Notes under the pieces: model-generated
Database searches by the model: none
What the model was told of the DNA's origin: nothing
The model's input: the letters and a program-made list of their open reading frames with translations, nothing else
Shown here: positions 1 to 64,000 of the stretch, piece by piece
How positions within the stretch are numbered: the first letter of the stretch is position 1
Layout of the letters: each line of letters starts with the position of its first letter
Source: Escherichia phage vB_EcoM_F1
Length of the DNA stretch: 64,000 nt
Sequence record: NC_054912.1
Reading direction: 5' to 3' (one strand)
Program-made: the position numbers and the translations under genes

Positions 1-2178
1 TTAGGCCGCAAGGGCCTTCATAGTTTTAGCGATTTGGGAAACTTCATCATCACTTAAAGAACTGCGATATCCGATGAAGTCGGAAACAATACGGAATTTC
101 TTGGTAAACTCAGCAACCATTTTATCACTGTTTTTTGAAGCATTATTTGATAATACACCAAAAAGATTAGTTACTGTCCAGATGTCATGACCGATGGTAT
201 CTCTTCCACCATTAAAATATACACCCTGTAATGAACTAACCATATTAGCGAGTCGTGTATATTCTTCAGAAACTTCATCTACACTGAAGTACTTCATCAT
301 AAAATCTAGCTCAGGATACTTGATAATTTTATCAATATATCGTTTAGCTGAACTTGAATAACCTACATACTTATCATAATCTACATCATCAAAAGCATCT
401 ACATATAAATCACGCAAAGCTTCAAAAATACATTGGCACTGACCGAGTTCTTTTACCTTTTTCTGTAAAAGCGGACGAATAACATAAAATTCATTAATGC
501 CAATAAGATTAGCCATACGAATCAAAATATTCATAGATGGATGACAAAGAGATGTAGTACCATCCATAGAGAAAATATCAGAACGATGCATATACGCTAC
601 ATAACCAGTAATTTCATCTGCTTCTGATGTGAGCGTAAATAATTCCTCTTTTTCCCAGCGCCCGTCTTTAATTTCAAACTTAAATGCTGTAGCAGCTTTA
701 GGACGAGGAGCTTTACTTTTAACTACCTTTGGAATATAACTTTTAACTAAAGCTTCAATTTCTGACAAATAATGAATGTTAACTTCATCACTTTCAAACA
801 TCGCCATAATATCAGGAAGCAAATCAATCTGCGATTCTACTTCCGGATTAATAAACAGAAGACGCTCATTATGATGAATATTCAAAGTGTTATTAAATTC
901 ACTATCATCTAACGCACGTGCTAATCCACGGATAATATTAACACGATTTTTAATATTATCAATAACAATATTAATTTTTGTTGTATTAATACCAAACAGA
1001 CGATAACTTGATGCAACGGCTGAAGTTTCATGACTTTGCTTAATGCGTTTCAGTCGAGGGTCAAGATTTACTTCATACACAACTCCTGCATTGCATAACT
1101 TACTGTCAGGTTCAAACATGCTCTGCATCTTTTTATATGACAGATTTTTAGTCGTGAATTTGACTGAATTACTAATCATATAATCTCGAGCAGAATACCC
1201 CATCTTCATCAATTCACGATATGTGTGACGAGGAGATGTAGATTCTTTAAATCGTTTTACATCTTCATTAAATGCTTTCTCACTGAGTTCTTTAACTCGT
1301 TCAATAATATTTTTACGAGTACGATCATCCAGTGAAAGAGCTTCACGTGATGGAGCAATATCAAGTGAACCCATTGGAAACTTAATGTAATTCACTTCAT
1401 TGCGAATGCTTAGCCAGTTACGGTCTCTAATAACACCATCGATAGGATAAACAATACCACCATAGATAGCATATAATCCACCACGATCTGGCCAGTATCT
1501 TTCTGGATTTACACCGTAATAATCATCAAAATCCGGAAAATAATCAATTTCGCGGTCAAGACCATTAATGATAGCCAAATCTTTGAACGGTCGCATGATA
1601 TAAGAAACTTCATAAGCAAAGTTTCTAAAGTCTTTTTCTTCAACTGGAACTACGATTTCAATACCAGTTTTATCATCTGGACCCATTTCTTTTACGAATG
1701 TAGGTTTAATCTGTGGTCCATCACCATCCATGTAAGCTACATAACCACGAATTTCACCTTTATGATACGAAGTAATACTAAACGTATCAGTATAACTAAA
1801 CGGAGATTTAGAACCTAAACCAAATCCGCCAATGAAATCGTTAGATTCAGCCTTAGATGAACTGAAGTATGAATTATATAGACCAGGAGAATTATCATCA
1901 CCCTGAATATCAAAATCACTCATACCCGGACCAAAATCTCGACAAACAAATCGTGGATCTAAACGTCCAGGAACTTGTATGATAAATTTTTCAGGATTTC
2001 CATTGAGTGCATGGGCATCAATCATGTTAGTAATCAATTCACGGACTACTGCGCGAATCTTGTTTGTATACAAATCAGATGACAGAATTTTAAATACTTT
2101 AGGAGATGCTGTGATGCTAAATGCTTTTGATTTAGAACCATTACCAAGAATTGTTTCTTTTTCAGTGGTGATAATCAT
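1..2178 (-). CDS. rIIA: rIIA protein (rapid-lysis / exclusion locus, GHKL-ATPase-like N-terminal region)
   Basis: 725-aa ORF with stop at 1-3; sequence recognised as T-even rIIA; 725 aa is the T4 rIIA length as I recall it. Confidence 0.9.
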
Positions 2179-2188
2179 AATTTCCTCA

Positions 2189-2392
2189 TTAATTCATATT
2201 ACGCTTAATAACTTCAGCAACTTCTAGTAGTTCATCTTTAGTTGCAGTGTCGGATTGAATTTTATCTCTAATATCCTTAAAGCGGTTTTTAAATTCTTCG
2301 GCTTCTCCCATATCGAAAAAGCGTTGAATGATTCTATATTCTCGATGAACTGCTTTATCAAAAAGTTCTAAATTTACTTTATATGATTTCAT
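2189..2392 (-). CDS. small hypothetical protein (rIIA.1 position)
   Basis: 67-aa ORF directly upstream of rIIA on the same strand. Confidence 0.5.
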
Positions 2393-2417
2393 TTCAATAT
2401 CCTCATTTGCCCAATTA

Positions 2418-2447
2418 ATTATACCACATCCTTGTGGTAAAGTAAAC
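2418..2447 (-). promoter_or_regulatory. T4-type early promoter (GTTTAC -35, TGGTATAAT -10) reading toward rIIA.1/rIIA
   Basis: minus strand reads GTTTACtttaccacaaggatgTGGTATAAT. Confidence 0.5.
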
Positions 2448-2547
2448 TACTGGCTCATCCATTCTTTACGAAGGTCAGGATTAAATGGGACTGCACGAGA
2501 TGGGATAAACATAACTTTCATAATTAAGCCTTATTAAAATTAAAATG

Positions 2548-2565
2548 AAGCTCCCGAAGGAGCTT
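2548..2565 (-). terminator. stem-loop with UUCG tetraloop followed by U-rich tract (intrinsic terminator-like)
   Basis: aagctcc-cgaa-ggagctt inverted repeat; minus-strand RNA continues cauuuuaauuuu. Confidence 0.5.
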
Positions 2566-3361
2566 AGGACATCCAACACATTTTATAACCTTTGCAGGTT
2601 CTGTTAGGATTATTTAATGCTTTCAATATATTAGAAGACCCTATATCTAAATACTCCCTTAATTCATAAAGATAGTTAAAATCAATAGTTTCACCTGTTT
2701 TTACACTTGTGATTCTTATAGGCCTTCTTTCATATTTAGATTTATACAACTCTCTAGTCTTAGCTTTAGTTTCTTCTGACCTAGGAGTGTATGGTTTAAA
2801 TCCTTTTGTTTTAAATGTTTCCATTCTTGATTTAGTTATTTTATCCTGGTGTTCTTTTGTTTTTACAGGTGCTTTTCGCCCATTCTCCCAAGATAACTTG
2901 TTGGCCTGTATTATTTTATCTATTGCTTCTTGCGTATGAGTTTTACCATAAAATGGATTTAATTCGCCTATACGTTGTGAAGCAATATGTGACATTAATT
3001 CTCTTGTTGCTTTAGTATGTTTTTTACCTTTAAATGGGTTGCCATTTTTAGCAATCCATTCTTTCATAAATCTAGAGTGCTCTTTAGAGAATTCTTGTTT
3101 AAGCCAATCATAATCTCTAGAATTTCTAGCTCCCATGTAAAAAGCTCTAATAGCCATAAGCATAGAACGGTTCTTATGAATTTTATAAAGCAATAAATGG
3201 GCGATAAAATGCTCTCTAGGGGTCATTTTAACTAGATTTGATTTAGCATTACTCCCGCCCATAGATTTAGGCAAAATATGGTGAGTTTCAGTATAATTAG
3301 GAATAGTGCTGCGGTTTTTAGCCGCAGCGATAAGTTTATCATAAATTTTACGATAATTCAT
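2564..3361 (-). CDS. HNH-family homing endonuclease-like protein
   Basis: 265-aa ORF with HHILPKSMGG..N motif typical of HNH nucleases; ATG overlaps gene 39 stop (TAATG); track start at 3376 is a TTG. Confidence 0.7.
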   Translation of the reverse strand: MNYRKIYDKLIAAAKNRSTIPNYTETHHILPKSMGGSNAKSNLVKMTPREHFIAHLLLYKIHKNRSMLMAIRAFYMGARNSRDYDWLKQEFSKEHSRFMKEWIAKNGNPFKGKKHTKATRELMSHIASQRIGELNPFYGKTHTQEAIDKIIQANKLSWENGRKAPVKTKEHQDKITKSRMETFKTKGFKPYTPRSEETKAKTRELYKSKYERRPIRITSVKTGETIDFNYLYELREYLDIGSSNILKALNNPNRTCKGYKMCWMS

Positions 3362-5178
3362 TATCCTAGCATCCAATCTTTACGGAGTTCAGGGTCGTTA
3401 CCCATGAGCATTTCAAATAGTTCTTTCCAATTTTCAGGAAGTTTAACTACGTCGTACACAGGGTTTTGAATCATTTCTTTATATTCATCCCGCTGAAGTG
3501 AGCCCAATCCCTTGATGTATCGAATACTATGCTTAGGCAGTGTATCTTTAGCTTCTTCATACTCAGCTACAGTATAAAACCATTTTTGAGTTTTGCCAAT
3601 TTGTGCAATAATTACAGGCGTTTTAACAAAGCGAATACGTCCTTGTTCAAACAATTCAGGCCAATTACTAAAGAAAGCAAGCAAAGCCGGATAAATACTT
3701 CCAAGACCGTCGTGATCTGCGTCAGTCATAATTGCAATATTACGATAGTTCGTATTCTCTGCCTTTTCACCAAGAACTAGACCAGTGATTGCGCAAATAT
3801 CAAATAGTTCTTTGTTTTTAAGCATATCAGCATATGACATACCCCAACTGTTGAGAACTTTACCACGTAATGGATAACCACCATGAAGTTCTTTATCACG
3901 AACATCAATAAGATATCCGATAGCAGAATCACCCTCAGTCAAGAAAAGAGTAGTGTCAGCATCTTTACCACAAAGATTCGCTTTGATATGTTTATGAACC
4001 TTAGCTTTAGAAGCCTTTTTAGCTGCTTTAGTTTCTGCTGCTTTTTCTGCCGCCAATTTACGAGCCAAAGCAGCTTCAATAATCGGCATTAGAATTGCTT
4101 CATTATTTAGAATAGCGCGTGAAATCTTTTTAGCATCAAGTTGAATATGACTACGAATTTCGCCAAATGGAGAAGTCAAACGCTCTTTAGTTTGAGAATC
4201 AAATCGCATGTTTTTCATATCACGAACAAACATGACGATAGTCAAACATTCTTTGACACGTGCTTTAGTTACATCAATTTTGAACTTACGTTTGATTTGT
4301 GGAATAAGGTCTTCACAAATATCATCCATAACACAGTCAATGTGATGGCCACCATTCTTAGTGTGAATGTTATTCACATAAGTTAATTGACGAAAACCAT
4401 CCGGTGAACGACCAACTGCAATAGAACAATTTTCTTGTTCTTGAACGATAGCATGCTCATCATATTGGCGTGCATATTTCTTAAAATTACCCTGAACCTT
4501 TTTACCATTAAAGGTAAATTGAATATCAGGATAAACAACAGCAAGTGTCTGGAGACGATCTAGTGTAATGTCAAGATAAACTTGGGACAGCTCATTAGTT
4601 TCAAATGACATAAAATCAGGAATGAAAGTAACACGAGTTCCTTTCCATTTTCCTGGAATAGTTTCCCATGATTTATTTTCCATGCCATTTGAACAACGAA
4701 CTACAATATTATTTTGACCATCGCCAGTTTCACCAACAAACATCACAGAAAAAATGTTAGTTAAACTAGAACCAACACCATTCATACCGCCAGTGACGCG
4801 TTCTTTATCATCACCGAAGTTACCACCTGCTTTTGGAATAGTCCATGCAGCAACAGGACCAGGAATTTCTTCACCGGTAGGTGTTTTAACCATAGCCTGT
4901 GGAATACCACGACCGTTATCTTCAACTGTTACTTGATTGTTTTTAATAGTAACATTAATTTTATTTGCGAATTTAAACTTAGTACGAATACCTTCATCTA
5001 CTGAGTTATCGATAATTTCATCAATAAGCTTAACAAGACCAGGTACATACTGAACACTTTCCCATTTACCAAACAGAAAGCGCTCATGCATTTCATTAGC
5101 AGAAGAGCCAATATACATGCCGCTACGCTTTTTGATATGTTCAATATCGCTCAGAATTTTAATTTCATTCTTAATCAT
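3361..5178 (-). CDS. 39: DNA topoisomerase II large subunit, unsplit form (gene 39)
   Basis: 605-aa product from the ATG at 5178 (track ORF starts one codon upstream at a GTG); GHKL ATPase and TOPRIM-like motifs; N-terminus MIKNEIKILSDIEHIKKRSGMYIGSS recognised. Confidence 0.9.
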   Translation of the reverse strand: MIKNEIKILSDIEHIKKRSGMYIGSSANEMHERFLFGKWESVQYVPGLVKLIDEIIDNSVDEGIRTKFKFANKINVTIKNNQVTVEDNGRGIPQAMVKTPTGEEIPGPVAAWTIPKAGGNFGDDKERVTGGMNGVGSSLTNIFSVMFVGETGDGQNNIVVRCSNGMENKSWETIPGKWKGTRVTFIPDFMSFETNELSQVYLDITLDRLQTLAVVYPDIQFTFNGKKVQGNFKKYARQYDEHAIVQEQENCSIAVGRSPDGFRQLTYVNNIHTKNGGHHIDCVMDDICEDLIPQIKRKFKIDVTKARVKECLTIVMFVRDMKNMRFDSQTKERLTSPFGEIRSHIQLDAKKISRAILNNEAILMPIIEAALARKLAAEKAAETKAAKKASKAKVHKHIKANLCGKDADTTLFLTEGDSAIGYLIDVRDKELHGGYPLRGKVLNSWGMSYADMLKNKELFDICAITGLVLGEKAENTNYRNIAIMTDADHDGLGSIYPALLAFFSNWPELFEQGRIRFVKTPVIIAQIGKTQKWFYTVAEYEEAKDTLPKHSIRYIKGLGSLQRDEYKEMIQNPVYDVVKLPENWKELFEMLMGNDPELRKDWMLG

Positions 5179-5230
5179 CACTTATCCTCGTTTGGTTTCG
5201 GGAATATTATACTCCAATAATCATAAAGCT

Positions 5231-5248
5231 AAAGGCCCGAAGGCCTTT
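5231..5248 (-). terminator. GC stem-loop (aaaggcc-cgaa-ggccttt), T-rich on both sides
   Basis: perfect 7-bp stem with CGAA/UUCG loop between gene 39 start and upstream gene end. Confidence 0.45.
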
Positions 5249-5508
5249 TATTTAAAACGAATAGTCGAATCCTTGAAGAATAGTCCAGAACATACTGTTC
5301 CTTCTACTTTCTGCCCAGTAGGTCCAATAGCACGAAATCCAGTATGCTGGAAATCATTTTCAGAGCAACCAAACCAATTGTATCCAGTGATTTCAATATT
5401 AGTAAACCCACTTGAAGACAAAACTTTGGTTGCATTATCAGCATCAGTACATCCTACTAAAGACACTGCTAATACTAATGCTGCAATAGAACGATTAACA
5501 TATTTCAT
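5248..5508 (-). CDS. predicted lipoprotein (signal peptide with LVGC lipobox)
   Basis: 86-aa ORF, N-terminus MKYVNRSIAALVLAVSLVGC. Confidence 0.6.
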   Translation of the reverse strand: MKYVNRSIAALVLAVSLVGCTDADNATKVLSSSGFTNIEITGYNWFGCSENDFQHTGFRAIGPTGQKVEGTVCSGLFFKDSTIRFK

Positions 5509-5510
5509 AA

Positions 5511-5687
5511 TTACCCTTTAAGTAAGTCGTAAAATCCACCGTTCACATGCTTAGGAGCGGAAACTAACCGAATAGCAATCCGATGACAATCAGGACATAC
5601 ATCAGTATCCCTTTCAGAAATTTTCTTGATTTTTTCATATTCTTTTGCGCAGTCTTTGGATTGACATTTATAATCATAAAGAGGCAT
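5511..5687 (-). CDS. small zinc-ribbon protein (CxxC..CxxC, FmdB-like)
   Basis: 58-aa ORF MPLYDYKCQSKDCAKEYEKI...CPDCH found by manual translation; below the 60-aa track cutoff. Confidence 0.5.
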   Translation of the reverse strand: MPLYDYKCQSKDCAKEYEKIKKISERDTDVCPDCHRIAIRLVSAPKHVNGGFYDLLKG

Positions 5688-5689
5688 AA

Positions 5690-6103
5690 TTATTCCTTAA
5701 AGTGAGCTTTCAACATCTGATACAAGGACCATGCCTGTTCATTATTTTCAATAGTAACTTTCATGATCGGGAATTCAGATGGTTCAGTTACTGGTGCAGG
5801 GTCTTCCTGCTCTTCAGCAGCCTGATATGGATTTTCCACTTCATTAAAGAACTCGGCTTCGTTGCTAGAAAGCCAGATAAAGTTTTCGTCAATGACTGTA
5901 CCTCGTGATGAATATCCAACTATGCCAGTAGATGTCACAATTTTAGTAGGACGCCCGTAATAGTCAACATCTAAAATTTTAAAAGGTTCCATACCTAAAC
6001 GCCGCGCATAGATTCCGTTATCAGTATGGTCTTTAATAAAATTTTCTTGAGCTTGTTTATTTTTGAATTGATACCATTTATTAACTTCAAATTTAATAGC
6101 CAT
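5690..6103 (-). CDS. hypothetical protein
   Basis: track ORF 5690..6121 trimmed to ATG at 6103 (track start is TTG); ATG overlaps upstream stop. Confidence 0.5.
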
Positions 6104-6321
6104 TAATAAATTTCCTTCCAATAAGTTGTGCCATTTTCAGTAATTTCACGAAATACACCATAAATTGGTTGTTTATCACCGACTTTCTCATACACATAAA
6201 CAGAAGTCAAGTGAGTAAACTTGCTAGTATGTTCCTTTTGAACTACTACCAAATCTGGATCGAATAATACATCTTCAAATTCATCATTAGTGCAATTCTG
6301 AACAATTTTACGTTTCATCAT
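6103..6321 (-). CDS. hypothetical protein (72 aa)
   Basis: ORF with ATG start; same strand, tightly packed. Confidence 0.5.
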
Positions 6322-6418
6322 AATTTCCTCATTAATTGAACATTGGAGCGATGCGTTTCAGAAGAGTATCAGCGCACCTTTAACGAATTTCCATTTTATT
6401 CTTCAAGTTGTTTTCTGT

Positions 6419-6461
6419 ATCAGTAGTTGATATTGATATAGTACCATAATCAACTACTGAT
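6419..6461 (-). repeat. 13-bp perfect inverted repeat (atcagtagttgat / atcaactactgat) flanking a TGGTACTATA -10-like element
   Basis: seen directly; arm sequence also recurs downstream of other early promoters. Confidence 0.5.
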
Positions 6462-6491
6462 GTATATAGTTTTATGAAAAAATTTTAAACT

Positions 6492-6989
6492 TTATGCATA
6501 GAGAGCATTGCTATAGTGTTTAATCCAACTTTCAGGAATGACTTTGTATGTTCCTAAAAATACCACATTGTACAGCTTAACACCATCTTCTACCCATTGA
6601 TCGGTAATGTATGCACACATAGCGCGAGTACGATGTTTTTGAACAACCCCTTCCTCATCTTCGGTAAATTCGAATTCATAAGGAGCAACGAACTTGATAG
6701 CTTGACCGAGTTTCCACTTAAAGTCTACACCTACATGCGAAGTATCAATCGTTTCAATTCCTTTAGCAGGAACAGCTTTCAAAAACACAGATTCAAGAAA
6801 TTTCGCGCGAACATAACCAAACTGGGGTTTAGACTTTCCATCTTTAGGAATGATACGCACTTTTACTTCAGAATCTTCATCTTTAACGCCATGTTTAAGC
6901 TGAATGCTTACAATTTCGACCAATTTTCCTGCTGCTTTAGAACGGGATTTATCAGATACACGAGCAATTTCACCAATATTAATAATCAT
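6492..6989 (-). CDS. hypothetical protein (165 aa), paralog of 7066..7611
   Basis: shares TDQW[VI]EDGV.L.NVV motif with the neighbouring ORF. Confidence 0.55.
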   Translation of the reverse strand: MIINIGEIARVSDKSRSKAAGKLVEIVSIQLKHGVKDEDSEVKVRIIPKDGKSKPQFGYVRAKFLESVFLKAVPAKGIETIDTSHVGVDFKWKLGQAIKFVAPYEFEFTEDEEGVVQKHRTRAMCAYITDQWVEDGVKLYNVVFLGTYKVIPESWIKHYSNALYA

Positions 6990-7065
6990 AGTTATCTCTC
7001 ACCTGTTAAAAAGATTTTATACTCCACAGGACCATTATACTCTGGTCCCAAGAGTTTGTAAACTA

Positions 7066-7611
7066 TTAATTCAAAATAGCTACCACCGCACTACGAGGTA
7101 CTACACTAAAATCTCCTACATGGACAACGTTCAGAAGCTCAACACCATCTTCAATCCACTGGTCTGTTACCCAACCACAGATAGGATTATCAAAAGGACG
7201 ACGGATAGACACAGCAGCACACAACAGGTCTGTAGGGTCTTGTTCTTCAACTTCTTGGAACAGGATGAACTCATCTTCATAAACCAGGTTTTTCTTTATT
7301 TTGTTATTATCTAACCGGCGACCGTGGATGACGTAAGATTTGTCAAACCACTCACTTTTGGCAAATTCTTCAACAATAAATTCGCCTTCGCCAAAAACAT
7401 CAGTCAGAGTTTTATGACCAGAAATCAAGGCATTAGTTTTAATTTTAGGTTCAACCAGTTTGTAGGTTTTGCCGATTTCAATAGCGGTAGTCATAGTAGG
7501 TTCCTTAATTTCCAGTGGTTTAACAGGGCATACATAAGTGCTTACAACATCAAAATCAATCAGTTTAGCTACCGGATTTGGTATGTATTCAGGATTATAA
7601 TTAAATTTCAT
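7066..7611 (-). CDS. hypothetical protein (181 aa), paralog of 6492..6989
   Basis: shared C-terminal motif with neighbour. Confidence 0.55.
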   Translation of the reverse strand: MKFNYNPEYIPNPVAKLIDFDVVSTYVCPVKPLEIKEPTMTTAIEIGKTYKLVEPKIKTNALISGHKTLTDVFGEGEFIVEEFAKSEWFDKSYVIHGRRLDNNKIKKNLVYEDEFILFQEVEEQDPTDLLCAAVSIRRPFDNPICGWVTDQWIEDGVELLNVVHVGDFSVVPRSAVVAILN

Positions 7612-7613
7612 AA

Positions 7614-8114
7614 TTATCTCATTTCAATAAAATCTACGAGTTCAGCATGCGATTTGCGGAACATTACTTGGTGCCCACCAATGATAACTTCATCTTCAGG
7701 AACTTCGTATACAGCGAGATAAAATCCTTTAGAAGATAATTCTTCCCGCTCTTCTCGTGTGAACCATCTCATCATATCATATTCGCTAGCGAAAGCAAAA
7801 TGATAAAGACCTATAAACCATCCTGGAATATGATATTCTACTCCAACATAATCTTTCTTGAACTTAGTATTAATTACTATATTAGCGTTTTTAACTAATA
7901 GTTTATCTTCGTGTGGTAAAGGAATTCTTTTATTATTATCGCTATGATGCATAAAATTAGGTCTGTCATAACCTACGTGTAATAGCCACTCTTCGCTCCA
8001 TGAATCTATTATACTCCTGTACGGCGTTATTTGAACACAAAGATTTCGACGTATTGTTATAGCATCTTCATTATTAAGAATACTAAAAGATGATTCAACA
8101 CGATAAATTTTCAT
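7614..8114 (-). CDS. hypothetical protein (166 aa)
   Basis: ORF with ATG; early promoter immediately upstream. Confidence 0.5.
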   Translation of the reverse strand: MKIYRVESSFSILNNEDAITIRRNLCVQITPYRSIIDSWSEEWLLHVGYDRPNFMHHSDNNKRIPLPHEDKLLVKNANIVINTKFKKDYVGVEYHIPGWFIGLYHFAFASEYDMMRWFTREEREELSSKGFYLAVYEVPEDEVIIGGHQVMFRKSHAELVDFIEMR

Positions 8115-8138
8115 TTTATTATCCTCAGTAGCTATGGT

Positions 8139-8171
8139 GTTATAATACCATAACTAACCGAGGAAGTAAAC
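8139..8171 (-). promoter_or_regulatory. T4-type early promoter
   Basis: minus strand GTTTACttcctcggttagttaTGGTATTATAAC upstream of 7614..8114. Confidence 0.45.
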
Positions 8172-8177
8172 AACTTT

Positions 8178-8861
8178 TTATCGTTTTGTTGGAAGAGACA
8201 GAGGATCGCACTCTTCCTCTGACGGAGCATCTTCAAGACCCATAGCGTATCGCAAAGCATACTTCATCATCAGGATGTCTTTCGCACAGTCATGAATAGA
8301 ATTATGCGCAACGAATCCATCTAAAGTTCCTTTTGGAAGAGGACACGTGGTCATATCACGAACAAGGAGAAGTGCTTCAATTCTAGTACGAATATCACGC
8401 TGATTCCAGAATTTACATGGTTCTAACTTAAATGTGTCAAGCTCATTCTCAGAAACGCCGTTAAGACGTTGAATATCACGAATGAGATCGACTAAAATTG
8501 GAAAATCAAACGACATTCCACGGCACCAGCCTTGAGATTTCCAAGGATCGATATTATGTGCATTGATGTAATCATTAAATTTTGCAATACCATCAATGGT
8601 GCTTACATCTTCATCTGATGGTGCAATATTTTTTCTAGCTTCAGGTGATTGATTTTTCCACCATTCGATAGTGCTTTTAGTAAAAAGACGATGTCCTTTT
8701 TGGCTTTTTAAATCAAATTTGATTTTAATGCCACGTGAAACTAGTTCATCGAATGTTTCAACTACTTCTGGATTAGGGTCAAAAGCAATTACAGCCAAAT
8801 CAATAACCGCTGCTTTTTCACCACTTCCCATTGTTTCAAAATCTATAATAAAATCAAACAT
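8178..8861 (-). CDS. dexA: exonuclease A (3'-5' DEDD-type exonuclease)
   Basis: 227-aa ORF, N-terminus MFDFIIDFETMG recognised as T4 DexA; length matches. Confidence 0.85.
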   Translation of the reverse strand: MFDFIIDFETMGSGEKAAVIDLAVIAFDPNPEVVETFDELVSRGIKIKFDLKSQKGHRLFTKSTIEWWKNQSPEARKNIAPSDEDVSTIDGIAKFNDYINAHNIDPWKSQGWCRGMSFDFPILVDLIRDIQRLNGVSENELDTFKLEPCKFWNQRDIRTRIEALLLVRDMTTCPLPKGTLDGFVAHNSIHDCAKDILMMKYALRYAMGLEDAPSEEECDPLSLPTKR

Positions 8862-9103
8862 TAAATTTTCCTTGCTAAATCGCGAATTTGACCTACAGTA
8901 TAGTCTTGAATATAAACTTTATTAATGGGCTCATCAATAAATTTTGCCACAGATTCAATATCTTTTTGTATTTCTTCAAGACTGTATACTATCTTTGAAG
9001 CTTTTTCGCGAATAGTAATATTTTCAGGACCTGGATTTTCTTCAATGACATCTTTAACACTTGTCATAAGAGATTTAAACTGCCACCAACTTAATTCAAT
9101 CAT
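8861..9103 (-). CDS. hypothetical protein
   Basis: track ORF 8861..9136; internal ATG at 9103 avoids long overlap with upstream gene; start uncertain. Confidence 0.4.
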   Translation of the reverse strand: MIELSWWQFKSLMTSVKDVIEENPGPENITIREKASKIVYSLEEIQKDIESVAKFIDEPINKVYIQDYTVGQIRDLARKI

Positions 9104-9356
9104 TAATAACCGCCTTATAAAGATGGCTAATTTCACCTAAAATGTAATCACTGATTGTAACAGTTTTTACTTCACCACAAAAGAATTCTAACGCAATCAA
9201 ATCTCGTTCAATTTCTTCCAATTGAAGCATTAACTTACTAGATTCAATTTTTACAGTTTTGCGATTTTTGCTATAAGCTATTTCATAAATTTCGCTTACT
9301 TTATCTTGAAGAAGATAAAACTGATCTTTAGTTATTTCCACGAATAGCTTCCTCAA
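9096..9356 (-). CDS. hypothetical protein (86 aa)
   Basis: ORF in track. Confidence 0.45.
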   Translation of the reverse strand: MRKLFVEITKDQFYLLQDKVSEIYEIAYSKNRKTVKIESSKLMLQLEEIERDLIALEFFCGEVKTVTISDYILGEISHLYKAVIND

Positions 9357-9362
9357 ATTTAA

Positions 9363-10682
9363 TCATACATAAAATACATCATAACGACCACGGGTAACAC
9401 CAACATAAAGAAGTTGTTGGGCCAATTCAGCGTCTGCATAATGAATACAAGGCGTATAAATGAAAGCACGGTCTACAGACATACCCTGTGCTTTATGGAA
9501 TGTTGATGCAGGAAGTGCTTTCACTTTATTAAACTGTGATTTAGCATCCCAAAAATCACTCCATGGAGCTTTTCCACCTTTGTTCCAATTTTTATAAGTT
9601 TCTGCTGTTTTACCTAAAAATAGGTTAAACTTATACAGCTCTTCATCAGATGAAATTATTTTAATCTTTTCACGATAATATTCATCATCGCCGTAAGTTT
9701 CTACTGTTAAATCCCAATGACGAATTAGATATTCTCCAGAAACACCACGAGCTTTAACAAACGTCGATGTATACTCTGCTTCTATAATACGAACTAACTG
9801 TCCGTTATTAAAAATAATTTCTGACACAGGCTTTCCATCAATTTTATATGTTTTAATTAATGGTTCCTGCATTACAATAATTTCACCAACAATAAAATCT
9901 TTATCAGTTTCAAAAATCTTTTTACGAATAATGCTATTTAACTTATCAACAGATTTATTCGTAAATGCCATTACGCGATTTTCAAACAAATCATCTAAAG
10001 ATTTGACGATTGAAAAATAATTTACCATAAAATCGCGTAAAGCGGTATCACCAGTAAATCCACGTACTCCATGCCCGTCAACAACTTTATCATAAATCCA
10101 CTTACCGTTACGAACGTCAGTAGCTACATCAATAATAGGAGCATTACTGCGTTTAACTTCAGTGAGTTCGCACTGATAAAAATCTTTATGTGTAAAGAAT
10201 GGACTGATATAAGCAGTGTTTTCTCCTGGGTCAACAGGTCTAATTTGCTTATTATCCCCTATTCCAATTATAGTACACCAAGGTGGAATAGTTGAAAGCA
10301 GAATTTTAAATAGCTTTCTATCATACATTGACACTTCATCGCAGATTAATACTCTGCATTTAGCTAAATCTGGTACTTCCTTCTGCTCAAAGAGGACATT
10401 TTCTTCATATGTTACTGGGTTAATTTTAAGAATGCTGTGAATAGTACTCGCTTCTTTCCCCGACAGTTTTGAAAGAATCTTTTTAGCTGCATGTGTAGGA
10501 GCTGCTAAAATAATACCAGTTTCACCCGTAGATATTAAAGCTTCAATGATGAACTTAGTAAGAGTAGTCTTACCAGTACCAGCAGGTCCATTAATAGTCA
10601 CATGATGTTTCTTTTCTTTGATAGCCCTCATAACAATGTTAAAGGCATTTTTCTGACCTTCGGTCAAATCATCAAATGTCAT
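9363..10682 (-). CDS. dda: Dda SF1B DNA helicase
   Basis: 439 aa; Walker A GPAGTGKT; sequence recognised as T4 Dda. Confidence 0.9.
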   Translation of the reverse strand: MTFDDLTEGQKNAFNIVMRAIKEKKHHVTINGPAGTGKTTLTKFIIEALISTGETGIILAAPTHAAKKILSKLSGKEASTIHSILKINPVTYEENVLFEQKEVPDLAKCRVLICDEVSMYDRKLFKILLSTIPPWCTIIGIGDNKQIRPVDPGENTAYISPFFTHKDFYQCELTEVKRSNAPIIDVATDVRNGKWIYDKVVDGHGVRGFTGDTALRDFMVNYFSIVKSLDDLFENRVMAFTNKSVDKLNSIIRKKIFETDKDFIVGEIIVMQEPLIKTYKIDGKPVSEIIFNNGQLVRIIEAEYTSTFVKARGVSGEYLIRHWDLTVETYGDDEYYREKIKIISSDEELYKFNLFLGKTAETYKNWNKGGKAPWSDFWDAKSQFNKVKALPASTFHKAQGMSVDRAFIYTPCIHYADAELAQQLLYVGVTRGRYDVFYV

Positions 10683-10990
10683 CGTAAATTCCCTGCAATT
10701 GGTATACTAACAATACGCCCAGTATCTAAAATTCGCCGATATAATCTTTGTGTGTCTACATCAGGCTTAACATGTTTAACTTCTATTTTATTAAACCAAA
10801 ACTTGCGTGGAGTCTCAACTAATCTCGGAATTCCCATACCTAAAGCTAGTCGATACTGCTCTTTAAGAGTGGTAAATACTTTATCAGCAATCTCCCTTTC
10901 AAAAAATACAGCAGGGCGATGTTCATCAAGAGGAACTGGCGCCGTAAATCCATCTTTATCTCTATAAACTATCGCATATACATAAACCAT
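10679..10990 (-). CDS. hypothetical protein (103 aa)
   Basis: ORF with ATGA overlap to dda. Confidence 0.5.
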   Translation of the reverse strand: MVYVYAIVYRDKDGFTAPVPLDEHRPAVFFEREIADKVFTTLKEQYRLALGMGIPRLVETPRKFWFNKIEVKHVKPDVDTQRLYRRILDTGRIVSIPIAGNLR

Positions 10991-10991
10991 A

Positions 10992-11738
10992 TTATCCTCG
11001 GATAAGTTTAAAAATTGAACAATCTAGCGGGTATCCTCTTTTTAATTTGAGTTTATCAATAAATGACAAGTTTTGAAACCGCTCTACACCTTGAATAATT
11101 TTATCACACATATCATATTGCATTTCTGCTTCTGACAACTTTTTCACAGTTTTCCAATCCGAGCCTTTAAGAAGAACGTTCAGTTTAACAACTTCAGCGC
11201 CTTCTGCTATGCGAGAACCATCAATACGAGCTTTAAGTGCTATAATCGTTAGCTTAACGTCAGAAGTTTGTTTTGATTTAGAAAGCTGAGAAATGTGCTC
11301 AATTCGGTTTTCACGTTTTTTCTGTATAGCTTTAATTTGATTATAAGTCTTTTTGATTTTAGCCCATTTCTTTTCATCTAAATTTAGTTTATGAACTTTT
11401 TTCGCAGATGAACGACCAATTCGCAGAGCAAATAAATCACGCTTTTCAATCAACTCCTCTAAAGTATAATCAGAACGAAATGTATTATACTTTTTCTTTA
11501 CTGCAATAACATTCCCTTTAATGTATCCAACGTTATTATCAAAACGTTCTAATGATAATTTCTCTCCTTCAATACGATTATCAAAAGGTTCTCCCGAGTA
11601 AGCACAAACTTTTTGGTCTAAAATGTTCTTAATGTAATTGAAGTCTAAGTTAAAATCTTTAGAACGTCTTTTTGCAGATGCCTGAGTATGCTCTAGACGA
11701 CGTTTAATTTTACGAATTTGATTATTAGACAGCTTCAT
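10992..11738 (-). CDS. Srd-like protein (candidate)
   Basis: 248-aa ORF in the T4 srd position between dda and modA; identity by synteny only. Confidence 0.45.
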   Translation of the reverse strand: MKLSNNQIRKIKRRLEHTQASAKRRSKDFNLDFNYIKNILDQKVCAYSGEPFDNRIEGEKLSLERFDNNVGYIKGNVIAVKKKYNTFRSDYTLEELIEKRDLFALRIGRSSAKKVHKLNLDEKKWAKIKKTYNQIKAIQKKRENRIEHISQLSKSKQTSDVKLTIIALKARIDGSRIAEGAEVVKLNVLLKGSDWKTVKKLSEAEMQYDMCDKIIQGVERFQNLSFIDKLKLKRGYPLDCSIFKLIRG

Positions 11739-11773
11739 ATTTTTCTCACATCTTACGGACGATTTAATACTTT

Positions 11774-11806
11774 ATTACTATAACATTTTTACCTTAACTT
11801 GTAAAC
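11774..11806 (-). promoter_or_regulatory. T4-type early promoter
   Basis: minus strand GTTTACaagttaaggtaaaaatgTTATAGTAAT upstream of srd-like gene. Confidence 0.4.
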
Positions 11807-11863
11807 AACTTTATGTAAAAATGCTTTAAAAATTTCATGGTATAATGAATCTAAGTCCTTCCA

Positions 11864-12406
11864 TTATAGATTAAATCCTTCAAAATCAAGAGTATAGATA
11901 GTGTATGTTGAATACTTTTTGTACTCATATCTATCTGCAATTCTAAATACACTTCCAGCTGGTATCATTACTTCTTGTTCATCTGAAACTAATTCCATAT
12001 TACGATAACGATGACTATCCGGAAACTTAAAGTTTGGATTGTATTCTTTACAGCGTAGAGCTTTTATAGCATACTCCTGGAAATTGAATATCATAGGAGC
12101 TTTGAATTCAAAAATAACTTGTGTGTTATACTCTAAACCGGAAGCAAAATGTAGAGCTATATTTTTATCATATGAAGCTGATACTACTTTATCAAATGTA
12201 ATAATATCAATTCCTTGATTTAACACCTGCTTAGTCTCAGCTGGAACACCTCTCCAAAGAGGTTTATCGTTTGGTTCCAAACGAGATTTGATTATTTCAT
12301 TTAACCAAGTATGGTCATCTGGTTTATTAGTAATACAATGCAATTTCAGATAAATTAAACCCTTCAGAAAGTAATTCTTCACGAATAGAAGCACGCACCG
12401 ATGCAT
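11864..12406 (-). CDS. modA: ModA-like ADP-ribosyltransferase; N-terminus appears frameshifted
   Basis: R-S-E ART motifs (LWRGVPA, VVSASYD, EQEVMIPAG); a 42-codon ORF starting at ATG 12455 (ATGA with modB stop) lies in another frame and terminates at 12327. Confidence 0.6.
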   Translation of the reverse strand: MHRCVLLFVKNYFLKGLIYLKLHCITNKPDDHTWLNEIIKSRLEPNDKPLWRGVPAETKQVLNQGIDIITFDKVVSASYDKNIALHFASGLEYNTQVIFEFKAPMIFNFQEYAIKALRCKEYNPNFKFPDSHRYRNMELVSDEQEVMIPAGSVFRIADRYEYKKYSTYTIYTLDFEGFNL

Positions 12407-12451
12407 CCATTGATTTTATTTTAAAATCTTTTAGTTGCATTACTGAGTATT

Positions 12452-13075
12452 TCATTCAACTACCTCAATATCATAAACTTTAAATGTTCCAAACGAATCG
12501 TGTAATTTTTCTTTTGAAATAGAAGTTATTCTATACTTTCCAATTGGAATCATCCATTCTTGTTCACGCACAATCATCATTAAGTTATCAGTACGCTCTG
12601 AATCTAGCCCATCAGTATCTTCATACGTGTACTTAAACTCAGTATTAGGAGAAGAAAGTATAATATCGCTGATATGGTCAGAATAATTAAAAGCTTTATC
12701 AGTTTTTAAGCGAAATATTATTTCAGTGAAATACTCAACATAAGAAAAACCACATGCTGTGTGCAAACTAGTAGTAAATGAATCTACCCTGTTCGTTGAA
12801 AACACTTCTCCAACTTGTAAATCTTTAATGAGTTCTTTTGTCGATTTTGATATACCACGATATAACTGATATGGTGATTTAGTTAAATGCTTTTTAACGA
12901 TTTTATTCAACTGCCGATGAAGAGCTTCATTCTTTTTGGCTTCCATACATTGCCAAAGAACAGACTGCTCAAAATCAGTAAATTTTTCACAGACCTTTTT
13001 ATACATATCATATTGAAAATCAACGCTTTCAGCTTTTATAGATAACTGTTCAACATCTGCAAGATTAATAATCAT
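12452..13075 (-). CDS. modB: ModB ADP-ribosyltransferase
   Basis: 207 aa, ART motifs LYRGISK / FSTNR / EQEWMIP. Confidence 0.75.
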   Translation of the reverse strand: MIINLADVEQLSIKAESVDFQYDMYKKVCEKFTDFEQSVLWQCMEAKKNEALHRQLNKIVKKHLTKSPYQLYRGISKSTKELIKDLQVGEVFSTNRVDSFTTSLHTACGFSYVEYFTEIIFRLKTDKAFNYSDHISDIILSSPNTEFKYTYEDTDGLDSERTDNLMMIVREQEWMIPIGKYRITSISKEKLHDSFGTFKVYDIEVVE

Positions 13076-13099
13076 GATAGCCTCCGTATACTTCAGAAG

Positions 13100-13131
13100 C
13101 TATCATATCATCGTTAGAAAGGAAAGTAAAC
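13100..13131 (-). promoter_or_regulatory. T4-type early promoter
   Basis: minus strand GTTTACtttcctttctaacgatgATATGATAG upstream of modB. Confidence 0.4.
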
Positions 13132-13142
13132 AACTTTTTGAA

Positions 13143-13325
13143 TTATTTTGCCCAGGGAGCCCAGGGCGGAGGGTCAAGATGGTATGAAGCTAGTTCTTCT
13201 AGAAGAGCATCTGGGGCTTCAATTCCATAATTCTGTAATACTATACGGTACTCTTTCTTATAATCACTAGAATCATTCTGGTTATTCGTAGAATGATTAT
13301 CTTCTAACATCTCAAATAAATCCAT
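13143..13325 (-). CDS. hypothetical protein (60 aa)
   Basis: track ORF. Confidence 0.4.
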   Translation of the reverse strand: MDLFEMLEDNHSTNNQNDSSDYKKEYRIVLQNYGIEAPDALLEELASYHLDPPPWAPWAK

Positions 13326-13333
13326 ATTAATTC

Positions 13334-13804
13334 CTAGCGATAAAAACCAAAATGACGATTAGCTTCAGCAATCTTTCTTTCTTCTTCGGACATTCTCCAG
13401 CGTAGTCCAACATCAAAATGAGCCCAGACCATCCTAACAAATGCATTTATATCTTTAATATCTTCAATAATGAATGTTTTACTTTTAGAAGGTTGACTCG
13501 CTAATTTAACTTTATCGTCTTCAAACATGTCAAAAAGACCATATTCATGAGCTCTTTTATAGCCTTTAATAGTTAAAGCTTCAGAAGAAGAAAACGGTGA
13601 ATCAGTATTCTGCAAAATATCTTCAGTATGCTTTATAATTAGAATAATATTTTCTGGATATTTTCTTTCTTTTATATCTTTAATTAAAATATCCGGATTT
13701 TCTGCTAAAGGAATAATTAATGAGCATTCTTTATCAAGCGTATTTACTGATTTACCTTCTTTAGACATAAATTCTATTGAATAATGTTTTGCTACTTCAA
13801 TCAT
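13334..13804 (-). CDS. hypothetical protein (156 aa)
   Basis: track ORF. Confidence 0.5.
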
Positions 13805-13957
13805 GTGATTTCCTTTTGCCTACTAATGGACCATCGGGAATTTTGTTTTCCTGGATATATTTCTCATTTTCTTCCATCATTTTACTGCCGATTTTAAGAA
13901 GCAAATCCAGTGCTTCATTTGCTTTTGCTTTAGCCTCTTCTAATGTCATATCTTTGT

Positions 13958-14161
13958 TCATGATTTATCCCCATAGATGTCTCTCATCAATTTAAGCGCT
14001 GAGCGCTCTAATTTCTTTTCTTTCTCAGCGCTAATCATTGATTTCATCCATTCTTCCGATTCGTTCTGCATTTCTTTATTTGCTTGTTCAACCCAACCAT
14101 CATCAATATACATTGAGTTTGGTCTATTAAACCATTCAAGTATTTTCTTCAGAACTTTCAT
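13958..14161 (-). CDS. hypothetical protein (67 aa)
   Basis: track ORF. Confidence 0.4.
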
Positions 14162-14633
14162 TTGTTTTACCTAAAACGACAGTAGGAGCATCGTCAAATT
14201 CATGAATTTTTAGCAAATTTGGATGTAAACTATTCCATACAGAAGAAATAAAGTATGATAAAGCGTCTTCACTCGCAATTATAAATTTATTTCCTTTATC
14301 TATTTTCCAACTATATAATGAATCGTACGAATAGAAAGATAAAGGTTTATCATTATATTGTTCTGCGCTAACATTAATGTATTCGGATTTAGTAAATGCT
14401 TCAATTGCTCTAAACGGAATATTTGGCACAGTTTCAATAATACCAATCTTTTTAAGTTTTATTTCAGCATCTTCTGGAACTGGCATTGAAACGAAATTTT
14501 CTACGAGATACATTGGGTCACAATAACCCTTATCAATCATTACTGCTACTGTAATTGGAACATCTTTAGCAAACGACATACTATTACTGCTAATATACAT
14601 TTCAAACAAAATAGCTTCCATAATTTTCCTCAA
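14136..14633 (-). CDS. hypothetical protein (165 aa)
   Basis: track ORF, ATGA overlap with upstream gene. Confidence 0.5.
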
Positions 14634-14965
14634 TCACAAGACGTAGATGAACAACTAGAATCACAAGAACTTCCACATGAATCGCCTGCCCATACATGAA
14701 CAGGAACATTCGTATCATATGAATCAGAACTAGACTGTGTATTAGATGGTGCAGACGTAGGTACTGACCAGCGCCAAGGATTTTTATAATATTCTTGGGC
14801 TTCTTCATAAGTCATAGTAACTGCTTCTACTGTTCCATCTCCCATATAAACATACTCAACTACAGTTAAAGGAAGGTAGTCATTTGAAATAGGAACTACA
14901 CCTTCTCCAGGAGTTGTAGAGAAAAAATCTGTGAACAAACTTTTAAACCAATTAAAGATAAACAT
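14630..14965 (-). CDS. hypothetical protein with Cys/Ser-rich C-terminal tail
   Basis: 111 aa ending [18 protein letters not shown]. Confidence 0.5.
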
Positions 14966-15177
14966 TACAAAAAGCCTCTTTGAAATTCGACTCTTTGAAA
15001 TCCACCCCAGTCAGTATATCGCATTTCAGCATTGAACTCGACTGAACCATCTGCATGCATCATGAATGAATGCGTGACGATATCACAATCCCAGCTTTTC
15101 ATACCCCATTTATCAGAGATAGCTTTATCAAGAACCTTCTGGAGGTCTTCATTTGGTTTAATCCAACGATTTAACAT
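14965..15177 (-). CDS. hypothetical protein (70 aa)
   Basis: track ORF downstream of an early promoter. Confidence 0.5.
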   Translation of the reverse strand: MLNRWIKPNEDLQKVLDKAISDKWGMKSWDCDIVTHSFMMHADGSVEFNAEMRYTDWGGFQRVEFQRGFL

Positions 15178-15203
15178 AGTGCTCTCCTCTATAAGATAAT
15201 TCT

Positions 15204-15233
15204 ATTATACCACACTCATTTTGATATGTAAAC
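15204..15233 (-). promoter_or_regulatory. T4-type early promoter
   Basis: minus strand GTTTACatatcaaaatgagtgTGGTATAAT. Confidence 0.5.
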
Positions 15234-15247
15234 TGCAAAAACGAAAA

Positions 15248-15269
15248 AAGGAACCCCGAAGGATTCCTT
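15248..15269 (-). terminator. stem-loop with U-run, likely terminator after soc
   Basis: aaggaacc-ccgaa-ggattcctt (one bulge); minus RNA followed by uuuuuucguuuuu. Confidence 0.5.
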
Positions 15270-15276
15270 AAATTAT

Positions 15277-15534
15277 TTAACCACCTACACCTGATGCAGG
15301 TGTAACAGTCCAAAGACCTTCATTTGCAGTAATCCAATCAGCACGCTGATTTTCTTCATATACTGTTGAATACGCTGCTTTTTCTGAAGGAAATGTCTGA
15401 TAATGGGCCCCAGAAATTTTGTGAACATCAGAATAAAGAGGGAAAGCTACAGAAATTTCTTTACCCTGAATTTTACCACCATCAACTACTTGGTCAAATG
15501 TTTTGATATTAACATAACCGCGAGTACTAGCCAT
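15277..15534 (-). CDS. soc: small outer capsid protein Soc
   Basis: MASTRGYVNIKTF...SVAFPLYSDVHKISGAHYQTFPSEKAAYSTVYEENQR recognised as T4 Soc. Confidence 0.9.
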   Translation of the reverse strand: MASTRGYVNIKTFDQVVDGGKIQGKEISVAFPLYSDVHKISGAHYQTFPSEKAAYSTVYEENQRADWITANEGLWTVTPASGVGG

Positions 15535-15564
15535 GTAATTCTCCTTTTATTTAAATTACATGAT

Positions 15565-15572
15565 TATTTATA
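15565..15572 (-). promoter_or_regulatory. T4 late promoter (TATAAATA) for soc
   Basis: exact TATAAATA on minus strand about 31 nt upstream of soc ATG. Confidence 0.6.
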
Positions 15573-16257
15573 CATCTTCTTTTCTGAATAAATAAATTAA
15601 ATTCTTAAGAGCTGAACTTGTTACATCATATTTTCCTTTAAGCGCCTTTACAACCGGGCCTGTTGCTGGTTTACCTAAAGAAACCCATAACTCATGTATT
15701 TCGCTTTTAAGCGGTTCATGCCAATGCGGCGCTTTTCTTTGCGCCCTTGAAGTTCCTTCTGAAATCTTTTTATTTCCGCCATTCGAATAAAACTTTTTCA
15801 TTACTTCAGATTGCCGAGCTTTTCGTTCTGCTCTATTTTGGGCTATACGTTGTGAATTCTTCATCCGAGTTTTTGTTTCAGGATTGTTTAATCTAAGTTT
15901 ATGTTCTAATCGTTGTTGCTCAGTCCATTTTCTTCCTTCTCCACCCTGACCACCAGGAGAAATATTAATGCAAGTATCTGGGTGTTTACGTTTTAATGCA
16001 GATATTAGCTCGCGTTCAACTTCATATGATTTTTCTCTAGAACCATGGCATTTTGACCAACGTATTTTATAATTAAAACCATACTTACGATATATGTTCC
16101 ATAGTATTTTGCCTGACCCCGGATATTTATCATCATATGGATTTACAATAAATGATTCATGTTTCCCAGCGTACCAAAAGACGCCTTTCGGCGTCCTAAC
16201 TTTTACTATATATGTTCTATAAAATTTTTGTTTAATACCCATTATCTTGACGTTCAA
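15568..16257 (-). CDS. segF: GIY-YIG homing endonuclease-like protein (SegF-like position between 56 and soc)
   Basis: 229-aa ORF, N-terminal YIVKV...FWYAGKH GIY-YIG-like motif, basic C-terminal region; position as in T4. Confidence 0.55.
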   Translation of the reverse strand: MNVKIMGIKQKFYRTYIVKVRTPKGVFWYAGKHESFIVNPYDDKYPGSGKILWNIYRKYGFNYKIRWSKCHGSREKSYEVERELISALKRKHPDTCINISPGGQGGEGRKWTEQQRLEHKLRLNNPETKTRMKNSQRIAQNRAERKARQSEVMKKFYSNGGNKKISEGTSRAQRKAPHWHEPLKSEIHELWVSLGKPATGPVVKALKGKYDVTSSALKNLIYLFRKEDV

Positions 16258-16747
16258 AATTATGTTTATTTTTCAAATAATAAAGTTTAAAGATTTCTTC
16301 CGCATTCATTCCAAGGCCAGCAAACATATTTAATACGAAATGAAATATATCCACAAGCTCAAATTTAATTTCGAGCTGATCTTCTGGGGACATTTCATCA
16401 ATGCGTTTTTCTTGCGCTTCAATATAACGTGCTTTCCATTTTTTCCAAACTGCCGATGCATCTTTTTCACCACGTGACATTTCACCAAGAGAAGTCAGAA
16501 GTTCGCGGAATTCATCATCAATACAGTCTTTTTGTTCACGCATCCAAGAAACAACATCACCGGCAGTTTCTAATTTATCTGGATGATAACAGTATTCGCG
16601 GTCATTTGCTAAACGAATCTGCAGAGATTTCTGCATGTCAAGCATTACCTGCAGCGGGTCTTTTTCATCACCGAGAATATCCCAGTATTCATTTTGAGCT
16701 TTATCAGCGCCTTCGATCAGTTGACTACATTCGTTAAAGTAAGCCAT
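16232..16747 (-). CDS. 56: dCTP pyrophosphatase (gene 56)
   Basis: 171 aa from ATG at 16747 (track ORF begins at an upstream start); MAYFNECSQLIEGADKAQNEYWDILG recognised. Confidence 0.85.
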   Translation of the reverse strand: MAYFNECSQLIEGADKAQNEYWDILGDEKDPLQVMLDMQKSLQIRLANDREYCYHPDKLETAGDVVSWMREQKDCIDDEFRELLTSLGEMSRGEKDASAVWKKWKARYIEAQEKRIDEMSPEDQLEIKFELVDIFHFVLNMFAGLGMNAEEIFKLYYLKNKHNFERQDNGY

Positions 16748-16807
16748 TATTTTTCCTTTCAATTCATTAATAAGTTAAATAATTATATCATTTGAATATG
16801 TAAGCAA

Positions 16808-17596
<789 letters not shown>

Positions 17597-17698
17597 TCAT
17601 TTATTGCAGCAAAAAACGAATTATATAATTCTTCATCATATGTATTTGATAGTAATACTAACACGTTTTGCGATAAATATTAATTTAAAGGAGGACAT

Positions 17699-17899
17699 AT
17701 GGTACAAAAATTAATGGCACTTGTTAATGCCATAAAAGGTAATAAGAAACGTATAGCTTTTACTATTTCTGCTATGATAGGAATTTTACTTTGGAATTTT
17801 GTTTTATCGCCAGTTGCTATTGCTCATGGCGTTAGTATTCCAGTAGTTACTCTTGATACATTCGTAGATTTAGCATTTGCTTTAGTTGGGTTAATTTAA
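17699..17899 (+). CDS. candidate small membrane protein (66 aa, two hydrophobic segments) on the opposite strand
   Basis: AAAGGAGGA Shine-Dalgarno about 4 nt before ATG; lies in the dam-61 intergenic gap; stop overlaps gene 61 stop. Confidence 0.45.
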   Translation: MVQKLMALVNAIKGNKKRIAFTISAMIGILLWNFVLSPVAIAHGVSIPVVTLDTFVDLAFALVGLI

Positions 17900-18924
17900 A
17901 TCTTAGCATATTTAGATAACCGCATTTTAGCCATCAACCCCTGGGCAATATTATTTTTCATATATTCCATAATTTGTTCAGGGGTTGCACCTTCCTTTCT
18001 AATCATATCATTAACATCTTTTGATTTCCAGGGAGATTTATCCCAAAACATAACCCTTTCTCCTGCATCAACTAATTTAGTCATTCGTTTGATAGTGTCA
18101 GGGTGACGAGGTTCATTATCTAAAACCCACACTCGTCTATCTTTAAATGGAACAACTTCTAGGTCTAATTGACCACCCGTAATAGCTATACCATTTTCAA
18201 TAAAAAGTGAATCTATAGGTCCTTCTAGAACATATACATCACCATCTTTAACCCGTTCGACTCCATAGATTTTTGTTGCCTCAGGATAAGCTTTGATGGT
18301 GATATATTTTTGAGGAGCATCTTTCTTTAATGCACGTCCTTGAAAAGACTCAGCTTTTCCATTAGCATTATAAATTGGAATAACAAGACGAGGCTCAGAA
18401 ATTTCCTTTTTATATGTTCCCGGTGCTATGCTATTAACTAATTTAGGCCATTCGGTTGTAAACCAAAGATATTTCCATTTATCCTTTGGAATACAACGAG
18501 CTTTTACATATTTTATAATTGGATGGTCTTCCGACAGTTTATCTAATCTAACACATGACGGAAGAGATTTAATTATTTTCTTCTCAGGTTGTTTAGGAAG
18601 TTCTTTAGGTTTTTCTACTGGACGACTTTTACCTTTTTCTTTTCTTATTTCAAAGATATACTCACGATATAAATCAGGTTCAAACTCCTTTAAATATATT
18701 CCGATTGGTGCATGATAGTTACAGTTATAACAATGAATATTTCCTTCATTATTATCGCCATAATACCATCCACGGGCTTTATTTTGATCGGTTTTTGAAT
18801 CTCCACAAACGGGACATCTAAACCGTAATTTAAAAGTTGAACTATTATTTACTTGTGCGAATTTAGGTAAATGAGCCAATGCACGGTATGCAAACTCATT
18901 ATCAATCCAAGGTATTGATGACAT
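17896..18924 (-). CDS. 61: DNA primase (gene 61)
   Basis: 342 aa; N-terminal zinc ribbon CPVCGD...CYNC; TOPRIM region; recognised as T4 gp61. Confidence 0.9.
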   Translation of the reverse strand: MSSIPWIDNEFAYRALAHLPKFAQVNNSSTFKLRFRCPVCGDSKTDQNKARGWYYGDNNEGNIHCYNCNYHAPIGIYLKEFEPDLYREYIFEIRKEKGKSRPVEKPKELPKQPEKKIIKSLPSCVRLDKLSEDHPIIKYVKARCIPKDKWKYLWFTTEWPKLVNSIAPGTYKKEISEPRLVIPIYNANGKAESFQGRALKKDAPQKYITIKAYPEATKIYGVERVKDGDVYVLEGPIDSLFIENGIAITGGQLDLEVVPFKDRRVWVLDNEPRHPDTIKRMTKLVDAGERVMFWDKSPWKSKDVNDMIRKEGATPEQIMEYMKNNIAQGLMAKMRLSKYAKI

Positions 18925-18926
18925 TT

Positions 18927-19091
18927 TTACTCTTCTTTTTCTTTAGATTCCTCTTTTTTCTTTTTAGGAATCTGTTCAGGACCTTTATTTACTACAGCAC
19001 CTGATGTTGTTCCAGTAGAGATATTTTCAGGATTACCACCTGAATCTCCAGCAACCATATCTTCTTTAATAAATTCTTTATATGTTTTCAT
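18927..19091 (-). CDS. small Lys/Glu-rich hypothetical protein (54 aa)
   Basis: manually translated MKTYKEFIKEDMVAGDSGGNPENIS...KEKEE; fills the gap upstream of gene 61. Confidence 0.4.
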   Translation of the reverse strand: MKTYKEFIKEDMVAGDSGGNPENISTGTTSGAVVNKGPEQIPKKKKEESKEKEE

Positions 19092-19137
19092 ATTAACCTC
19101 TATTCATAAAAGCATTAAAAATTTGGTCATCAATAGA
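19089..19137 (-). repeat. 49-bp direct repeat, copy 1 (spans stop of 19093..19449 and start of downstream ORF)
   Basis: catattaacctctattcataaaagcattaaaaatttggtcatcaataga; 46/49 identical to copy 2. Confidence 0.6.
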
Positions 19138-19449
19138 TGGAATAGCAACCTTTTCGGCATCATTTAGCAAATCATTAATTTCATCAGATAGCATAACACA
19201 TGTGCCTTTATTTCCTGTAATTGTTACTGCACAATTACGAACGTTTTCTTTATCAAATTTTAGGTTAATATTTTCGTAGTGAAAATCCTTTAATGCCGAA
19301 TATATCTTTAAAATGAAATTGTCTTTTACTACAATAAACCCAACCTCACTATTAAAACGTGGTTCATGGAAACTGTAATAAACCTTTTCATCTATAAAAT
19401 CGTATGAAATTTTTTCCATTTTTAAATATGAAAATTCAGAACTATACAT
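19093..19449 (-). CDS. hypothetical protein (118 aa) with one G.IFV.KDN.I domain
   Basis: shares domain motif and C-terminal tail SIDDQIFNAFMN with the next ORF. Confidence 0.55.
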   Translation of the reverse strand: MYSSEFSYLKMEKISYDFIDEKVYYSFHEPRFNSEVGFIVVKDNFILKIYSALKDFHYENINLKFDKENVRNCAVTITGNKGTCVMLSDEINDLLNDAEKVAIPSIDDQIFNAFMNRG

Positions 19450-19495
19450 ATTAACCTTTATTCATAAAAGCATTAAAAATTTGATCGTCAATAGA
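19447..19495 (-). repeat. 49-bp direct repeat, copy 2
   Basis: catattaacctttattcataaaagcattaaaaatttgatcgtcaataga. Confidence 0.6.
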
Positions 19496-20083
19496 AACTT
19501 TTACTTTAGGCTGTTCTTCAAACGTTAATTCATATCCACATATTACAATTTTGTGATCGATACCAAAATACACAGAAGCAATATTATTAATATTATTTTC
19601 AGTGAAATCTAAATCAACATCAATATCTTTTTGACTAACGCTCAAAGGATAATTAATACGAATAATTCGATTATCTTTAACAAAGATTCCACCGACATAC
19701 TCTGTGCTGCGTTTAAAGTTTACACGTTTCCTAAATGAAAAATATTCAGGCTCTTTATGGGCTCGACTCATAGGGCTTAAAGTGTATTCCGAATATGAAA
19801 TATCAAATCCTACACCTTCAATATGAGCCAAAGTGTCATGATTAAACCAATTATAATCGTATGCCAAATCCATTAAATTGTAATATGTGAAAGGCACCGG
19901 ATTAACATCATATGTTGTACCTTTAAAATCTGCCCAGGCAACGATTTCGTTATCTTTAACAATTACAAAAATTGTGCCAATAAGATATCCACGGTTATTT
20001 TCATCAGGCGTTATATTATAACATTGTGCATCAGGAAATTTACCGTATTTAAACGGTGGATTTTTGTGCATATAATAAATCAT
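19451..20083 (-). CDS. hypothetical protein (210 aa) with two G.IFV.KDN.I domains
   Basis: internal duplication; same C-terminal tail as 19093..19449. Confidence 0.55.
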   Translation of the reverse strand: MIYYMHKNPPFKYGKFPDAQCYNITPDENNRGYLIGTIFVIVKDNEIVAWADFKGTTYDVNPVPFTYYNLMDLAYDYNWFNHDTLAHIEGVGFDISYSEYTLSPMSRAHKEPEYFSFRKRVNFKRSTEYVGGIFVKDNRIIRINYPLSVSQKDIDVDLDFTENNINNIASVYFGIDHKIVICGYELTFEEQPKVKVSIDDQIFNAFMNKG

Positions 20084-20084
20084 A

Positions 20085-20378
20085 TTATTCGCCTGTGATT
20101 TCGGTTACGGTATTTTTGTTATTAAAGTTTTTATCGCAATACAGAACATAATTATACTGCATTACACCGCCAGACTTAAGTTGTTTTTGAACTTCGGCTT
20201 TCATTTCAGGACGATCACGCTCAACGATATTCATAATATCTGCTTCAATTTGAGTTTCAACCTCAGTCTGATCTGCAGTCATAGACCATTCGCACAAATC
20301 TTTATCATAACCTGCCATAGCAGGCTGAGCAGCGCAAGAAGCTAAAGCAAAAATTGTAGCAAAGATAAATTTTTTCAT
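20085..20378 (-). CDS. sp: Spackle periplasmic protein (superinfection/lysozyme inhibitor)
   Basis: 97 aa from ATG 20378 with GAGGAG RBS; signal peptide MKKFIFATIFALASCAAQPAMA; recognised as T4 Sp. Confidence 0.8.
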   Translation of the reverse strand: MKKFIFATIFALASCAAQPAMAGYDKDLCEWSMTADQTEVETQIEADIMNIVERDRPEMKAEVQKQLKSGGVMQYNYVLYCDKNFNNKNTVTEITGE

Positions 20379-20404
20379 GATTAATCTCCTCAGTAGTTTA
20401 TGTT

Positions 20405-20437
20405 TATATAGTATCTCAATTTCCAATAAAAGTAAAC
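20405..20437 (-). promoter_or_regulatory. T4-type early promoter upstream of sp
   Basis: minus strand GTTTACttttattggaaattgagaTACTATATA. Confidence 0.45.
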
Positions 20438-20439
20438 AG

Positions 20440-20697
20440 TTATTTTAAAACTTTTGCGTAATCACATGTTACAAACTGTTTCTCTAGCTTAACGATCTTA
20501 CGAAAATACCTTTTACACTGACGAATCTGTCGCTTCGTAGGGCGCACAGCAAACTTAATAAATTCTACTCGACCAAATGGAGGGCTTTCTTCCGCTGGAA
20601 TATCTAACACCAATTCCCACGTATCCGCAATAAGTGCCTTGAATTGAGTATTTTTCCTGACGTTATACGGAGTAGGTTTAAATAAAACAATATGCAT
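20440..20697 (-). CDS. hypothetical 85-aa protein in the 61.4 position (possibly TifA-like)
   Basis: ATG at 20697 one nt after dmd stop; track ORF extends to 20739; identity by position and length only. Confidence 0.45.
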   Translation of the reverse strand: MHIVLFKPTPYNVRKNTQFKALIADTWELVLDIPAEESPPFGRVEFIKFAVRPTKRQIRQCKRYFRKIVKLEKQFVTCDYAKVLK

Positions 20698-20698
20698 A

Positions 20699-20881
20699 TT
20701 ATCCTCGGCAATCCACTTCGCACACTTTCTTGTCATCAATGAAAGCTTTAACTAATGCTTTATTAACTTCAGCATACTGAGTAGTAGCCCATTGAACGTC
20801 ATCTTTCATCATTGTGGTTTCTTTAGTAAACATGCTTTCATTCTTAAACCACCCCATAAAAACTACCTTTACCAATTCCAT
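20699..20881 (-). CDS. dmd: Dmd, antitoxin against RnlA/LsoA RNase toxins
   Basis: 60 aa MELVKVVFMGWFKNESMFTKE... recognised as T4 Dmd. Confidence 0.85.
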   Translation of the reverse strand: MELVKVVFMGWFKNESMFTKETTMMKDDVQWATTQYAEVNKALVKAFIDDKKVCEVDCRG

Positions 20882-20910
20882 AACAATCTCCTCATTTAAC
20901 CAACAAGACT

Positions 20911-20940
20911 ACTATACCATAGTCTTGTCAGCTTGTAAAC
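20911..20940 (-). promoter_or_regulatory. T4-type early promoter upstream of dmd
   Basis: minus strand GTTTACaagctgacaagactaTGGTATAGT. Confidence 0.5.
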
Positions 20941-22367
20941 TAAAATTTTAATTCATTTGCCAAAGCATCTAACTGAGCTCGAGTCGATTCGTTTCTTTGA
21001 TAGCGATTCTGCTCAGCTTGTATCTGTTGTGAACCTGCTACCTCACTCACTTCAGTTGGAGTAGAATCTTGTTCAATTTCTACCCATTTCTGATTTCCTT
21101 TTTGAACACCCATCAAAAACTTATTCCATTTATTCTTATCACCATATCGTGATTTGATTTGCTTAATAAGTTGTTGCTCAGCAGCTGCTAACTCCTCAGT
21201 TTCAATGACCGCAAGCATAAAATCAGCTGTTGCTGGAAGACCAGCAGATTCTGCAATATCGCTCATGTTAACATCAGAAGAATCCCAAGCTTGTTTACCA
21301 ACCTGTGCTGCAGTCCAAAGAACAGTTTCGGTTTCAACAGCCAGAGCACGCAATTCCTCTGCAATAGCTTTAACAGTTGTGTAACTATTTTCTGAATAAA
21401 CTCTAATGCGGCAAGATTTACAAATACCTAGATAGTCAACAATAATGATTGTTGGAACAAAATTCTTCTTGAGCTTCAATTCGTTTAAAAGTGATCGAAA
21501 TGTATTAGCATCTGCCCCACCAGTAGGATACTGTTTAACGATTAAACGACCGAGAGTAGATTTCTCACGCCATTTTTCCATTTTTCCTTTATACTCAGCG
21601 TAAGAAATATGTCCATCATCAATATCGTCAAGAGAAACATCGAGCATGTTAGCATCAATACGTTTAGCACAGACTTCTTCTGCCATTTCCATGGAAATGT
21701 AAAGAACATTATGTCCGAGCTGTAAATAATCTGCTGCCAATGAACACAGACCTAATGACTTACCAACGTTAACGCCAGCCATTAAAACGTTCAGTGTTCC
21801 AGTCTCAGCTCCGCCTTTAGTAATTTTGTTTAGAATTCTGAGTTTAAATGGAACCTTGCGAGCTTTATTCATATAAGATAGCCAACGTGCTTCGTAGTCA
21901 TCCATCCAATCATGACCAACGTAGCTATCAAATGAAATTGATAATGCTTGGCGCATGATGTCAGGAATAGCACCAACATCCGGCAATTTCTTATTTCGTT
22001 TTTCCGGAGGAAGTTCAGCATTAGTTTGAATTTCGATTATTTTAGACGTAGCATTAAACATCGCCCTTTGCTGAACATATTTTTCTGTTTCTTTTACTAA
22101 CCAACTGTGGTCTTCTGGAGAATCAGCTAGTTTTGAAATAAGTGTTTTTACACCAGAATATTCTGTTTCAGTAAATGAACTATTTTCTAATGCAACATTT
22201 AACGCATTAATAGATGGAACGCTATGATACTCATTAACATGGGATTTAATTAATTTGAATGTATTTTTAGCTGGACCACTTTCAAAATATTCTGAATCCA
22301 TATATGGCCAAACTTTTGAAAAATAAGCTTGATCAAATATGAGATGAGAAAGAATAATTTCTACCAC
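20940..22367 (-). CDS. 41: replicative DnaB-like helicase (gene 41)
   Basis: 475 aa; Walker A GVNVGKS; recognised as T4 gp41. Confidence 0.9.
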   Translation of the reverse strand: MVEIILSHLIFDQAYFSKVWPYMDSEYFESGPAKNTFKLIKSHVNEYHSVPSINALNVALENSSFTETEYSGVKTLISKLADSPEDHSWLVKETEKYVQQRAMFNATSKIIEIQTNAELPPEKRNKKLPDVGAIPDIMRQALSISFDSYVGHDWMDDYEARWLSYMNKARKVPFKLRILNKITKGGAETGTLNVLMAGVNVGKSLGLCSLAADYLQLGHNVLYISMEMAEEVCAKRIDANMLDVSLDDIDDGHISYAEYKGKMEKWREKSTLGRLIVKQYPTGGADANTFRSLLNELKLKKNFVPTIIIVDYLGICKSCRIRVYSENSYTTVKAIAEELRALAVETETVLWTAAQVGKQAWDSSDVNMSDIAESAGLPATADFMLAVIETEELAAAEQQLIKQIKSRYGDKNKWNKFLMGVQKGNQKWVEIEQDSTPTEVSEVAGSQQIQAEQNRYQRNESTRAQLDALANELKF

Positions 22368-22376
22368 ACTTACTCC

Positions 22377-22739
22377 TTAAAAGAATTTAAACTTTTTCTT
22401 TGATCTTTTATTAAATGCATCTTGTAGTTGCATTGTAATACATTTTTCTACATGAGGAGCTAACTCAGCTTTTCTTTCTTGGTCAAGAACAGCAAAGTCC
22501 ATTACGACTTTTCCATCAACCCAATCTAATTTTGTCACATACACAATGTGTGTAGAACCATCTTCTAGTTTAATAACAATCTCCTGGATAACATTTTCCA
22601 TGGCAGATTTAATTATCTTAAGAGATTCATTAAAAAGACGTTCTTTTCTTTCTTCTTCCCCCTCCGAAGAGGGGGATTCGTCGATAATTTCTAGATCTAA
22701 ATCTAAATCATCTTTATTCATTAAATTCTTCCATATCAC
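22377..22739 (-). CDS. 40: gene 40 head-assembly protein (candidate)
   Basis: 120-aa acidic protein between 41 and uvsX as in T4. Confidence 0.55.
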   Translation of the reverse strand: MIWKNLMNKDDLDLDLEIIDESPSSEGEEERKERLFNESLKIIKSAMENVIQEIVIKLEDGSTHIVYVTKLDWVDGKVVMDFAVLDQERKAELAPHVEKCITMQLQDAFNKRSKKKFKFF

Positions 22740-23895
22740 TTAGCTGATCTAGGTCAGTTTCTAAATCAGCCGCTGATTTACTTTTACTTTCTGGAGATTT
22801 AAATTTTTCAACCTTTGAGTTAATCAATTCATCAACTTCAGCTTCAACAATTTCATTACTATCAATAGCACCTAACTGATAAGCACGTTTAATAGCATCT
22901 CGGAATGGTTGATGCTTAAATAAAGGACCCCAGAATGTAGTGCAGTTGGTATCTTTTGCACGCCAAGATTTTTCTTCGCGAATCATCTCGCCGGTTTCTT
23001 CATCAAGAAATTCACGAGCATACCAGCCATTTTTTGGTTTTACTACAAATCCTAATTCTAGAGCCATATCTAACAATCCAGAATAAGGATCGATACCACC
23101 GTCAAATTTAACATCAATAAAGAATTTACTTTTTTCTTTAACGGTACGAGATTTTTCTACATTTAGAACAAATTGATACCCCTGAAGATCAGAACCATCT
23201 TTAATCTGACGTTTACCGATAATGAATACGGTATCAGCCGAATACATTACGCCTGTACCACCTGTCATCACGGTTTTACTAAACATTTCAATTGTTTCAA
23301 TTGTATGGTTAACCGCAACACATGGAATATTTTTAATGCTAAAATAAGGAGTAACAATACGGAATAATGACTTCAGTGATTTAGCACGAGTCATATCTGC
23401 CACAGATTTTTCATTCAAGGCATCTTCCGTTTCTTTCTTAGAAGCCATATTACCGATTGAGTCGATGAATACAATAACCTTTTCACCACGCTCAATAGCT
23501 TCAAGCTGGTTCACCATATCAATTTTCAGCTGTTCAACTGACTGGATTGGCGTATGAATTACTCGTTCCGGATCAACTCCCATGGATCGCAAATAAGCTG
23601 GAGTAATACCAAATTCGCTATCATAGAATAGACAAACCGCGTCAGGATATTTGTTCAAATATGCCGCAACCATAGTCAAAGACATATTTGATTTAAAGTG
23701 TTTAGAAGGCCCTGCAAAAATAGTTAAACCAGACTGCATACCGCCATCAATCGCACCAGAAATAGCGATATTAAGCATTGGAATTTTTGTACGAATTACA
23801 TCCTTTTCATTAAAGAATTTAGATGTAGTCAGTTCAGCAGTCATTTTAGAAGTGGAAGCTTTAATCAAACGGGATTTTAAATCTGCAATAGACAT
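22714..23895 (-). CDS. uvsX: UvsX RecA-like recombinase
   Basis: 393 aa; Walker A GPSKHFKS; recognised as T4 UvsX. Confidence 0.9.
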   Translation of the reverse strand: MSIADLKSRLIKASTSKMTAELTTSKFFNEKDVIRTKIPMLNIAISGAIDGGMQSGLTIFAGPSKHFKSNMSLTMVAAYLNKYPDAVCLFYDSEFGITPAYLRSMGVDPERVIHTPIQSVEQLKIDMVNQLEAIERGEKVIVFIDSIGNMASKKETEDALNEKSVADMTRAKSLKSLFRIVTPYFSIKNIPCVAVNHTIETIEMFSKTVMTGGTGVMYSADTVFIIGKRQIKDGSDLQGYQFVLNVEKSRTVKEKSKFFIDVKFDGGIDPYSGLLDMALELGFVVKPKNGWYAREFLDEETGEMIREEKSWRAKDTNCTTFWGPLFKHQPFRDAIKRAYQLGAIDSNEIVEAEVDELINSKVEKFKSPESKSKSAADLETDLDQLSDMEEFNE

Positions 23896-23972
23896 TCATT
23901 TTTTCCATAGGCATCATTATATTTTCCTCACTGGTTAAAGATAGAGTAATTATAACACAATAAATTTAGGCA

Positions 23973-24821
23973 TTAATCAACTGCTATTGGATGAATAGCA
24001 TTAAACTTATGAAATGCTTCTGATTTTTCTTTACGCGAAACACACATGCGAAGAACCTTTAATGGCTCGTCTTCTTCACCCAACGATTTTCGTTTTTCAA
24101 TATTCGATGTTTTCCAACGAGCTTGCTCTGGAAACTCTCTATTGATTTGCTCAAGCGCTCTATTGTGTTTAGAATTACTACGAATTGAACTACACCCACC
24201 GGGAGCGTGTGATTTTCCAGATACAACTAGATATTTGAACAAGGCCAAATGCGGATAACCTTGATTAATTAAATTGAGAAATGCATACATATCTTCGCAT
24301 AAATCAATTTTTCCATACCCAATTTGTTCTGTCGTAAGTTTTCCGAGGTCATACCACGTATTCGTGAATCCATATGAATTTTCACGATAATTACCCCAAG
24401 ATGAAGTAATTTTAAAAATTGGTAGACGAGCATGGCCATGATAATACCCACAATCCATGGCATCCTCAACGTATTGAATCAATTCATAGAACTGTTCACG
24501 AGTTAATTGATTAATTTTATCTACGCGCCGTTTATCGTCTCTCTTTCGTATTGAACTCATACGGATAGTAGTATCATCGTCAATCATCCAGATTCGTTGA
24601 CCTGCATACATATCAGTAATTGCTTTACGAGTTCCGGCAATTCCGTTTACATCATCAGGAATAGTTACAATTTTAGCTCTAGACCCATAAGCATCATAAT
24701 AAGCTTTTTCTTCGTGTTCACGCACTACAATATGGGGTTCATAATCAGTCGGAAACATATCAAGGGCAGAAACTGCCCCTACACGCTGATAACTTGGAAT
24801 TACGAATTGAATCATTTCCAC
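23973..24821 (-). CDS. predicted DNA-modifying glycosyltransferase (not T4 beta-gt; possibly T2/T6-type beta-alpha-gt)
   Basis: 282 aa at the beta-gt position between uvsX and 42; DxD-like IWMIDDDTTI motif; no resemblance to T4 beta-gt as I recall it. Confidence 0.5.
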   Translation of the reverse strand: MEMIQFVIPSYQRVGAVSALDMFPTDYEPHIVVREHEEKAYYDAYGSRAKIVTIPDDVNGIAGTRKAITDMYAGQRIWMIDDDTTIRMSSIRKRDDKRRVDKINQLTREQFYELIQYVEDAMDCGYYHGHARLPIFKITSSWGNYRENSYGFTNTWYDLGKLTTEQIGYGKIDLCEDMYAFLNLINQGYPHLALFKYLVVSGKSHAPGGCSSIRSNSKHNRALEQINREFPEQARWKTSNIEKRKSLGEEDEPLKVLRMCVSRKEKSEAFHKFNAIHPIAVD

Positions 24822-25552
24822 TCACCGTTATAATCTTTTTTCACAATATGAGTTTCGCCAGTATTCCACCAATGATCAACCAAGTAAAAATGACGAGAAT
24901 ATACATGAAGACTTCCAACATTCCATATAATAGAACCTGCTTTATACTGACGAGTTGAATCGCCTGCATTCAAATCAGATACTAATTTATCTAATACGTA
25001 TTTTTGCCATGCATAATCATTACGGAATCCGAAGACCACGTCATTTGAGCGCATGCTTACTACTGCATTGACTTTCTTATCACGAATCAGGTACTGTACT
25101 GTATTAGTACACATGAAATCTGACATACCATCTTTATTGTAGTCAAATTGCATGGATGGACGAGTATAAATCATGATACCACGTCGAGAATCAGGATTTT
25201 GACCAAGTTCAGCTAAACACATATCATACTGGGCATAGTTATCTTCTGACCAGATAGCCCAACCATAATTTGAGTTAATTTCACCTTTAGAAGATGCTAC
25301 TTGTTGCCAAATCTTTGGTGTTTCACCTGGAATATCTTTAACAAACAGACTTTGAGACTTATACCATTCAAGTTCACGCTGAATGTATTCATCATTAAGA
25401 GCGCCAAAAATAAACGGTTCATCTGCTACAAATGATGCGCCAATAATTTCAATAGTTTTAACGCCAGTTTTATCAACTACGAAATCTTTTTCTTTTAATG
25501 CAAGCCCCAAATGAAGACGGATTTCTTCAACTGTCATAGAATCACTAATCAT
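24812..25552 (-). CDS. 42: dCMP hydroxymethylase (gene 42)
   Basis: 246 aa; thymidylate-synthase-like fold motifs; recognised as T4 gp42. Confidence 0.9.
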   Translation of the reverse strand: MISDSMTVEEIRLHLGLALKEKDFVVDKTGVKTIEIIGASFVADEPFIFGALNDEYIQRELEWYKSQSLFVKDIPGETPKIWQQVASSKGEINSNYGWAIWSEDNYAQYDMCLAELGQNPDSRRGIMIYTRPSMQFDYNKDGMSDFMCTNTVQYLIRDKKVNAVVSMRSNDVVFGFRNDYAWQKYVLDKLVSDLNAGDSTRQYKAGSIIWNVGSLHVYSRHFYLVDHWWNTGETHIVKKDYNGEWK

Positions 25553-25705
25553 TTAAACCTCAATTGATACATTCATATTTAACTTGTAACAGTAATAAAC
25601 CCCAACCTAAAATAATAGTTGGAATCATAAGAGGAACCGTTACACTATAGTATATACTTATTATAATCATCAAGATTAAAAGCAATGCTGCTATAATTTT
25701 GCTTT

Positions 25706-25957
25706 TCATTCCTTCTCTCTGATGATAATTACTTGATTTGGCTGTGCAGACTTTTTAGTTTCACCCGCAATTGACCAAATAAATGTAATAAACCAACCAA
25801 TAATTGACCAGTTAAACAGTAAAGATGTGAAAAAGATTCCTACTGTCGATTTTGACCCACGCATCAAGGCGATAAACCATGGAAGCATGTATATAATAAT
25901 AGCCAACACGCCTGAAACTAAAACCATAAAAATTGAACCTGCTACTAAAGTTTCCAT
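25706..25957 (-). CDS. imm: immunity protein Imm (membrane, superinfection exclusion)
   Basis: 83 aa, two hydrophobic helices, downstream of 43 as in T4. Confidence 0.6.
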   Translation of the reverse strand: METLVAGSIFMVLVSGVLAIIIYMLPWFIALMRGSKSTVGIFFTSLLFNWSIIGWFITFIWSIAGETKKSAQPNQVIIIREKE

Positions 25958-25964
25958 GTTTTCC

Positions 25965-26345
25965 TCACTTAGTCAAATTTTTTACACATGAATTATAAGA
26001 ATTCACTACATACTCCATCGGAGCATTTTTACCTGTACGCCATTGGTAATTATTAGCCCAATTTGCCCAAAGTTCTGCACAGTAGTTTTCAATTTTTTCT
26101 TCGCGTGTAATTACATCCGAATTACGATATGCTTGAGCAGATTCATCTGGACGAATAGCTTCGTCAAAATTCGCCTGCATTTGTTCTACTGTCTGTTTTG
26201 GAGCTTCTTTATAACACTTGACATTAGGATTATAAAACTTGCTTGAACAGTTTACAATTTTTCCTACATCAGACTGATTTACTACCGGTCCTTGAGCTAC
26301 ACAACCAGTAAGACCTAATGCAATAACCAAAATAGCGATTTTCAT
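25965..26345 (-). CDS. predicted lipoprotein (126 aa)
   Basis: signal peptide MKIAILVIALGLTGC with lipobox. Confidence 0.55.
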   Translation of the reverse strand: MKIAILVIALGLTGCVAQGPVVNQSDVGKIVNCSSKFYNPNVKCYKEAPKQTVEQMQANFDEAIRPDESAQAYRNSDVITREEKIENYCAELWANWANNYQWRTGKNAPMEYVVNSYNSCVKNLTK

Positions 26346-26355
26346 AATAATTTCC

Positions 26356-26592
26356 TCAAATGCAAGTAGTAATTACTCCAGTAGTGCTTATGCAGGTATT
26401 ACCCATTTGCACACCTAAAGATCCATTTGTATTCACATGAAGATTATCATCAATTTTAACTGATATTTTACCATTAGTGTGAATAACGGTGCTAGATTTA
26501 ATCACAGGTTGAGTATCATTTTCAACACTAACAAATGGAACTGCTACTAATGCAACTAAACACACTGCTAAGCAACCATAAACAATTTTCAT
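26356..26592 (-). CDS. small secreted protein (78 aa)
   Basis: ATG at 26592 with GGAG RBS and signal peptide MKIVYGCLAVCLVALVAVPFVSV; track ORF extends upstream through a promoter. Confidence 0.5.
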   Translation of the reverse strand: MKIVYGCLAVCLVALVAVPFVSVENDTQPVIKSSTVIHTNGKISVKIDDNLHVNTNGSLGVQMGNTCISTTGVITTCI

Positions 26593-26627
26593 TTCATTCT
26601 CCAAATCCGTATCAGTAGTTGATAGTT

Positions 26628-26659
26628 GTATAGTACCATAGAAGAACAGGGATGTAAAC
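26628..26659 (-). promoter_or_regulatory. T4-type early promoter (TGGTACTATAC variant)
   Basis: minus strand GTTTACatccctgttcttctaTGGTACTATACaactatcaactac. Confidence 0.45.
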
Positions 26660-26748
26660 CGTTTTGTGAAAAAAATTTTTAGGGAATCCAAAGGGTCCAG
26701 AATCATCTCTTTTTCATAAGTATAGATTTATATTACTTGTATGAAAAA

Positions 26749-26764
26749 GGGACCTGGAGGTCCC
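26749..26764 (-). terminator. stem-loop plus U-run after gene 43
   Basis: gggacc-tgga-ggtccc; minus RNA followed by uuuuucau. Confidence 0.55.
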
Positions 26765-26777
26765 TAGATTTATTCTA

Positions 26778-29474
26778 TCAGCCAAACAGGAAGTCTAACG
26801 AAGCTTTTTCTTCATAGTCCATACCAGCCGATTCACACATGCCTGCAAGCGGTTTAACAAACGATTTTTGGAACAAAGTTGAGTGGTCAATCCAAGATAG
26901 TACGTCAGAACGAATTTCTTTTGGAAGTTCTGTACCCGATGGCCAAGCAATACACTTGTCACCAAATGGATTTCCTTCACGCAATGGAAGAACCATTACC
27001 TTATTTCCATCCAAAATTGGAGCTACACCCAGACCACTAACAGCTCGACGATAAGTTAGCACCCCACGAATGTGGAACGGGCATTTAAATCCTGGCCAAC
27101 CTTTATCATCATATTTCGCTATATCGTTCGCAGTTTTTACTTCAGCAATAACTTTATAGTCAAGTTGACGATATTCTTTCTCGAAGTTCTTGTAATATTC
27201 TTGGACAGACTCTTCACCTTCCTGAAGAATACGACGAATACTTTCTTCGAGAGCTTCTTGTACTGCTTTTGGTGTTGAACTCTGTTGAGTTTCCATACCC
27301 ATGATTTTTAGATGCGGTTCAGCAAATCGCTTATCTTCCATATCATAAACGTTCAGAGCATAACGCTTTTTCGCTTTCCAAAATCCACCAACACCCTTTG
27401 AACCAAGTGGAGGGCAAGAAATAGCTTCACGGTCCATATGCATCAGATGCTCGCGGTTATTCATATAATCACATAACTCACGATATGCAACATCAATCAT
27501 AGGTTCCATCTTTTTCTTACCGAACTGATTCATGAATTCAACCAAATCGTTCTGCTCTTTGAATCGGTCAAGACCAACTTTTTCAATAACTTTATCTACA
27601 CAAACATATACCGAATCAGTATCACCTGCTGCGATAAAATCTTCACCATTAGTTCCGCATACTTTATTCAGATATTCATTGATTTTACGAGCAATCCACT
27701 GAATACCGACTTGGCCAAAAATTGTGATAGCAGTAGCATTTCGCAAATCATAGTAACGGAAATGAATATTACCAAGAGCACCATAAAGACTGTTAATGAG
27801 AATTTTACGGTTCAGCTGATTTGTGTTAGCAAGTGTAGCAGCTTTTTCACATTCCTCAATCAGACTATTGAGAACAGATTCAGTATAATTCGACAGTTCA
27901 TTTAAGAAATCATCACTGAACTTAACATATCGTTCAACTTCTGGTTTAGTTGAACAAGACCCTGCGCCTTTCATAATAATCTTTTTAATAGCTTCGGCAT
28001 TCATTTCTTCAGCGAACATTTTCTTTTTCCAGTCTTTACGCTGGAAAAATACTTTAGCGATTTCCTTTGGAATGATACCTTCTTGATGCTTATCATACAT
28101 CCATCCATTCGGAGAACAAGAATATTCTTCACTTGGCTTAGGAGCTGTTCCTGCGATATATTCATGGATTGGATGAACTTTAAATTGTCCACGAATAGTC
28201 TCAGGACTAATGTTAACCTGACGAATAATGCTCGGATACAGAGACGTCAAGTCAAAACTCATAATATATCGACGAGCAATTGGTTTAGGTTCAAACACAA
28301 ATGCACCCGGAAAACTCTGTTTAACGTGCGAACCTTGTTGAGGAATAACCTTATGTTCACCTTTCAATGAGTTAAAAATAATAGCATCCCAAGTTTTAAT
28401 AGGACTCATTACACCAGAAAAAGGCATTTTAGCATAATAAGACATACTTAAAACTAGATCGATAAACCCGCGAATTTTATCAATTGCTTGAACTGATTCT
28501 ACGTCAATGATGTTATAACTAATGTATCGTTGATGATTAGTCTCACGAAGTTTATTAATAGGACCGTCGTATGGTAATTTACCTTTTTTGGTTTCATGTT
28601 GAGCAACTGATTCCAAAGAGAATGACGGCAAATTAGTAAATGCGAATTTCTTGTACAAATCTAAATAATCAAGAATAGATACGCCATCAATAGAATAAAT
28701 TTCTTTGCTACCGTACACATTTTGAATTAGTTTAGATTTTACCCGACCGATTGGAGAGAAACGTTTCATACTGCGTTCACCGAGAACCATTTTAACGCGA
28801 TTCATGATATATGGAACGTCAAACCCCTCAATATTCCAACCAGTAAAAATAGCAGGTCGTTTCTGTTCCCAGAGATTGATATATTCCATGAGCATATCAC
28901 GCTCATTATCGAATGGCATATAAATTACTCGGTCAAGAATTTCTTGAGGAACTTCATCACCACCTTCACAGTCAAGCTTAGCAGCTAACTTTGCATCCCA
29001 TTTTGATACTGAACCGTACATTGAATTCAAAAGGTCGAAAACATAAAAACGATCGTCAATTGAATCGTAATGAGTGATAGCATCAATTTCATATTCTGCT
29101 TTCATTGGGTCAGGAAATTTATCACCAGTAACCTCAATATCACAGTTAGCTATACGAACAAATTTTCGGTCATAAACAATTTCTGAACCATATGTATCAC
29201 TGATATAAGCGAGTTTAAAATCGTTCATACCGAGAGCTTCGAGACCGATGTCTTCCATTCGCTTCATCCAATCTCGAGCATCTTTCATTGATGGAAATTT
29301 TTGAGGAGCGCAGTTTTTACCGTAAATGTCTTTGTATTTTGATTCTTCCTTACAGTGTCTAAACATAGTTGGAAGATATTCTACTTCACGAGTACGTTCC
29401 TTTCCGTTTTCATCAATATAACGTTCAACAATGTTATTTCCGACTGTTTCGATAGAGATATAAAATTCTTTCAT
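26778..29474 (-). CDS. 43: family B DNA polymerase with 3'-5' exonuclease (gene 43)
   Basis: 898 aa; exo and polymerase motifs (FDIE, YGDTDS); recognised as T4 gp43. Confidence 0.95.
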   Translation of the reverse strand: MKEFYISIETVGNNIVERYIDENGKERTREVEYLPTMFRHCKEESKYKDIYGKNCAPQKFPSMKDARDWMKRMEDIGLEALGMNDFKLAYISDTYGSEIVYDRKFVRIANCDIEVTGDKFPDPMKAEYEIDAITHYDSIDDRFYVFDLLNSMYGSVSKWDAKLAAKLDCEGGDEVPQEILDRVIYMPFDNERDMLMEYINLWEQKRPAIFTGWNIEGFDVPYIMNRVKMVLGERSMKRFSPIGRVKSKLIQNVYGSKEIYSIDGVSILDYLDLYKKFAFTNLPSFSLESVAQHETKKGKLPYDGPINKLRETNHQRYISYNIIDVESVQAIDKIRGFIDLVLSMSYYAKMPFSGVMSPIKTWDAIIFNSLKGEHKVIPQQGSHVKQSFPGAFVFEPKPIARRYIMSFDLTSLYPSIIRQVNISPETIRGQFKVHPIHEYIAGTAPKPSEEYSCSPNGWMYDKHQEGIIPKEIAKVFFQRKDWKKKMFAEEMNAEAIKKIIMKGAGSCSTKPEVERYVKFSDDFLNELSNYTESVLNSLIEECEKAATLANTNQLNRKILINSLYGALGNIHFRYYDLRNATAITIFGQVGIQWIARKINEYLNKVCGTNGEDFIAAGDTDSVYVCVDKVIEKVGLDRFKEQNDLVEFMNQFGKKKMEPMIDVAYRELCDYMNNREHLMHMDREAISCPPLGSKGVGGFWKAKKRYALNVYDMEDKRFAEPHLKIMGMETQQSSTPKAVQEALEESIRRILQEGEESVQEYYKNFEKEYRQLDYKVIAEVKTANDIAKYDDKGWPGFKCPFHIRGVLTYRRAVSGLGVAPILDGNKVMVLPLREGNPFGDKCIAWPSGTELPKEIRSDVLSWIDHSTLFQKSFVKPLAGMCESAGMDYEEKASLDFLFG

Positions 29475-29532
29475 AGATATTCCTTAGTTTATAGCCCGAG
29501 TTATTAGGCTCTTGATATATTATACTCCAAAT

Positions 29533-29550
29533 AAGGGGCCGAAGCCCCTT
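29533..29550 (-). terminator. stem-loop aaggggc-cgaa-gcccctt downstream of regA
   Basis: perfect 7-bp GC stem with UUCG loop on minus RNA. Confidence 0.5.
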
Positions 29551-29552
29551 GC

Positions 29553-29921
29553 TTAATTACCAATCGTATATTTAGGAACGAGTTTCCATTCATGTTTTTG
29601 TTTAAAAGAAATAACTCGGAAGTTATTAGTTAAATCTTTCATAAAAGTTCTTTGACCAGGAACGATTTCAATCAGTCCCCAATCTTCTAATAGCCATGCA
29701 ATCGAATCGCGACGAACTTCATCTTCTTCTGTCATTTCAACTTGACGACCATCCATACGAAGCATTTCTTTAAAATGAACGATATAGTATAGTCCTTTTT
29801 TCTGAAGAATATGACAGGACTGATACAGAACTTTATCTTTATTATTAGCAATTCCCATACGAGTCAAAGTTTCTTTTACTTTCAGAAAATCTTCAGGTTT
29901 TTTAAGAGTAATTTCAATCAT
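29553..29921 (-). CDS. regA: translational repressor RegA
   Basis: 122 aa MIEITLKKPEDFLKVKETLTRMGIANN recognised as T4 RegA. Confidence 0.85.
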   Translation of the reverse strand: MIEITLKKPEDFLKVKETLTRMGIANNKDKVLYQSCHILQKKGLYYIVHFKEMLRMDGRQVEMTEEDEVRRDSIAWLLEDWGLIEIVPGQRTFMKDLTNNFRVISFKQKHEWKLVPKYTIGN

Positions 29922-29922
29922 T

Positions 29923-30486
29923 TTACCATTCCAATGCTAGTTTTTTGAGTTGTTTCTGTTCTTTTACGTTCTTAGTCACTTCTTTCAAAAAATCATCCGT
30001 GACTAAACCTTTTAGTTCTTTTAATACTAAAGGAAGTTTTCCATTTTTAGTAAGAATTGATTTATAGTTAATTGCATCATTTGTATTAACTTGATACCGC
30101 TTAGCAAGTAACTTAATAATCAATACTTCGGTAGAATCTTCAACCAGTTTTGCCCATTTACCATATCTTTTACCCCGAGGAACAGCAGCCATTAGATAAT
30201 TAAAATGAGCTTCATCACTTAATCCAGAACCGATTAAATTCATTGCATATACAGCTGGCATGCACTCTGGAAATTGTGATAATGCATTTTCAACCATGAA
30301 TTTTGAATAATCTTTTTGGGCAATTGAGCATTTAGTTTTATTATTAATAGCTCCAATTATTTCAAAAAACTCATTTTCAGCTTTTTCTTTAAAAGAATCA
30401 GCAGCGGATTGGACAGCTGTCCAATCTTTAGAATACCAAGCAACTTGATGCTCGTTTAATTGAATATCATCTTCAAATAAGCTCAT
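29923..30486 (-). CDS. 62: clamp-loader small subunit (gene 62)
   Basis: 187 aa from ATG 30486 ([14 protein letters not shown]); track start is further upstream. Confidence 0.85.
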
Positions 30487-30487
30487 A

Positions 30488-31447
30488 TCACTTCCACTGC
30501 ATTTCACATGCTAATTGAATGAAAAGATAAGCTAAATGTAATTCAGTATTAGCCGCAATTCCATGATACTGGTTATTTTCACCAACAATTTCGTACATAC
30601 GAATAATACTTTGCGGAGTTACACGTGAATAGATTTCTTCGGCAAGTTTACCCACGAACCACGAATAATCAGCTGCATATTTTGGTGCTAAAGCTCTGAG
30701 CTGTTTAACATCTTTATTTTTGAGAGACTCAAGAACATCATCAATAGCACCACGATCGTTAGTAACCAGTGATAAAATACCAGCATCCAAAACACCTTTA
30801 GATGAATAACTATCGAGCTCGCCAATAGTTTTACGAAAATCAGGAAAATTCTTTTTAACCAAAGCTGCTACAACTTTCATATCAGCTATAGCAATTCCTT
30901 CATGCTTACAGATTTCAGTCAATCGACGAATCATCTGCTTCATCATTTCAATTTTATCTTCATCGGTCGGTTGACCGAATGTAATAACTCGACAGCGTGA
31001 CTGAAGTGGTTTAATAATACCATCAATATTGTTAGCAGTAATAATAATACTACAGTTTGAACTATAAGCTTCCATAAAGGAACGAAGATGTCGCTGAGAC
31101 TCTGCTAACCCTGAGCGGTCAAATTCATCAATAACGATTACTTTTTGACGACCATCAAATGAAGCGGCGCTGGCAAAATTAGTCAAAGGACCACGAACGA
31201 AATCAATTTTACAATCTGACCCATTCACAAACATCATATCAGCATTTACATCATGACACAATGCTTTTGCTACAGTTGTTTTACCTGTTCCTGGAGAAGG
31301 AGAATGAAGAATAATATGTGGAATCTTACCTTTACTTGTAATAGATTTAAAGGTTTCTTTATCAAAGGCGGGAAGAATACATTCATCGATAGTAGATGGA
31401 CGATATTTCTGTTCAAGAATGTGTTCTTTTTCATTTACGGTAATCAT
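30488..31447 (-). CDS. 44: clamp-loader AAA+ ATPase subunit (gene 44)
   Basis: 319 aa from ATG 31447; Walker A GTGKTT, SRC motif. Confidence 0.9.
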
Positions 31448-31481
31448 AATTTCCTCATTCAAGTTTTAGTGTAAATTATAA

Positions 31482-31495
31482 AGGGCCGAAGCCCT
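31482..31495 (-). terminator. stem-loop agggc-cgaa-gccct downstream of gene 45
   Basis: GC hairpin with UUCG loop. Confidence 0.45.
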
Positions 31496-31498
31496 CTA

Positions 31499-32185
31499 TT
31501 AAAAATCGTGGGTGGAATCAGCTTCAAGAGCTACCACATAATTCGCGTGTTCACCTTCAAATTTAGCAGCACCTTGTTTACCTTTTGCCCAGAGCAGAAG
31601 TTTATAATTTCCTGGTTGCATTTTCATATTTGCCATGTTGATAATGAAATTAAATGTATTTTCACCATCATAATCACCAAGAGTCAAAGAATATTTAACA
31701 CGGGTCAGAGCAGAATCTTCTACTTTATTAAAACCGTTAATTACGATTTTACCTTCTTTTACCGTGATAGCAATTGTATCAATTTGCAGACCACGAGATA
31801 CACGCAACAGTTGTTGAAGGTCTTCAGCTTTAATTTCAGTAACAACAGATGCTACCGGGAATGGAATTGGTTTATTAGGAGCAACTACTGTACTCGGATC
31901 GGCTGCTGGCCAAAAAATTGTTGAGCGGGCATCAGCAATTTTAATATTTCCATCTTCTGACTGGGAAATTTCTGCATCATCATTAACTAGAGACAGAATA
32001 CCGAGAAAACCGTTCAAATCGTAAATTGCTACATCAAAATCAATAACGTCAGAAATATTTGCTTCCGCATAAGTTGTACCATTAACTGCGCGAGTCATAA
32101 TAAATTGACCTGATTTAAGCATAATACCGGAGTTAATGGTAGCGAAATTTTTCAAAATATTCAGTGTATCTTTAGACAGTTTCAT
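31499..32185 (-). CDS. 45: sliding clamp (gene 45)
   Basis: 228 aa MKLSKDTLNILKNFATINSGIMLK recognised as T4 gp45. Confidence 0.9.
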   Translation of the reverse strand: MKLSKDTLNILKNFATINSGIMLKSGQFIMTRAVNGTTYAEANISDVIDFDVAIYDLNGFLGILSLVNDDAEISQSEDGNIKIADARSTIFWPAADPSTVVAPNKPIPFPVASVVTEIKAEDLQQLLRVSRGLQIDTIAITVKEGKIVINGFNKVEDSALTRVKYSLTLGDYDGENTFNFIINMANMKMQPGNYKLLLWAKGKQGAAKFEGEHANYVVALEADSTHDF

Positions 32186-32240
32186 GTAATTTCCTTCAAT
32201 TCAAATGAGATTTAATTTTATAACTAATTTAATAAAGCAA

Positions 32241-32630
32241 TTAACGATTAAAATCAGCCGCAATTGTTTCCGCAATAATTTGAGCAGCAACAATTAGACG
32301 TTCATCTGCATTACCACAATAATCATCTTCAAGGCGTTCACCACATGAAGTCATAATAAATTTAGCACCGGCGTTTAGGGATTCTGCAGTATGTTTGCGC
32401 ATTAGTTCAATCCATTTATTACTTACTTCACGATCGATAGCTTCATAATACGCATGACGAGCAGGTGCAGATTTAATTTTGTTCTGAATAACTTCCATTG
32501 CGTTATCAGAAAGAGACAAAACCCATGCTCGGCGAATTTTATTTTGGTTTTGCGGATTTGAGTCAGAACGCACGTGTTTTGGCTGAATATCTTTTACATC
32601 AACAGTATAATTCACAGTAATTTTAGTCAT
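32241..32630 (-). CDS. rpbA: RpbA-like RNA polymerase-binding protein (candidate)
   Basis: 129 aa, position immediately upstream of 45 as in T4. Confidence 0.5.
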
Positions 32631-32639
32631 AATACACCT

Positions 32640-32828
32640 TTAGTCATAATAATCAGTAACAGTCCAAGCTTCATTTCTGTTGGACATTATTTTTGTATAT
32701 TCTGATTTAAATGCATTCTTAAGCATAGATTCAGTAACTATATGCTCTTCATTAGAAAAATTATTTCTCAGAATATATCGTTTTATTTCAGGAAAAGTTA
32801 ATAAATGCTGTCCAGTTGAATATTCCAT
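32640..32828 (-). CDS. hypothetical protein (62 aa)
   Basis: track ORF. Confidence 0.45.
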   Translation of the reverse strand: MEYSTGQHLLTFPEIKRYILRNNFSNEEHIVTESMLKNAFKSEYTKIMSNRNEAWTVTDYYD

Positions 32829-32883
32829 GTTTTTCCTCCATAGAGATTATACTCTAATAAATTAAAGCATAATCTCTTATAAA

Positions 32884-34566
32884 TTAAACCATTACAGTAA
32901 ATCGACCGACTTTCTTCATTTGAAGATGCTGACCATATTCTTGCGGGTCATGGTCTTTATGTGAAATTATAAAAACATTAGTGTTTTTCATTGAATTTAT
33001 AATATTAGCTACACCTTTAATACCTTCGGCATCAAATGACCCGTCAAACACTTCATCGAGTATTAATGTACTAATACTAACACCAGATACAATAGAAGCA
33101 ATATCACGCCAAGTAAATAAAAGAGCAATATCAATTCTTGCTTTTTCGCCTTCACTAAATGAAGCATAACTAAAATCTTCACGACCACGGGATTTAATTG
33201 TCTCATTAAATTCTTCATCTAATGTAAACACATAATCCGCTTCCATTATTTTAAGATAATGGTTAATCTGCTTATTAAATAATGGAATGTACTTTTTAAT
33301 AATAGCACCTTTAATACCAGAATCTTTGAGCATATCAGTCAAAATTCCTCGGTGATATTTTTCCATTACTAAATTAGTTTTTGTCTTAACAATTTTATCA
33401 AGTTCTTCTTGAAGCAGTGCTATTTCGTCAGCATGGTCAATAAACTCAGAAGATGCTTTTTCTATAGCCGCTTTAACCTTTTTAGCTTTATCTACCGTCG
33501 TGATTAGAGATTGCTTTTTATTGCGAATATCATTTGCCAACGACTGTTGGGTTTTAATATTATCTCGGTATTCATCAACAAGAACTTTTAAATTATCACG
33601 GTGTGTTGAAAGCTGTTCAAACGAATGCGTACATTCAGAAACTTTATCTTTAATTTTAGAAACAACTTTATCACCGGAACTCAATTGTGACAAACAGGTT
33701 GGACATAATCCACCTTCGTGATACATATTAATGACTTTATTATACGAGTCAATTTTTGATTTAATTAAAAATGCTTCTTGACCGATTTTATTAAATGCAT
33801 CAGTTGGGTCTTCGTCTAAAACAATATTAACTAATCTTTCATTAGCTTCTTCTATTTCCGATTTTAGCGTTCTAGCTTCTTTTGCCAAATCATCATACAT
33901 ATTTTGTAGACGAGTAAGGTTGTCACCAGTTAATTTTTTCTGGCGTTCAACGTTATCATTATATATTTTAATTTGTTGGATAATACTATCTTTTTTAACA
34001 TCAAGCACTTGGTTCTGCGAATTTAATTCACGTATTAGTGCTTTATTAAGCTTATCCATTTCAGCTAATGTTCCTACCTCAAGCAGGTCTTCCACAAGCT
34101 TTCTTCGTGCAGGGGTCGACAAACCCATGAAAGGGGTATACCCTGCTGTACCAAGGACAACAATCTGCTTGAAACTGGCATATGACATTCCGATAAGCTG
34201 TTCAAATTCTGCTTGGAAATCTTTACTGCTGGCAGATTCATTAAGACGTGTACCGTTAACGGTGATTTCGAAAACGTTTGGTTTTTGTCCTCTTTTGATA
34301 TAATACTTTTTCTCATCATATTCCATCCACAGTTCAACTAAAAGTTCTTTCTTATTTGTGCTGTTTATTAATTGACCTTTCTTTACATCACGAAATGGCT
34401 TGCCAAAAAGCCCAAACGTGATGGCTTCTAGCATAGTAGACTTACCACCGCCATTTCGTCCAGTAATAAGAGTTTTTTGAACCTTATCTAGTTGAATGTC
34501 AATAGGATTTCCACCTACTGACATTATATTTTGATACCTAACTCGGTTTAGTTTAAAATTCTTCAC
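32884..34566 (-). CDS. 46: Rad50-like recombination ATPase (gene 46)
   Basis: 560 aa; Walker A GRNGGGKST, zinc hook CPTC, Walker B/D-loop LILDEVFDGSFD; start codon is GTG. Confidence 0.9.
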   Translation of the reverse strand: MKNFKLNRVRYQNIMSVGGNPIDIQLDKVQKTLITGRNGGGKSTMLEAITFGLFGKPFRDVKKGQLINSTNKKELLVELWMEYDEKKYYIKRGQKPNVFEITVNGTRLNESASSKDFQAEFEQLIGMSYASFKQIVVLGTAGYTPFMGLSTPARRKLVEDLLEVGTLAEMDKLNKALIRELNSQNQVLDVKKDSIIQQIKIYNDNVERQKKLTGDNLTRLQNMYDDLAKEARTLKSEIEEANERLVNIVLDEDPTDAFNKIGQEAFLIKSKIDSYNKVINMYHEGGLCPTCLSQLSSGDKVVSKIKDKVSECTHSFEQLSTHRDNLKVLVDEYRDNIKTQQSLANDIRNKKQSLITTVDKAKKVKAAIEKASSEFIDHADEIALLQEELDKIVKTKTNLVMEKYHRGILTDMLKDSGIKGAIIKKYIPLFNKQINHYLKIMEADYVFTLDEEFNETIKSRGREDFSYASFSEGEKARIDIALLFTWRDIASIVSGVSISTLILDEVFDGSFDAEGIKGVANIINSMKNTNVFIISHKDHDPQEYGQHLQMKKVGRFTVMV

Positions 34567-34826
34567 AAAAGATTCCTTTTAATGTATCTTTTAGACCATT
34601 CTATCATATCATCATAATCTAAAAAGTATTCATCAAATTCAGCCATGCAAACAACACCTTGTGCTGCTTTTGATGTGATATAAATTATTCCAACATATCT
34701 AGAATCTTCTTCGGTATAATCAATATTTGCTATGAATTCATCATTAATGTCAAATGTCGAAAACTTCACAATACGCATCCTTAATACAAGATACAGCCAT
34801 ATCTCGTAATGATTTAGGTGTGTCAT
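34563..34826 (-). CDS. hypothetical protein (87 aa)
   Basis: track ORF; start uncertain (overlaps upstream ORF by 77 nt). Confidence 0.4.
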   Translation of the reverse strand: MTHLNHYEIWLYLVLRMRIVKFSTFDINDEFIANIDYTEEDSRYVGIIYITSKAAQGVVCMAEFDEYFLDYDDMIEWSKRYIKRNLL

Positions 34827-35013
34827 TATCTAAAATGTTGAAGTTAAAAGATACAGCCCAGTCAGTGCAGACAGTAACCTTTTTAATACAATTATCTTCA
34901 ACCTCTAACGGTTCAAACCAATATTCAATAATTTCTTTATGCCCAATATCATCTTTTACTTCGCATTCAAAATGCTGACTCATCATAACATTTTTAAATT
35001 CATCAAAAGTCAT
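34750..35013 (-). CDS. hypothetical protein (87 aa)
   Basis: ATGA overlap with gene 47 stop. Confidence 0.5.
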   Translation of the reverse strand: MTFDEFKNVMMSQHFECEVKDDIGHKEIIEYWFEPLEVEDNCIKKVTVCTDWAVSFNFNILDNDTPKSLRDMAVSCIKDAYCEVFDI

Positions 35014-36029
35014 TGTGTTGCCTCTACATATAGCTGATTTGCATATTGAATAAGTGCTTCACGGTCAGAATCAGTGATGTCTGGAATTGCATTAATATAC
35101 TCTTCCATCAACGTCTGAAGCGATTGAACTTCAACTTCTTCACTGTCATCTGACTCGACAGAGTTATCAATTTTTGACACAACTCGTAATGAATGCACAA
35201 CTTTTTCTAGTTCAGATTCGAACTTCGTTAGATTTTTGTCTACTTCAGTTACTATAACACGTACTGATAGATTTGTAAAATCTTTATAGTCAATTTTTCC
35301 TTTAAATGGATAATGAATTCTACGATGCCAGGTAGTATTGTTTGGAATAAATTCCATTCGTTCTGTTTCTGTATCAAACATCCAGAACCCACGAGGGTCA
35401 TTCTCGTCACCTGCAGTTAGTGTCCATGGTGTCCCAATATATCTGACGTTTGCAGCCTCAGAGATAGTATGGAAGTGACCAGACCACACTTCTTTATAAG
35501 TCTTAAGGAAATCAGGTTCAAGACCGTGAGATTTCATTCCTTTATAAAAATAAAATCCATTCAGTTCCCAGTGACCAACACAAAAAGAAGCAGATGAAGT
35601 TTTGATATGCTCAAGAATTTCACCAGTATTTTCTTCACACATCCAAGGAATTAAATCAATCAAACATCCGTCAAAATCTACTGTAGTAGGCTTATCATAT
35701 ACTTTAACATTAGGATATTTAGCCAAAAGCTCAGTAGAGGCATTTGGATGCATTACATTTTTATAGTGGAGATCGTGATTTCCTACAATAGTGTGTAATG
35801 TAATTCCAGCATCATCAAGCGTTTGAACTATTTCACGAGCGAACTCCATAGTTTTATGTGTGATTGCTTTTCGCACATCAAAAATATCACCGTATTGAAT
35901 CCAGGTAGTAATTCCATTTTTCTTAGAATATTCTATTGCTTGTTTAATTCCATCAATTTGAATACCGCGAATCCACTCATCATCGGCTTTAACGCCTAAA
36001 TGCCAATCACCTAAATTTAAAATTTTCAT
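35010..36029 (-). CDS. 47: Mre11-like recombination nuclease (gene 47)
   Basis: 339 aa; phosphoesterase motifs GDWH, GNHD, GHxH. Confidence 0.9.
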   Translation of the reverse strand: MKILNLGDWHLGVKADDEWIRGIQIDGIKQAIEYSKKNGITTWIQYGDIFDVRKAITHKTMEFAREIVQTLDDAGITLHTIVGNHDLHYKNVMHPNASTELLAKYPNVKVYDKPTTVDFDGCLIDLIPWMCEENTGEILEHIKTSSASFCVGHWELNGFYFYKGMKSHGLEPDFLKTYKEVWSGHFHTISEAANVRYIGTPWTLTAGDENDPRGFWMFDTETERMEFIPNNTTWHRRIHYPFKGKIDYKDFTNLSVRVIVTEVDKNLTKFESELEKVVHSLRVVSKIDNSVESDDSEEVEVQSLQTLMEEYINAIPDITDSDREALIQYANQLYVEATQ

Positions 36030-36166
36030 ATATCAAGAACCGTCATTGAAATGCAAAATAAAATTATTGAAATAAATCCATCTGGAGTGCTAAAGAACCC
36101 AATCCAACATGCTCTAGTGAATAGATAAAATGCAAGAAAAAGTATCACATATCCAAGAAATATCAT
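36026..36166 (-). CDS. small hydrophobic peptide (46 aa)
   Basis: manually translated MIFLGYVILFLAFYLFTRACWIGFF...; stop overlaps gene 47 ATG. Confidence 0.35.
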   Translation of the reverse strand: MIFLGYVILFLAFYLFTRACWIGFFSTPDGFISIILFCISMTVLDI

Positions 36167-36190
36167 TATATCAAACTCCGTATAAAGCTA

Positions 36191-36206
36191 AAGGGCCGAA
36201 GCCCTT
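36191..36206 (-). terminator. stem-loop aagggc-cgaa-gccctt at the 3' end of the alpha-gt gene
   Basis: GC hairpin with UUCG loop. Confidence 0.45.
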
Positions 36207-37408
36207 TATTTTGTAATAATGTCAAACTGTTCTTTAAAGCAGAAGCTTGAATCTTGATGCTGATACAAAAATTCATATGCTTTTTCACGTTCACGGTCAT
36301 AAAGAGCTCGGTCAGATGACAGTTCTTTAATACGCTCGAATGTTGATTCCATGTCATTTTCATCAAACCAAATGATACCGCTATCATGTGAGGTCAAAGG
36401 AGTATTATCAACACGGAATTTTAAATTTTCGCCAGTAGATTTCCAGAAAACAGGAATTGTTCCACATGCACCAAGCTCGAGATGAGTATATTCGAGTGAG
36501 CGTTGTAAGTATTTCTGGTTAAGTTTACTCAACTGATATCCAAAGCCAGATTTACTCATTCGTTCAAGCATTTCACTATTAATATAACAATCTAGGATTT
36601 GTGCCGGTTGATTCGGCGCGAGATTCATTTTATCAATCTCACGATTACCGTAATATTCATACGGAATACCTTTTTCCTTAATTGCAATAAAAGCAGGGGA
36701 ACGTTCAAGACCTTCCATTACAGTGGATTTACCAGCAGGTTTTAAGAATTTTTCATGAAAATCAAACATCTGATAAAAACCTTTCCATGTAGTCGTACGA
36801 CCAATCCAACGGTTGATGTTCATGTTAATTTCAGAAACATCTTTCCAATAAGTTGACCGAACCTTCGCAATATCCATAGGAGGCTGAAAATTATATACTG
36901 TTGGTGCTTCTTCAATATCATCAAACAGAGAAACAGTTTCTGGATACCATTCTTTCATCAGAACTTTATTAAAATCGCCATTATCAGAATGACTAAAAAT
37001 AACATCAGCTCGACGAACAGTTTCTTCTAATCCCAAATTTCGACGCAAAGAAAGAACAGAATGATCATGCTGATAAACTACAACACGAATAGAAGGTTTA
37101 ATATTATCTAAAAGTTTTTTATAGTTATTAATCGTGGCTTCTTGAACGGAAGTAGCAGGAACAGAATTAATAATTAGAATATCACAATCATTTACCAGCT
37201 TAAGTGTTTTATCGTATTCTTTAGCTAAAATAACTGGAATTGAAAATGATTTGTGGTCATGAGAACTTGTACGAGTAAATGATTTATCTTTAGCATAAAC
37301 CAAAGTTACTTCATGACCATTTTTAATAAACCAATCACGCTGCTCAAGAGAAAATTTAGTTACACCGCAACCTTCAAGACCCCGAGCCAGAAAAATGCAT
37401 ACTTTCAT
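36206..37408 (-). CDS. agt: DNA alpha-glucosyltransferase
   Basis: 400 aa, MKVCIFLARGLEGCGVTKFSLEQRDWFIKNGHEVTLVYAKDK recognised as T4 AGT. Confidence 0.85.
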   Translation of the reverse strand: MKVCIFLARGLEGCGVTKFSLEQRDWFIKNGHEVTLVYAKDKSFTRTSSHDHKSFSIPVILAKEYDKTLKLVNDCDILIINSVPATSVQEATINNYKKLLDNIKPSIRVVVYQHDHSVLSLRRNLGLEETVRRADVIFSHSDNGDFNKVLMKEWYPETVSLFDDIEEAPTVYNFQPPMDIAKVRSTYWKDVSEINMNINRWIGRTTTWKGFYQMFDFHEKFLKPAGKSTVMEGLERSPAFIAIKEKGIPYEYYGNREIDKMNLAPNQPAQILDCYINSEMLERMSKSGFGYQLSKLNQKYLQRSLEYTHLELGACGTIPVFWKSTGENLKFRVDNTPLTSHDSGIIWFDENDMESTFERIKELSSDRALYDREREKAYEFLYQHQDSSFCFKEQFDIITK

Positions 37409-37462
37409 TTAATATCCTCTTTGTTTTGGTTTATTTTATCAAAAAATTTATAAAGCAATATA

Positions 37463-37478
37463 GGAGCCGAAGCTCCTA
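37463..37478 (-). terminator. stem-loop aggagc-cgaa-gctcct
   Basis: GC hairpin with UUCG loop upstream of agt. Confidence 0.4.
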
Positions 37479-37515
37479 TCCACATAATACGCCATACAGA
37501 GGCTCATTAGAACTT

Positions 37516-37656
37516 TTAAATTTTTATGCGCCTATATGTTATAGTTCCTTCTGCTTTAGCGTTATCATGAGACTCTTTAAAGCGTCTCATCATTTCCTCT
37601 TTAGAGGAACGAATTTTATTATAATCTATTTCAGAAGTCTGGTGTTCATCTTTCAT
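37516..37656 (-). CDS. small hypothetical protein (46 aa)
   Basis: manually translated MKDEHQTSEIDYNKIRSSKEEMMRRFKESH...; ATGA overlap with upstream ORF. Confidence 0.35.
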   Translation of the reverse strand: MKDEHQTSEIDYNKIRSSKEEMMRRFKESHDNAKAEGTITYRRIKI

Positions 37657-37859
37657 AACTGCCACCATTTTTTGACTTGATAAGAATCAACCCACACTTT
37701 CATATTAGGGTCTGCTCTTACAATAGGAGGATTAACTTCTTTAATTGAACTATCATGGTATTCTTTTTCAGAAATTTTCACACAAAGATGACCATTCAAA
37801 GATTCAGTAAATCCTGCATTAATTTTAAGACGCTTGAATTTTACGTGTGTAAGCATCAA
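37653..37859 (-). CDS. hypothetical protein (68 aa)
   Basis: track ORF. Confidence 0.45.
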   Translation of the reverse strand: MMLTHVKFKRLKINAGFTESLNGHLCVKISEKEYHDSSIKEVNPPIVRADPNMKVWVDSYQVKKWWQL

Positions 37860-38142
37860 TCATATCCTCAATCTGCGATCTAGTAGTCTTCCAAAGAATA
37901 CTAATGAGTTCATCGTTATATGGCTGTTTTAGAATATCCCGACTTTTCTTGATAGCATATTCGTATTGAGCAAAATTATTATTTTCAGCCGCAATCTGAG
38001 CATGCTTATAAAGACGATTCAGTTCGCGTTTGTTTTTAGACAATAACTTATTTGCTTTTCTTTCTGCTTCAAGACGGTTCTTTTCTTCAATAGAAGAAAT
38101 AAGCTTTTCCACTTCATCATTAATTTCGGGTTTATCAGTCAT
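37825..38142 (-). CDS. hypothetical protein (105 aa)
   Basis: track ORF. Confidence 0.45.
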   Translation of the reverse strand: MTDKPEINDEVEKLISSIEEKNRLEAERKANKLLSKNKRELNRLYKHAQIAAENNNFAQYEYAIKKSRDILKQPYNDELISILWKTTRSQIEDMIDAYTRKIQAS

Positions 38143-38143
38143 A

Positions 38144-38362
38144 TTATTTCTCTAATATAAAATAAAAATCATCATCTGTTAAATGATACCGATAGTTTAA
38201 TTCTACACCATTAGATTTAAAAGCGGTATCATACGGATTTTCTGGGTCAATATCAATGTCAAGAGCTAAAACTTCCCTGAGATACATTTTAAGTAAATAG
38301 GGAATAGCTTCAACTTCAGGTATTTCTTCCAAGAATCCGGAGAGGTTAATCGTTAGCCTCAT
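38144..38362 (-). CDS. hypothetical protein (72 aa)
   Basis: track ORF. Confidence 0.45.
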
Positions 38363-38903
38363 ATAAAAAATCCAAACTAGGAGAATCGTCTACAACACTT
38401 TTCTTTTCAGCCCCCGGTGTTCTATAGGTTGATTCTTCGTAATGCGTCATTTTATCGTAGATGTCTTGAATAAAAGTTTCATCTACTAACGCAACCATAT
38501 CGTCGTCACGACTGTCATAGACATTGTGAACGAAGTAACTATATTTCTTTGCAACTTCCTTACGTTCTTTTTTAATACGTTGGACGAATGCATTAAAACA
38601 AGCTTGAGTTATATATGCATGTGGGTTTTTATATTTCGTTTCATCAAAATTATGAAGCCCCTTAATAGAAGCTTCTATACCATCTGCAATCATTTCTTGT
38701 TTCCAAGACTGGGTGTATCCTGAAAAGTTGAAACGTTTAGATAAGCCTTCTGCAATAAGCATAATGGCTAATCCGATAGTATCATTCTGACGAACTACTT
38801 TATTTGGGTCTTTATTATTTTCTAATTCTGTTTTCCAATCAATAATAGCTTGTAAAAGCTCTTTATTGTTTACGTAATTATATTTAGGCTTAGTTTCTGA
38901 CAT
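38346..38903 (-). CDS. 55: late-transcription sigma factor (gene 55)
   Basis: 185 aa from ATG 38903 ([23 protein letters not shown]); track start is GTG two codons upstream. Confidence 0.85.
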
Positions 38904-38981
38904 TTTCACCTCTTAGCTCAATTCATAGATCTATTATATCATAATATTTGAAGATCTATCTTAAAGCATAGAGGATATCAG

Positions 38982-39251
38982 TTATCTAAGTAAACAGTAT
39001 GCTTGGAATACTTTCTCCATCATCTTTTTAAATTCATGAATATCTATGTAATGACTAGTTAAATCAGCATGATATAAAAAGTCTAAAAACTTTTCATGTG
39101 TACTAACATATTCACTTTCATTTAATTCAGAAACATGACTTTCCCAATATCCAACACCAGTCTTATTTGGGAAAAATGAAATTTTCATGTATTGGTCAAC
39201 ATAGAAAATGCCATAATTTTCAATAGTAATAGAAATATTAATAAATTTCAT
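38982..39251 (-). CDS. hypothetical protein (89 aa)
   Basis: track ORF. Confidence 0.45.
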   Translation of the reverse strand: MKFINISITIENYGIFYVDQYMKISFFPNKTGVGYWESHVSELNESEYVSTHEKFLDFLYHADLTSHYIDIHEFKKMMEKVFQAYCLLR

Positions 39252-39463
39252 ACATTCATCAACTTAGCCGCTTCAAGAGCTGCATCTAGTGAATCAAATT
39301 GGTCAACATATTCAATCAATTCGCCGTAATTGGCATATAACCACCATTGGCTAAATTCATACTCAAGGATGAATCCATTTCCTTCAATTTGAGTTAAACC
39401 AATGCCATTTGTATTTACTTCATACCCAGCAAGACGTAAATCGTTAATAAGAGCTTCGTTCAT
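39248..39463 (-). CDS. hypothetical protein (71 aa)
   Basis: track ORF, ATGA overlap. Confidence 0.45.
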   Translation of the reverse strand: MNEALINDLRLAGYEVNTNGIGLTQIEGNGFILEYEFSQWWLYANYGELIEYVDQFDSLDAALEAAKLMNV

Positions 39464-39465
39464 AA

Positions 39466-39792
39466 TTATACCTTAGTAATTTTCAGGTCTGCAAATTTTT
39501 TCTTGCGTTGATTTTTCATGCGACGAATAGTTTTATCGGAAATTTCATGCTTTTGATAAGCTTTAGATTCTACACCAAAAGCTTTAACATCAAATTCTGA
39601 CAAGATATATTGAACCAACAATTCACGGACAGTATTGCGTCCAATCTTCTGATCATTCTGTTTCATCATCTGATGAAGCTCTTTTTCCCATTTATCCAAA
39701 ATTTGAGGAGTTACAATATCGCCTTTTTCTAGCAAAGAAACTACTTTATCATATGCGTAAGAATTAATGACGTTTTTAATCTGAATAGTCAT
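39466..39792 (-). CDS. hypothetical protein (108 aa)
   Basis: track ORF. Confidence 0.45.
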   Translation of the reverse strand: MTIQIKNVINSYAYDKVVSLLEKGDIVTPQILDKWEKELHQMMKQNDQKIGRNTVRELLVQYILSEFDVKAFGVESKAYQKHEISDKTIRRMKNQRKKKFADLKITKV

Positions 39793-39831
39793 ACATTATC
39801 CTCAATTACGTTAAAATTTTATTATCCAAAA

Positions 39832-39847
39832 AAGGGCCGAAGCCCTT
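39832..39847 (-). terminator. stem-loop aagggc-cgaa-gccctt
   Basis: GC hairpin with UUCG loop. Confidence 0.45.
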
Positions 39848-40046
39848 AGCTAAACTTTTTGGCACCCTTCCAGCCTTCGTACATCATTGCTACTGACAAT
39901 GACAAAGCTCCTTCACATGCTGCATACTTATTATTCCAGAACCAATTTAGAAAAACTTCATCCTCAATACCATTGTGTTTCATGTTCTGGAAAAATTTGG
40001 CGCGTTCTTCAGCAATTCGCTGCGATAATTTAGATTCAGGATTCAT
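39846..40046 (-). CDS. hypothetical protein (66 aa)
   Basis: track ORF. Confidence 0.45.
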   Translation of the reverse strand: MNPESKLSQRIAEERAKFFQNMKHNGIEDEVFLNWFWNNKYAACEGALSLSVAMMYEGWKGAKKFS

Positions 40047-40055
40047 TTAAATTTT

Positions 40056-40178
40056 TCAGTTACCGTTTTCATCAATAAATTTAATCCAGTCATTTACTGA
40101 CCACTTAGTTGTATCGCCTTTTGGAGTAACATTTAAAGTGTATAACCCTTGTTTAAAAAGCATTCGTTTGATATTCAT
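40056..40178 (-). CDS. small hypothetical protein (40 aa)
   Basis: track ORF 40056..40262 trimmed to ATG at 40178 preceded by GAGGAA RBS. Confidence 0.35.
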   Translation of the reverse strand: MNIKRMLFKQGLYTLNVTPKGDTTKWSVNDWIKFIDENGN

Positions 40179-40185
40179 ATTTTCC

Positions 40186-40479
40186 TCAGCTGTAACGATA
40201 GCACTCGTTTGATTTACGCTTAGCAACTCGTTGAGAAGTATTATAATCAAAATCATCGTCAATGTAAACTGATTTTTTCAACTTTCTTACTTCACCGCGT
40301 AATTGACGATTTAACTCATCTTTAACTTCTGAATCAATACCTTTCATTCTACGCCATTTATCTGAGCGAAAAATGTTTTCAACCATATCTTTATGATTTA
40401 CACCATCAGGAGCTTTACGCTTTCCGAAATAGTCATAATCACGCACTTTTAAGTCTTTACGACGATACGTTTTACCCAT
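40186..40479 (-). CDS. hypothetical basic protein
   Basis: track ORF 40186..40524; internal ATG at 40479 chosen to limit overlap; start uncertain. Confidence 0.4.
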   Translation of the reverse strand: MGKTYRRKDLKVRDYDYFGKRKAPDGVNHKDMVENIFRSDKWRRMKGIDSEVKDELNRQLRGEVRKLKKSVYIDDDFDYNTSQRVAKRKSNECYRYS

Positions 40480-40654
40480 GGAGTTTAATTTCCTTAGCAA
40501 CTGAACTAAATACAGCACGGTCACAAATCATCTGTTTATGTAACTTGAGTATAAGATAATAAACTTCAAAACCGTTTACATAAGTAACACGAACAACATT
40601 ACCATTAATAAAATAATACTGTCCCTTTTTAATTTCTTTATCAACCACAACCAT
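40472..40654 (-). CDS. hypothetical protein (60 aa)
   Basis: track ORF directly downstream of an early promoter. Confidence 0.45.
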   Translation of the reverse strand: MVVVDKEIKKGQYYFINGNVVRVTYVNGFEVYYLILKLHKQMICDRAVFSSVAKEIKLHG

Positions 40655-40684
40655 ATCAATTCCTCAAAGGCAATTCATATGTTA

Positions 40685-40714
40685 ATAATACCACAGTTTG
40701 AACTTCTTGTAAAC
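40685..40714 (-). promoter_or_regulatory. T4-type early promoter
   Basis: minus strand GTTTACaagaagttcaaactgTGGTATTAT. Confidence 0.45.
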
Positions 40715-40812
40715 AACTTTGTGAAAAATATTTTAGGGAATGACAAGAAGGGAACGATAGCTTAGAATGGTAATATACAGAATGTGAGAAAGAAAGGCCC
40801 AGAGGGCCCGCC

Positions 40813-41136
40813 TTAGTCTTCTATGATATCTCTATCATATCCAAGTGAAATGAGAGTTTCTTTGAAGTGTTTAATGTTCTTTTGTCTAGAATCATTGATG
40901 AAAATGACTGGATAACGAATGTTAAGAGATGTGAATCCAGCGCGTTTAGCAAGAGATACAATCAGTGGACGATCATACTCAATCTTACCATTATTTGTAA
41001 GAACTTTATAGAAAGTAAAAGGAGCATTAAGCTCCTTTAGAAGTTTTGTAACTGATTGACATCCAGGACAACGACCTACTTCATCTGGAATTCCATAGAC
41101 TTCAATCTTATTCTTTAAGTTCGAGTTTTGTTCCAC
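40813..41136 (-). CDS. nrdH: NrdH-like glutaredoxin
   Basis: CPGC redox motif; no in-frame ATG in the conserved region, so start is uncertain (GTG at 41136 proposed). Confidence 0.55.
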   Translation of the reverse strand: MEQNSNLKNKIEVYGIPDEVGRCPGCQSVTKLLKELNAPFTFYKVLTNNGKIEYDRPLIVSLAKRAGFTSLNIRYPVIFINDSRQKNIKHFKETLISLGYDRDIIED

Positions 41137-41419
41137 GAGAAATAATTCCTTGGTAAGCCCAATAAGGAGGATTAACAGAATCCTCACCAGAGTTTTCTTC
41201 AGGAAAATAAACCTGGATAACGAAACCGGATTCATCAAAGGTAAAATAAACCGTAGGCAGTTCACCTAACAAATCGGCACGAGCGTTGATTTCTTCGAGG
41301 TCTTGTTCACGTCCAGCCCAGAAGCTTGGGTTCAGACTACATTCATAGAAATAATAGTCATTACCGAACATATCAAAACCATTCCAACTCTCTACTACAT
41401 ATCGCTCAAAACTAATCAT
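41108..41419 (-). CDS. hypothetical protein (103 aa)
   Basis: track ORF. Confidence 0.45.
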   Translation of the reverse strand: MISFERYVVESWNGFDMFGNDYYFYECSLNPSFWAGREQDLEEINARADLLGELPTVYFTFDESGFVIQVYFPEENSGEDSVNPPYWAYQGIISRGTKLELKE

Positions 41420-41421
41420 AA

Positions 41422-41637
41422 TTATTCCTTTTTATCAAGAACCGCATTCAGCTTGTTAGTAATTTTATCCAGACGCTCACTGAACTCACTTGAAGATAAG
41501 CCCTTTTCTGGAGAAATTAAACTAATCACGAAAAATATAGCAATAAAAGGAATAAGGAAAATAGCTCCAACTGCCATAAACAGAAAGAATGTTACAGTTG
41601 TAAGAAAATCAGCTAAACCTTTACGAAATTTATACAT
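41422..41637 (-). CDS. small membrane protein (71 aa)
   Basis: hydrophobic core FLTTVTFFLFMAVGAIFLIPFIAIFFVISLI. Confidence 0.45.
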   Translation of the reverse strand: MYKFRKGLADFLTTVTFFLFMAVGAIFLIPFIAIFFVISLISPEKGLSSSEFSERLDKITNKLNAVLDKKE

Positions 41638-41752
41638 ATTTTACCCTTAATTGATTAACCAAGCATTGATAAGCACTAAACTATATTGCGAATAAAATTC
41701 TGGACCAAAATGAAAAATCATATCATTTATAGTATCCATAATATAATTCAAT

Positions 41753-42223
41753 TTAATCATGTTTCCACACCCCATCGGTATTTGACCAAAGTCGCTGATT
41801 ATCTGATCCTCGCCACAGCTTTTTAGTCGGAAGATTTTTCTCATACTTCCCATCAATAATAACATCAACATATTTAAGCATTTCTAGTTGTTTAATATCT
41901 TCAAACTTATATCCTGTCCACAACCAAATGCTTTTATTGGGATAAAGATTTTTTACTGTTTGAACGATGCAATGAATCACGTCTCTGTTATCAGGATAAA
42001 GAGGGTCACCTCCGGTTATAGTTAATCCTTCTATATAATCATTATTCAAACATTCAATTAATTGTTCTAGTGTTTCACCAGTGAATGGAATACCATTTCT
42101 AGCATTCCATGTTGATTTATTATAACACCCTTCGCATTTATGCAAACAACCTGTAACGAAAAGAACGGTCCTGCATCCAGGGCCATTCACAAAATCGCAA
42201 GGATAAAATCTATCATAATTCAT
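41753..42223 (-). CDS. nrdG: anaerobic ribonucleotide reductase activating protein (radical SAM)
   Basis: 156 aa; CxxxCxxC radical-SAM motif GCLHKCEGC. Confidence 0.85.
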   Translation of the reverse strand: MNYDRFYPCDFVNGPGCRTVLFVTGCLHKCEGCYNKSTWNARNGIPFTGETLEQLIECLNNDYIEGLTITGGDPLYPDNRDVIHCIVQTVKNLYPNKSIWLWTGYKFEDIKQLEMLKYVDVIIDGKYEKNLPTKKLWRGSDNQRLWSNTDGVWKHD

Positions 42224-43499
42224 TGGTGTTTAACCCTATGCATGATTTCTTTATTTTTACCGAGATTAAATCCGCGTTCGTTCGGATTTCCCAAATAACC
42301 ACATGTTCTTCTTATGGTATTCATCTTTTTAGGATCAGTTTCTCCACAAATAGAACAAACAAATCCGTTTTCAGTAGGAGTCATTTCATGGGTACTTCCA
42401 CATGTAAAACATTTATCTACTGGCATATTAACACCAAAATAATCTAAATGTTGTGCAGCATAATCCCACACGGCCTCAAGACCCTTTAAGTTATTTTTCA
42501 TATCAGGAAGTTCAACATAAGAAATGTGACCACCTGTCGCAATGAAATGATATGGCGCTTCACGAGAAATCTTTTCAAACGGAGTAATATTTTCTTCTAC
42601 TGAAACATGGAAACTGTTAGTGTACCAACCTTTATCAGTAACATCCTTTACACTTCCATATTTTTCTGTATCGAGTTTACAGAAGCGATAACAAAGGTTT
42701 TCAGCAGGAGTAGAATATAAACTAAAAGCAAAACCGGTTCTTTCAGTCCACTGTTTAAGATGAGCATTCATTTTAGTTAAAATTTCTCGTCCAATATCAC
42801 GACCGACAAGAATATTCAATTCGTGAATACCAATGTATCCTAGGGACACTGAACTTCTACCGTTTTTAAATAACTCAATTATGTCGTCATCAGGTTTAAG
42901 ACGAACCCCGAATGCACCTTCTTGGTAAAGAATAGGAGCAACAGTAGCTTTAACTCCTTTTAAGGAACTAATTCTACACATCAAGGCTTCAAAACATAAA
43001 TCCATTCGCTCATTGAATAATTCAGTAAATTTCTGTTCATTGAGCTGTGTTCCAATATAAGAATCTAACGCGATACGAGGAAGATTCAGTGTTACAACAC
43101 CAAGATTATTACGTCCATCAAGAATTTCATTACCAGTCGAATCTTTCCATACGCTCAAGAAACTACGGCAACCCATTGGAGAAACAGGAATAGATGAACC
43201 AGTGATAGCTTTATTGTTCTTAGCTGAAATAATATCAGGATACATTCTTTTGCTTGCACACTCTAGAGCAAGCTGCTTAATATCATAGTTCGGATCGTCT
43301 TTATAAAGATTAACACCTTCTTCAACAAACATAACAAGCTTAGGGAAAATAGGAGTTATCCCATCACGACCAAGACCTTTAATACGATTTTTCAGAATTG
43401 CTTTCTGAATCATTCGTTCAGTCCAGTCAGTTCCCGTACCAAATGTAATTGTTACAAAAGGCGTTTGCCCATTAGAGCTGAAAAGTGTATTTACTTCAT
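42220..43499 (-). CDS. nrdD: anaerobic ribonucleotide reductase NrdD, exon 2
   Basis: C-terminal glycyl-radical motif RRTCGYLG and Zn-ribbon CFTCG..CSICG; exon start inferred at 43499 (after intron terminal G). Confidence 0.75.
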
Positions 43500-43727
43500 C
43501 ATTATATTCAGCATGAGTCGCAAATTCATGCCCGTTTATATGAAACAACAAAATTTGGATAGTCCATAGATATGCAACGTTCTTTTATAGTGCTAGGATG
43601 AAAATTTAGCGCTTTAGCTGCTTCTATATAAGACGTATACTTAATACCGTCAACAACCACATATTCAGGAACTTTATGAATAGTAGTCTTAATACTCAAA
43701 ACAAGAGGATGAGTTTCGACTTCACTT

Positions 43728-44297
43728 TCAGTGCAATTTAAATATTCCGCTGCTTTTTTTAAAACTTCTAAAAGTTTTATTTTTAAGCTTTATCGATACT
43801 TGTTTTTTACTTTTTCGACTATTGATATTATTTTGCACATGTTCCTTAGATCTTCCGTTTTTAGCATAATATTCAGCTATAGAAGATTTTATATTGTTTT
43901 TATGAGATTCGGATAACACTTTACCCTTATGAGCATCTCTTAATTTTTGAATATGTTCTTCAGTATCCGGATGCTTATAAAACTTTTTACCGCCTATGGA
44001 TTTATTTAAACATTTTTTGCTATAAAAATGTTTACGTATGACCTCTTCTTCATGTTTTAATGCATCTTTATAACTATCAAATGTTTTTAAAATTATCCAT
44101 TTAGTAGGTGTATCAGTTTTTAAGCGTTCATTTATATACTTAGATGACGTTGTGTAAGTTTTCCAGTTTGTGGGCTTGTTTTTAATTGTTCTAAATTTTT
44201 TATAACCGATATAAATGTCGCCGTTAGAAAACTTAACTAAGTATGTAAATGCGTCTTTATCTTTTATTTTAGTACAACGTCTTTTTATCCATTTCAT
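43728..44297 (-). CDS. intron-encoded GIY-YIG homing endonuclease (I-TevII-like), apparently truncated by a frameshift
   Basis: 189-aa ORF with GDIYIGY motif; a further open stretch ending at 43526 in another frame encodes a NUMOD-like DNA-binding segment (YTSYIEAAKALNFHPSTIKERC); A7 run at 43754-43760. Confidence 0.65.
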   Translation of the reverse strand: MKWIKRRCTKIKDKDAFTYLVKFSNGDIYIGYKKFRTIKNKPTNWKTYTTSSKYINERLKTDTPTKWIILKTFDSYKDALKHEEEVIRKHFYSKKCLNKSIGGKKFYKHPDTEEHIQKLRDAHKGKVLSESHKNNIKSSIAEYYAKNGRSKEHVQNNINSRKSKKQVSIKLKNKTFRSFKKSSGIFKLH

Positions 44298-44326
44298 TGT
44301 TTCACCTCGTATTCATAAGATAATCT

Positions 44327-44334
44327 TATTTATA
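44327..44334 (-). promoter_or_regulatory. T4 late promoter (TATAAATA) inside the intron upstream of the endonuclease ORF
   Basis: exact TATAAATA on minus strand about 30 nt upstream of the ATG at 44297. Confidence 0.5.
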
Positions 44335-44545
44335 CAAGATGACTGCTGCATGTCGCCATGCAGATTAGACTATATCTTCATCTTTCGATGCCGGCCGTTT
44401 CGAATAGCATTAGCTTCTATTCTACACCGCTACATTCATCACGGTTAGTCGTTAGGCATTTAGTTCAAAAGAACATTTAGCACGGGATTGTCTACTAGAG
44501 AGGTTCCCCGTTTAGACCGGTTTTACATGAGCCTGAATTAAATTA

Positions 44546-45083
44546 ACTCATACGCCTGGAACGCGTCATAGACATCTTTTTCTGTTTTAGATTGAGCATA
44601 ATTCAATGCATCAGCGATTTGCCATTTTTCTGCATCCTCAATATGTTTTGCATAGGTGCGTTTAACATAAGGAGAAAGTACTTTATCTACATTCGCAAAA
44701 GTCGTTCCGCCATATTGATGGGAAGCAACCTGTGCAGTAATTTGTGCCATAATTGCAGTAGCAACACCGATTGATTTAGGAGTTTCAATCTGTGCATTAC
44801 CAAGCTTAAATCCATTCTCAAGCATTCCTTTTAAATCTACTAAACAGCAATTAGTAAATGGAAGAGCAGGGGAATAATCAATATCGTGGAAATGAATAAT
44901 TCCGCTTTCATGCGCTTTCATAATAAAAGACGGGACCATATTTTTGGCAATGTGTTTAGACACAATACCAGCCATAAGGTCCCGTTGAGTTGGAAAAACA
45001 CGAGAATCTTTATTAGCATTCTCGTTTAAAAGGTCTTTATTAGTTTTATGAATCAATCCTTCAATTTCTTTTTCAATTGTCAT
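44546..45083 (-). CDS. nrdD: anaerobic ribonucleotide reductase NrdD, exon 1
   Basis: N-terminal 179 codons; track ORF continues 2 codons into the intron before a stop at 44538. Confidence 0.75.
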
Positions 45084-45553
45084 TTTAAACTCTTTCTAAG
45101 CTGCTTCTTAAATGAAGCTATTAACTGTGTTTTGGTGTCAGATTCATTATATTCAAATCCTCTTTGAAGCATCTCAGCCATCATTTCCTCTTTTCCTAAA
45201 CGAGAAAATTCCTTTGATTTATCTCCAACAAAGTTAGGGTGAATATTATTTTGGGTGTAATCGGATTTTAAATAAGTAAGTAAATTTTCTAACCATTCAA
45301 GATAATCAACACCTTGTCCCTTTAAGCCAGAACGATTAAATTTATGCTTCATTTGACCTTCTGCAGCATTGCAGAGATTACAAAGCAATCCACGTACCTT
45401 TCCTGCTTTTGGTCCATTTAATTCATGGTCATGGTCGAGGTGATTAGCTTGAACATCAGGATTTAGTTCTCGTTGGCAAATTAAGCATTTACCGTTTTGT
45501 GCATCATAAAATTTCTGTTTTTCTTCTTTGTATAATTTGCCAGTCAATAACAT
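45080..45553 (-). CDS. 49: endonuclease VII, Holliday junction resolvase (gene 49)
   Basis: 157 aa; Cys-rich Zn site CLICQ...CNLC; recognised as T4 endo VII. Confidence 0.85.
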   Translation of the reverse strand: MLLTGKLYKEEKQKFYDAQNGKCLICQRELNPDVQANHLDHDHELNGPKAGKVRGLLCNLCNAAEGQMKHKFNRSGLKGQGVDYLEWLENLLTYLKSDYTQNNIHPNFVGDKSKEFSRLGKEEMMAEMLQRGFEYNESDTKTQLIASFKKQLRKSLK

Positions 45554-45595
45554 AATAAAACCCTTACCTTAAATAGATAAGGGTATTTATTATTT

Positions 45596-45772
45596 TTAAG
45601 TATTGTAAAACATTCGATGCAATCGTTTATACTGTCGAATCATCTTTTTAGTAGGACGAGAATAGGTTCCTACGCAAGTGGTCATATGAGGGTCCGTAGA
45701 ATGTCCTTTAATAAAAAGTTTCCAAACCTTACCGCCATTTAACTTTTCAGTATAAACCAATTCGGTTTTCAT
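45596..45772 (-). CDS. small hypothetical protein (58 aa) whose C-terminus duplicates the Pin C-terminus
   Basis: manually translated; ends KKMIRQYKRLHRMFYNT versus Pin QKIRQYKRLNQMFYNT. Confidence 0.4.
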   Translation of the reverse strand: MKTELVYTEKLNGGKVWKLFIKGHSTDPHMTTCVGTYSRPTKKMIRQYKRLHRMFYNT

Positions 45773-45807
45773 TAAAATGCCCTGTCAGAAAAAGAATTTT
45801 GAGTTTT

Positions 45808-46293
45808 TCAAGTATTATAAAACATTTGATTCAATCGCTTATATTGCCGAATCTTTTGGTCAGAAAAAGAAATTTGGGTTTCAAGCCATTCAATATATTC
45901 TGCCGCAGCTTGCATCAAATTTCCTTCATAGCCATCGTTATTTTCTTGTGCAGCTAATTTAGCTAATGCGTATGAAATACGTTCACCTTGAAAACCGGCT
46001 TTAGGTTTATGAATAGCTTGATCAACTCGTTCTACAACTTCTTCAATTTCGCCGTTTTCGACTGATTCAGTATTCCACAAACACCAATACGTAATTGGCT
46101 TATCATAGATGTTAATAATCTTTCCGTCGGAAAGTTCAATTTCAATAATTCCAGTATCAGGTTCTATATCATCTTCACATTCTTTTGCAAGTTCACGAAC
46201 TTTAAAGACAGTACCTGCACTAAGTTCCGGCCAGTAATTACATAGCCCTGTATCAGCACGATTAATTCTAAACCACTTATCTACTGTAATCAT
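45808..46293 (-). CDS. pin: Pin, inhibitor of host Lon protease
   Basis: 161 aa from ATG 46293 (MITVDKWFRINRADTGLCNYWPEL); recognised as T4 Pin. Confidence 0.7.
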   Translation of the reverse strand: MITVDKWFRINRADTGLCNYWPELSAGTVFKVRELAKECEDDIEPDTGIIEIELSDGKIINIYDKPITYWCLWNTESVENGEIEEVVERVDQAIHKPKAGFQGERISYALAKLAAQENNDGYEGNLMQAAAEYIEWLETQISFSDQKIRQYKRLNQMFYNT

Positions 46294-46415
46294 GTCCCAT
46301 CTCCATATCAATTAAGTCATTTATCGTTGGTTCATTATATACTGTTTCTTCATCAGTGTAAACCGGTTCTTCCGGCTCTGGCTCTACAGTTTCCCATCTA
46401 GCCGCCCACCAAGGT

Positions 46416-46586
46416 TTAACCCCGAAGCTTATTAAGTTCTTCATAACCAATCCAGGATTCTAATCCTGATGGCAGGTCACATTCAATTTCCCAAAGAAGT
46501 TCTTCAATTTTATGAAGACGATCTAATTCTTCAGCTGGAATAGTAACCATTGATGGAGTTATTGATACACTAATATCGTAAATCAT
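46416..46586 (-). CDS. small hypothetical protein (56 aa)
   Basis: track ORF 46416..46625 trimmed to ATG at 46586 just after upstream stop. Confidence 0.4.
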   Translation of the reverse strand: MIYDISVSITPSMVTIPAEELDRLHKIEELLWEIECDLPSGLESWIGYEELNKLRG

Positions 46587-46588
46587 AT

Positions 46589-46804
46589 TTACCCCAGTTT
46601 GACCATGCAATCGCCGTATTTCCACTTAGAAATAGACTTTTCGCCATTAGAATAATAAACTTCGAGTTTAGCACGATTATTTTTAATTTGAATAACCTTT
46701 GCTGTCATCAAAGTTCCATACCCATAATAAACTGCAACTTCATCACCTACATATACCGCGCTTCCGCGGTAATCGTGAATATAGTCAGTTCCTTCGATCA
46801 TCAT
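46589..46804 (-). CDS. hypothetical protein (71 aa)
   Basis: ATGA overlap with nrdC stop. Confidence 0.45.
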   Translation of the reverse strand: MMIEGTDYIHDYRGSAVYVGDEVAVYYGYGTLMTAKVIQIKNNRAKLEVYYSNGEKSISKWKYGDCMVKLG

Positions 46805-47064
46805 TTAAAATATTCTCGCAGTTGGTCAAATCCACCAATATGACTTCCATCAGGAGCAAATACCTGGGGCATTGTCAAGCCAATTTGAGTATCACGACCT
46901 AGTTTAGTCAGAATCTCAGCGATTTTCTCATCATCAAAAACACCTTTTTCCGGCATAATGTTGATAAATTCAAACGGCTGTTTCTTCACGGTCAAAAGAC
47001 GTTTTGCATTATCGCAATACACACATTTATGAATGTTGCTATCATAACCATATACTTTAAACAT
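46801..47064 (-). CDS. nrdC: glutaredoxin/thioredoxin NrdC
   Basis: 87 aa MFKVYGYDSNIHKCVYCDNAKRLL, CVYC redox motif; recognised as T4 NrdC. Confidence 0.85.
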   Translation of the reverse strand: MFKVYGYDSNIHKCVYCDNAKRLLTVKKQPFEFINIMPEKGVFDDEKIAEILTKLGRDTQIGLTMPQVFAPDGSHIGGFDQLREYFK

Positions 47065-47065
47065 A

Positions 47066-47308
47066 TTATTCCTTAATTCCTAGTACTTGTTTAAAAGTCT
47101 CGTCGTAATCAAGACTTTGGCCCGTTTGTTCTTTATGTTTGTATATAATATCACTTACTTCTGATAGCATATTTTTATATGAACGAGTTAAAGCAGATTT
47201 AAGCACGCTGTATCTATCAGGAAATTTACCATGTTCATTATAATAAGCTATTGCTAATTCACGGACTGCCTTTTCAGCAGCCTCCATATATTCTTTACGC
47301 TTGGTCAT
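47066..47308 (-). CDS. hypothetical protein
   Basis: track ORF 47066..47449 trimmed to internal ATG ([13 protein letters not shown]); start uncertain. Confidence 0.4.
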
Positions 47309-47609
47309 TTTCTTCTCGGTCAAATCGGTGTTTACAATGGCGACATTTATAACGAAGATTACTAGTCTGCCAATGGACCAATTGCACCTGTTCAGTTCCA
47401 CATTCAGGGCAATTAGGAACGTTTTTAGAAGCCCTTTCACGACGTTCAACCATGACCATTACAGAATCCCAATTAATAGGAGGGCTATAATCATCACAAC
47501 CATGAATCTTTCCACGCATTTCCAAATCGTCTTCTTCACCAGCCATAATAATTTTAATTAGACTAGAATTACTTGAAGCTGCAATGTCTTCTAATAAACG
47601 CTTTTTCAT
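47295..47609 (-). CDS. zinc-ribbon protein (104 aa)
   Basis: CPECG...CRHCKH four-Cys motif. Confidence 0.5.
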
Positions 47610-48532
47610 TTCAATACCTCAATAGCATTACGTAAACCATTTGCTTTGGAGGTTAAAGCCTTAAGAACTTTAGTATGCTCTTCAATTTGTTTTTCAACTT
47701 CAGCCAAACGGGCATTGAGATATTCGCGTTCTTCTTTCATAGTATCATTCCCATGATTGGGTTTTGGTGCAGATTTAAATTCACTAGGGTCCTTTAACTT
47801 AATAACAAATTTAGTTTCAAACAGTGAAAGACCATAATTCGTATTATCATCAAAGGATTTAACTACATCCATATTAGATAATAACTCATGCAAATTATAA
47901 GACAAAGAACTAATAGTTTCATTGTGTTTATTAGCTTCGCGTGGTTTCATATACGGAAGATTTTTATATATCTCATGCGGAGCGCAAACGATAATTGACA
48001 ATTCAAATTGTCCATTCTGGGACGATGGAATGAATTTAGCCGTAACCCAGTCTTTTACATTCACATTAATAGTACGGTTATCACCATGACAAAACAGTCT
48101 ACGAGAATGCTTAAAAAGCATATTCACGTTATTATTGAATTCGTGTGAAAATTCACTAGCAAATTTTTCTTTACTATCTTTAGAAAACCATTCTTCTAAA
48201 TAAGTTCTTTTCACGTCGTTAATAATATTAAATGTAACAACACTAGCATTTGATACATTAGTCTCAATGTAGCTTGGATACATAAATTTTTTAACATTAT
48301 TAACAGCTATCACAGAAGATAGTAATCGGGAACGTTTGAACCACTCGAGCAAAGAACCAAGAGAATGTGAATACGCATTTTGTGTATCTTTACAAATATG
48401 GTTTTCCCATCCAATATAGTCTAAAAAATCACGAAGAATATTATTGATTACTGCTCTGTGTCCGATCTGATAATTACGGTGTTTAGTAATAAGACTGTCA
48501 AAATAATCAATATAATGTTTACGAGTTTTCAT
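47606..48532 (-). CDS. coiled-coil family protein, paralog 1 of 4 (308 aa)
   Basis: C-terminal heptad-rich segment; W..F...Q.L..AS+L core motif shared with the next three genes. Confidence 0.6.
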   Translation of the reverse strand: MKTRKHYIDYFDSLITKHRNYQIGHRAVINNILRDFLDYIGWENHICKDTQNAYSHSLGSLLEWFKRSRLLSSVIAVNNVKKFMYPSYIETNVSNASVVTFNIINDVKRTYLEEWFSKDSKEKFASEFSHEFNNNVNMLFKHSRRLFCHGDNRTINVNVKDWVTAKFIPSSQNGQFELSIIVCAPHEIYKNLPYMKPREANKHNETISSLSYNLHELLSNMDVVKSFDDNTNYGLSLFETKFVIKLKDPSEFKSAPKPNHGNDTMKEEREYLNARLAEVEKQIEEHTKVLKALTSKANGLRNAIEVLK

Positions 48533-48586
48533 GTTCTTCTCACTTGGTTAATGATTTATGCTCCGAGCCATCCTTGGCTTTAAATT

Positions 48587-49588
48587 TTACTTAATTAACT
48601 GTAAAGCTTGTTCAAGACGATCAAGGCGATTAACAGATTCTTCCCAAATCCTTTTAGCCTGCTCATATTCTTTGTGCGCTTTATTAGAAATTTCTAGAAC
48701 TTCTTTATAAGCTTTTTCTAATGCAATAACTTCTGGACGAATTTCTACCGGTTCAGGTGAATCATCAAGATTATCCATTAGTTCCTCAAGAGTAGTTTCT
48801 TCTTTAGGAGTATTCACAATTTCATCACATTTTTGTTGATAAATTTCTTTACTAGTAGGTGAATAAGTACATTTCACTTCACGAAGACTAACTACAATTT
48901 TATATCCTTCCCAACCACACAGATTTTTGAAAGGATATGTATGAATACTTTTTACAGTTTTCATACAGCCCAAAGCCGCCTCTAATTGATGAGTTGTGGT
49001 TCTAGCAATTGAGAAAAATTTATTAATATTCTTTTGGTTAGTTTCTGGTGTAAAAAATCTGTAATTAATAAAAATAGCTACTTTGTTTTTATCAAGCTCA
49101 TATTCTTCTGCTATAATCATATCATCAGCTAAGGGATGAATTTGACGATAATCGCCATAACATAATTTAGAAGCTGATTTTAGAATTTGCTTCGTAAAAC
49201 TCCTAAATTCACTAACCCAACGACGAGTAAAAATATTCTCAGGGTCTTCTTTATTATTAAGATGATAAGAATTAACATCACCGAACCAATTATATCCTAC
49301 TACATCTTTGGTTCGTTTAATTTCTTTCCCAAAATTACCAAGAATATCCCGATTAACCAAATATGAAAGAAGACGAGACTCTTTAAAAGTTTTCTTGATA
49401 ACATCTTTATCTACACGGCTAGAAATTTTACGAATTTCATGAATAAATTTAGTAGAAGAAACAATACTTGCATCAACACTATTGAGCCATTGATTGATAA
49501 TAGAAAGAACGATATTTTGACCAAACATCGGTATAGCTTTATCATCAATAACTCTATTGAATGATTTGATATATTCGTTACGAGTCAT
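48587..49588 (-). CDS. coiled-coil family protein, paralog 2 of 4 (333 aa)
   Basis: ATG at 49588 with GAGGAG RBS directly downstream of an early promoter; track ORF extends to 49639. Confidence 0.6.
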   Translation of the reverse strand: MTRNEYIKSFNRVIDDKAIPMFGQNIVLSIINQWLNSVDASIVSSTKFIHEIRKISSRVDKDVIKKTFKESRLLSYLVNRDILGNFGKEIKRTKDVVGYNWFGDVNSYHLNNKEDPENIFTRRWVSEFRSFTKQILKSASKLCYGDYRQIHPLADDMIIAEEYELDKNKVAIFINYRFFTPETNQKNINKFFSIARTTTHQLEAALGCMKTVKSIHTYPFKNLCGWEGYKIVVSLREVKCTYSPTSKEIYQQKCDEIVNTPKEETTLEELMDNLDDSPEPVEIRPEVIALEKAYKEVLEISNKAHKEYEQAKRIWEESVNRLDRLEQALQLIK

Positions 49589-49616
49589 AATAATCTCCTC
49601 AGTAGAAAGTAAGAAC

Positions 49617-49646
49617 ATTATACCACATCCTTGTGGCAAAGTAAAC
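49617..49646 (-). promoter_or_regulatory. T4-type early promoter
   Basis: minus strand GTTTACtttgccacaaggatgTGGTATAAT. Confidence 0.5.
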
Positions 49647-50671
49647 TAGTTCAGTGCATTTAGTGCATTGTTCAGTTTAGAACGTTGCTTTGTCAGATTT
49701 TGAACCCTTGACTGAGCTTGTTCTAACGCCTTTTCAGCTTCTAGCACTTCATTGGTCGCTTTAACGAGTTCATCATCTACTGCCTTAAGAGACTTCTCAA
49801 TCGCGTCAGCGTGCCATTTTTCTACAGGTTTAAAATTTGAATTTTCAGTAGGAAGAAAACTCACTTTATTAAGTTTACATGCATCTATATTGCTTGAGCT
49901 ATACATCCAAAATTTAGGATCGTTTGATAAGTAATTGGATAAATTTAAATTTAAGTTATCTTGTACTTCCTGCTTTTTCTCTTGCGTGACTTCGTCCTTT
50001 CTCAAAAAATCGTATTTAAATGAAACGATCATATCAAGTTCATACGTTGTTGTGTCTAACTTAAATCGTTCAAAACGAGGTAAAATCTTAGATTGAACAG
50101 CAGCAACAACATCCATATACTTAAATGCTTCTGTCAACTGTGATTTAAGGCATTCACAAATTGAAAGAGAATTTTTTGTATTAGGTTTAAAGCTAATTCG
50201 CGCAGTTCTATTATTTTCTTTTAATGGTCTTACTTCCATTTGAAGAGTATAACCATCAAATTTCAGATTCTTTAAGTTAATATCAGAACCTTTTAATCGA
50301 CTAGCAGTAGACAAAATTTGCTTTAATTGTCTACGGAACAGAGCAATAAATCTCCATTCAATACGATAATGATTTGGATTGAAAAATCCAGATGATAAAT
50401 CGACCTTACTCTGACCAACGCCTTGAACAAATAGAGGATTTTTATAATCAATAGTTTTACAGAAATCGGTGAGCTGTTCACGAGCAGTCATTTGTGTAAT
50501 ATATCCAGCTTTATCAAAATGACGTAACCATTCACTGCTATTCATATACTTAAAGTGAATATCACGATTAACTTTATCAGGGTCTAAATTATTTTGGCAC
50601 AAAAATGTCATAACATCACGAGTATAGCTGGCATTACGAACCATATCTTCAATTTGAGAACGAGTTTTCAT
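49646..50671 (-). CDS. coiled-coil family protein, paralog 3 of 4 (341 aa)
   Basis: motif YRIEWRFIALFRRQLKQILSTASRL aligns with paralog 2 RRWVSEFRSFTKQILKSASKL. Confidence 0.6.
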   Translation of the reverse strand: MKTRSQIEDMVRNASYTRDVMTFLCQNNLDPDKVNRDIHFKYMNSSEWLRHFDKAGYITQMTAREQLTDFCKTIDYKNPLFVQGVGQSKVDLSSGFFNPNHYRIEWRFIALFRRQLKQILSTASRLKGSDINLKNLKFDGYTLQMEVRPLKENNRTARISFKPNTKNSLSICECLKSQLTEAFKYMDVVAAVQSKILPRFERFKLDTTTYELDMIVSFKYDFLRKDEVTQEKKQEVQDNLNLNLSNYLSNDPKFWMYSSSNIDACKLNKVSFLPTENSNFKPVEKWHADAIEKSLKAVDDELVKATNEVLEAEKALEQAQSRVQNLTKQRSKLNNALNALN

Positions 50672-50679
50672 AGTGTTCC

Positions 50680-51588
50680 TTAAGATTTAAGTAAATCAAC
50701 AATTTTAATTAATTTTTCACGCTCAGATTTAGCTTTACTACTCAATCCAGATAGTCTGAAAATTTCATCGTCATACTGTTGAATAGAAATATTCAGCTCT
50801 TCAATTTGCTTATTAAAATAATCAATTTGTTCAGAATGTTTTTCGTTACTACGAACTGGTACAGGTTTTGTAGGTAATTTAGATGAACTGGATTCATCCG
50901 GGCGATAAATTAAAATACAACTTGAACCAATAGGGCATTTTGCACCAGATGAATATTCTAATGTTCCGGCTTCTTTTAAAACTTCAAAAGCTAAACAGAG
51001 ATGATGCCCCATATTAACATAATCAGTAGAGCGAGCTCTGATATAATAATCATCGCCGCGAATACTAAATTTAAAGCATTTAAGGTCTTCTGTATTATTG
51101 GTCTTAAAAATCATTTGTTTATCTAGACCTTTAGCTAATCGAGCGCCTAATGCTAATAATCGTCGTTGATTTTCCCACAAATCCGCAATCATTTGATCAA
51201 ATGATAATTTCGGCATTAGTCGACCATAAAGGTCGTATCCTTTATTATAATTGCGAAGGATTTCACTCGCATTAATACGAGACAATGCTCCAATTTTATT
51301 AAGGGCTTTCATGATGCGATTAGATAAACCCATTCCAGACCCATTTGTTCGTTGTAAATGTTTATCTAATCCAAACCCAATATCAACTTTAAATTTATCT
51401 AAAATTTCAGCATGAACATCTCTGTCAATAACATTCAAATCCAAAGTTGGGTTAAATCTATGAAAAAATTTATCTGGCTCTCCACGACGAAGTACAGTCC
51501 ATTCATTCAATTTTTTATTAACTAAAGATTTAATTACTGCATTGACATTATTAATTACGACTGACATATTTTCCTCACTCAATTTCAA
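50680..51588 (-). CDS. coiled-coil family protein, paralog 4 of 4 (302 aa)
   Basis: more divergent; retains W.NQRRLLALGARLAKGL core and C-terminal coiled coil. Confidence 0.55.
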   Translation of the reverse strand: MKLSEENMSVVINNVNAVIKSLVNKKLNEWTVLRRGEPDKFFHRFNPTLDLNVIDRDVHAEILDKFKVDIGFGLDKHLQRTNGSGMGLSNRIMKALNKIGALSRINASEILRNYNKGYDLYGRLMPKLSFDQMIADLWENQRRLLALGARLAKGLDKQMIFKTNNTEDLKCFKFSIRGDDYYIRARSTDYVNMGHHLCLAFEVLKEAGTLEYSSGAKCPIGSSCILIYRPDESSSSKLPTKPVPVRSNEKHSEQIDYFNKQIEELNISIQQYDDEIFRLSGLSSKAKSEREKLIKIVDLLKS

Positions 51589-51982
51589 TTTTACTAAATA
51601 CGCAGAATATGATGGAAAAGACTATATAAGCACCACACACAGATTGAACTAATACCATTCCAAAGAACCAAACAATATTATCAAACAATGTCTGTTTTAC
51701 GTCGAAAGGACGTAAACTTACAGTAATATTATCGCCTTTTTCTATTGATGAATACATCTCTGGGGAAATATATTCGCTAAATCTATAACCGTCATTGAGT
51801 TCATATACAGCAATAAACGATAAACTAGATCCCTTTCCTTGAGTTCCTGTAAGGGTATTAACTACAGTAACATCATAATCTTTATAATGCATATAATCAT
51901 TAATTGCGTAATAACCATATGCAATTACTATACATAAACAACATATCAATAAATTCAATCTTTTAATTATCAACTGTTTCAT
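51575..51982 (-). CDS. membrane protein (135 aa, N- and C-terminal hydrophobic helices)
   Basis: LLICCLCIVIAYGYYAI and IVWFFGMVLVQSVCGAYIVFSIIFCVF segments. Confidence 0.5.
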   Translation of the reverse strand: MKQLIIKRLNLLICCLCIVIAYGYYAINDYMHYKDYDVTVVNTLTGTQGKGSSLSFIAVYELNDGYRFSEYISPEMYSSIEKGDNITVSLRPFDVKQTLFDNIVWFFGMVLVQSVCGAYIVFSIIFCVFSKIEIE

Positions 51983-52037
51983 AATAATCTCAGTTAAAAG
52001 GGCTTAGAACCATTATACCATCCTTGGTATAAAGCGG

Positions 52038-52565
52038 TTATGCGAGTACCGTCTTTAACCGTTCTTCAAACTTCCGAAGAGTATTCTGGCGTTCAGCTCT
52101 TTGCTTTTTGTAAGTTTCAATACGCTCTGAAATGAGAGTGTATCGTTCATTTACTGATTCTTTCATAAAATCAGGAATTTCACGAGAAGATTTAATCTCG
52201 TCAAATTTATCAATAACAGCTTGCTCTTCAGCAATTAAGTTATCATACATCAAAATATCTTTCTTGATGAACTCAATATCTTCTTGAGTTACACGAGATA
52301 ATTTAGATGCTTTATCCTTTTTGTACTGTTCATTAGTATCACGAGACCAGTGTAATGTACGATTTTTATTCGTATTTTTGTAAATTTCTACAATACCGAT
52401 CTCATCAATAATAACGATCCAATTCCAACGAGATTTGTAAATTTGCCCTCCATCAACCGTGATTTCACCTCCGATTGAGATGTCATTAAAGAACTTGCTT
52501 TGTGCTTCAGATTTAAATTTACCATCATTGTAGTTTACCAAGTTGAAAATATCTTTAGCATTCAT
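52038..52565 (-). CDS. hypothetical protein (175 aa)
   Basis: ATG at 52565 with GGAGGA RBS downstream of an early promoter; track ORF extends through the promoter. Confidence 0.5.
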   Translation of the reverse strand: MNAKDIFNLVNYNDGKFKSEAQSKFFNDISIGGEITVDGGQIYKSRWNWIVIIDEIGIVEIYKNTNKNRTLHWSRDTNEQYKKDKASKLSRVTQEDIEFIKKDILMYDNLIAEEQAVIDKFDEIKSSREIPDFMKESVNERYTLISERIETYKKQRAERQNTLRKFEERLKTVLA

Positions 52566-52591
52566 TTTCTGTTCCTCCGTAGTTGATAGTT

Positions 52592-52623
52592 GTATAGTAC
52601 CACAGAGGAACGGTCTTGTAAAC
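52592..52623 (-). promoter_or_regulatory. T4-type early promoter (TGGTACTATAC variant)
   Basis: minus strand GTTTACaagaccgttcctctgTGGTACTATACaactatcaactac. Confidence 0.45.
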
Positions 52624-52625
52624 AA

Positions 52626-52940
52626 CTAAAAGAAACTTCTTTCACAATTTTTTCCACTGAACCACGCGCTCACTGCTTTCTTAGTCTCAGGAGCAGTGTT
52701 ATCCATAAACCATTCAAAGGCAGCCTTTTTATGATTCTGGAGAGCTTCTCGGGCTTTAATCTGCTCACGGTCTATTAACACTAACATATGAGCCTTTCTT
52801 GTCACCAAGGGCTTCTTATGATTCTTGGAGTATTCCCAGTCATTTGTCCAACGCATTGTCGTTGCGAACTGAAATACTGCTTCTTTAATTTTAGTTTCGT
52901 AAATTTCACGAGCCTTTGAGTATAACATCATTACCTCCAT
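52626..52940 (-). CDS. hypothetical protein (104 aa)
   Basis: track ORF. Confidence 0.45.
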   Translation of the reverse strand: MEVMMLYSKAREIYETKIKEAVFQFATTMRWTNDWEYSKNHKKPLVTRKAHMLVLIDREQIKAREALQNHKKAAFEWFMDNTAPETKKAVSAWFSGKNCERSFF

Positions 52941-53029
52941 TTACCAGTTTAATTCTAGTCATCTTTTTGATGGCAGTCCATATAATCTATTTCTGAACTG
53001 CCTTTTTGTCATAGAAGGCCTCTTATGAA

Positions 53030-53998
53030 TTATTTCAGAAGAGTAACCTCAGCAATTTCTTCCCAACCATTTTTGTCGGTCATAATAAAGTCAGCAAGAT
53101 AAAGAGCAGTACGCAGTGAAACATTGCGTAAACGATTAACATTGACTTTCATCCATGATAATGCTTTATAAGTTTCTTCATCAGAAAGACCGCGCTTTTG
53201 CATCATGTCAGTTGAAAGAATAACATCTTCAACCCTGACCATAATTTCTTCATTAGTGTGAACACCCAAATCCAAATAAACCGAGCGGGACACTAATGCT
53301 TGTAAATGTGGAGCAAGTTTAGTACCACGGTCTAATTCGCGGTCAATGTCAACGTTTGTGATAAAAACAATCGTTCCTTTAAATTCAAACTCACGCTCAA
53401 TGCCTTTTTCTTCTAAGTAAGAAGATGCAGTGCTCCAGCAGACTTTACGGGTCTCTCCAGTGTCCAGAGCAGCTTTCAGAAGATTAAGAATGTCCATATC
53501 AGAGAAAACATCCACATCATCAATCAAAAGGACAGAATTCTCTTCACGATTATTCCAAAGCTGTTCATAAAGACCGATACCAGAGATTTTACCATTAATG
53601 CTTTTATACTCAATGTATCCAATGTCATTTGCTTTATTTAAAGCTTTATCTAAAGAATACGTTTTACCAATACCCGCCGCACCAGAGATAATTAATGAAC
53701 GAATGTTTCCGTTAATAATACCATTCGTCATCATTCCCATAACATTAAATCTTTTATTAATGCGGGTTTTCATATCTTCATATGATTCTTTAACTTCTTC
53801 AACTTTTACACCATCATATGAAATGTCTGATTTGTAAACCCAAACACCGCGACGCTTACCGTCAATTTCAACAAAAACTTTACCATCTCCTTGTGCATCT
53901 ACCGGAGCATTATCTGGGAACCATTCACCTAAGAGCTCAAAAGTTCCAGAGATTTCTTTACCGAAGTAGATACCCTTATTGATAGTTACAGTTTTCAT
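53030..53998 (-). CDS. P-loop AAA+-type ATPase (322 aa)
   Basis: Walker A GAAGIGKT, Walker B LLIDDVD, sensor-like FITN; ATG at 53998 with GGAGAA RBS (track start is GTG). Confidence 0.6.
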   Translation of the reverse strand: MKTVTINKGIYFGKEISGTFELLGEWFPDNAPVDAQGDGKVFVEIDGKRRGVWVYKSDISYDGVKVEEVKESYEDMKTRINKRFNVMGMMTNGIINGNIRSLIISGAAGIGKTYSLDKALNKANDIGYIEYKSINGKISGIGLYEQLWNNREENSVLLIDDVDVFSDMDILNLLKAALDTGETRKVCWSTASSYLEEKGIEREFEFKGTIVFITNVDIDRELDRGTKLAPHLQALVSRSVYLDLGVHTNEEIMVRVEDVILSTDMMQKRGLSDEETYKALSWMKVNVNRLRNVSLRTALYLADFIMTDKNGWEEIAEVTLLK

Positions 53999-54033
53999 TT
54001 TATTCTCCAATCTCACATTTGTTTTGATAGGGT

Positions 54034-54064
54034 AATAGTATCACACTACTACCCTTCTGTAAAC
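54034..54064 (-). promoter_or_regulatory. T4-type early promoter
   Basis: minus strand GTTTACagaagggtagtagtgTGATACTATTACC. Confidence 0.4.
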
Positions 54065-54067
54065 AAT

Positions 54068-54331
54068 TTATTTTAACGTTCGCCAAATTTTTACTGCTTC
54101 ACGGCGAGATACTTCTACAGCTCCAAGTTCTACAGCTTTTTGGCGTCGCCGAGCGTGTAAGTCATAATGTTTAATGCGTTTATCTTGAAACCAAGAACGT
54201 TTCATTCCTATTGCTTCTGCCATTTCGTGAAGCTCTTCAATATCTCCATCAGTGAACATATGACAATTTTTAGTTGGATGACCGCGAAGTTTCCATCCAT
54301 GATTCATTAAAACATCTACGTAAACTGTCAT
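54068..54331 (-). CDS. hypothetical protein (87 aa)
   Basis: track ORF. Confidence 0.45.
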   Translation of the reverse strand: MTVYVDVLMNHGWKLRGHPTKNCHMFTDGDIEELHEMAEAIGMKRSWFQDKRIKHYDLHARRRQKAVELGAVEVSRREAVKIWRTLK

Positions 54332-54477
54332 TGATTCTTCTCCAAATAAGTTTCGATAATTTTCTGGGCGAGATAAACCGCGTTATCTTCAGTTGCGTCT
54401 TCTAAGAAACTTTCAAAACACTCTGAAATTTCTTCTGTATCAATCAACTTTTTTACTTCAATTGGTGTAATTTTCAT
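54328..54477 (-). CDS. small acidic hypothetical protein (49 aa)
   Basis: manually translated MKITPIEVKKLIDTEEISECFESFLEDATEDNAVYLAQKIIETYLEKNQ; ATGA overlap with downstream gene. Confidence 0.35.
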   Translation of the reverse strand: MKITPIEVKKLIDTEEISECFESFLEDATEDNAVYLAQKIIETYLEKNQ

Positions 54478-54511
54478 TTTGTTTTCCGTTTAAGTGTTTG
54501 TTTTGATAGTT

Positions 54512-54543
54512 GTATAGTACCATAAAGCTTTATGCTTGTAAAC
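54512..54543 (-). promoter_or_regulatory. T4-type early promoter (TGGTACTATAC variant)
   Basis: minus strand GTTTACaagcataaagctttaTGGTACTATACaactatcaaaac. Confidence 0.45.
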
Positions 54544-54573
54544 AACTTTGTGAAAAATTTTTGAAATAAAAAA

Positions 54574-54591
54574 GGGAGCCCGAAGGCTCCC
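54574..54591 (-). terminator. strong stem-loop gggagcc-cgaa-ggctccc with U-run
   Basis: 7-bp GC stem, UUCG loop, minus RNA followed by uuuuuuauuuc. Confidence 0.6.
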
Positions 54592-54593
54592 TA

Positions 54594-55607
54594 TCATTTA
54601 TAATAACTTCGGTGGTTTTCAAGATAGACCTTCTCAAGGAAGTCATCCCAGAAACCCATGTCTACTTTTTGCTGCATACCGTTCTTAGAAGCTTCAGTAG
54701 ATGCTGCTTCTACTTGATCGACCACATCTTCCAAAAACTCTTGAACTGTTTTAAATGGATGCTTACCCAACTTCACGTCGAGAATAAATGGAGCATCTTG
54801 GAGTGGATAAACCAAGTCACCAGTTTTGTAAATTTCCAATAGTTGGAGTCCACCACGGCAAGCATGACTCAGAGCTTTCCAGTCAATACCTTCATTGGCT
54901 TCGGCCTTACGAGCGCGTTCACCATATTCAGCATCTAATTTGTTCAGTGACTGCTTAAGCTCAATAAGAGAAAGAGTTGTCTGATATTTACGACCCAACA
55001 CTGTGTAAAACGTCTGTGGGCCTGTTTTCTCATGATTATGGAACACCCATTCACAGAATTCGTTTTCTGGAAGACGATGCTTAATATCTTCAACTTTAGT
55101 ACGACGCTGCTTAATGGAACCGTCTTCTTGGTAATCAACCCATTGCTCAGGGATTTGATTAACTACTTTCAATACATCGCGTAATGCAGCCAAACGAGAA
55201 CCCTTAACGCCGTATTTAGAAGCTTGCTTACGGACATATCCTAAATATGATTTCATGTTAGTCGTATAAAAACGAGAACGGTTGTCTTGAATAAACTTCC
55301 ATACATCAGGCAAATCAGATTTAACCACTAGTTCAGGCGGAGTGTGAAGCATATCCAATGCTACAGTTTCACCATCTGCCGCTAATTTAAAGAAATACTT
55401 AAGACTGTATAGTTCATGGTCAATATCATCTTTAGTGTTTTTAGATGATGTGTTGTTAGTGTTTTTGCTCATATGCTCTTTAACATTTCCGATAAGAATA
55501 TCGCGAGCAGGAGGAACAAAAATTTCTTTAAAATCTACATCAGATTCTGGAGTAGAAGTTCCATAAAGATGACTACCAAAATAGCTTTTCATTACTGTTT
55601 TCATCAT
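54594..55607 (-). CDS. Pol-beta-superfamily nucleotidyltransferase-fold protein (337 aa)
   Basis: GS(x10)DVD motif FGSHLYGTSTPESDVDF plus downstream acidic residue (ALDML), followed by helical C-terminal domain. Confidence 0.55.
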   Translation of the reverse strand: MMKTVMKSYFGSHLYGTSTPESDVDFKEIFVPPARDILIGNVKEHMSKNTNNTSSKNTKDDIDHELYSLKYFFKLAADGETVALDMLHTPPELVVKSDLPDVWKFIQDNRSRFYTTNMKSYLGYVRKQASKYGVKGSRLAALRDVLKVVNQIPEQWVDYQEDGSIKQRRTKVEDIKHRLPENEFCEWVFHNHEKTGPQTFYTVLGRKYQTTLSLIELKQSLNKLDAEYGERARKAEANEGIDWKALSHACRGGLQLLEIYKTGDLVYPLQDAPFILDVKLGKHPFKTVQEFLEDVVDQVEAASTEASKNGMQQKVDMGFWDDFLEKVYLENHRSYYK

Positions 55608-56065
55608 TCAGCCTTATATTCAATAACAGGACATACTTTAGCTTTACGAGCTTTTAAAAATTCAACGATAATCGATTTCTTGGGTTGAATAGGAGGTAAA
55701 CCTTTATTTTTCCTATCAATGTTTTCTACGTGTAAAGCATAATCCTTTTTCCATTTATAATCTTTATATTTTTCACGCAAATGTACAGGAATAACAAATG
55801 AACCAATAATAAGTAAAACAAGCAAAATGGCAAGTATAAATGCTGATGGAAGCAAAGTCCATAAACTACCGAAAATAAGCCATCGTTGTAAGCTTTCTGC
55901 ACAAATAATTGTTAGCCCTACGAGTATAGCACACCCAAAAATAGAAACGAAAAATGTAGGGATAACAATAGACCAAAAATATGCGCATAGTGTCTTAGGT
56001 CGTTGCCATTCATCGTTAAACAATTTGAATAATTTATAGTGCCAAGAGTTTTCATTAATAATCAT
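55604..56065 (-). CDS. polytopic membrane protein (153 aa)
   Basis: three to four hydrophobic helices; ATGA overlap with upstream stop. Confidence 0.5.
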   Translation of the reverse strand: MIINENSWHYKLFKLFNDEWQRPKTLCAYFWSIVIPTFFVSIFGCAILVGLTIICAESLQRWLIFGSLWTLLPSAFILAILLVLLIIGSFVIPVHLREKYKDYKWKKDYALHVENIDRKNKGLPPIQPKKSIIVEFLKARKAKVCPVIEYKAE

Positions 56066-56067
56066 AA

Positions 56068-56589
56068 CTATCCTTTCATTGAAGGCGTAACAGTTGTTAA
56101 ATACTTAATCATAGCTTCAGCTTCTGATTTTGATAGTGAAATTTCTCCATTGTTTTGACGAATAGAAATAAAATCCGGATGACGGTCACCACCAGCTTTT
56201 AAAACACACATATAAGTATCAGTTTCATCTTCAATATCTGAAATGATTGAAGCAGTTCCACATGAATGTGGTTTTTGATAAATCAATACAGCTTTTCTTC
56301 CACCGTTTGACTGTTCATAAACTTTTAACACATCAAACAAATCGCTTCTTTTATCAATAGCTAAGATGTTGTTTTCATCTTCAATATTAAATCCTTCGGA
56401 TACTTCATAAAGTGTCACCCATAAATCACCAATATCAATAACAGCGTTCACTTTTCCATGACTTTCAAGAGCATTACAAATTTTCTTAATTTCATCATAA
56501 CTCATTTTAATAATATCATCTCCTTGAATAAGGAAGATGTCATTTTTAAATTCAACACGAATTAAACCACTTCCACTTGAAATAAACAT
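56068..56589 (-). CDS. hypothetical protein (173 aa), paralog of 56596..57129
   Basis: shared C-terminal segment (EAEAMIKYLTTVTPSM vs DEAIALKTYLDSVIPTM). Confidence 0.5.
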   Translation of the reverse strand: MFISSGSGLIRVEFKNDIFLIQGDDIIKMSYDEIKKICNALESHGKVNAVIDIGDLWVTLYEVSEGFNIEDENNILAIDKRSDLFDVLKVYEQSNGGRKAVLIYQKPHSCGTASIISDIEDETDTYMCVLKAGGDRHPDFISIRQNNGEISLSKSEAEAMIKYLTTVTPSMKG

Positions 56590-56595
56590 ATTTCC

Positions 56596-57129
56596 TCACT
56601 TTGAAATCATAGTTGGAATGACAGAATCGAGATAAGTCTTTAGCGCAATAGCTTCGTCTTTGGTAAATGTGACAATATACGATCGAAAATCATCAATTTG
56701 ACGAATAGTTAAGACATCACCATCTTCATAGCATTTTGATACGTTTAAAACAGTTTCATCATTCTGATTGCAAGCGTTAGTAATAATAGCATTGCAATTT
56801 TTGAGCCATTTTAAACTATGTTTTCTTTCATTAGAATAATAAAAATATTTAATCTTATCTATAAAACTATCCCAATGGATAACTGATAAACACATTGACT
56901 CACTTTTAATATTAAATCCTGGGCATGAAGAATAAAAATGAATTTTGTGCTCATCATTGATGCTTACTATTTTATCAGTATAAGGATATTCAATTTGGGT
57001 TAAATGAATGATTTCACTAGGCGTAAAATATAGCATATCGTCTTCTTGTGTCAAACGATACATATTATTTACTTTTTCTATAGCTAATTCACCAAAAAGC
57101 GGACTAACTTCTAATACTAATCGTTTCAT
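56596..57129 (-). CDS. hypothetical protein (177 aa), paralog of 56068..56589
   Basis: ATG at 57129 with AAGGA RBS; track ORF extends to 57150. Confidence 0.5.
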   Translation of the reverse strand: MKRLVLEVSPLFGELAIEKVNNMYRLTQEDDMLYFTPSEIIHLTQIEYPYTDKIVSINDEHKIHFYSSCPGFNIKSESMCLSVIHWDSFIDKIKYFYYSNERKHSLKWLKNCNAIITNACNQNDETVLNVSKCYEDGDVLTIRQIDDFRSYIVTFTKDEAIALKTYLDSVIPTMISK

Positions 57130-57130
57130 A

Positions 57131-57397
57131 TTAATCCTTTTTATTGGCACGAATTTGTTCTAAAATTTTAGAATATTCCTTTGTATCAGATTTACGTACA
57201 ATTGATACACTATAAGGCATACTATCGGTGTCTTTTATAAAGCGTTCCAAATGACACTCTAACAAAATTTCTGGATTATAAATCGTGTACATCAAATTAC
57301 CTGTTGCTCCACGATATTGGCAGATTTCTACTGATTGAACACCATTCCATAATTTTGTTAAAACTAAATCACCTACTTCTAATTTAGGAAAGCCCAT
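57131..57397 (-). CDS. hypothetical protein (88 aa)
   Basis: track ORF 57131..57409 trimmed to ATG at 57397. Confidence 0.4.
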   Translation of the reverse strand: MGFPKLEVGDLVLTKLWNGVQSVEICQYRGATGNLMYTIYNPEILLECHLERFIKDTDSMPYSVSIVRKSDTKEYSKILEQIRANKKD

Positions 57398-57398
57398 G

Positions 57399-57584
57399 TT
57401 ATTCACCAATTAAAGTTTCAATATAAGAATCAAGATTTACTTTAGCTTCTTCCATAAGAGTTTTGTATTTAATCTTGTTAGCATGTCCGGAGAAAGCTGA
57501 TTCATCAATAACTGTTGCTGTATGAACAGCTTTGCTATATGTTTCAATTAATTCTTTTAATTTAAAAGCCTGCTCACTTGTCAT
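57399..57584 (-). CDS. small helical protein (61 aa), member of a short-protein family
   Basis: N-terminus MTSEQAFKLKELIETY resembles 57912..58106, 58109..58300 and 60108..60293. Confidence 0.45.
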   Translation of the reverse strand: MTSEQAFKLKELIETYSKAVHTATVIDESAFSGHANKIKYKTLMEEAKVNLDSYIETLIGE

Positions 57585-57713
57585 TACATACTCCTTTGAA
57601 TAATATCAATAATGTTGTTCACCAGATTATAAGTAAACATTGGGTAATTATATTGAATCATCACATACACAACAAACAAAACTTTCATTCTCTTCTCCTT
57701 GGCAGTTGACAAG

Positions 57714-57746
57714 ATTACTATACCATAACCTTGCCAACTTGTAAAC
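57714..57746 (-). promoter_or_regulatory. T4-type early promoter
   Basis: minus strand GTTTACaagttggcaaggttaTGGTATAGTAAT. Confidence 0.45.
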
Positions 57747-57911
57747 CATTAAATGACGTTTTCAATAAAATTCTGAAGCTTTGTATGAGCATCAACCATG
57801 ATTTTCAATTCTTCTTTAGCGAAAGCTGTACCTCTTTCACGAGAAGAACATTCATAGTCAGAAACTGCATTAGCATATTCTTCAATTAGCTTCATTAAAA
57901 ACATCTGCTTT

Positions 57912-58106
57912 TCAGTTTTCATTATTCCACCTAATCATTTCAAGATATTGAACTAACTTAGCTTTGGATTTATCCAAATCCTTTTTAGCTGCTTCTATAC
58001 CGTCGTATGAATATCCTTCACAATGCTCAACTGCTAATTGGTATGAATCTATTTCAATATCACGTGCTAATTTAATGATTTTTTCAAACTGTTCACGTGT
58101 TAGCAT
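57912..58106 (-). CDS. small helical protein (64 aa)
   Basis: MLTREQFEKIIKLARDIEID... Confidence 0.45.
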   Translation of the reverse strand: MLTREQFEKIIKLARDIEIDSYQLAVEHCEGYSYDGIEAAKKDLDKSKAKLVQYLEMIRWNNEN

Positions 58107-58108
58107 AC

Positions 58109-58300
58109 TTACACTCTCGTATTATGATCGATAATTTCATCAAGAAACATATCTAACGCTTCTACAGCATTATTAAATTTAGCTTCAAATTCTTCAATAC
58201 CTGATAAACCTGATAAGGCAAAGTTAATGCGTTCCTCATCTGCTTTACGAATTGAAGCCACTAATTCCTTGATTTTATCCGCTTGCTCTACACTAATCAT
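58109..58300 (-). CDS. small helical protein (63 aa)
   Basis: ATG at 58300 ([17 protein letters not shown]); track ORF extends to 58336. Confidence 0.45.
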   Translation of the reverse strand: MISVEQADKIKELVASIRKADEERINFALSGLSGIEEFEAKFNNAVEALDMFLDEIIDHNTRV

Positions 58301-58488
58301 TATTCCACCACATATGAAAGAGAGAATATTGCACACGCCATGTGAGTTGCAACTTCATCACACATATCATAACGTTTCTTAAGAAGTTCTACAAGTTCTT
58401 CACTAGTGACTTCATCCATGTCGACGAAAAAATCACCATTAATGATGACATAGATATTTCCTTCTTGATTAAGTGCTTCAATTTTCAT
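58300..58488 (-). CDS. small hypothetical protein (62 aa)
   Basis: ATG at 58488 with GAGGAG RBS downstream of an early promoter; track start is TTG at 58533. Confidence 0.45.
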
Positions 58489-58514
58489 GATGTTCTCCTC
58501 TTTATCCGATGGTT

Positions 58515-58546
58515 GTATAGTATCACAGCTCAAATGGAAAGTAAAC
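58515..58546 (-). promoter_or_regulatory. T4-type early promoter
   Basis: minus strand GTTTACtttccatttgagctgTGATACTATAC. Confidence 0.45.
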
Positions 58547-58561
58547 CGGTAAAATGAAAAA

Positions 58562-58579
58562 AGTCTCCCGAAGGAGACT
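58562..58579 (-). terminator. stem-loop agtctcc-cgaa-ggagact with U-run
   Basis: 7-bp stem, UUCG loop, minus RNA followed by uuuuucauuuu. Confidence 0.55.
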
Positions 58580-58583
58580 AATG

Positions 58584-58859
58584 TTATTCGAGGGAAAGAA
58601 GATACTTACTCTGGTAAAACATTCCAGTAATATCATCTATCGTGCTTTGGATGGCTGGAGGCATTTCTTTATAAATGCTGTTAGATTGGTCTAGTATGCG
58701 ATCAATCATTTTAATTGTGTCGGTAGGAAGTTTACTAGCATCTGGAATTGAAGGTGTGTATTTTCTACCAGAATACCCCAAATATTGCTCACCAAATTTA
58801 TCAATCAAATCTGGCAACTCGGAGAAAATAAAATCGTCTAGCATAACTTTTAGTTTCAA
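58584..58859 (-). CDS. hypothetical protein (91 aa)
   Basis: track ORF. Confidence 0.45.
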
Positions 58860-58955
58860 AATGCGCAGAATGAAAATAAGCTTGTGCAGCCATTAATAAA
58901 CCTAAGTATTCATCTGCCTTTGAAGGTTTTCCACTTTGTGAAAAGTCGCTGAATT

Positions 58956-59249
58956 TCATTCAGTCTCCAATTTAATGTTCATAATTCTAGCGTATGATTG
59001 TGCCATCTCCGCGCCTCGCTCTATACATTCAAAATCGGAAGAGCACGGGTCATTTTTATAAGTCGTTCGCATAAAACTATAGAACTGTTCAGATGATTCT
59101 ACGCTTTTATTTTCAAAAAGCATATAAACGTGTCTAATACCAGATTCCATAAATTTATCAAAATGAGGATCGACATTCGCTTCAATTGGTGGAGATAAAG
59201 CAAACGCTAATCCTAGCATGGCAAATAGTGCCGTTGCTTTTAAGGCCAT
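58956..59249 (-). CDS. rI: lysis-inhibition regulator rI (periplasmic antiholin)
   Basis: 97 aa with N-terminal signal-anchor MALKATALFAMLGLAFALSP; recognised as T4 RI. Confidence 0.8.
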   Translation of the reverse strand: MALKATALFAMLGLAFALSPPIEANVDPHFDKFMESGIRHVYMLFENKSVESSEQFYSFMRTTYKNDPCSSDFECIERGAEMAQSYARIMNIKLETE

Positions 59250-59261
59250 AAAGGCCTCCTA

Positions 59262-59474
59262 TCATTTTTGTCCTGTATTTACTTTATGCCGATGCACGGC
59301 CTTAACTTTATCAAGGTATTTTTCAAAATTTCGCAATCTAGTATAGTCTGCCGGAGATTGGTTGAGTGATACTTCTCGACGCAAAGCTGAAATGATATTT
59401 CCAACTTCCCTACGAATTTCATCTAATTGAAGAACAGTAAGATTGCAAAGTTGCTTTTCAGTTAATTGTAGCAT
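59262..59474 (-). CDS. hypothetical protein (70 aa)
   Basis: track ORF. Confidence 0.45.
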
Positions 59475-59516
59475 ATATACCCCTTTAGTTAGATAAACCT
59501 ATTTATAACTTTTGCA

Positions 59517-60098
59517 CTAACCGAGCTTTTTAGTTAATTCGTTCCAATGTTTTCTACACAAAGAAACATAAATTTCATCACCAATACAGATTTGATTACC
59601 TTCTTTAACTGGTGTTCCATCTTCCATTAATCGAGCTGTCATAATAGCTTTTTTACCACAATGACAAACTGCCTTTAGTTCAATAAGTTTATCTGCAATC
59701 GCCAAAAGTTCTTTAGAACCTTCAAATAATTTTCCAGCGAAATCAGTCCTTAATCCATAAGCCATAACAGGAACATTATATGTATCAACAATTCGGCTTA
59801 ATTGATGCACTTGTTCAGTTTTTAAAAACTGAGCTTCATCTACAAATACGCAATGAATATCTTTTTGTGCTTCAGCCCATTTATAGAACTCGAAAATATC
59901 CATATCATCTGTAATAATATTCGCTTCCTGCTTAATTCCAATGCGAGAAACGACTTCACAGACAGAATCGCGAGTATCAATAGCGGGTTTAAGAACTAAT
60001 ACACTCATTCCACGTTCTTTATAATTATGTGCGGCAGTCAAAAGAGAAGCAGATTTTCCAGCATTCATTGCTGCATAAGTAAAAATTAAACTCGCCAT
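59517..60098 (-). CDS. tk: thymidine kinase
   Basis: 193 aa; P-loop AAMNAGKS; C-terminal Zn site CHCG...C; recognised as T4 Tk. Confidence 0.9.
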   Translation of the reverse strand: MASLIFTYAAMNAGKSASLLTAAHNYKERGMSVLVLKPAIDTRDSVCEVVSRIGIKQEANIITDDMDIFEFYKWAEAQKDIHCVFVDEAQFLKTEQVHQLSRIVDTYNVPVMAYGLRTDFAGKLFEGSKELLAIADKLIELKAVCHCGKKAIMTARLMEDGTPVKEGNQICIGDEIYVSLCRKHWNELTKKLG

Positions 60099-60107
60099 AT
60101 CACCTTC

Positions 60108-60293
60108 TTAAAGCGTATTCACATAAGCTATTAATTCATTTTCTTTCTTATCAAACCGATCAGCAAATTCTTCCTGCTGTTCGGGAGATAACGGGCCGTA
60201 TTCATCATAAAAGGTGTTTGCTTCTGTATGCTCATCTAGAAGTTCATGGATAAGCTCAAATAATTTATCTTTTTGTTCTTTACTCAGACTCAT
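60108..60293 (-). CDS. small helical protein (61 aa)
   Basis: MSLSKEQKDKLFELIHELL..., same short-protein family as 57399..58300. Confidence 0.45.
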   Translation of the reverse strand: MSLSKEQKDKLFELIHELLDEHTEANTFYDEYGPLSPEQQEEFADRFDKKENELIAYVNTL

Positions 60294-60459
60294 ATATTAA
60301 TTTCCAGGAGTTTTAAAATAATTCGCTTTTGCTTAAATATTTCCATAGTTAAATGACCAGTATCTTTTTGACCGATTCCAATGGCAAAACCTTTATTAAC
60401 AGCGAGTTCAATTAAATTATCAAGCTCACGTAACACTTCGTATTGTAACTCAAAACTAT

Positions 60460-60666
60460 TCATTTTGGTTTACCTTCTTTAACGAAATCTGGATAAGGAT
60501 AAAATCCCGAATAAAATCCTTCACCTTTATGATTGATACATCCTTTATTAGAACAATAGCACCAATAATCGAAATCACAAGCCATTTCATCGTTGCATAA
60601 AGCAAAAACAACCGGCCACTTACACTTTTCACAATGGGCATTTTTAAGAATACTAGTTTGGCTCAT
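60460..60666 (-). CDS. Cys-rich small protein (probable Zn-binding)
   Basis: CEKC...C...C.C..C motif; ATG at 60666 overlapping upstream stop (ATGA); track ORF extends to 60687. Confidence 0.45.
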   Translation of the reverse strand: MSQTSILKNAHCEKCKWPVVFALCNDEMACDFDYWCYCSNKGCINHKGEGFYSGFYPYPDFVKEGKPK

Positions 60667-60875
60667 AACCATGTCACCTTCAAGCAATATTCTTCTACGT
60701 GCTGTTTGCGACCTTTCTTATCAATAAAGGTATATTCAACGAATGTTCCAATGTAGTCTTTATCTACATCATGTAGACTATTAATTGGGCATTTAGTACG
60801 GCAAATGCGTTCCCATTGACGAATAATTTCTGCTTTGTTTTTAGGATCAAACGGATGCGGGTAATGCACTTTCAT
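60663..60875 (-). CDS. hypothetical protein (70 aa)
   Basis: track ORF. Confidence 0.45.
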   Translation of the reverse strand: MKVHYPHPFDPKNKAEIIRQWERICRTKCPINSLHDVDKDYIGTFVEYTFIDKKGRKQHVEEYCLKVTWL

Positions 60876-61326
60876 AATCCACCACTATTAAATCAATATC
60901 AGGAGTAAACATGTCGATTAATTTAGAAACCTTATCCCAATCACCGCCAGCAATACCACAACCTATGCGTGGAATGTAAATTACTGGTTTAAACAAAAGG
61001 GTTTCTGCCTGTAGATTTAATTCTATCATGCAGTTTACTAAAGCACCATAATCAAGATTAGGACCTGGTTCGTATTGCGTATACAAGTTATAACATATGC
61101 CAAAACCATTAGGTTTATGTTTAAAAACAATAGACATATCACCGAGTTTTTCACGCGAACCATATTCAGTAGTAGTTTTATCTATTTCTAAAATTTTAGG
61201 ATAGGCCCTTGCTAATTGACCAGCTACACCACTGCCCATTGTATGAAAACAATTGCATCCATGCGCAATATTTTTACCTTCAGCGAAAAGGGCGACAATA
61301 TCGCCCTTGATATATTTTACAATCAT
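60847..61326 (-). CDS. macro-domain protein (predicted ADP-ribose binding/hydrolase)
   Basis: 159 aa with HGCNC...GSGVAG and GCGIAGGDW glycine-rich loops typical of macro domains. Confidence 0.6.
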   Translation of the reverse strand: MIVKYIKGDIVALFAEGKNIAHGCNCFHTMGSGVAGQLARAYPKILEIDKTTTEYGSREKLGDMSIVFKHKPNGFGICYNLYTQYEPGPNLDYGALVNCMIELNLQAETLLFKPVIYIPRIGCGIAGGDWDKVSKLIDMFTPDIDLIVVDYESALPASV

Positions 61327-61670
61327 CTAGTACTCAATCCTCGATTATAAGAATCTACCAAACGGTCAACCATTGAATGACAAGCGGCTTTATCTTTCTC
61401 CTCCGCAACTGAACATTCTAAGGTATTCCACTTTTTAGCATATCGTTTTAATAATGTATCGTTTTTGTATCTGCTTGATTTATCTCTTTCTCCGTCTTTA
61501 TATGCATATATTAATTTCTGTGCAAATTCAGCTTGGCATGCTTTATTTTTCCCACAATAATCTGCCGCAGTGCGGTTTACATATTCTCTAATTTCAGTAT
61601 ATGATGTATCTGCTGACGCAGAAGCAGAAAATGAAATTAATCCTATACATAAAACCAAAATTTTAGTCAT
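61323..61670 (-). CDS. secreted Cys-containing protein (115 aa)
   Basis: signal peptide MTKILVLCIGLISFSASASA. Confidence 0.5.
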   Translation of the reverse strand: MTKILVLCIGLISFSASASADTSYTEIREYVNRTAADYCGKNKACQAEFAQKLIYAYKDGERDKSSRYKNDTLLKRYAKKWNTLECSVAEEKDKAACHSMVDRLVDSYNRGLSTR

Positions 61671-62208
61671 TTACTATTTCCAAAAGTTTATTATTTTTAA
61701 GGTAATTAGCCTTTTCTAGGACTTCAGAAGCATATTTAGAACCTGCTTTAACATTCCATCCCGAATTATAAGAGGATATTGCTTTTCTTATATCGCCCTT
61801 ATGTATATTTAACCAATAAGAAAGTTCAATGTACGCCCAGGAAGCTGAATTGGATCGTTTATTCAACATTCTTTTTATTTCAGCATCGGTCATATTATAA
61901 CCAAGTTCCTTAACTCTTGCTCGCATAGTAGGCAAATAATTTTGGAACATTCCATAAGCGTGATGCTTTGGTTTAGATTTTAAATTAACTCCGCCAGAGC
62001 TTTCTTGCCATAAAATAGCAGCCATTATATGACCTAATCCGCTCTTGTGGATATTTTTATGTGTTTTATATTTTCCATCCTTAGAAAATTGTTCCCCGAA
62101 TTGATACGCGTAACGCATGTTATCGAGTTGGACATTACTGAAAGTATGCTCGGAGCTATGTGCCATCATTGAAATGGCCAATAGACCAGCGAGTAGTGCT
62201 TTTCTCAT
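61663..62208 (-). CDS. secreted lytic-transglycosylase-like (SLT domain) protein
   Basis: signal peptide MRKALLAGLLAISMMAHS; ILWQESSGG and SSYNSGWN motifs. Confidence 0.55.
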   Translation of the reverse strand: MRKALLAGLLAISMMAHSSEHTFSNVQLDNMRYAYQFGEQFSKDGKYKTHKNIHKSGLGHIMAAILWQESSGGVNLKSKPKHHAYGMFQNYLPTMRARVKELGYNMTDAEIKRMLNKRSNSASWAYIELSYWLNIHKGDIRKAISSYNSGWNVKAGSKYASEVLEKANYLKNNKLLEIVND

Positions 62209-62215
62209 GCTTACC

Positions 62216-62677
62216 TCATTGAGTTTTAATTACTGCTTTAGAAGCCTTTCCTGGTAAACGACGACTGTTAATAATTGCCATCCTACATTGAAGTGACGGG
62301 TCTTTGAACTTCGCATTAGGTTTACAAACTGTAAATCCAAGCCAAAGATTTCCATCTGTGATTTCTAAACGTCCAGGACGATATTCAACCCCATCAATAA
62401 AATCCTCGTCAATGTCAGGACGCGGAGGCATACTCAGGAATTCATTAACTTCTAAAACATGGTCTTTTATTTTATGGAATAATTCAAAAACGTATGTCTC
62501 ATCAATCTCCCGTTGAATTGCGCGATCAAGAAGATGTTGAGAATATTTTAGATGAAACGATGAGACCCCTGCTGCTTTTGATGCCTCACGAATCTCATTG
62601 TTAATTTGACGAAACTCCGACTCAAAGTGACGACGAAGCTTATTTCGACGGATAAAAACTTCTGTATTGATAGTCAT
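62216..62677 (-). CDS. regB: RegB sequence-specific endoribonuclease
   Basis: 153 aa MTINTEVFIRRNKLRRHFESEF; recognised as T4 RegB; early promoter upstream. Confidence 0.75.
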   Translation of the reverse strand: MTINTEVFIRRNKLRRHFESEFRQINNEIREASKAAGVSSFHLKYSQHLLDRAIQREIDETYVFELFHKIKDHVLEVNEFLSMPPRPDIDEDFIDGVEYRPGRLEITDGNLWLGFTVCKPNAKFKDPSLQCRMAIINSRRLPGKASKAVIKTQ

Positions 62678-62704
62678 GTTATTCTCCTCTTAACTGATAG
62701 AAAA

Positions 62705-62734
62705 ATTATACCACAGTCAAGAGGAAAAGTAAAC
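62705..62734 (-). promoter_or_regulatory. T4-type early promoter upstream of regB
   Basis: minus strand GTTTACttttcctcttgactgTGGTATAAT. Confidence 0.5.
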
Positions 62735-62736
62735 AG

Positions 62737-63015
62737 TTATTCTTTAAATCTAATCAATTTATTCATAGACTTTGAAACTTCTGCACGAACCTCATGTAGA
62801 TTTTTGAGCTGTTCAAGACGCTGCTCATAGTAAGCAATTTCATCTTCTTCGAGACAGTCCTGTGAATCTTCTTTAAGATAACGTGCATAGTCCTGAAAAG
62901 CGTTACGAACTACTTCCTGGAAATCATCAAGACTTTGAATTTTCTTAGGAGCAGCAGATACACGACGAGGGGCAGTATAATACTCATAACCAAACCCTGC
63001 GCTTAATTGAGCCAT
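62737..63015 (-). CDS. hypothetical protein (92 aa)
   Basis: ATG at 63015 with GAGGAA RBS; track ORF extends to 63057. Confidence 0.45.
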
Positions 63016-63281
63016 TAGTATTTTTCCTCTGGTTGGAACACAGCACGGCAAGCCCACATACTGGCTTCTTTGAGTTTCGTTTTAGCAATAGTTAACTGAT
63101 CGAGGCTTTCGGCGTAATTCTTCGCGAGTTCATCATCTTCACAGCTATCAAATGCTTCCCAAAATTCATCGTATAAAGCATCAAAGATAAGTCCTAAACG
63201 AACTTCAGCGTCTTTGATAGCATTCACTTTACCGATTTTCTCTTCAGTATGTGGTTTATAACCTTTAATATCTTCAATCAT
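63015..63281 (-). CDS. hypothetical protein (88 aa)
   Basis: ATG at 63281 with GAGGAA RBS; track ORF extends to 63317. Confidence 0.4.
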
Positions 63282-63495
63282 ATTTGACTTCCTCACCAGT
63301 ACATAAATCATATTCAACTAAACGAATAGGTTCATGAATGCCATATCCTTGAACAGAAATTTCTGTAGTAGGATAAATTCCATTAATATCACCCATGTTC
63401 CATGCTTCGTTAAATTGCTGTTCGCCTGAATTACTAAACCATTCGGCGAAAGCATTTAACACATCTTCAGAACCTTCAATAATTATCTTTGCCAT
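63274..63495 (-). CDS. hypothetical protein (73 aa)
   Basis: track ORF. Confidence 0.45.
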   Translation of the reverse strand: MAKIIIEGSEDVLNAFAEWFSNSGEQQFNEAWNMGDINGIYPTTEISVQGYGIHEPIRLVEYDLCTGEEVKYD

Positions 63496-63857
63496 TACAA
63501 ACTCTCGGTAAAGGTACGAGCGATAACGTCGCGCTGCTGTTCCGGAGTCAGAGAGTTAAAGCGAACTGCATAACCGGATACACGGATGGTCAGCTGTGGA
63601 TATTTTTCCGGATGCTTAACTGCATCTTCCAGAGTTTCACGACGCAGAACGTTAACGTTCAGGTGTTGACCACCTTCAATTTTAACTGTAGGCTGTTGCT
63701 CAATTTCAATTTCACGGGCATGCAAACCATAGAAAATTTCTGGGTCTACAAAAGAGTCCTCTTTAAAGGTTTTAGAGACAATAATTCGCGCTTGAATACC
63801 ATCTTCAAAATAAATAGTACCTTTATGTGTGCCTTCAAGAATTTGATATGCTTTCAT
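63495..63857 (-). CDS. autonomous glycyl-radical cofactor (GrcA/YfiD-like)
   Basis: 120 aa ending with glycyl-radical signature [17 protein letters not shown]. Confidence 0.75.
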
Positions 63858-64000
63858 ATAAACCTCAATTAGAAAATAAATTTATCCAAGATTGTTCTTT
63901 AATTAAAAATGGCTCAGAATCATATGCCATTAAACTCTGTGTGATTAGTCCTTTAAAAGGCCCATCAATAAATTCCATGGTAAAATATGGAATTTTATTC

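What the first reader, a model, noticed from the sequence alone, without database searches (positions are those of the whole stretch)
2564..5178. Intact gene 39 with an HNH endonuclease gene immediately downstream
In T4, as I recall, the topoisomerase large subunit is split into genes 39 and 60 with an endonuclease remnant between them, and gene 60 has a translational bypass. Here a single 605-aa product is encoded, and an HNH endonuclease ORF (HHILPKSMGG motif) is translationally coupled to its stop (TAATG). This may be the pre-split arrangement, with the endonuclease as a free-standing homing element.
Basis: partly seen in the sequence, partly recalled or inferred. Interest (0 to 1): 0.45.

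Follow-up and report, generated by a model that had tools for sequence, protein, structure and literature searches.

The report
Homing endonuclease gene tucked into gene 39's end
A selfish Mob-type HNH homing endonuclease gene sits in the last codons of an unsplit T4-type topoisomerase gene; this coliphage acquired it recently from a phage of another genus, and it is an ordinary kind of element that is separate from T4's mobA/gene 60 insertion.

Summary
The window is Escherichia phage vB_EcoM_FN (Tequatrovirus). On the minus strand, gene 39 (3361..5178) is one uninterrupted 605-aa ORF. A 265-aa HNH/NUMOD3 ORF (2564..3361) starts on its stop codon (TAATG).

The unsplit gene is the known T2/T6 state. 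The HNH gene, however, is not the precursor of T4's mobA.
- It shares only the 70-aa nuclease domain with MobA (60% identity).
- It sits about 130 codons further 3'.
- Phage CJY920 carries both an intact MobA/bypass element and this gene.

In Mosigvirus genomes, occupied and empty alleles show an 800-nt insert two codons before the gene 39 stop. The insert gives gene 39 a new tail (LG*). The endonuclease ORF ends on the old tail (WMS*) and uses the old terminator.

FN carries a ~1.23-kb Mosigvirus patch that is 99.8% identical, while the rest of gene 39 is ~78% identical. The patch contains the gene 39 3' end, the endonuclease gene, the terminator and 16 codons of a Mosigvirus gene. It is joined by a 10-bp microhomology and leaves a 33-nt relic of FN's own gene 39 tail.

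Full-length relatives (41-45% identity) also lie directly after gene 39 in three divergent phage lineages.

Verdict: an uncharacterised new member of a known kind; modest interest.

The parts
3361..5178 (-). Gene 39, DNA topoisomerase II large subunit. It is unsplit (605 aa). Its last ~335 nt (3361..~3700) are of Mosigvirus type.
   Evidence: ORF. Pfam HATPase_c/DNA_gyraseB/TOPRIM_C. 98% identical to T4 gp39 over aa 1-473 and 83% to gp60 over aa 27-158. Informative sites switch from Tequatrovirus-type to Mosigvirus-type between gene nt 1467 and 1485, which is window 3712..3694.
2564..3361 (-). Mob-type HNH homing endonuclease gene (265 aa). It has an N-terminal HNH nuclease domain (aa 1-70), two NUMOD3 motifs and a C-terminal DNA-binding domain. 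Its ATG overlaps the gene 39 TAA.
2570..3369 (-). The 800-nt insert, as defined by comparing occupied and empty Mosigvirus alleles. It reads CTAGGATAATG...TGTTGGATG and is bounded by a TTGGATG direct repeat. It supplies gene 39's new last codons (LG*), an AGGA Shine-Dalgarno-like sequence 2 nt from the ATG, and the endonuclease ORF without a stop codon of its own.
   Evidence: Alignment of FN and phi25-307 (occupied) with NHEP36 and HX01 (empty); coordinates.
2548..2569 (-). The original Mosigvirus gene 39 tail (TCC TAA) followed by its terminator hairpin AAGCTCCTTCGGGAGCTT and a T-rich tail. It now ends the endonuclease ORF (..CWMS*) and its transcript.
   Evidence: Terminator scan. The same sequence directly follows gene 39 in the empty alleles.
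2473..2521 (-). First 16 codons (MKVMFIPSRAVPFNPD) and ribosome-binding site of a Mosigvirus 366-aa gene. Some records annotate that gene as a glucosyl-/glycosyltransferase. The fragment was carried into this Tequatrovirus as a passenger.
   Evidence: 100% identical to phi25-307, where it heads the 366-aa ORF. Pfam finds no family.
2473..2482 (-). Right-hand recombination junction. It is the microhomology AATCCTGACC, shared between the Mosigvirus gene fragment and the Tequatrovirus gene 39 sequence AATGCTGACC (9 of 10 matches).
   Evidence: The junction is identical in FN, fPS-90, FL12 and BYEP01.
2447..2479 (-). Relic of the phage's own gene 39 3' end, CCTGACCTTCGTAAAGAATGGATGAGCCAGTAG (..(P)DLRKEWMSQ*). 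It is 23/33 identical to the functional tail. It is fused in frame to the fragment above, giving a chimeric 24-codon ORF (2447..2521).
   Evidence: Identical to the gene 39/60 3' end of T4 and (2 SNPs) of SP21535, followed by the same intergenic sequence; coordinates and translation.

Best explanation
The 265-aa ORF is a Mob-type HNH homing endonuclease gene. Its lineage specialises in the extreme 3' end of the phage topoisomerase II large-subunit gene.

Shown from sequence:
- In its Mosigvirus home the 800-nt element lies two codons before the gene 39 stop.
- The element gives gene 39 a substitute tail and stop codon, and it places its own ATG on that stop.
- It has no promoter or terminator of its own within the resolution of the scans.
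- Its ORF finishes on the displaced gene 39 codons and uses the old terminator.

Inferred expression: the gene is co-transcribed with gene 39 and translated at a low level by termination-reinitiation. T4 mobE after nrdA has the same UAAUGA arrangement.

Inferred mechanism: the protein nicks or cuts the unoccupied allele at or near the gene 39 stop/terminator junction. The break is repaired from the occupied genome during mixed infection. This copies in the gene together with a variable length of gene 39.

Shown history of phage FN:
- A ~1.23-kb Mosigvirus segment replaced the end of a Tequatrovirus gene 39.
- The left crossover lay in conserved Toprim-coding DNA.
- Tequatroviruses have no homolog of the Mosigvirus downstream gene. 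The right end was therefore sealed illegitimately at a 10-bp microhomology.
- This stranded a 33-nt relic of the native gene 39 tail and 16 codons of a foreign gene.
- That single founding event then spread among Tequatroviruses by homologous recombination, leaving different left boundaries.
For: Identity of the protein:
- HNH motif residues are invariant in 25 homologs.
- The nuclease domain is 60% identical to MobA.
- PHROG 655 scores E = 1e-55. NUMOD3 is above its Pfam cut-off.
- The C-terminal part matches the I-TevI-type group I intron endonuclease model.
- The best structural match is I-HmuI.

Mobility:
- 26 of 741 records matching this region carry the gene. 20 Mosigvirus records are occupied and about 150 more Mosigvirus-like records match at 95-99% without it (two pieces, 62-63% of the query).
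- FN and phi25-307 are 99-100% identical across window ~3775..2473, but ~78% identical over the rest of gene 39. There are 2 differences in ~1225 nt.
- Informative sites switch cleanly from Tequatrovirus-type to Mosigvirus-type.
- Four or five different left boundaries accompany one identical right junction in five Tequatroviruses.

Anatomy of the insertion.

Site specificity:
- Full-length relatives (41-45% identity) lie directly after an unsplit gene 39 in three divergent metagenomic T4-like lineages.
- None of 80 generic Mob-like loci from IMG/VR has a gp39 homolog within 2.5 kb.

Coupling: stop/start overlaps TAATG, GTGA and ATGA occur in three of four lineages.

The mobE UAAUGA precedent and the promoter-less cassette pattern are described in PMC2988022.
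Against: - No biochemical or genetic evidence shows that this protein cuts DNA, and the target site is unknown.
- The Pfam HNH_4 match is below its gathering score (16.7 against 22 bits).
- The sequence match to solved HNH proteins is weak (McrA, E = 0.38).
- Occupied and empty Mosigvirus alleles are identical up to the insertion point. Immunity of the occupied allele must therefore rest on the insertion itself, which is untested.
- The 33-nt relic keeps CGTAAAGAATGGATG intact in occupied Tequatroviruses. Either that sequence is not sufficient for cleavage, or Tequatrovirus DNA is not a substrate and spread there is passive recombination.
- Two records (AV118, ECO111 5-P) appear to have frameshifted copies. 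The gene may therefore be decaying in some lineages.
Confidence: 0.8

Rival explanations
1. This is the ancestral, pre-split form of the T4 39/mobA/60 locus, and the downstream HNH gene is the free-standing ancestor that later jumped into gene 39 and split it.
For: The nuclease domain is 53-60% identical to T4/CJY920 MobA. Both elements are tied to the same host gene. The unsplit gene is indeed the ancestral state (Manning & Atkins).
Against: The insertion sites are ~130 codons apart: codon 603 here against aa 466-473 for MobA. The ~195 aa that carry the DNA-binding specificity are unrelated. CJY920 carries both elements intact. The nuclease domain is shared by the whole Mob family, so it does not link these two in particular.
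Confidence: 0.05
2. The gene is an inactive or passive passenger. Its patchy distribution and the cross-genus patch result only from the general high-frequency recombination of T-even phages. The protein does no homing, or it has been domesticated for another role such as excluding competitor phages.
For: No activity data exist. Two copies seem frameshifted. A footprint allele without the gene exists in 6 records. The intact relic in Tequatroviruses argues that the local sequence is not being cut.
Against: The ORF is intact and at least 99% identical in 24-26 records from two genera. Its catalytic residues are invariant. The recombinant patch is centred on the gene, with variable tract lengths on the homologous side. 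Relatives at 41-45% identity keep the same genomic address in divergent phages. That pattern is what target-site-specific homing predicts and what random recombination does not.
Confidence: 0.13
3. The small chimeric ORF (2447..2521, MKVMFIPSRAVPFNPDLRKEWMSQ*) is a functional micro-gene. On this view it supplies the native gp39 C-terminal peptide in trans, a miniature gene 60.
For: It has a start codon, an AAGG sequence upstream and an in-frame fusion to the native gene 39 tail. It is conserved in all five occupied Tequatroviruses.
Against: Its first 16 codons are simply the start of an unrelated Mosigvirus 366-aa gene. The functional gene 39 already has a complete tail. Conservation is explained by the single recent founding event. 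The region shows no unusual RNA structure (z = -0.16).
Confidence: 0.02

Closest known systems
T4 MobA element (mobA plus the gene 60 bypass cassette; Bonocora et al. 2011 as cited in Manning & Atkins, bioRxiv 10.1101/2022.08.31.505936)
   Same: Both are Mob-type HNH nucleases (60% identical over aa 1-70). Both use the same host gene. Both insert inside the coding sequence and carry element-encoded replacement coding sequence. In both, the start overlaps the upstream ORF.
   Different: The site differs: codon ~603 here against aa 466-473. This element does not split the gene, adds no 44-aa extensions and has no 50-nt bypass. Its DNA-binding region is unrelated. It is 800 nt long against ~1100 nt. 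The two coexist in phage CJY920.
T4 MobE (between nrdA and nrdB) and the Aeh1 MobE insertion in nrdA (PMC2988022)
   Same: Both are promoter-less Mob-family cassettes. The start codon overlaps the stop of the upstream essential gene as UAAUGA, exactly as here. Both are co-transcribed with the host gene.
   Different: MobE targets the nrd genes. T4 MobE is truly intergenic. Aeh1 MobE splits its host gene, whereas this element only swaps the last two codons.
I-HmuI (PDB 1U3E), the intron-encoded HNH nicking homing endonuclease of Bacillus phage SPO1
   Different: I-HmuI is intron-encoded and has only 16-19% identity over ~90 aligned residues. This protein has NUMOD3 repeats and a different C-terminal domain. 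Whether it nicks or cuts both strands is unknown.
T2/T6-type unsplit gp39 (605 aa; PMC11461880)
   Same: Length, domain order and collinearity all match. FN gp39 is of this type.
   Different: The C-terminal ~110 aa of FN gp39 come from a Mosigvirus allele, and the last residues are ...WMLG instead of ...WMSQ.

Membership tests
HNH (ββα-metal) homing endonucleases, Mob family of T4-like phages | HNH catalytic residues (general-base His, structural Asn, metal-binding His) are present | tested here: met
   H27, H28, N42, H51 and H55 are invariant in a 25-sequence alignment. They align with HH..N..H..H of EcoKMcrA.
HNH (ββα-metal) homing endonucleases, Mob family of T4-like phages | Curated HNH domain model matched above its gathering score | tested here: inconclusive
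   Pfam HNH_4 scores 16.7 bits against a cut-off of 22. However, PHROG 655 'homing endonuclease' scores E = 1e-55, and the protein is 60% identical to the MobA nuclease domain.
HNH (ββα-metal) homing endonucleases, Mob family of T4-like phages | Modular architecture: nuclease domain plus a separate DNA-binding region (NUMOD/IENR-type) | tested here: met
HNH (ββα-metal) homing endonucleases, Mob family of T4-like phages | Presence/absence polymorphism at one fixed site among otherwise closely related genomes | tested here: met
   Occupied and empty alleles exist in Mosigvirus and in Tequatrovirus.
HNH (ββα-metal) homing endonucleases, Mob family of T4-like phages | Co-conversion of flanking host-gene sequence with the endonuclease gene | tested here: met
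   There is a 99.8% identical patch against a ~78% background. Left boundaries vary among phages.
HNH (ββα-metal) homing endonucleases, Mob family of T4-like phages | Site-specific nicking or cleavage of the unoccupied allele, and super-Mendelian inheritance in mixed infection | not testable with these tools
   This needs purified protein and phage crosses.
MobA element (topoisomerase-splitting cassette with translational bypass) | Insertion at aa 466-473 of the topoisomerase large subunit, splitting it into two ORFs with element-encoded extensions | tested here: not met
   Gene 39 is one 605-aa ORF. The insertion lies after codon 603. There is no extra sequence at nt 1399-1482 relative to unsplit homologs.
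MobA element (topoisomerase-splitting cassette with translational bypass) | 50-nt bypass (coding gap) cassette | tested here: not met
   The reading frame is continuous and collinear with unsplit gp39 of SP21535.
MobA element (topoisomerase-splitting cassette with translational bypass) | Full-length homology to MobA protein (269-279 aa) | tested here: not met
   Only aa 1-70 align with the intact CJY920 MobA. The match to the Thanatos-1 MobA-type protein is likewise convincing only at the N-terminus.
T4-type DNA topoisomerase II large subunit, unsplit (T2/T6 type) | GHKL ATPase, transducer and Toprim domains in one ~605-aa chain, collinear with T4 gp39 plus gp60 | tested here: met
   Pfam HATPase_c and DNA_gyraseB are above their cut-offs, and TOPRIM_C and Toprim are just below. 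NCBIfam gyrB/parE models match across aa 4-602.

The most novel reading that the evidence does not exclude
These elements may form a second, previously undescribed family of topoisomerase-gene cassettes, parallel to MobA.
- The element invades the coding sequence itself.
- It carries a 'prosthetic' gene tail: 9 nt in the Mosigvirus element and 27 nt in the divergent L009 element, which also leaves a relic of the old tail.
- That tail would serve two purposes at once. It keeps the essential gene intact, and it destroys the endonuclease's own target. That would be the role MobA's bypass cassette plays, achieved far more simply.
- The FN junction would then be a natural record of a homing endonuclease gene 'transposing' into a genome that lacks homology on one side, by microhomology-mediated repair.
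Probability: 0.3. Interest if true: 0.5.

Novelty: new member of a known kind. Interest (0 to 1): 0.3.

Why it matters
The gene is an ordinary kind of selfish element. Public records already label it 'homing endonuclease' (fPS-90 g003c, phi25-307, phiC120 ORF117), so it changes no concept. Its value is as a clean natural example.
- It shows that the T-even topoisomerase gene has two independent endonuclease landing sites, which can both be occupied.
- It shows how such a gene can sit inside the last codons of an essential gene without an intron, intein or bypass, by swapping the tail and coupling its translation to the host gene.
- It documents a recent cross-genus transfer (Mosigvirus to Tequatrovirus) with one homologous and one microhomology junction.

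It also offers a simple test system for target recognition and immunity in Mob endonucleases, because four kinds of allele exist: occupied, empty, the footprint allele, and Tequatrovirus alleles.

Tried and rejected
- Rfam scan of 2100..5500 at E up to 1 found nothing, so there is no known RNA element or bypass-like family.
- There is no T4 late-promoter box TATAAATA near the gene; the window has only three, all far away. The sigma-70-type scan found no more sites than its shuffles.
- RNA folding around the endonuclease start gives z = -3.6, but most of that is a GC hairpin inside the coding region (3308..3328). The start codon is not clearly sequestered, so I make no regulatory claim. The relic region shows no structure.
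- A sequence search of solved structures gave only a weak McrA hit.
- The IMG/VR scan returned only generic Mob-like genes, none next to gene 39. I used it as a background control.
- L009 has no close relative among deposited phages (at most 74% nt identity), so its empty site could not be defined.
- The Shewanella phage Thanatos-1 hit looked like a full-length relative but is a MobA-type split-gene element with homology only in the nuclease domain.
- I considered whether FN's left crossover (gene nt 1467-1485) is tied to the 3' edge of the MobA site (~nt 1470-1482). I rejected this as general, because fPS-90, FL12, BYEP01 and CJY920 cross over elsewhere and the stretch is the most conserved DNA of the gene.
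- Pfam finds no family for the Mosigvirus 366-aa downstream gene.
- Bonocora et al. 2011 (PMC3182709) is not held, so it is cited only through papers that describe it.
Full report
**1. What is there**

The window is 100% identical to Escherichia phage vB_EcoM_FN (MZ170041.1), a Tequatrovirus, over the region searched (2180..5260). The genes at this end read on the minus strand, in T4 order:
- rIIA (1..2178);
- rIIA.1 (2189..2392; Pfam T4_RIIA1);
- a 265-aa ORF (2564..3361);
- gene 39 (3361..5178).

Gene 39 is one open frame of 605 codons from the ATG at 5178. Its product matches T4 gp39 over aa 1-473 (98%) and then T4 gp60 over aa 27-158 (83%). It lacks the insert-encoded extensions and the coding gap of T4. 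It carries the GHKL ATPase, transducer and Toprim-associated domains.

The 265-aa ORF begins MNYRKIYDKL. Its ATG shares an A with the gene 39 TAA (GGATAATGAAT). It contains ETHHILPKSMGG.

**2. What the 265-aa protein is**

- Pfam finds two NUMOD3 motifs above threshold and a sub-threshold HNH_4 match.
- PHROG 655 ('homing endonuclease') matches at E = 1e-55.
- The C-terminal half matches the DNA-binding part of the group I intron endonuclease model TIGR01453.
- In an alignment of 25 homologs, H27, H28, N42, H51 and H55 are invariant. They align with the HNH residues of EcoKMcrA.
- Against an intact MobA (272 aa, from phage CJY920), identity is 60% but only over aa 1-70, the nuclease domain. 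The rest is unrelated.

It is therefore a Mob-family HNH homing endonuclease with its own DNA-binding region. Relatives' records already annotate it as 'homing endonuclease'. The phiC120 genome paper merely lists it (PMC8022965). I found no study of it in four literature searches.

**3. It is a separate element from mobA**

According to Manning & Atkins (bioRxiv 10.1101/2022.08.31.505936), the MobA element has these properties:
- it always inserts at aa 466-473 of the topoisomerase gene;
- it splits the gene;
- it adds ~44-aa extensions;
- it carries the 50-nt bypass.

None of these holds here. Decisively, phage CJY920 carries a split gene 39 (516-aa ORF1), an intact MobA and a gene 60-type ORF, and also this same 265-aa gene after gene 60. 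The two elements therefore occupy two sites in one gene. The 'pre-split ancestor' idea is not supported, although an unsplit gene 39 is indeed the ancestral and common state (T2 and T6, PMC11461880; most of the 741 matching records).

**4. Anatomy of the insertion**

Twenty Mosigvirus records carry the gene, and about 150 more Mosigvirus-like records match the flanks at 95-99% identity without it. I aligned occupied phi25-307 with empty NHEP36 and HX01.
- Empty alleles end gene 39 as ...AAA GAT TGG ATG TCC TAA, followed directly by a terminator hairpin.
- Occupied alleles read ...GAT TGG ATG CTA GGA TAA TG...[endonuclease]...TGT TGG ATG TCC TAA plus the same hairpin.

The insert is thus 800 nt (window 3369..2570). 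It is bounded by a TTGGATG repeat and lies two codons before the stop. Four consequences follow:
- Gene 39 acquires a new tail (LG* in place of S*).
- The insert supplies an AGGA sequence and places its ATG on that new stop.
- The endonuclease ORF has no stop of its own. It runs, in frame, into the displaced gene 39 codons (..CWMS*).
- Transcription ends at the old gene 39 terminator.

Relatives end ..GFKWKY.., which confirms that the last residues here are borrowed. No promoter-like signal stands out. By analogy with the promoter-less T4 cassettes, and with the identical UAAUGA overlap of nrdA/mobE (PMC2988022), I infer co-transcription with gene 39 and low-level coupled translation.

**5. 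How phage FN got it**

FN and the Mosigvirus phi25-307 are ~78% identical over most of gene 39. They are 99-100% identical from about window 3775 to 2473, with two differences in ~1225 nt.

A three-way analysis of informative sites used SP21535 as the Tequatrovirus reference and phi25-307 as the Mosigvirus reference. FN switches from Tequatrovirus-type to Mosigvirus-type between gene nt 1467 and 1485, which is window 3712..3694.

The patch does not stop at the endonuclease gene. It continues through the terminator into the ribosome-binding site and first 16 codons of the Mosigvirus 366-aa downstream gene (MKVMFIPSRAVPFNPD; window 2521..2473). Tequatroviruses do not have that gene at this position.

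The patch ends at AATCCTGACC. This matches AATGCTGACC in the Tequatrovirus gene 39 at 9 of 10 positions. From there on, FN carries the untouched last 33 nt of its own gene 39 (..DLRKEWMSQ*; window 2479..2447) and its normal intergenic region before rIIA.1. The right-hand junction is therefore an illegitimate, microhomology-mediated join. Its by-product is a chimeric 24-codon ORF that I regard as debris.

All five occupied Tequatroviruses (FN, fPS-90, FL12, BYEP01, CJY920) share this exact right junction (for CJY920 inferred from its collinear 97.6% match across it and the T-type sites that follow its M-tract). Their left boundaries differ:
- fPS-90 and FL12: gene nt 1402-1410;
- FN: 1467-1485;
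- BYEP01: 1485-1554;
- CJY920: about 1626-1746.

This indicates one founding event, followed by spread through homologous recombination with co-conversion tracts of different length.

**6. Site specificity of the lineage**

A search of 5.8 billion proteins found three full-length relatives at 41-45% identity. Each lies directly after an unsplit gene 39 homolog in a different, divergent T4-like contig.
- Two have stop/start overlaps: GTGA in L009 and ATGA in L013.
- In L012 the gene lies 35 nt downstream, behind a hairpin that contains its GGAGG.
- In L009 the endonuclease ORF again ends by running into a second, diverged copy of the gene 39 tail (CTTCGTAAAGAGTGGATGAATCAATAG; 18/27 identical to the functional tail). 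An element-borne replacement tail plus a stranded relic has therefore arisen at least twice.

As a control, none of 80 generic Mob-like loci from IMG/VR has a gp39 homolog within 2.5 kb. The address thus tracks the C-terminal DNA-binding domain, as expected for a target-specific homing lineage.

**7. Mechanism, and what is inferred**

Shown:
- the domain make-up and catalytic residues;
- the insertion anatomy;
- the polymorphism and co-conversion;
- the cross-genus patch and its junctions.

Inferred:
- The protein nicks or cuts the empty allele.
- The target spans the insertion point. Occupied and empty Mosigvirus alleles are identical up to that point, so only the insertion can confer immunity.
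- Expression is by translational coupling.

Open: whether Tequatrovirus DNA is a substrate at all. The intact relic in occupied Tequatroviruses suggests that CGTAAAGAATGGATG alone is not sufficient for cleavage.

**8. Verdict**

The finding is real and correctly described, but its evolutionary reading is mostly wrong. It is an uncharacterised new member of a known kind, the Mob-type HNH homing endonuclease genes of T-even phages. It has a tidy and instructive natural history. Interest is modest (0.3).

Noticed in passing
L006 (phage TH58) 2212..2227 and five other Mosigvirus records: There is a third allele at the insertion site: gene 39 ends ...WMLG* (CTTGGTTAA), followed by TTGATAGATG and then TCCTAA plus the terminator. 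This is a 19-nt footprint. It resembles the first ~14 nt (10/14 identical) and the last ~5 nt of the endonuclease insert. It looks like the scar of a lost, diverged copy, and it may block re-invasion. It occurs in 6 records.
   Followed up: partly
L008 (phage CJY920) 685..4344: One phage carries both an intact MobA element (272-aa MobA, split 39/60, gene 60-type ORF MKFVKIDSSS...) and the 3'-end endonuclease gene. It therefore has two homing endonuclease genes in one topoisomerase gene. Its Mosigvirus-type tract is the shortest of the five.
   Followed up: partly
L009 4470..4520 and 1144..1851: In a divergent metagenomic T4-like phage, the related endonuclease ORF ends inside a second copy of the gene 39 tail (LRKEWMNQ*), followed by a TATAAATA late-promoter box. 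The same contig has an Endonuclease_7-domain ORF (235 aa) immediately upstream of gene 39. Phage HX01 likewise has an annotated HNH endonuclease overlapping the gene 39 start. Gene 39 can thus be flanked by nuclease genes on both sides.
   Followed up: partly
records OR352948.1 (AV118) and OR844765.1 (ECO111 5-P): The endonuclease gene matches in two pieces and is one base longer or shorter than 795 nt. These are apparent frameshifts, so either decaying copies or sequencing errors.
   Followed up: no
window 3308..3328 (minus strand): A perfect 7-bp GC-rich hairpin (GCUGCGG CUAAAAA CCGCAGC) lies ~35 nt inside the endonuclease coding region. It accounts for much of the fold's z-score of -3.6 and has no T-run after it. 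Its function, if any, is unknown.
   Followed up: no
window 3694..3712: FN's left crossover (gene nt 1467-1485) falls within a few bases of where the 3' edge of the MobA element lies in T4-clade phages (~nt 1470-1482, per Manning & Atkins). Other occupied phages cross over elsewhere, and the stretch is the most conserved DNA in the gene. This is probably coincidence.
   Followed up: yes
L017 (Shewanella phage Thanatos-1) 969..3826: The topoisomerase gene is split into a 511-aa ORF, a 270-aa Mob-type HNH gene (GTG start, overlapping), a 44-aa gene 60-like ORF ending ...MTDADVDG*, a gap, and an 83-aa C-terminal ORF. It looks like a MobA-type element with a bypass-like coding gap in a Shewanella phage. 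I did not check whether it is among the clades already described.
   Followed up: no
window 2418..2446 (minus strand): A sigma-70-like promoter (TTTACT-17-TATAAT with an extended TG) sits immediately after the relic, upstream of rIIA.1. It belongs to the native Tequatrovirus intergenic region, which the insertion left intact.
   Followed up: no

What the first reader, a model, noticed from the sequence alone, without database searches (positions are those of the whole stretch)
6419..6461. Perfect 13-bp inverted repeat enclosing a promoter -10-like element; arm motif recurs in early leaders
atcagtagttgat and its reverse complement flank a 17-nt spacer containing TGGTACTATA. The same arm sequence (AACTATCAACTAC) follows the -10 of several early promoters (26611-26623, 52576-52590 and 54500-54510). 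It could be an operator, an RNA processing site or a leader hairpin shared by a subset of early transcripts.
Basis: seen in the sequence. Interest (0 to 1): 0.35.

Follow-up and report, generated by a model that had tools for sequence, protein, structure and literature searches.

The report
Early promoter built inside an RNA hairpin
The 13-bp inverted repeat is real and wraps the -10 box of the T4-type early promoter upstream of gene cef; it is one case of a recurrent design in which only RNAs that read through a promoter from upstream can fold a stable hairpin, while RNAs started at that promoter cannot.

Summary
The window is Escherichia phage vB_EcoM_FN (Tequatrovirus). The perfect 13-bp repeat (6419-6431 / 6449-6461) is confirmed. 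It is the only one of its kind in the window, and T4 and T2 carry it unchanged.

It sits on the gene (minus) strand in the motB-cef spacer, inside an early promoter with an A/T-rich UP tract, a weak -35 (ATATAC) and an extended -10 (TGGTACTAT). The upstream arm fills the -35/-10 spacer (-30..-18). The downstream arm is the predicted first 13 nt of the transcript.

The downstream arm (ATCAACTAC...) is a leader start shared by 7 promoters. Only this promoter has the inverted partner, so a shared operator or shared leader hairpin is not supported.

The architecture is nevertheless general. In 12 of 33 early promoters the spacer is strongly complementary to its own leader, against 1.1% of non-cognate pairs. 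G·U pairs favour the sense strand. The cef-upstream promoters of other genera keep a -10-straddling hairpin through compensatory changes.

Best reading: an RNA hairpin formed only in read-through transcripts, an early-promoter counterpart of the T4 e/soc/49/I-TevI hairpins. Its effect at cef is inferred, because the Shine-Dalgarno sequence is not inside the helix.

The parts
6449..6461 (-). 5' arm of the hairpin (ATCAGTAGTTGAT read 6461->6449). It occupies promoter positions -30..-18, the -35/-10 spacer.
   Evidence: It is unique to this promoter: the paralogous promoters carry CCTGTTCTTC here.
6432..6448 (-). Hairpin interior (TATGGTACTATATCAAT). It contains the extended -10: TGG at 6446-6444 and TACTAT at 6443-6438. 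In RNA it forms an inner 5-bp stem (UGGUA/UAUCA, one G.U) with a CUA triloop.
   Evidence: The same TGGTACTAT box is found in 26638, 52602, 54522 and others.
6419..6431 (-). 3' arm (ATCAACTACTGAT read 6431->6419). It is the predicted +1..+13 of the transcript started at this promoter, and the start of a leader shared by 7 early promoters.
   Evidence: The start site at 6431 is inferred from the spacing after the -10 (7 nt); it has not been mapped.
6462..6467 (-). Degenerate -35 hexamer ATATAC (family consensus GTTTAC), 18 nt upstream of TACTAT.
   Evidence: column-for-column alignment with promoters that carry GTTTAC.
6471..6490 (-). A/T-rich UP-element-like tract (GTTTAAAATTTTTTCATAAA), conserved with the paralogous early promoters.
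   Evidence: The UP/-35/TGn/-10 make-up of T4 early promoters is described in PMC2988021.
6380..6404 (-). Leader remnant: GAAG (GGAG in T4/T2) + AAUAAAAUG, then a 4-codon stub of an 89-aa ORF that is intact in T2 and RB18. It starts 14 nt after the hairpin and is not inside it.
   Evidence: GGAGAAUAAAA is the RegB target consensus (PMC1702504).
6434..6442 (+). Mirror-image extended -10 (TGATATAGT) on the opposite strand, created by the near-palindromic loop.
   Evidence: Activity was not tested.
8121..8165 (-). Same architecture at the nearest upstream early promoter, which I take to be T4 P8.1 from its position upstream of motB.2. The spacer TTCCTCGGTTAGTTATGG pairs with the leader ACCATAGCTACTGAGGAT, which includes the Shine-Dalgarno (-23.1 kcal/mol). 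This promoter is the likely source of read-through across 6461-6419.
   Evidence: No terminator-like site was found between it and 6461.
20897..20934 (-). Class member: a 14-bp hairpin tightly straddling TGGTATAG (-19.3 kcal/mol).
52570..52612 (-). Class member: the spacer CGTTCCTCTGTGG pairs with the leader ACTACGGAGGAACA, which includes the Shine-Dalgarno (-20.0 kcal/mol). It shares the ATCAACTAC leader start.
54025..54058 (-). Class member: AGGGTAGTAG / TATTACCCTA around TGATACTAT (-12.7 kcal/mol). It is nearly identical to the cef promoter hairpin of Dhakavirus WG01.
57703..57740 (-). Class member: a 14-bp hairpin straddling TGGTATAG (-19.4 kcal/mol), paralogous to 20897-20934. All 9 differences within the helix preserve pairing.
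62681..62729 (-). Class member: the spacer CTTTTCCTCTTGACTGTGG pairs with the leader TCTATCAGTTAAGAGGAGAAT, which includes the Shine-Dalgarno (-22.5 kcal/mol).

Best explanation
The repeat is a promoter built inside a hairpin.

Shown:
- It lies in a T4-type early promoter upstream of cef. One arm fills the -35/-10 spacer, the extended -10 sits in the hairpin interior, and the other arm is the first 13 nt downstream of the predicted start.
- The same arrangement, with other arm sequences, is strongly enriched among this phage's early promoters.
- Its non-Watson-Crick pairs are G.U on the sense strand.
- It is kept by compensatory changes at the cef promoters of other genera.

Inferred:
- Transcripts that start upstream, at the P8.1-like promoter at 8150 (identified with T4 P8.1 by position), and run through motB.2-motB.1-motB carry both arms. 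They fold a hairpin of about -20 kcal/mol at the motB/cef boundary.
- Transcripts started at this promoter begin at about 6431 with the 3' arm only and stay unstructured (-14.5 kcal/mol over 132 nt, z = +1.2).
- The two mRNA isoforms for cef-goF therefore differ in one stable structure just 5' of the leader.

In the class members whose 3' arm contains the Shine-Dalgarno (8150, 52602, 62713 and others), this should block ribosomes and RegB on read-through RNA. That is the early-promoter counterpart of the T4 e/soc/49/I-TevI gates. At cef the helix ends 13 nt before the GGAGAAUAAAA site of T4, so the effect is more likely on access to the leader, on processing, or on stability at the cistron boundary. 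That last step is the weakest.
For: - Anatomy.
- Distribution: identical in T4, T2, RB59 and KNP5. 429 of 532 phage records match a 63-nt core at 99% or more, against only 46 of 534 for the whole 170-nt spacer.
- Class enrichment: across the whole FN genome, 12 of 33 early promoters have a cognate spacer/leader duplex of -17 kcal/mol or better, against 12 of 1056 non-cognate pairs. In the permutation test, 0 of 20,000 permutations reached the observed value. The window alone gives the same result.
- Strand: the sense strand is better than the antisense in 13 cases and worse in 2 (Wilcoxon p = 0.005).
- Covariation: on cef-upstream promoters of 16 distinct sequences from other genera, 8 of 13 pairs change on both sides. 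82% of cells are paired, against 37-50% when the partner is slid (sequences).
- Paralogs: the hairpins at 57725 and 20919 differ at 9 helix positions, and all 9 preserve pairing.
- Terminators: none of the 6 promoters preceded by an intrinsic terminator has a strong straddling hairpin, against 12 of 27 without one (Fisher p = 0.065). This fits a role that matters only when read-through occurs.
- RB69: the motB.2 promoter has CTCCTCTGGTT/AACCAGAGGAG at -22.5 kcal/mol.
- Precedent: late promoters inside the 5' half of inhibitory hairpins (PMC3014915). RegB is inhibited by secondary structure (PMC1702504).
Against: - At this promoter the arms are pure Watson-Crick, so they show no strand preference: sense -20.2, antisense -18.0, DNA -11.5 kcal/mol.
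- There is no covariation within Tequatrovirus because the element hardly varies. The three variants seen are one G.U-compatible change, one disruptive change at the penultimate pair (RB18) and one change in the internal loop.
- The hairpins of other genera sit in a different register (centre -11.5 or -14, against -9 here). They support the principle but not positional homology.
- The Shine-Dalgarno is not in the helix, so the known translational-gate mechanism does not apply directly.
- The start site, the read-through and the in-vivo fold are not measured. No T4 5'/3'-end map was found in the library.
Confidence: 0.52

Rival explanations
1. No function of its own. A single templated (quasi-palindrome, strand-switch) mutation in a duplicated promoter copied the complement of +1..+10 into the spacer. 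The repeat then persists because it sits in a conserved promoter core.
For: - Compared with its paralog at 69775, which matches from -55 to +45, this promoter differs mainly in a 10-nt block that is the exact complement of +1..+10, plus the -35 and -5..-1.
- The arms are perfect with no G.U pairs, as expected from a DNA-templated event.
- Phage Pinarejo carries the 17-nt loop inverted, so the palindrome is mutationally active.
- A bare 13-bp repeat is expected 0.125 times per window.
Against: - The spacer arm, which promoters normally do not constrain in sequence, is unchanged in every ortholog read, while positions just downstream vary.
- The 63-nt core is far better conserved than the rest of the spacer.
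- The same architecture recurs at 12 of 33 promoters and, with covariation, in other genera. One accident does not explain that.
Confidence: 0.2
2. DNA-level element: a palindromic operator, a cruciform, or a bidirectional -10 that controls initiation at this promoter.
For: - The palindrome is centred on the -10 (centre at about -9).
- The arms are 30 bp apart centre to centre, close to three helical turns.
- The DNA hairpin is -11.5 kcal/mol with z = -4.6.
- The loop reads as an extended -10 on both strands: TGGTACTAT (-) and TGATATAGT (+).
- The -35 is degenerate, so the promoter depends on the region inside the palindrome.
Against: - The other six copies of the arm motif have no inverted partner.
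- The other straddling repeats each have their own sequence, so there is no common binding site.
- The class shows a sense-strand G.U bias, which a duplex-binding protein would not select.
- Gapriverviruses keep the hairpin without any -10 inside it.
- MotB, encoded next door, is described as a non-specific DNA binder (PMC6070864, abstract listed).
Confidence: 0.12
3. Dedicated RNA processing or 3'-end element. The 18-bp quasi-continuous helix would be an RNase III-type site, or a 3' protective hairpin for motB mRNA, replacing the terminator stem-loop of PeSL cassettes.
For: - 13 + 5 bp with a small internal loop is near the size RNase III accepts (the size criterion is from my own knowledge).
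- Straddling hairpins and upstream terminators do not co-occur.
- The hairpin without a promoter persists at the motB/cef junction in Gapriverviruses.
Against: - There is no U-tract after the helix (ACAGAAAAC), so it is not an intrinsic terminator.
- Most class members have 9-15 bp stems, too short for RNase III.
- No processing data were found.
Confidence: 0.1

Closest known systems
T4 leader hairpins of genes e, soc, 49 and I-TevI, with a promoter inside the 5' half (reviewed in PMC3014915)
   Same: A promoter lies inside or over the 5' arm. Upstream-initiated RNAs fold and promoter-proximal RNAs do not, so one DNA segment gives two RNA isoforms with different fates. Several class members here (8150, 52602, 62713, 165835, 135644) also bury the Shine-Dalgarno.
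   Different: Those cases use late promoters (TATAAATA) and delay expression to late times. Here the promoters are sigma-70 early promoters, and the 5' arm is the -35/-10 spacer itself. At cef the Shine-Dalgarno is outside the helix.
PeSL cassettes (promoter-early stem-loop) of T4-type phages (PMC2839356, PMC4122927)
   Same: Conserved early-promoter modules with an associated stem-loop, repeated around the hyperplastic early regions and lying next to gene indels. Here an 89-aa ORF is present or absent just downstream.
   Different: The PeSL stem-loop is a G+C-rich terminator placed upstream of the A/T tract and the promoter. Here the helix overlaps the promoter core, has no U-tract, and tends to be absent where a PeSL-type terminator is present.
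Palindromic operators overlapping a -10 (LacI/LexA/phage-repressor type; from general knowledge)
   Same: Dyad symmetry centred on the core promoter.
   Different: The half-site does not recur as a dyad at other promoters, no cognate protein is known, and the class shows an RNA-type G.U bias.
Hairpin promoters of phage N4 virion RNA polymerase (from general knowledge)
   Same: A promoter element presented in a hairpin-forming inverted repeat in an early phage region.
   Different: N4 uses a DNA hairpin recognised by its own polymerase. T4-type early promoters are read by host sigma-70 holoenzyme on duplex DNA.
Small hairpin-loop inversions flanked by inverted repeats, as known from chloroplast spacers (from general knowledge)
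   Same: Phage Pinarejo has exactly the 17-nt loop inverted between intact 13-bp arms.
   Different: Seen in 1 of about 523 records. Because the loop is nearly palindromic, the inversion still leaves an extended -10 (TGATATAGT) in the sense direction.

Membership tests
T4-type early promoter (UP / -35 / TGn / -10) | Extended -10: TGn followed by TAnnnT | tested here: met
   TGGTACTAT at 6446-6438 (-), identical to the box of promoters 26638, 52602 and 54522.
T4-type early promoter (UP / -35 / TGn / -10) | -35 hexamer GTTTAC, 17-18 nt upstream | tested here: inconclusive
   ATATAC matches 4 of 6 at the homologous columns. The promoter would have to rely on TGn/-10 plus the UP tract.
T4-type early promoter (UP / -35 / TGn / -10) | A/T-rich UP-like tract at -40..-60 | tested here: met
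   AAAATTTTTTCATAAAA aligns with the tract of the paralogous promoters.
T4-type early promoter (UP / -35 / TGn / -10) | Initiation immediately after infection without phage proteins | not testable with these tools
   No 5'-end data were found.
Promoter-in-hairpin translational gate (T4 e/soc/49/I-TevI type) | The 5' arm lies upstream of an internal promoter's start, so only upstream-initiated RNA folds | tested here: met
   The arm is at -30..-18. The read-through fold keeps the helix; the promoter-proximal RNA has z = +1.2. The start site is inferred.
Promoter-in-hairpin translational gate (T4 e/soc/49/I-TevI type) | [quoted passage not shown] | tested here: not met
   The helix ends at +13 and GGAG (T4) starts at +27. 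The feature is met by other class members: 8150, 52602, 62713, 165835, 135644, 121965 and 129169.
Promoter-in-hairpin translational gate (T4 e/soc/49/I-TevI type) | The internal promoter is a late promoter (TATAAATA) | tested here: not met
   The box is a sigma-70 extended -10.
PeSL cassette | G+C-rich terminator stem-loop upstream of the promoter's A/T tract | tested here: not met
   No terminator-like site was found in 5600-8400 apart from 5875-5854, and none upstream of this promoter.
PeSL cassette | Repeated early-promoter module next to variable ORFs | tested here: met
   The leader and promoter are paralogous to 69775, 26638 and 162682. A 207-bp ORF indel lies directly downstream.
Intrinsic terminator | Stable hairpin followed by a U-run | tested here: not met
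   The helix is followed by ACAGAAAAC on the gene strand, and the scan did not call it.
Palindromic operator of a dimeric regulator | The same dyad recurs at co-regulated promoters | tested here: not met
   7 copies of the arm exist and only this one has a partner. The other straddling dyads have unrelated sequences.
Invertible promoter switch (inverton) | Inverted repeats flank a promoter segment, a site-specific invertase is present, and both orientations occur in populations | tested here: inconclusive
   The flipped form is seen once, in Pinarejo, among about 523 records and not at all in IMG/VR. The segment is only 17 bp. No invertase was sought.
Any Rfam family | Covariance-model match at the gathering score | tested here: not met
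   The only hit is a chance mir-217 match: 22 bits against a gathering score of 70, E = 0.34.

The most novel reading that the evidence does not exclude
About a third of T4-type early promoters are self-masking cassettes. The -35/-10 spacer doubles as an anti-leader, often an anti-Shine-Dalgarno. Any RNA that reads through the promoter then folds over the promoter-proximal leader, while RNA born at the promoter is open. This would be a genome-wide rule with two consequences. It would confine translation (and RegB cutting) of immediate-early cistrons to their own promoter's transcripts. It would also shield long delayed-early transcripts from internal initiation and cleavage. The rule would be conserved by covariation across Tevenvirinae. 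I found no description of it for early promoters in the searchable library. Older subscription literature, such as Liebig & Ruger 1989 and the 1994 T4 book, could not be checked.
Probability: 0.35. Interest if true: 0.65.

Novelty: new variant of a known kind. Interest (0 to 1): 0.5.

Why it matters
T4 is the reference system for timed phage gene expression. How immediate-early and read-through (delayed-early) expression of the same genes are kept apart has never been fully explained.

A promoter spacer that also encodes the masking strand of a leader hairpin would give a simple cis-acting answer. It would link promoter choice to translation, to RegB cleavage and to mRNA decay.

It would also explain why spacer sequences, normally free to drift, are conserved in these promoters. 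In addition, the design is compact and portable, so it could be used in synthetic operons to make a cistron respond only to its own promoter.

For this particular site the practical point is a caution. It is not an operator or a motif shared through an inverted partner, and the promoter's own transcripts cannot form the hairpin.

Tried and rejected
- Shared operator or shared hairpin: rejected. Only 1 of 7 arm copies has a partner.
- Intrinsic terminator: rejected. There is no U-run.
- Known RNA family: none found.
- PeSL membership: rejected on the position and nature of the stem-loop.
- Covariation within Tequatrovirus: not possible. The element is nearly invariant.
- Direct orthology with the cef-promoter hairpins of other genera: rejected. 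The register differs, and Tequatrovirus has an extra ORF or its remnant between the promoter and cef.
- Invertible switch: considered after finding the flipped loop in phage Pinarejo. It is 1 of about 523 records, and IMG/VR has no exact match.
- Literature searches for T4 5'-end maps, or for a prior description of early-promoter-straddling hairpins, found nothing relevant. Miller et al. 2003 is not held.
- The IMG/VR scan for the loop sequence mostly returned unrelated promoters of other phages.
- The long-range pairing of the UP-tract U-run with the cef Shine-Dalgarno in the read-through fold was not pursued. U-runs pair with any purine-rich Shine-Dalgarno.

Full report
**What and where**

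The window is the first 64 kb of Escherichia phage vB_EcoM_FN (MZ170041.1, Tequatrovirus), with a 100% match at the same coordinates. Genes here run on the minus strand. The finding lies in the 170-bp spacer between motB (6492-6989) and cef (6103-6321).

Read on the gene strand, the region is:

AAAATTTTTTCATAAAACTATATAC-ATCAGTAGTTGAT-TATGGTACTATATCAAT-ATCAACTACTGAT-ACAGAAAAC.

**The observation**

The two 13-nt arms are exact complements with a 17-nt spacer. The symmetry extends to 20-nt arms at 85% around a 3-nt centre.

As RNA the gene strand folds into 13 bp, a 2x2 loop, 5 bp (one G.U) and a CUA triloop. The energy is -20.2 kcal/mol with z = -5.2. The opposite strand gives -18.0 kcal/mol and the DNA form -11.5 kcal/mol.

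It is the only perfect repeat of 13 bp or more with a 3-60 nt spacer in the window. Shuffles give 0.125 per window. The bare repeat is therefore only mildly surprising, and its position is what matters.

**Promoter anatomy**

Column-for-column alignment with paralogous early promoters (26638, 52602, and 69775 and 162682 from the rest of the genome) shows the following:

| Element | Sequence | Position |
|---|---|---|
| UP-like A/T tract | GTTTAAAATTTTTTCATAAA | 6490-6471 |
| Degenerate -35 | ATATAC (consensus GTTTAC) | 6467-6462 |
| Extended -10 | TGGTACTAT | 6446-6438 |

This matches the UP/-35/TGn/-10 description of T4 early promoters (PMC2988021).

With the usual 7-nt spacing, the start falls on 6431, the first base of the downstream arm. 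This is inferred, not mapped. The upstream arm then occupies -30..-18 and the downstream arm +1..+13.

**The arm motif**

ATCAACTAC occurs 7 times on the early strand of the whole genome, always at +1..+9 behind an extended -10, against 1.2 expected. Only this copy has an inverted partner within 60 nt.

The arm is a leader start shared by a promoter subfamily, not a shared dyad.

Compared with its closest paralog (69775, alignable from -55 to +45), this promoter differs in three places: the -35, a 10-nt spacer block that is the exact complement of +1..+10, and -5..-1.

**Conservation**

- T4 (NC_000866, about 6582-6624), T2, RB59 and KNP5 carry the identical element.
- Of 532 phage records, 429 match a 63-nt core at 99% or more. 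Only 46 of 534 do so for the full 170-nt spacer.
- Three variants were seen:
  - Lv5cm has A to G at +12, which gives U.G.
  - RB18 has A to T at the same position, which breaks the penultimate pair.
  - SG1 has A to G in the internal loop.
- With so little variation, no covariation test is possible within the genus.

**The architecture is general**

I assembled the whole FN genome from the window. I then took every minus-strand site with GTTTAC plus TGnTAnnnT, together with this promoter, giving 33 sites. For each I computed the best RNA duplex between the spacer (-32..-13) and the leader (-9..+40).

- Cognate pairs reach -17 kcal/mol or better in 12 of 33 sites. Non-cognate pairs do so in 12 of 1056.
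- None of 20,000 permutations matched the observed mean or count. The window alone gives the same result.
- None of 15 look-alike sites on the other strand reached -12 kcal/mol.
- Among sites selected without regard to strand, the sense strand is better in 13 and the antisense in 2 (Wilcoxon p = 0.005). The non-Watson-Crick pairs are therefore G.U in the sense RNA.

Two sub-types appear:

| Sub-type | Members | Feature |
|---|---|---|
| Long-range | 8150, 52602, 62713, 165835, 135644, 121965, 129169 | The 3' arm includes the Shine-Dalgarno |
| Tight | 20919, 57725, 54043, 132341, 128778, 73909, 144816, and this site | The helix straddles the -10 and ends 3-17 nt before the Shine-Dalgarno |

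The paralogous hairpins at 57725 and 20919 differ at 9 helix positions, and all 9 keep pairing: 2 are double changes and 5 go through G.U.

RB69 shows the same design at its motB.2 promoter, with CTCCTCTGGTT/AACCAGAGGAG at -22.5 kcal/mol.

**Other genera**

Upstream of cef, several genera and several uncultivated contigs each have a hairpin enclosing the -10, with different arm sequences. The named genera are Mosigvirus, Dhakavirus, Kanagawavirus and Moonvirus, together with Klebsiella-type phages.

On an ungapped alignment of 16 distinct sequences, including one without a hairpin and one in another register:

- 8 of 13 pairs change on both sides.
- 82% of cells pair, against 37-50% when the partner is slid.
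- The covariation score is 0.40, against 0.08-0.22 for the slid controls.

Gapriverviruses keep a hairpin at this junction with no -10 inside it.

These helices are centred at -11.5 or -14, not at -9 as here. Tequatrovirus also has an extra ORF or its remnant after the promoter. They therefore support the principle, not strict homology.

**Mechanism**

An upstream arm at -30..-18 cannot be in RNA started at this promoter. That RNA is unstructured: -14.5 kcal/mol over 132 nt, z = +1.2. RNA arriving from upstream keeps the helix in its minimum-energy fold.

The nearest upstream early promoter is at 8150. I take it to be T4 P8.1 from its position upstream of motB.2. No terminator-like site lies between it and 6461.

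T4 offers a direct precedent. For e, soc, 49 and I-TevI, a promoter sits in the 5' half of a hairpin that silences upstream-initiated RNA (PMC3014915). RegB, which cuts early mRNAs in GGAG(AAUAAAA), is blocked by secondary structure and cuts the motB.2 leader (PMC1702504).

For the Shine-Dalgarno-containing class members the inference is straightforward. For cef it is weaker, because the helix ends 13 nt before the T4 GGAGAAUAAAA site. In FN that site is mutated to GAAG.

None of the 6 promoters preceded by an intrinsic terminator has a strong straddling hairpin, against 12 of 27 of the others (Fisher p = 0.065; Mann-Whitney p = 0.05). This fits a role tied to read-through.

**Rivals**

- A neutral templated mutation fits the exact 10-nt complement block and the loop inversion in Pinarejo. 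It does not fit the recurrence and the covariation of the architecture.
- A DNA-level operator, cruciform or bidirectional -10 fits the perfect arms and the mirrored TGATATAGT on the + strand at 6434-6442. It does not fit the lack of a shared dyad or the G.U bias.
- An RNase III site or 3'-end element is possible for this long helix, but it has no supporting data.

**Known families**

The element is not a PeSL cassette, which has a terminator stem-loop upstream of the promoter (PMC2839356, PMC4122927). It is not an intrinsic terminator and not an Rfam family.

It works like the T4 promoter-in-hairpin gates, but it fails two of their defining features: a late promoter, and a Shine-Dalgarno inside the helix.

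**Verdict**

The site is a new variant of a known kind, and the interest is moderate. It rests mainly on the genome-wide class, which I could not find described for early promoters in the searchable library. Older subscription literature could not be checked.

Noticed in passing
L008 401-463 (Escherichia phage Pinarejo PP925831.1, 5884-5946): The 17-nt segment between the intact 13-bp arms is inverted relative to FN, T4 and T2. This is the only such record among about 523, and IMG/VR has no exact match. Because the loop is nearly palindromic, the sense strand still reads an extended -10 (TGATATAGT). It is either a hairpin-loop inversion or an assembly artefact.
   Followed up: partly
window 6380-6404 (-); L003 399-668 (T2): FN and T4 lack a 270-nt ORF (89 aa; T2_009 / RB18ORF009) that lies between this promoter and cef in T2, RB18, KIT03 and many others. 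FN keeps only ATG plus 3 codons. The 207-bp indel begins just after the start codon.
   Followed up: partly
window 6401-6404 (-): FN has GAAG where T4 and T2 have GGAG followed by AAUAAAA, the published 11-nt RegB target. FN has therefore lost this RegB/Shine-Dalgarno site on the ORF remnant.
   Followed up: no
window 6434-6442 (+): A mirror-image extended -10 (TGATATAGT) points towards motB, so both strands of the palindrome would start RNAs with AUCAACUACUGAU. Upstream on that strand, AGTTGTTTTC (6406-6415) resembles the family -35 context, but it sits 21 nt away from the -10.
   Followed up: no
window 8121-8165, 20897-20934, 52570-52612, 54025-54058, 57703-57740, 62681-62729 (all -): Six further early promoters in the window have spacers complementary to their own leaders (-12.7 to -23.1 kcal/mol). 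Three of them bury the Shine-Dalgarno. Genome-wide, 12 of 33 promoters reach -17 kcal/mol or better.
   Followed up: yes
window 54567-54591 (-), upstream of the promoter at 54522; also upstream of 15212 and 58525: Classical PeSL-type arrangement: a GGGAGCC-TTCG-GGCTCCC terminator with a T-run directly before the A/T tract of an early promoter. These promoters lack straddling hairpins.
   Followed up: partly
window 6323-6333 and 6474-6484 (-): In the minimum-energy fold of read-through RNA, the U-run of the promoter's UP tract pairs with the cef Shine-Dalgarno (AUGAGGAAAUU) across about 140 nt. This may simply be U-run/purine complementarity.
   Followed up: no
L034 about 541-561; L066, L067 (Gaprivervirus VR7 and relatives): The motB/cef junction keeps a 9-bp hairpin (GATAGGGTA-ATTT-TGCCCTATC) with no recognisable -35 or -10. 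The structure therefore outlives the promoter.
   Followed up: partly
L069 (IMGVR_UViG_2706795719), upstream of cef: The -35 GTTTAC of the promoter lies in the loop of a terminator-like hairpin (AAAAAGAGG-TTTACAA-GACCTCTTTT + T-run). This is another way of overlapping a stem-loop with a promoter.
   Followed up: no
L009 240-259 (T2 AP018813.1, 6093-6112): The record annotates 'attL' over the downstream arm and leader. This is probably an automatic repeat call caused by the duplicated promoter leader, not an attachment site.
   Followed up: no
window 54508-54547: The promoter at 54522 is itself a 25-nt-arm quasi-palindrome (84%) centred on AAGCTT in its spacer. AGTTGT before the -35 is complementary to ACAACT after the -10.
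   Followed up: no

Follow-up and report, generated by a model that had tools for sequence, protein, structure and literature searches.

Alt modifies one RNA polymerase alpha subunit during infection by T4-like phages. ModA acts on both, ADP-ribosylating their Arg265, and its expression is highly toxic (PMC2988021). The T4 modA gene (603 nt, encoding the NAD:arginine ADP-ribosyltransferase NP_049635.1, of 200 aa) lies in the gene order modB-modA-srd. Deletion of modA from T4 yields viable phage in which the shut-off of early transcription is unchanged (PMC2988021), and T4 phage carrying the ModA E165A substitution have been obtained via genome editing (PMC11404850). The same gene occupies the same position in Escherichia phage vB_EcoM_FN (here FN; MZ170041.1), a member of the genus Tequatrovirus whose source is poultry sewage in Portugal, and in Escherichia phage vB_EcoM_F1 (here F1). 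The window analyzed, 64,000 nt of F1 (NC_054912.1), is 100% identical to FN over the 621 nt around the break in modA, and the coordinates are the same in both. Outside a deletion described below, FN modA differs from T4 modA by 11 substitutions, and the catalytic residues are still encoded. Unlike T4, however, FN has a modA frame that is broken after codon 38, and a single 200-aa product is impossible by standard translation. We consider it highly probable that modA of FN and F1 is a recently inactivated gene, a null allele created by an 11-bp deletion. An earlier, sequence-only reading of the window had proposed a single-nucleotide indel around 12335-12345 that shifts the frame of modA near its N-terminus. 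It suggested that the gene product may be inactive, or may be made by frameshifting or internal initiation.

The features of the locus are collected in Table 1. The modB-modA-srd synteny of T4 is preserved in FN, including the ATGA overlap in which the TGA of modB meets the modA ATG at 12455, and this overlap couples translation from the modA start to that of modB. The modB gene itself is intact: FN ModB is 96% identical to T4 ModB across all 207 aa with no gaps, and a precomputed match to the Pfam family PF26816 (Mod_ADP_RT) exists for the identical modB gene in L013. Promoter-like sites were matched both upstream of modB-modA and between modA and srd. Because srd thus has a promoter-like site of its own, polarity arising from modA should not matter to it, and read-through would not be needed.

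Table 1. Features of the modB-modA-srd region in the window
Feature	Coordinates	Strand	Basis or remark
modB, intact, 207 aa	12452..13075	-	ORF list
modA 5' fragment, 42-codon ORF MKYSVMQLKDFKIKSMDASVRASIREELLSEGFNLSEIALYY	12327..12455	-	ORF list, alignment
Deletion junction, 11 bp AACTTTTAATT (coding strand) missing	12340..12341	.	alignment to intact alleles
modA 3' remnant, codons 43-200 plus stop	11864..12340	-	+1 frame relative to start
Mechanical 180-codon ORF, other frame	11864..12406	-	ORF list
22 'alien' codons of the 180-aa ORF, MHRCVLLFVKNYFLKGLIYLKL	12341..12406	-	out-of-frame reading of modA codons 17-38
srd homolog, 248 aa, intact, downstream neighbor	10992..11738	-	ORF list
Promoter-like site upstream of modB-modA, TTTACT-17-TATGAT with TG	13102..13130	-	consensus scan, pattern match only
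Promoter-like site between modA and srd, TTTACA-17-TATAGT with TG	11777..11805	-	consensus scan, pattern match only

Alignment to intact ModA accounts for both pieces of the gene. Residues 1-38 of the short ORF correspond to ModA 1-38 and residues 23-180 of the long ORF to ModA 43-200, in each case nearly perfectly, and the second match begins at H43. These correspondences are read straight from the sequence and are no statistical pattern. Both fragments are 93-99% identical to the ModA proteins of T4 and other phages. The reference ModA proteins contain the upstream 38 residues and do not start at the internal Met. The 5' fragment retains the native start and native SD, followed by 38 native codons, four frameshifted codons (ALYY), a TAA and then a second TAA. 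The downstream remnant encodes R72 (12253..12251), S96 and E163-Q-E165 (11980..11972). On re-reading, the ORF boundaries and the ATGA overlap were just as first described, and the frameshift near the N-terminus was borne out by the alignment, with the break falling inside 12335-12345. The start of the ART-frame ORF had been correctly recognized as an out-of-frame reading of modA, although the number of such codons is 22 rather than about 20. The length of about 200 aa given for ModA in the sequence-only reading agrees with the T4 protein.

Matches to PF26816 are precomputed for both the 42-aa and the 159-aa products. A local Pfam scan of the modA pieces returned no matches, and the newer PF26816 model is apparently missing from that copy of the database. 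A functional family member would be expected to provide one unbroken ORF, about 200 aa in length, with the conserved N-terminal helix motif (F33...K48); FN modA does not, and FN carries a modA remnant rather than a functional member of PF26816.

The lesion proved to be larger than the single-nucleotide indel first proposed. Alignment to intact modA nucleotide sequences places one clean gap of 11 bp between 12341 and 12340, with flanks that are otherwise identical, and this rules out a one-nucleotide change. The missing bases are nt 116-126 of the gene, within codons 39-42. The region measures 632 nt in all other relatives and 621 nt in FN, and a full ModA of 200 aa is recovered when the 11 nt are put back in silico. 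A 40-mer centered on the junction was found in FN alone among 50,697 phage records (a collection that does not contain F1), and the intact 41-mer at the site is present in 498 phage records. The deletion allele is thus private to one lineage, that of FN and F1.

The boundaries of the deletion, as read from the alignment, show no microhomology. An origin by slipped-strand pairing between direct repeats was considered and rejected: the AATT...AATT pair predicts a loss of 12 bp and the ATTG...ATTG pair a loss of 16 bp, versus the 11 bp observed. Nor does the intact sequence around the site form a notable hairpin (z = -0.10). Apart from the deletion, FN modA differs from the nearest intact allele, that of CHD2BS1, by just two substitutions (V94V and V126I), which argues that the deletion is recent. 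It may have arisen during laboratory propagation since 2007.

Whether the deletion is a genuine feature of the phage DNA can be judged from two data sets, on whose consensus its reality rests. The FN sequence was determined by Illumina MiSeq (2x300) with a TruSeq Nano library, and Geneious was used for its assembly. For F1 (MT682712; 168,410 bp), formerly phiF38E and isolated in 2007, a KAPA HyperPlus library was sequenced at 125x (run SRR12228473), and assembly was again in Geneious (PMC7471389). The exact 42-aa and 159-aa products of FN are present in F1 as F1_0019 and F1_0018. FN (168,411 bp) and F1 also number their genes alike and have in common a second private deletion; a single lineage has been sequenced twice. 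The two come from the same laboratory and were probably derived from the same stock, and thus represent independent sequencing runs rather than independent isolates.

That both GenBank records come from the same laboratory and the same software could be taken to mean that the deletion arose artificially in sequencing or assembly, or represents a minority variant, and that modA is actually intact. It is also an odd coincidence that a second deletion of identical length, 11 bp, occurs elsewhere in the genome. We nevertheless regard an artefact as very unlikely. Two distinct library preparations agree on the sequence, and the Logan assembly of the raw SRR12228473 reads (125x), made separately from the Geneious assembly of the depositors, has a contig with a 4,823-nt stretch that matches window positions 9327..14149 exactly, across the junction. 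These read data had been named beforehand as able to correct the indel; the independent assembly instead reproduces it. A loss of 11 bp in non-repetitive, non-homopolymer DNA with no local hairpin is atypical of Illumina error, and its repetition by two libraries and two assemblers marks it as a genuine feature of the DNA.

The distribution of frame-breaking indels over the genome points in the same direction. FN was scanned against one relative, 215Ecol030PP, over approximately 157 kb of aligned sequence, and the indels listed were those that are uncompensated, frame-breaking, in clean context and inside annotated genes. Five such indels were found: -11 in modA, -11 in an rI.1-like DUF5856 gene, -1 in an A-run in an ORF at approximately 66.6 kb, -1 in an A-run in segD, and +1 in hoc, which has also lost one domain. 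In this comparison all five are in accessory genes and none is in an essential gene, a pattern more consistent with real mutations that are tolerated than with random error. The fragments of the rI.1 gene were found by a look-up of protein clusters. A 16-bp gap at approximately 42245 was examined as a further frameshift and set aside; it marks only an allele boundary, and the C-terminus of FN nrdD is in frame.

The two fragments differ in their prospects for expression. Predicted pairing with the anti-SD is -6.9 kcal/mol at the native modA start and -9.5 kcal/mol at modB; the native start has lost neither its SD nor its coupling to modB, and synthesis of the 42-aa stub is therefore expected. 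Among the out-of-frame codons, four candidate starts lie in the ART frame, ATG 12406, GTG 12394, GTG 12382 and TTG 12343, with anti-SD pairing of -0.9, -3.6, -3.0 and -3.3 kcal/mol, respectively, and the ART-frame remnant has no usable ribosome-binding site. TTG 12343, the start chosen in GenBank for FN1NEW_0018, sits 14 nt upstream of the stop of the short ORF. As in other recent pseudogenes, then, the frame is broken relative to intact orthologs, the lesion recurs in independent data and the remnant is without a start signal.

Bidirectional scanning after termination, with post-termination reinitiation in bacteria in the absence of an SD, was reportedly described by Adhin and van Duin in 1990. 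By such reinitiation at TTG 12343, a trace of N-terminally truncated ModA could in principle be made. It might therefore be argued that a truncated or chimeric ModA, produced from the downstream frame by this route or by internal initiation at ATG 12406, retains some activity, and that the allele is attenuated rather than null. The ART frame is uninterrupted from 12406 onward and carries every invariant catalytic residue, the deletion has put a pre-existing TTG in frame with H43, and some distant family members are short, starting a few residues before the conserved helix. We judge this unlikely, since no candidate start is preceded by a usable SD and all of them lie inside an actively translated ORF or just upstream of its stop. 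The products would also be defective in structure: that begun at TTG would be without helices 1-2 and the first half of helix 3, the latter element being kept in 17 of 18 family members, and that begun at ATG 12406 would have 22 unrelated residues in place of those helices. The remnant shows no secondary decay, an observation that could be held to favor continued use; a recent deletion explains it equally well, and the absence of further decay fits either very recent loss or continued use.

Restoration of full-length ModA by programmed +1 frameshifting or transcriptional slippage within 12327..12406 was also considered. The two frames overlap by approximately 80 nt, and a +1 shift anywhere in the overlap would yield a near-full-length fusion. 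By visual reading of the sequence and its codons, no +1 slippery motif or long homopolymer of A or T was seen in 12327..12406, and no notable DNA or RNA structure was found around the frame overlap. Furthermore, the broken arrangement is private to one lineage, and the 498 relatives have a single ORF, which leaves such a site no evolutionary history as a programmed signal. Any fusion would still lack codons 39-42 of the conserved helix. The chance that ModA is restored in this way appears negligible. The suggestion in the sequence-only reading that ModA is made by frameshifting or internal initiation thus found no support, the lesion being confined to one lineage, with no slippery site seen and with ART-frame starts that pair at only -0.9 to -3.6 kcal/mol. 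A downstream product of either process would, in addition, miss half of a helix conserved in the family. The alternative offered in the same reading, that ModA may be inactive, is the best-supported outcome.

The importance of the interrupted helix is apparent from the ModA family, for which a deep search recovered only 21 representatives. An alignment of 18 sequences has invariant K48, R72, G73, V94, S96, F107, Y113, E163, E165 and M167. The R-S-E residues among them (R72, S96 and E163-x-E165) are all present in the downstream frame of FN. The first motif conserved across the family, F-x3-EQS-x-LW-x-C-x-N-x-K, corresponds to ModA F33...K48 and is found in 17 of the 18 members, including the shortest. 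An AlphaFold2 model of intact ModA based on the family alignment (mean pLDDT 94.5, pTM 0.87) places helices at residues 5-15, 18-30, 35-46 and 53-60, ahead of a strand at 70-73 that carries R72. The deletion cuts the third of these helices (35-46), which is next to the invariant K48, in its middle; the stub ends in ...SEIALYY, and a remnant initiated at the TTG would begin M-HCITNK. A catalytic fragment deprived of half of this conserved element has most likely lost its function, even if it is translated.

The model also bears on whether the 42-aa stub and a separate C-terminal fragment might associate non-covalently as a split enzyme. The stub supplies the first two helices of a compact fold and a portion of the third and, to judge from its SD pairing, is predicted to be efficiently translated from the native start. 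Such an enzyme would need translation of the C-terminal fragment, which the candidate starts do not support. The break falls inside a helix and not between domains, and four native residues are gone and four wrong ones gained. We therefore consider a split enzyme highly improbable.

A search of the PDB by sequence found no homolog that would serve as a solved structure of ModA. The best Foldseek matches to the model of the intact protein are C3 exoenzyme, iota toxin Ia, CDTa, VIP2, Certhrax and Vis. Like the ModA model, these toxins have the R-S-E ART fold, and the match covers almost all of the protein, with approximately 220-230 columns aligned, the N-terminal helices included. The sequence identity to ModA is, however, just 10-16%, with a TM-score of approximately 0.4-0.5, and the toxins target Rho, actin and other proteins, whereas ModA targets the alpha subunit of RNA polymerase. 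These enzymes inform the likely role of the N-terminal helices but are silent on the lesion of FN itself.

Inactivation by deletion is the reading that we prefer, and its proposed course is simple. With nt 116-126 (codons 39-42) deleted, ribosomes initiating at the modB-coupled ATG at 12455 would read 38 native and four wrong codons and stop at 12327. The remaining 158 codons, with all of the catalytic residues, would then lie in the +1 frame with no ribosome-binding site and would most likely go untranslated. We infer that active ModA protein is absent and predict that infection by FN proceeds without the ADP-ribosylation by ModA of Arg265 on both RNA polymerase alpha subunits. FN nevertheless grows, with a latent period of 15 min and a burst of 71. 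The deletion would be tolerated because ModA is dispensable, and it is tolerated with Alt and ModB both intact: the ORF for FN Alt runs through 682 aa without a break and includes the E575-x-E577 motif. The expected outcome is the same as for the engineered T4 modA deletion and the ModA E165A phage, namely viable phage without ModA activity. The FN allele differs from these in being a spontaneous N-terminal frameshift in an environmental or laboratory-propagated isolate, whereas the T4 mutants carry a whole-gene deletion or a catalytic point mutation.

We regard the FN/F1 allele as an ordinary natural knockout of a known dispensable gene, one that requires no new mechanism. Its value is practical. 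FN/F1 is a natural modA-deficient T4-like phage that is already under evaluation for veterinary phage therapy, and it offers a ready-made strain, obtained without engineering, in which the role of ModA could be probed through the modification state of the alpha subunit, the shut-off of early and host promoters, and fitness on a variety of hosts. The locus also presents a problem of annotation. Both pieces of modA are called hypothetical in GenBank, where the 42-aa stub is listed as hypothetical protein FN1NEW_0019 (identical to the F1 protein F1_0019), and RefSeq gives the 159-aa remnant the name 'RNA polymerase ADP-ribosylase', which implies a working enzyme. A correction of these annotations is called for.

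FN and F1 are not alone among phages in having a disrupted modA. In OR062527.1 (166,610 bp), a GAA to TAA change introduces the nonsense mutation E158* upstream of E163/E165, and this lesion was verified at the DNA level. The protein clusters around ModA also include products predicted from large phage contigs, namely fragments of 40 aa, 51 aa, 54 aa (phage ELT1), 67 aa (in 6 contigs), 119 aa and 157 aa, a fragment of 135 or 130 aa that comes with a C-terminal piece of 44 aa, and, in vB_EcoM-UFV10, a 233-aa form with an internal duplication of 33 aa. The DNA-level check among these disrupted alleles covers OR062527 only, and some of the fragments could be contig-end truncations. These Tequatrovirus lesions are independent events in the same dispensable gene, in otherwise complete phage genomes or contigs, although they differ from that of FN in position and in type of mutation. 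Loss of modA is thus a repeated event in nature, to which the FN allele adds one more case. That several lesions arose independently agrees with the dispensability of ModA.

Such recurrence could instead indicate that loss of modA is selected in T4-like phages, rather than being neutral decay, with FN/F1 one of several adaptive knock-downs. On this account, some hosts could select against the action of the highly toxic ModA on RNA polymerase, or a host defense could sense it, and the FN/F1 allele might leak traces of truncated enzyme through reinitiation at TTG 12343. The E158* allele of OR062527, the ELT1 fragment and the 67-, 119- and 135-aa alleles would then be further knock-downs of the same kind. 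We consider recurrent selection quite unlikely.

The FN lineage carries a second private deletion, in a gene for a DUF5856 protein that lies downstream of rI and is rI.1-like; its T4 counterpart is described as an "uncharacterized 14.6 kDa protein". Sequence comparison showed that exactly 11 bp, ACACAAAGCAT, are missing in FN; the deletion can be placed equally well as ACAAAGCATAC, with a 2-bp AC microhomology. The deletion frameshifts the 128-aa gene, leaving pieces of 52 aa and 86 aa. Among the records of the phage collection, from which vB_EcoM_F1 is absent, the junction was found only in FN. The 128-aa gene is intact in 10 other contigs. The 52-aa and 86-aa products are also present in vB_EcoM_F1. 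The two private deletions of this lineage, in modA and in the DUF5856 gene, are of equal length, 11 bp each.

FN and F1 appear to be one phage deposited twice under different names; the window corresponds to positions 1..64000 of the FN record, MZ170041.1. The genome of vB_EcoM_FN (species "Tequatrovirus effone") is 168,411 bp and that of vB_EcoM_F1 (MT682712 and its RefSeq copy; earlier name phiF38E) is 168,410 bp. Both come from one laboratory, and they share their gene numbering and both of the private 11-bp deletions.

Lesions of FN genes outside the window were scored relative to phage 215Ecol030PP. Besides the 11-bp losses, three accessory genes are disrupted in FN by this comparison, in which no essential gene was found to be hit. 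A 16-bp frameshift that the DNA alignment seemed to show in nrdD was rejected: the FN C-terminus is in frame (…GNPNERGFNLGKNKEIMHRVKHQ* in FN, whereas 215Ecol030PP has …GTPSVVPWNLGKMKEMVKRVKHA*), and the site is an allele boundary between the two phages. The next gene after nrdD in 215Ecol030PP is a mobile endonuclease gene.

Independent, natural lesions of modA were found in other Tequatrovirus genomes (protein clusters P0002-P0017, P0033 and P0034; OR062527.1), and individual alleles are listed in the table.

Disrupted or variant genes in FN and modA alleles of other phages (L008 and L024 are retrieved DNA stretches)
Gene	Genome	Coordinates	Strand	Description
DUF5856 gene	FN	window 58584..58959	-	disrupted; deletion junction near 58838
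nrdD 3' end	FN	window ~42180..42320		allele boundary
ORF homologous to PP328843 67094..67582	FN	MZ170041.1 ~66596 (L008:2596)		1-bp loss in A-run
segD	FN	MZ170041.1 ~94345 (L008:30345)		A7 run shortened by 1 bp
hoc	FN	MZ170041.1 109695..110826 (L008:45695-46826)		one Ig-like domain deleted, plus frameshift (…SGVKKN*)
modA	OR062527.1	L024:1201-1674		E158*, GAA to TAA
modA	ELT1			54-aa fragment
modA	near-complete contigs			67-, 119- and 135-aa fragment alleles
modA	vB_EcoM-UFV10			in-frame duplication of 33 aa spanning EQE motif

In phage CHD2BS1 (MZ234027.1; retrieved stretch L002:10-828), modA.2, modA.3 and modA.4, which are small T4 ORFs, carry the product name [quoted passage not shown]. This is evidently an annotation-transfer error, arising because the gene name collides with that of bacterial modA.
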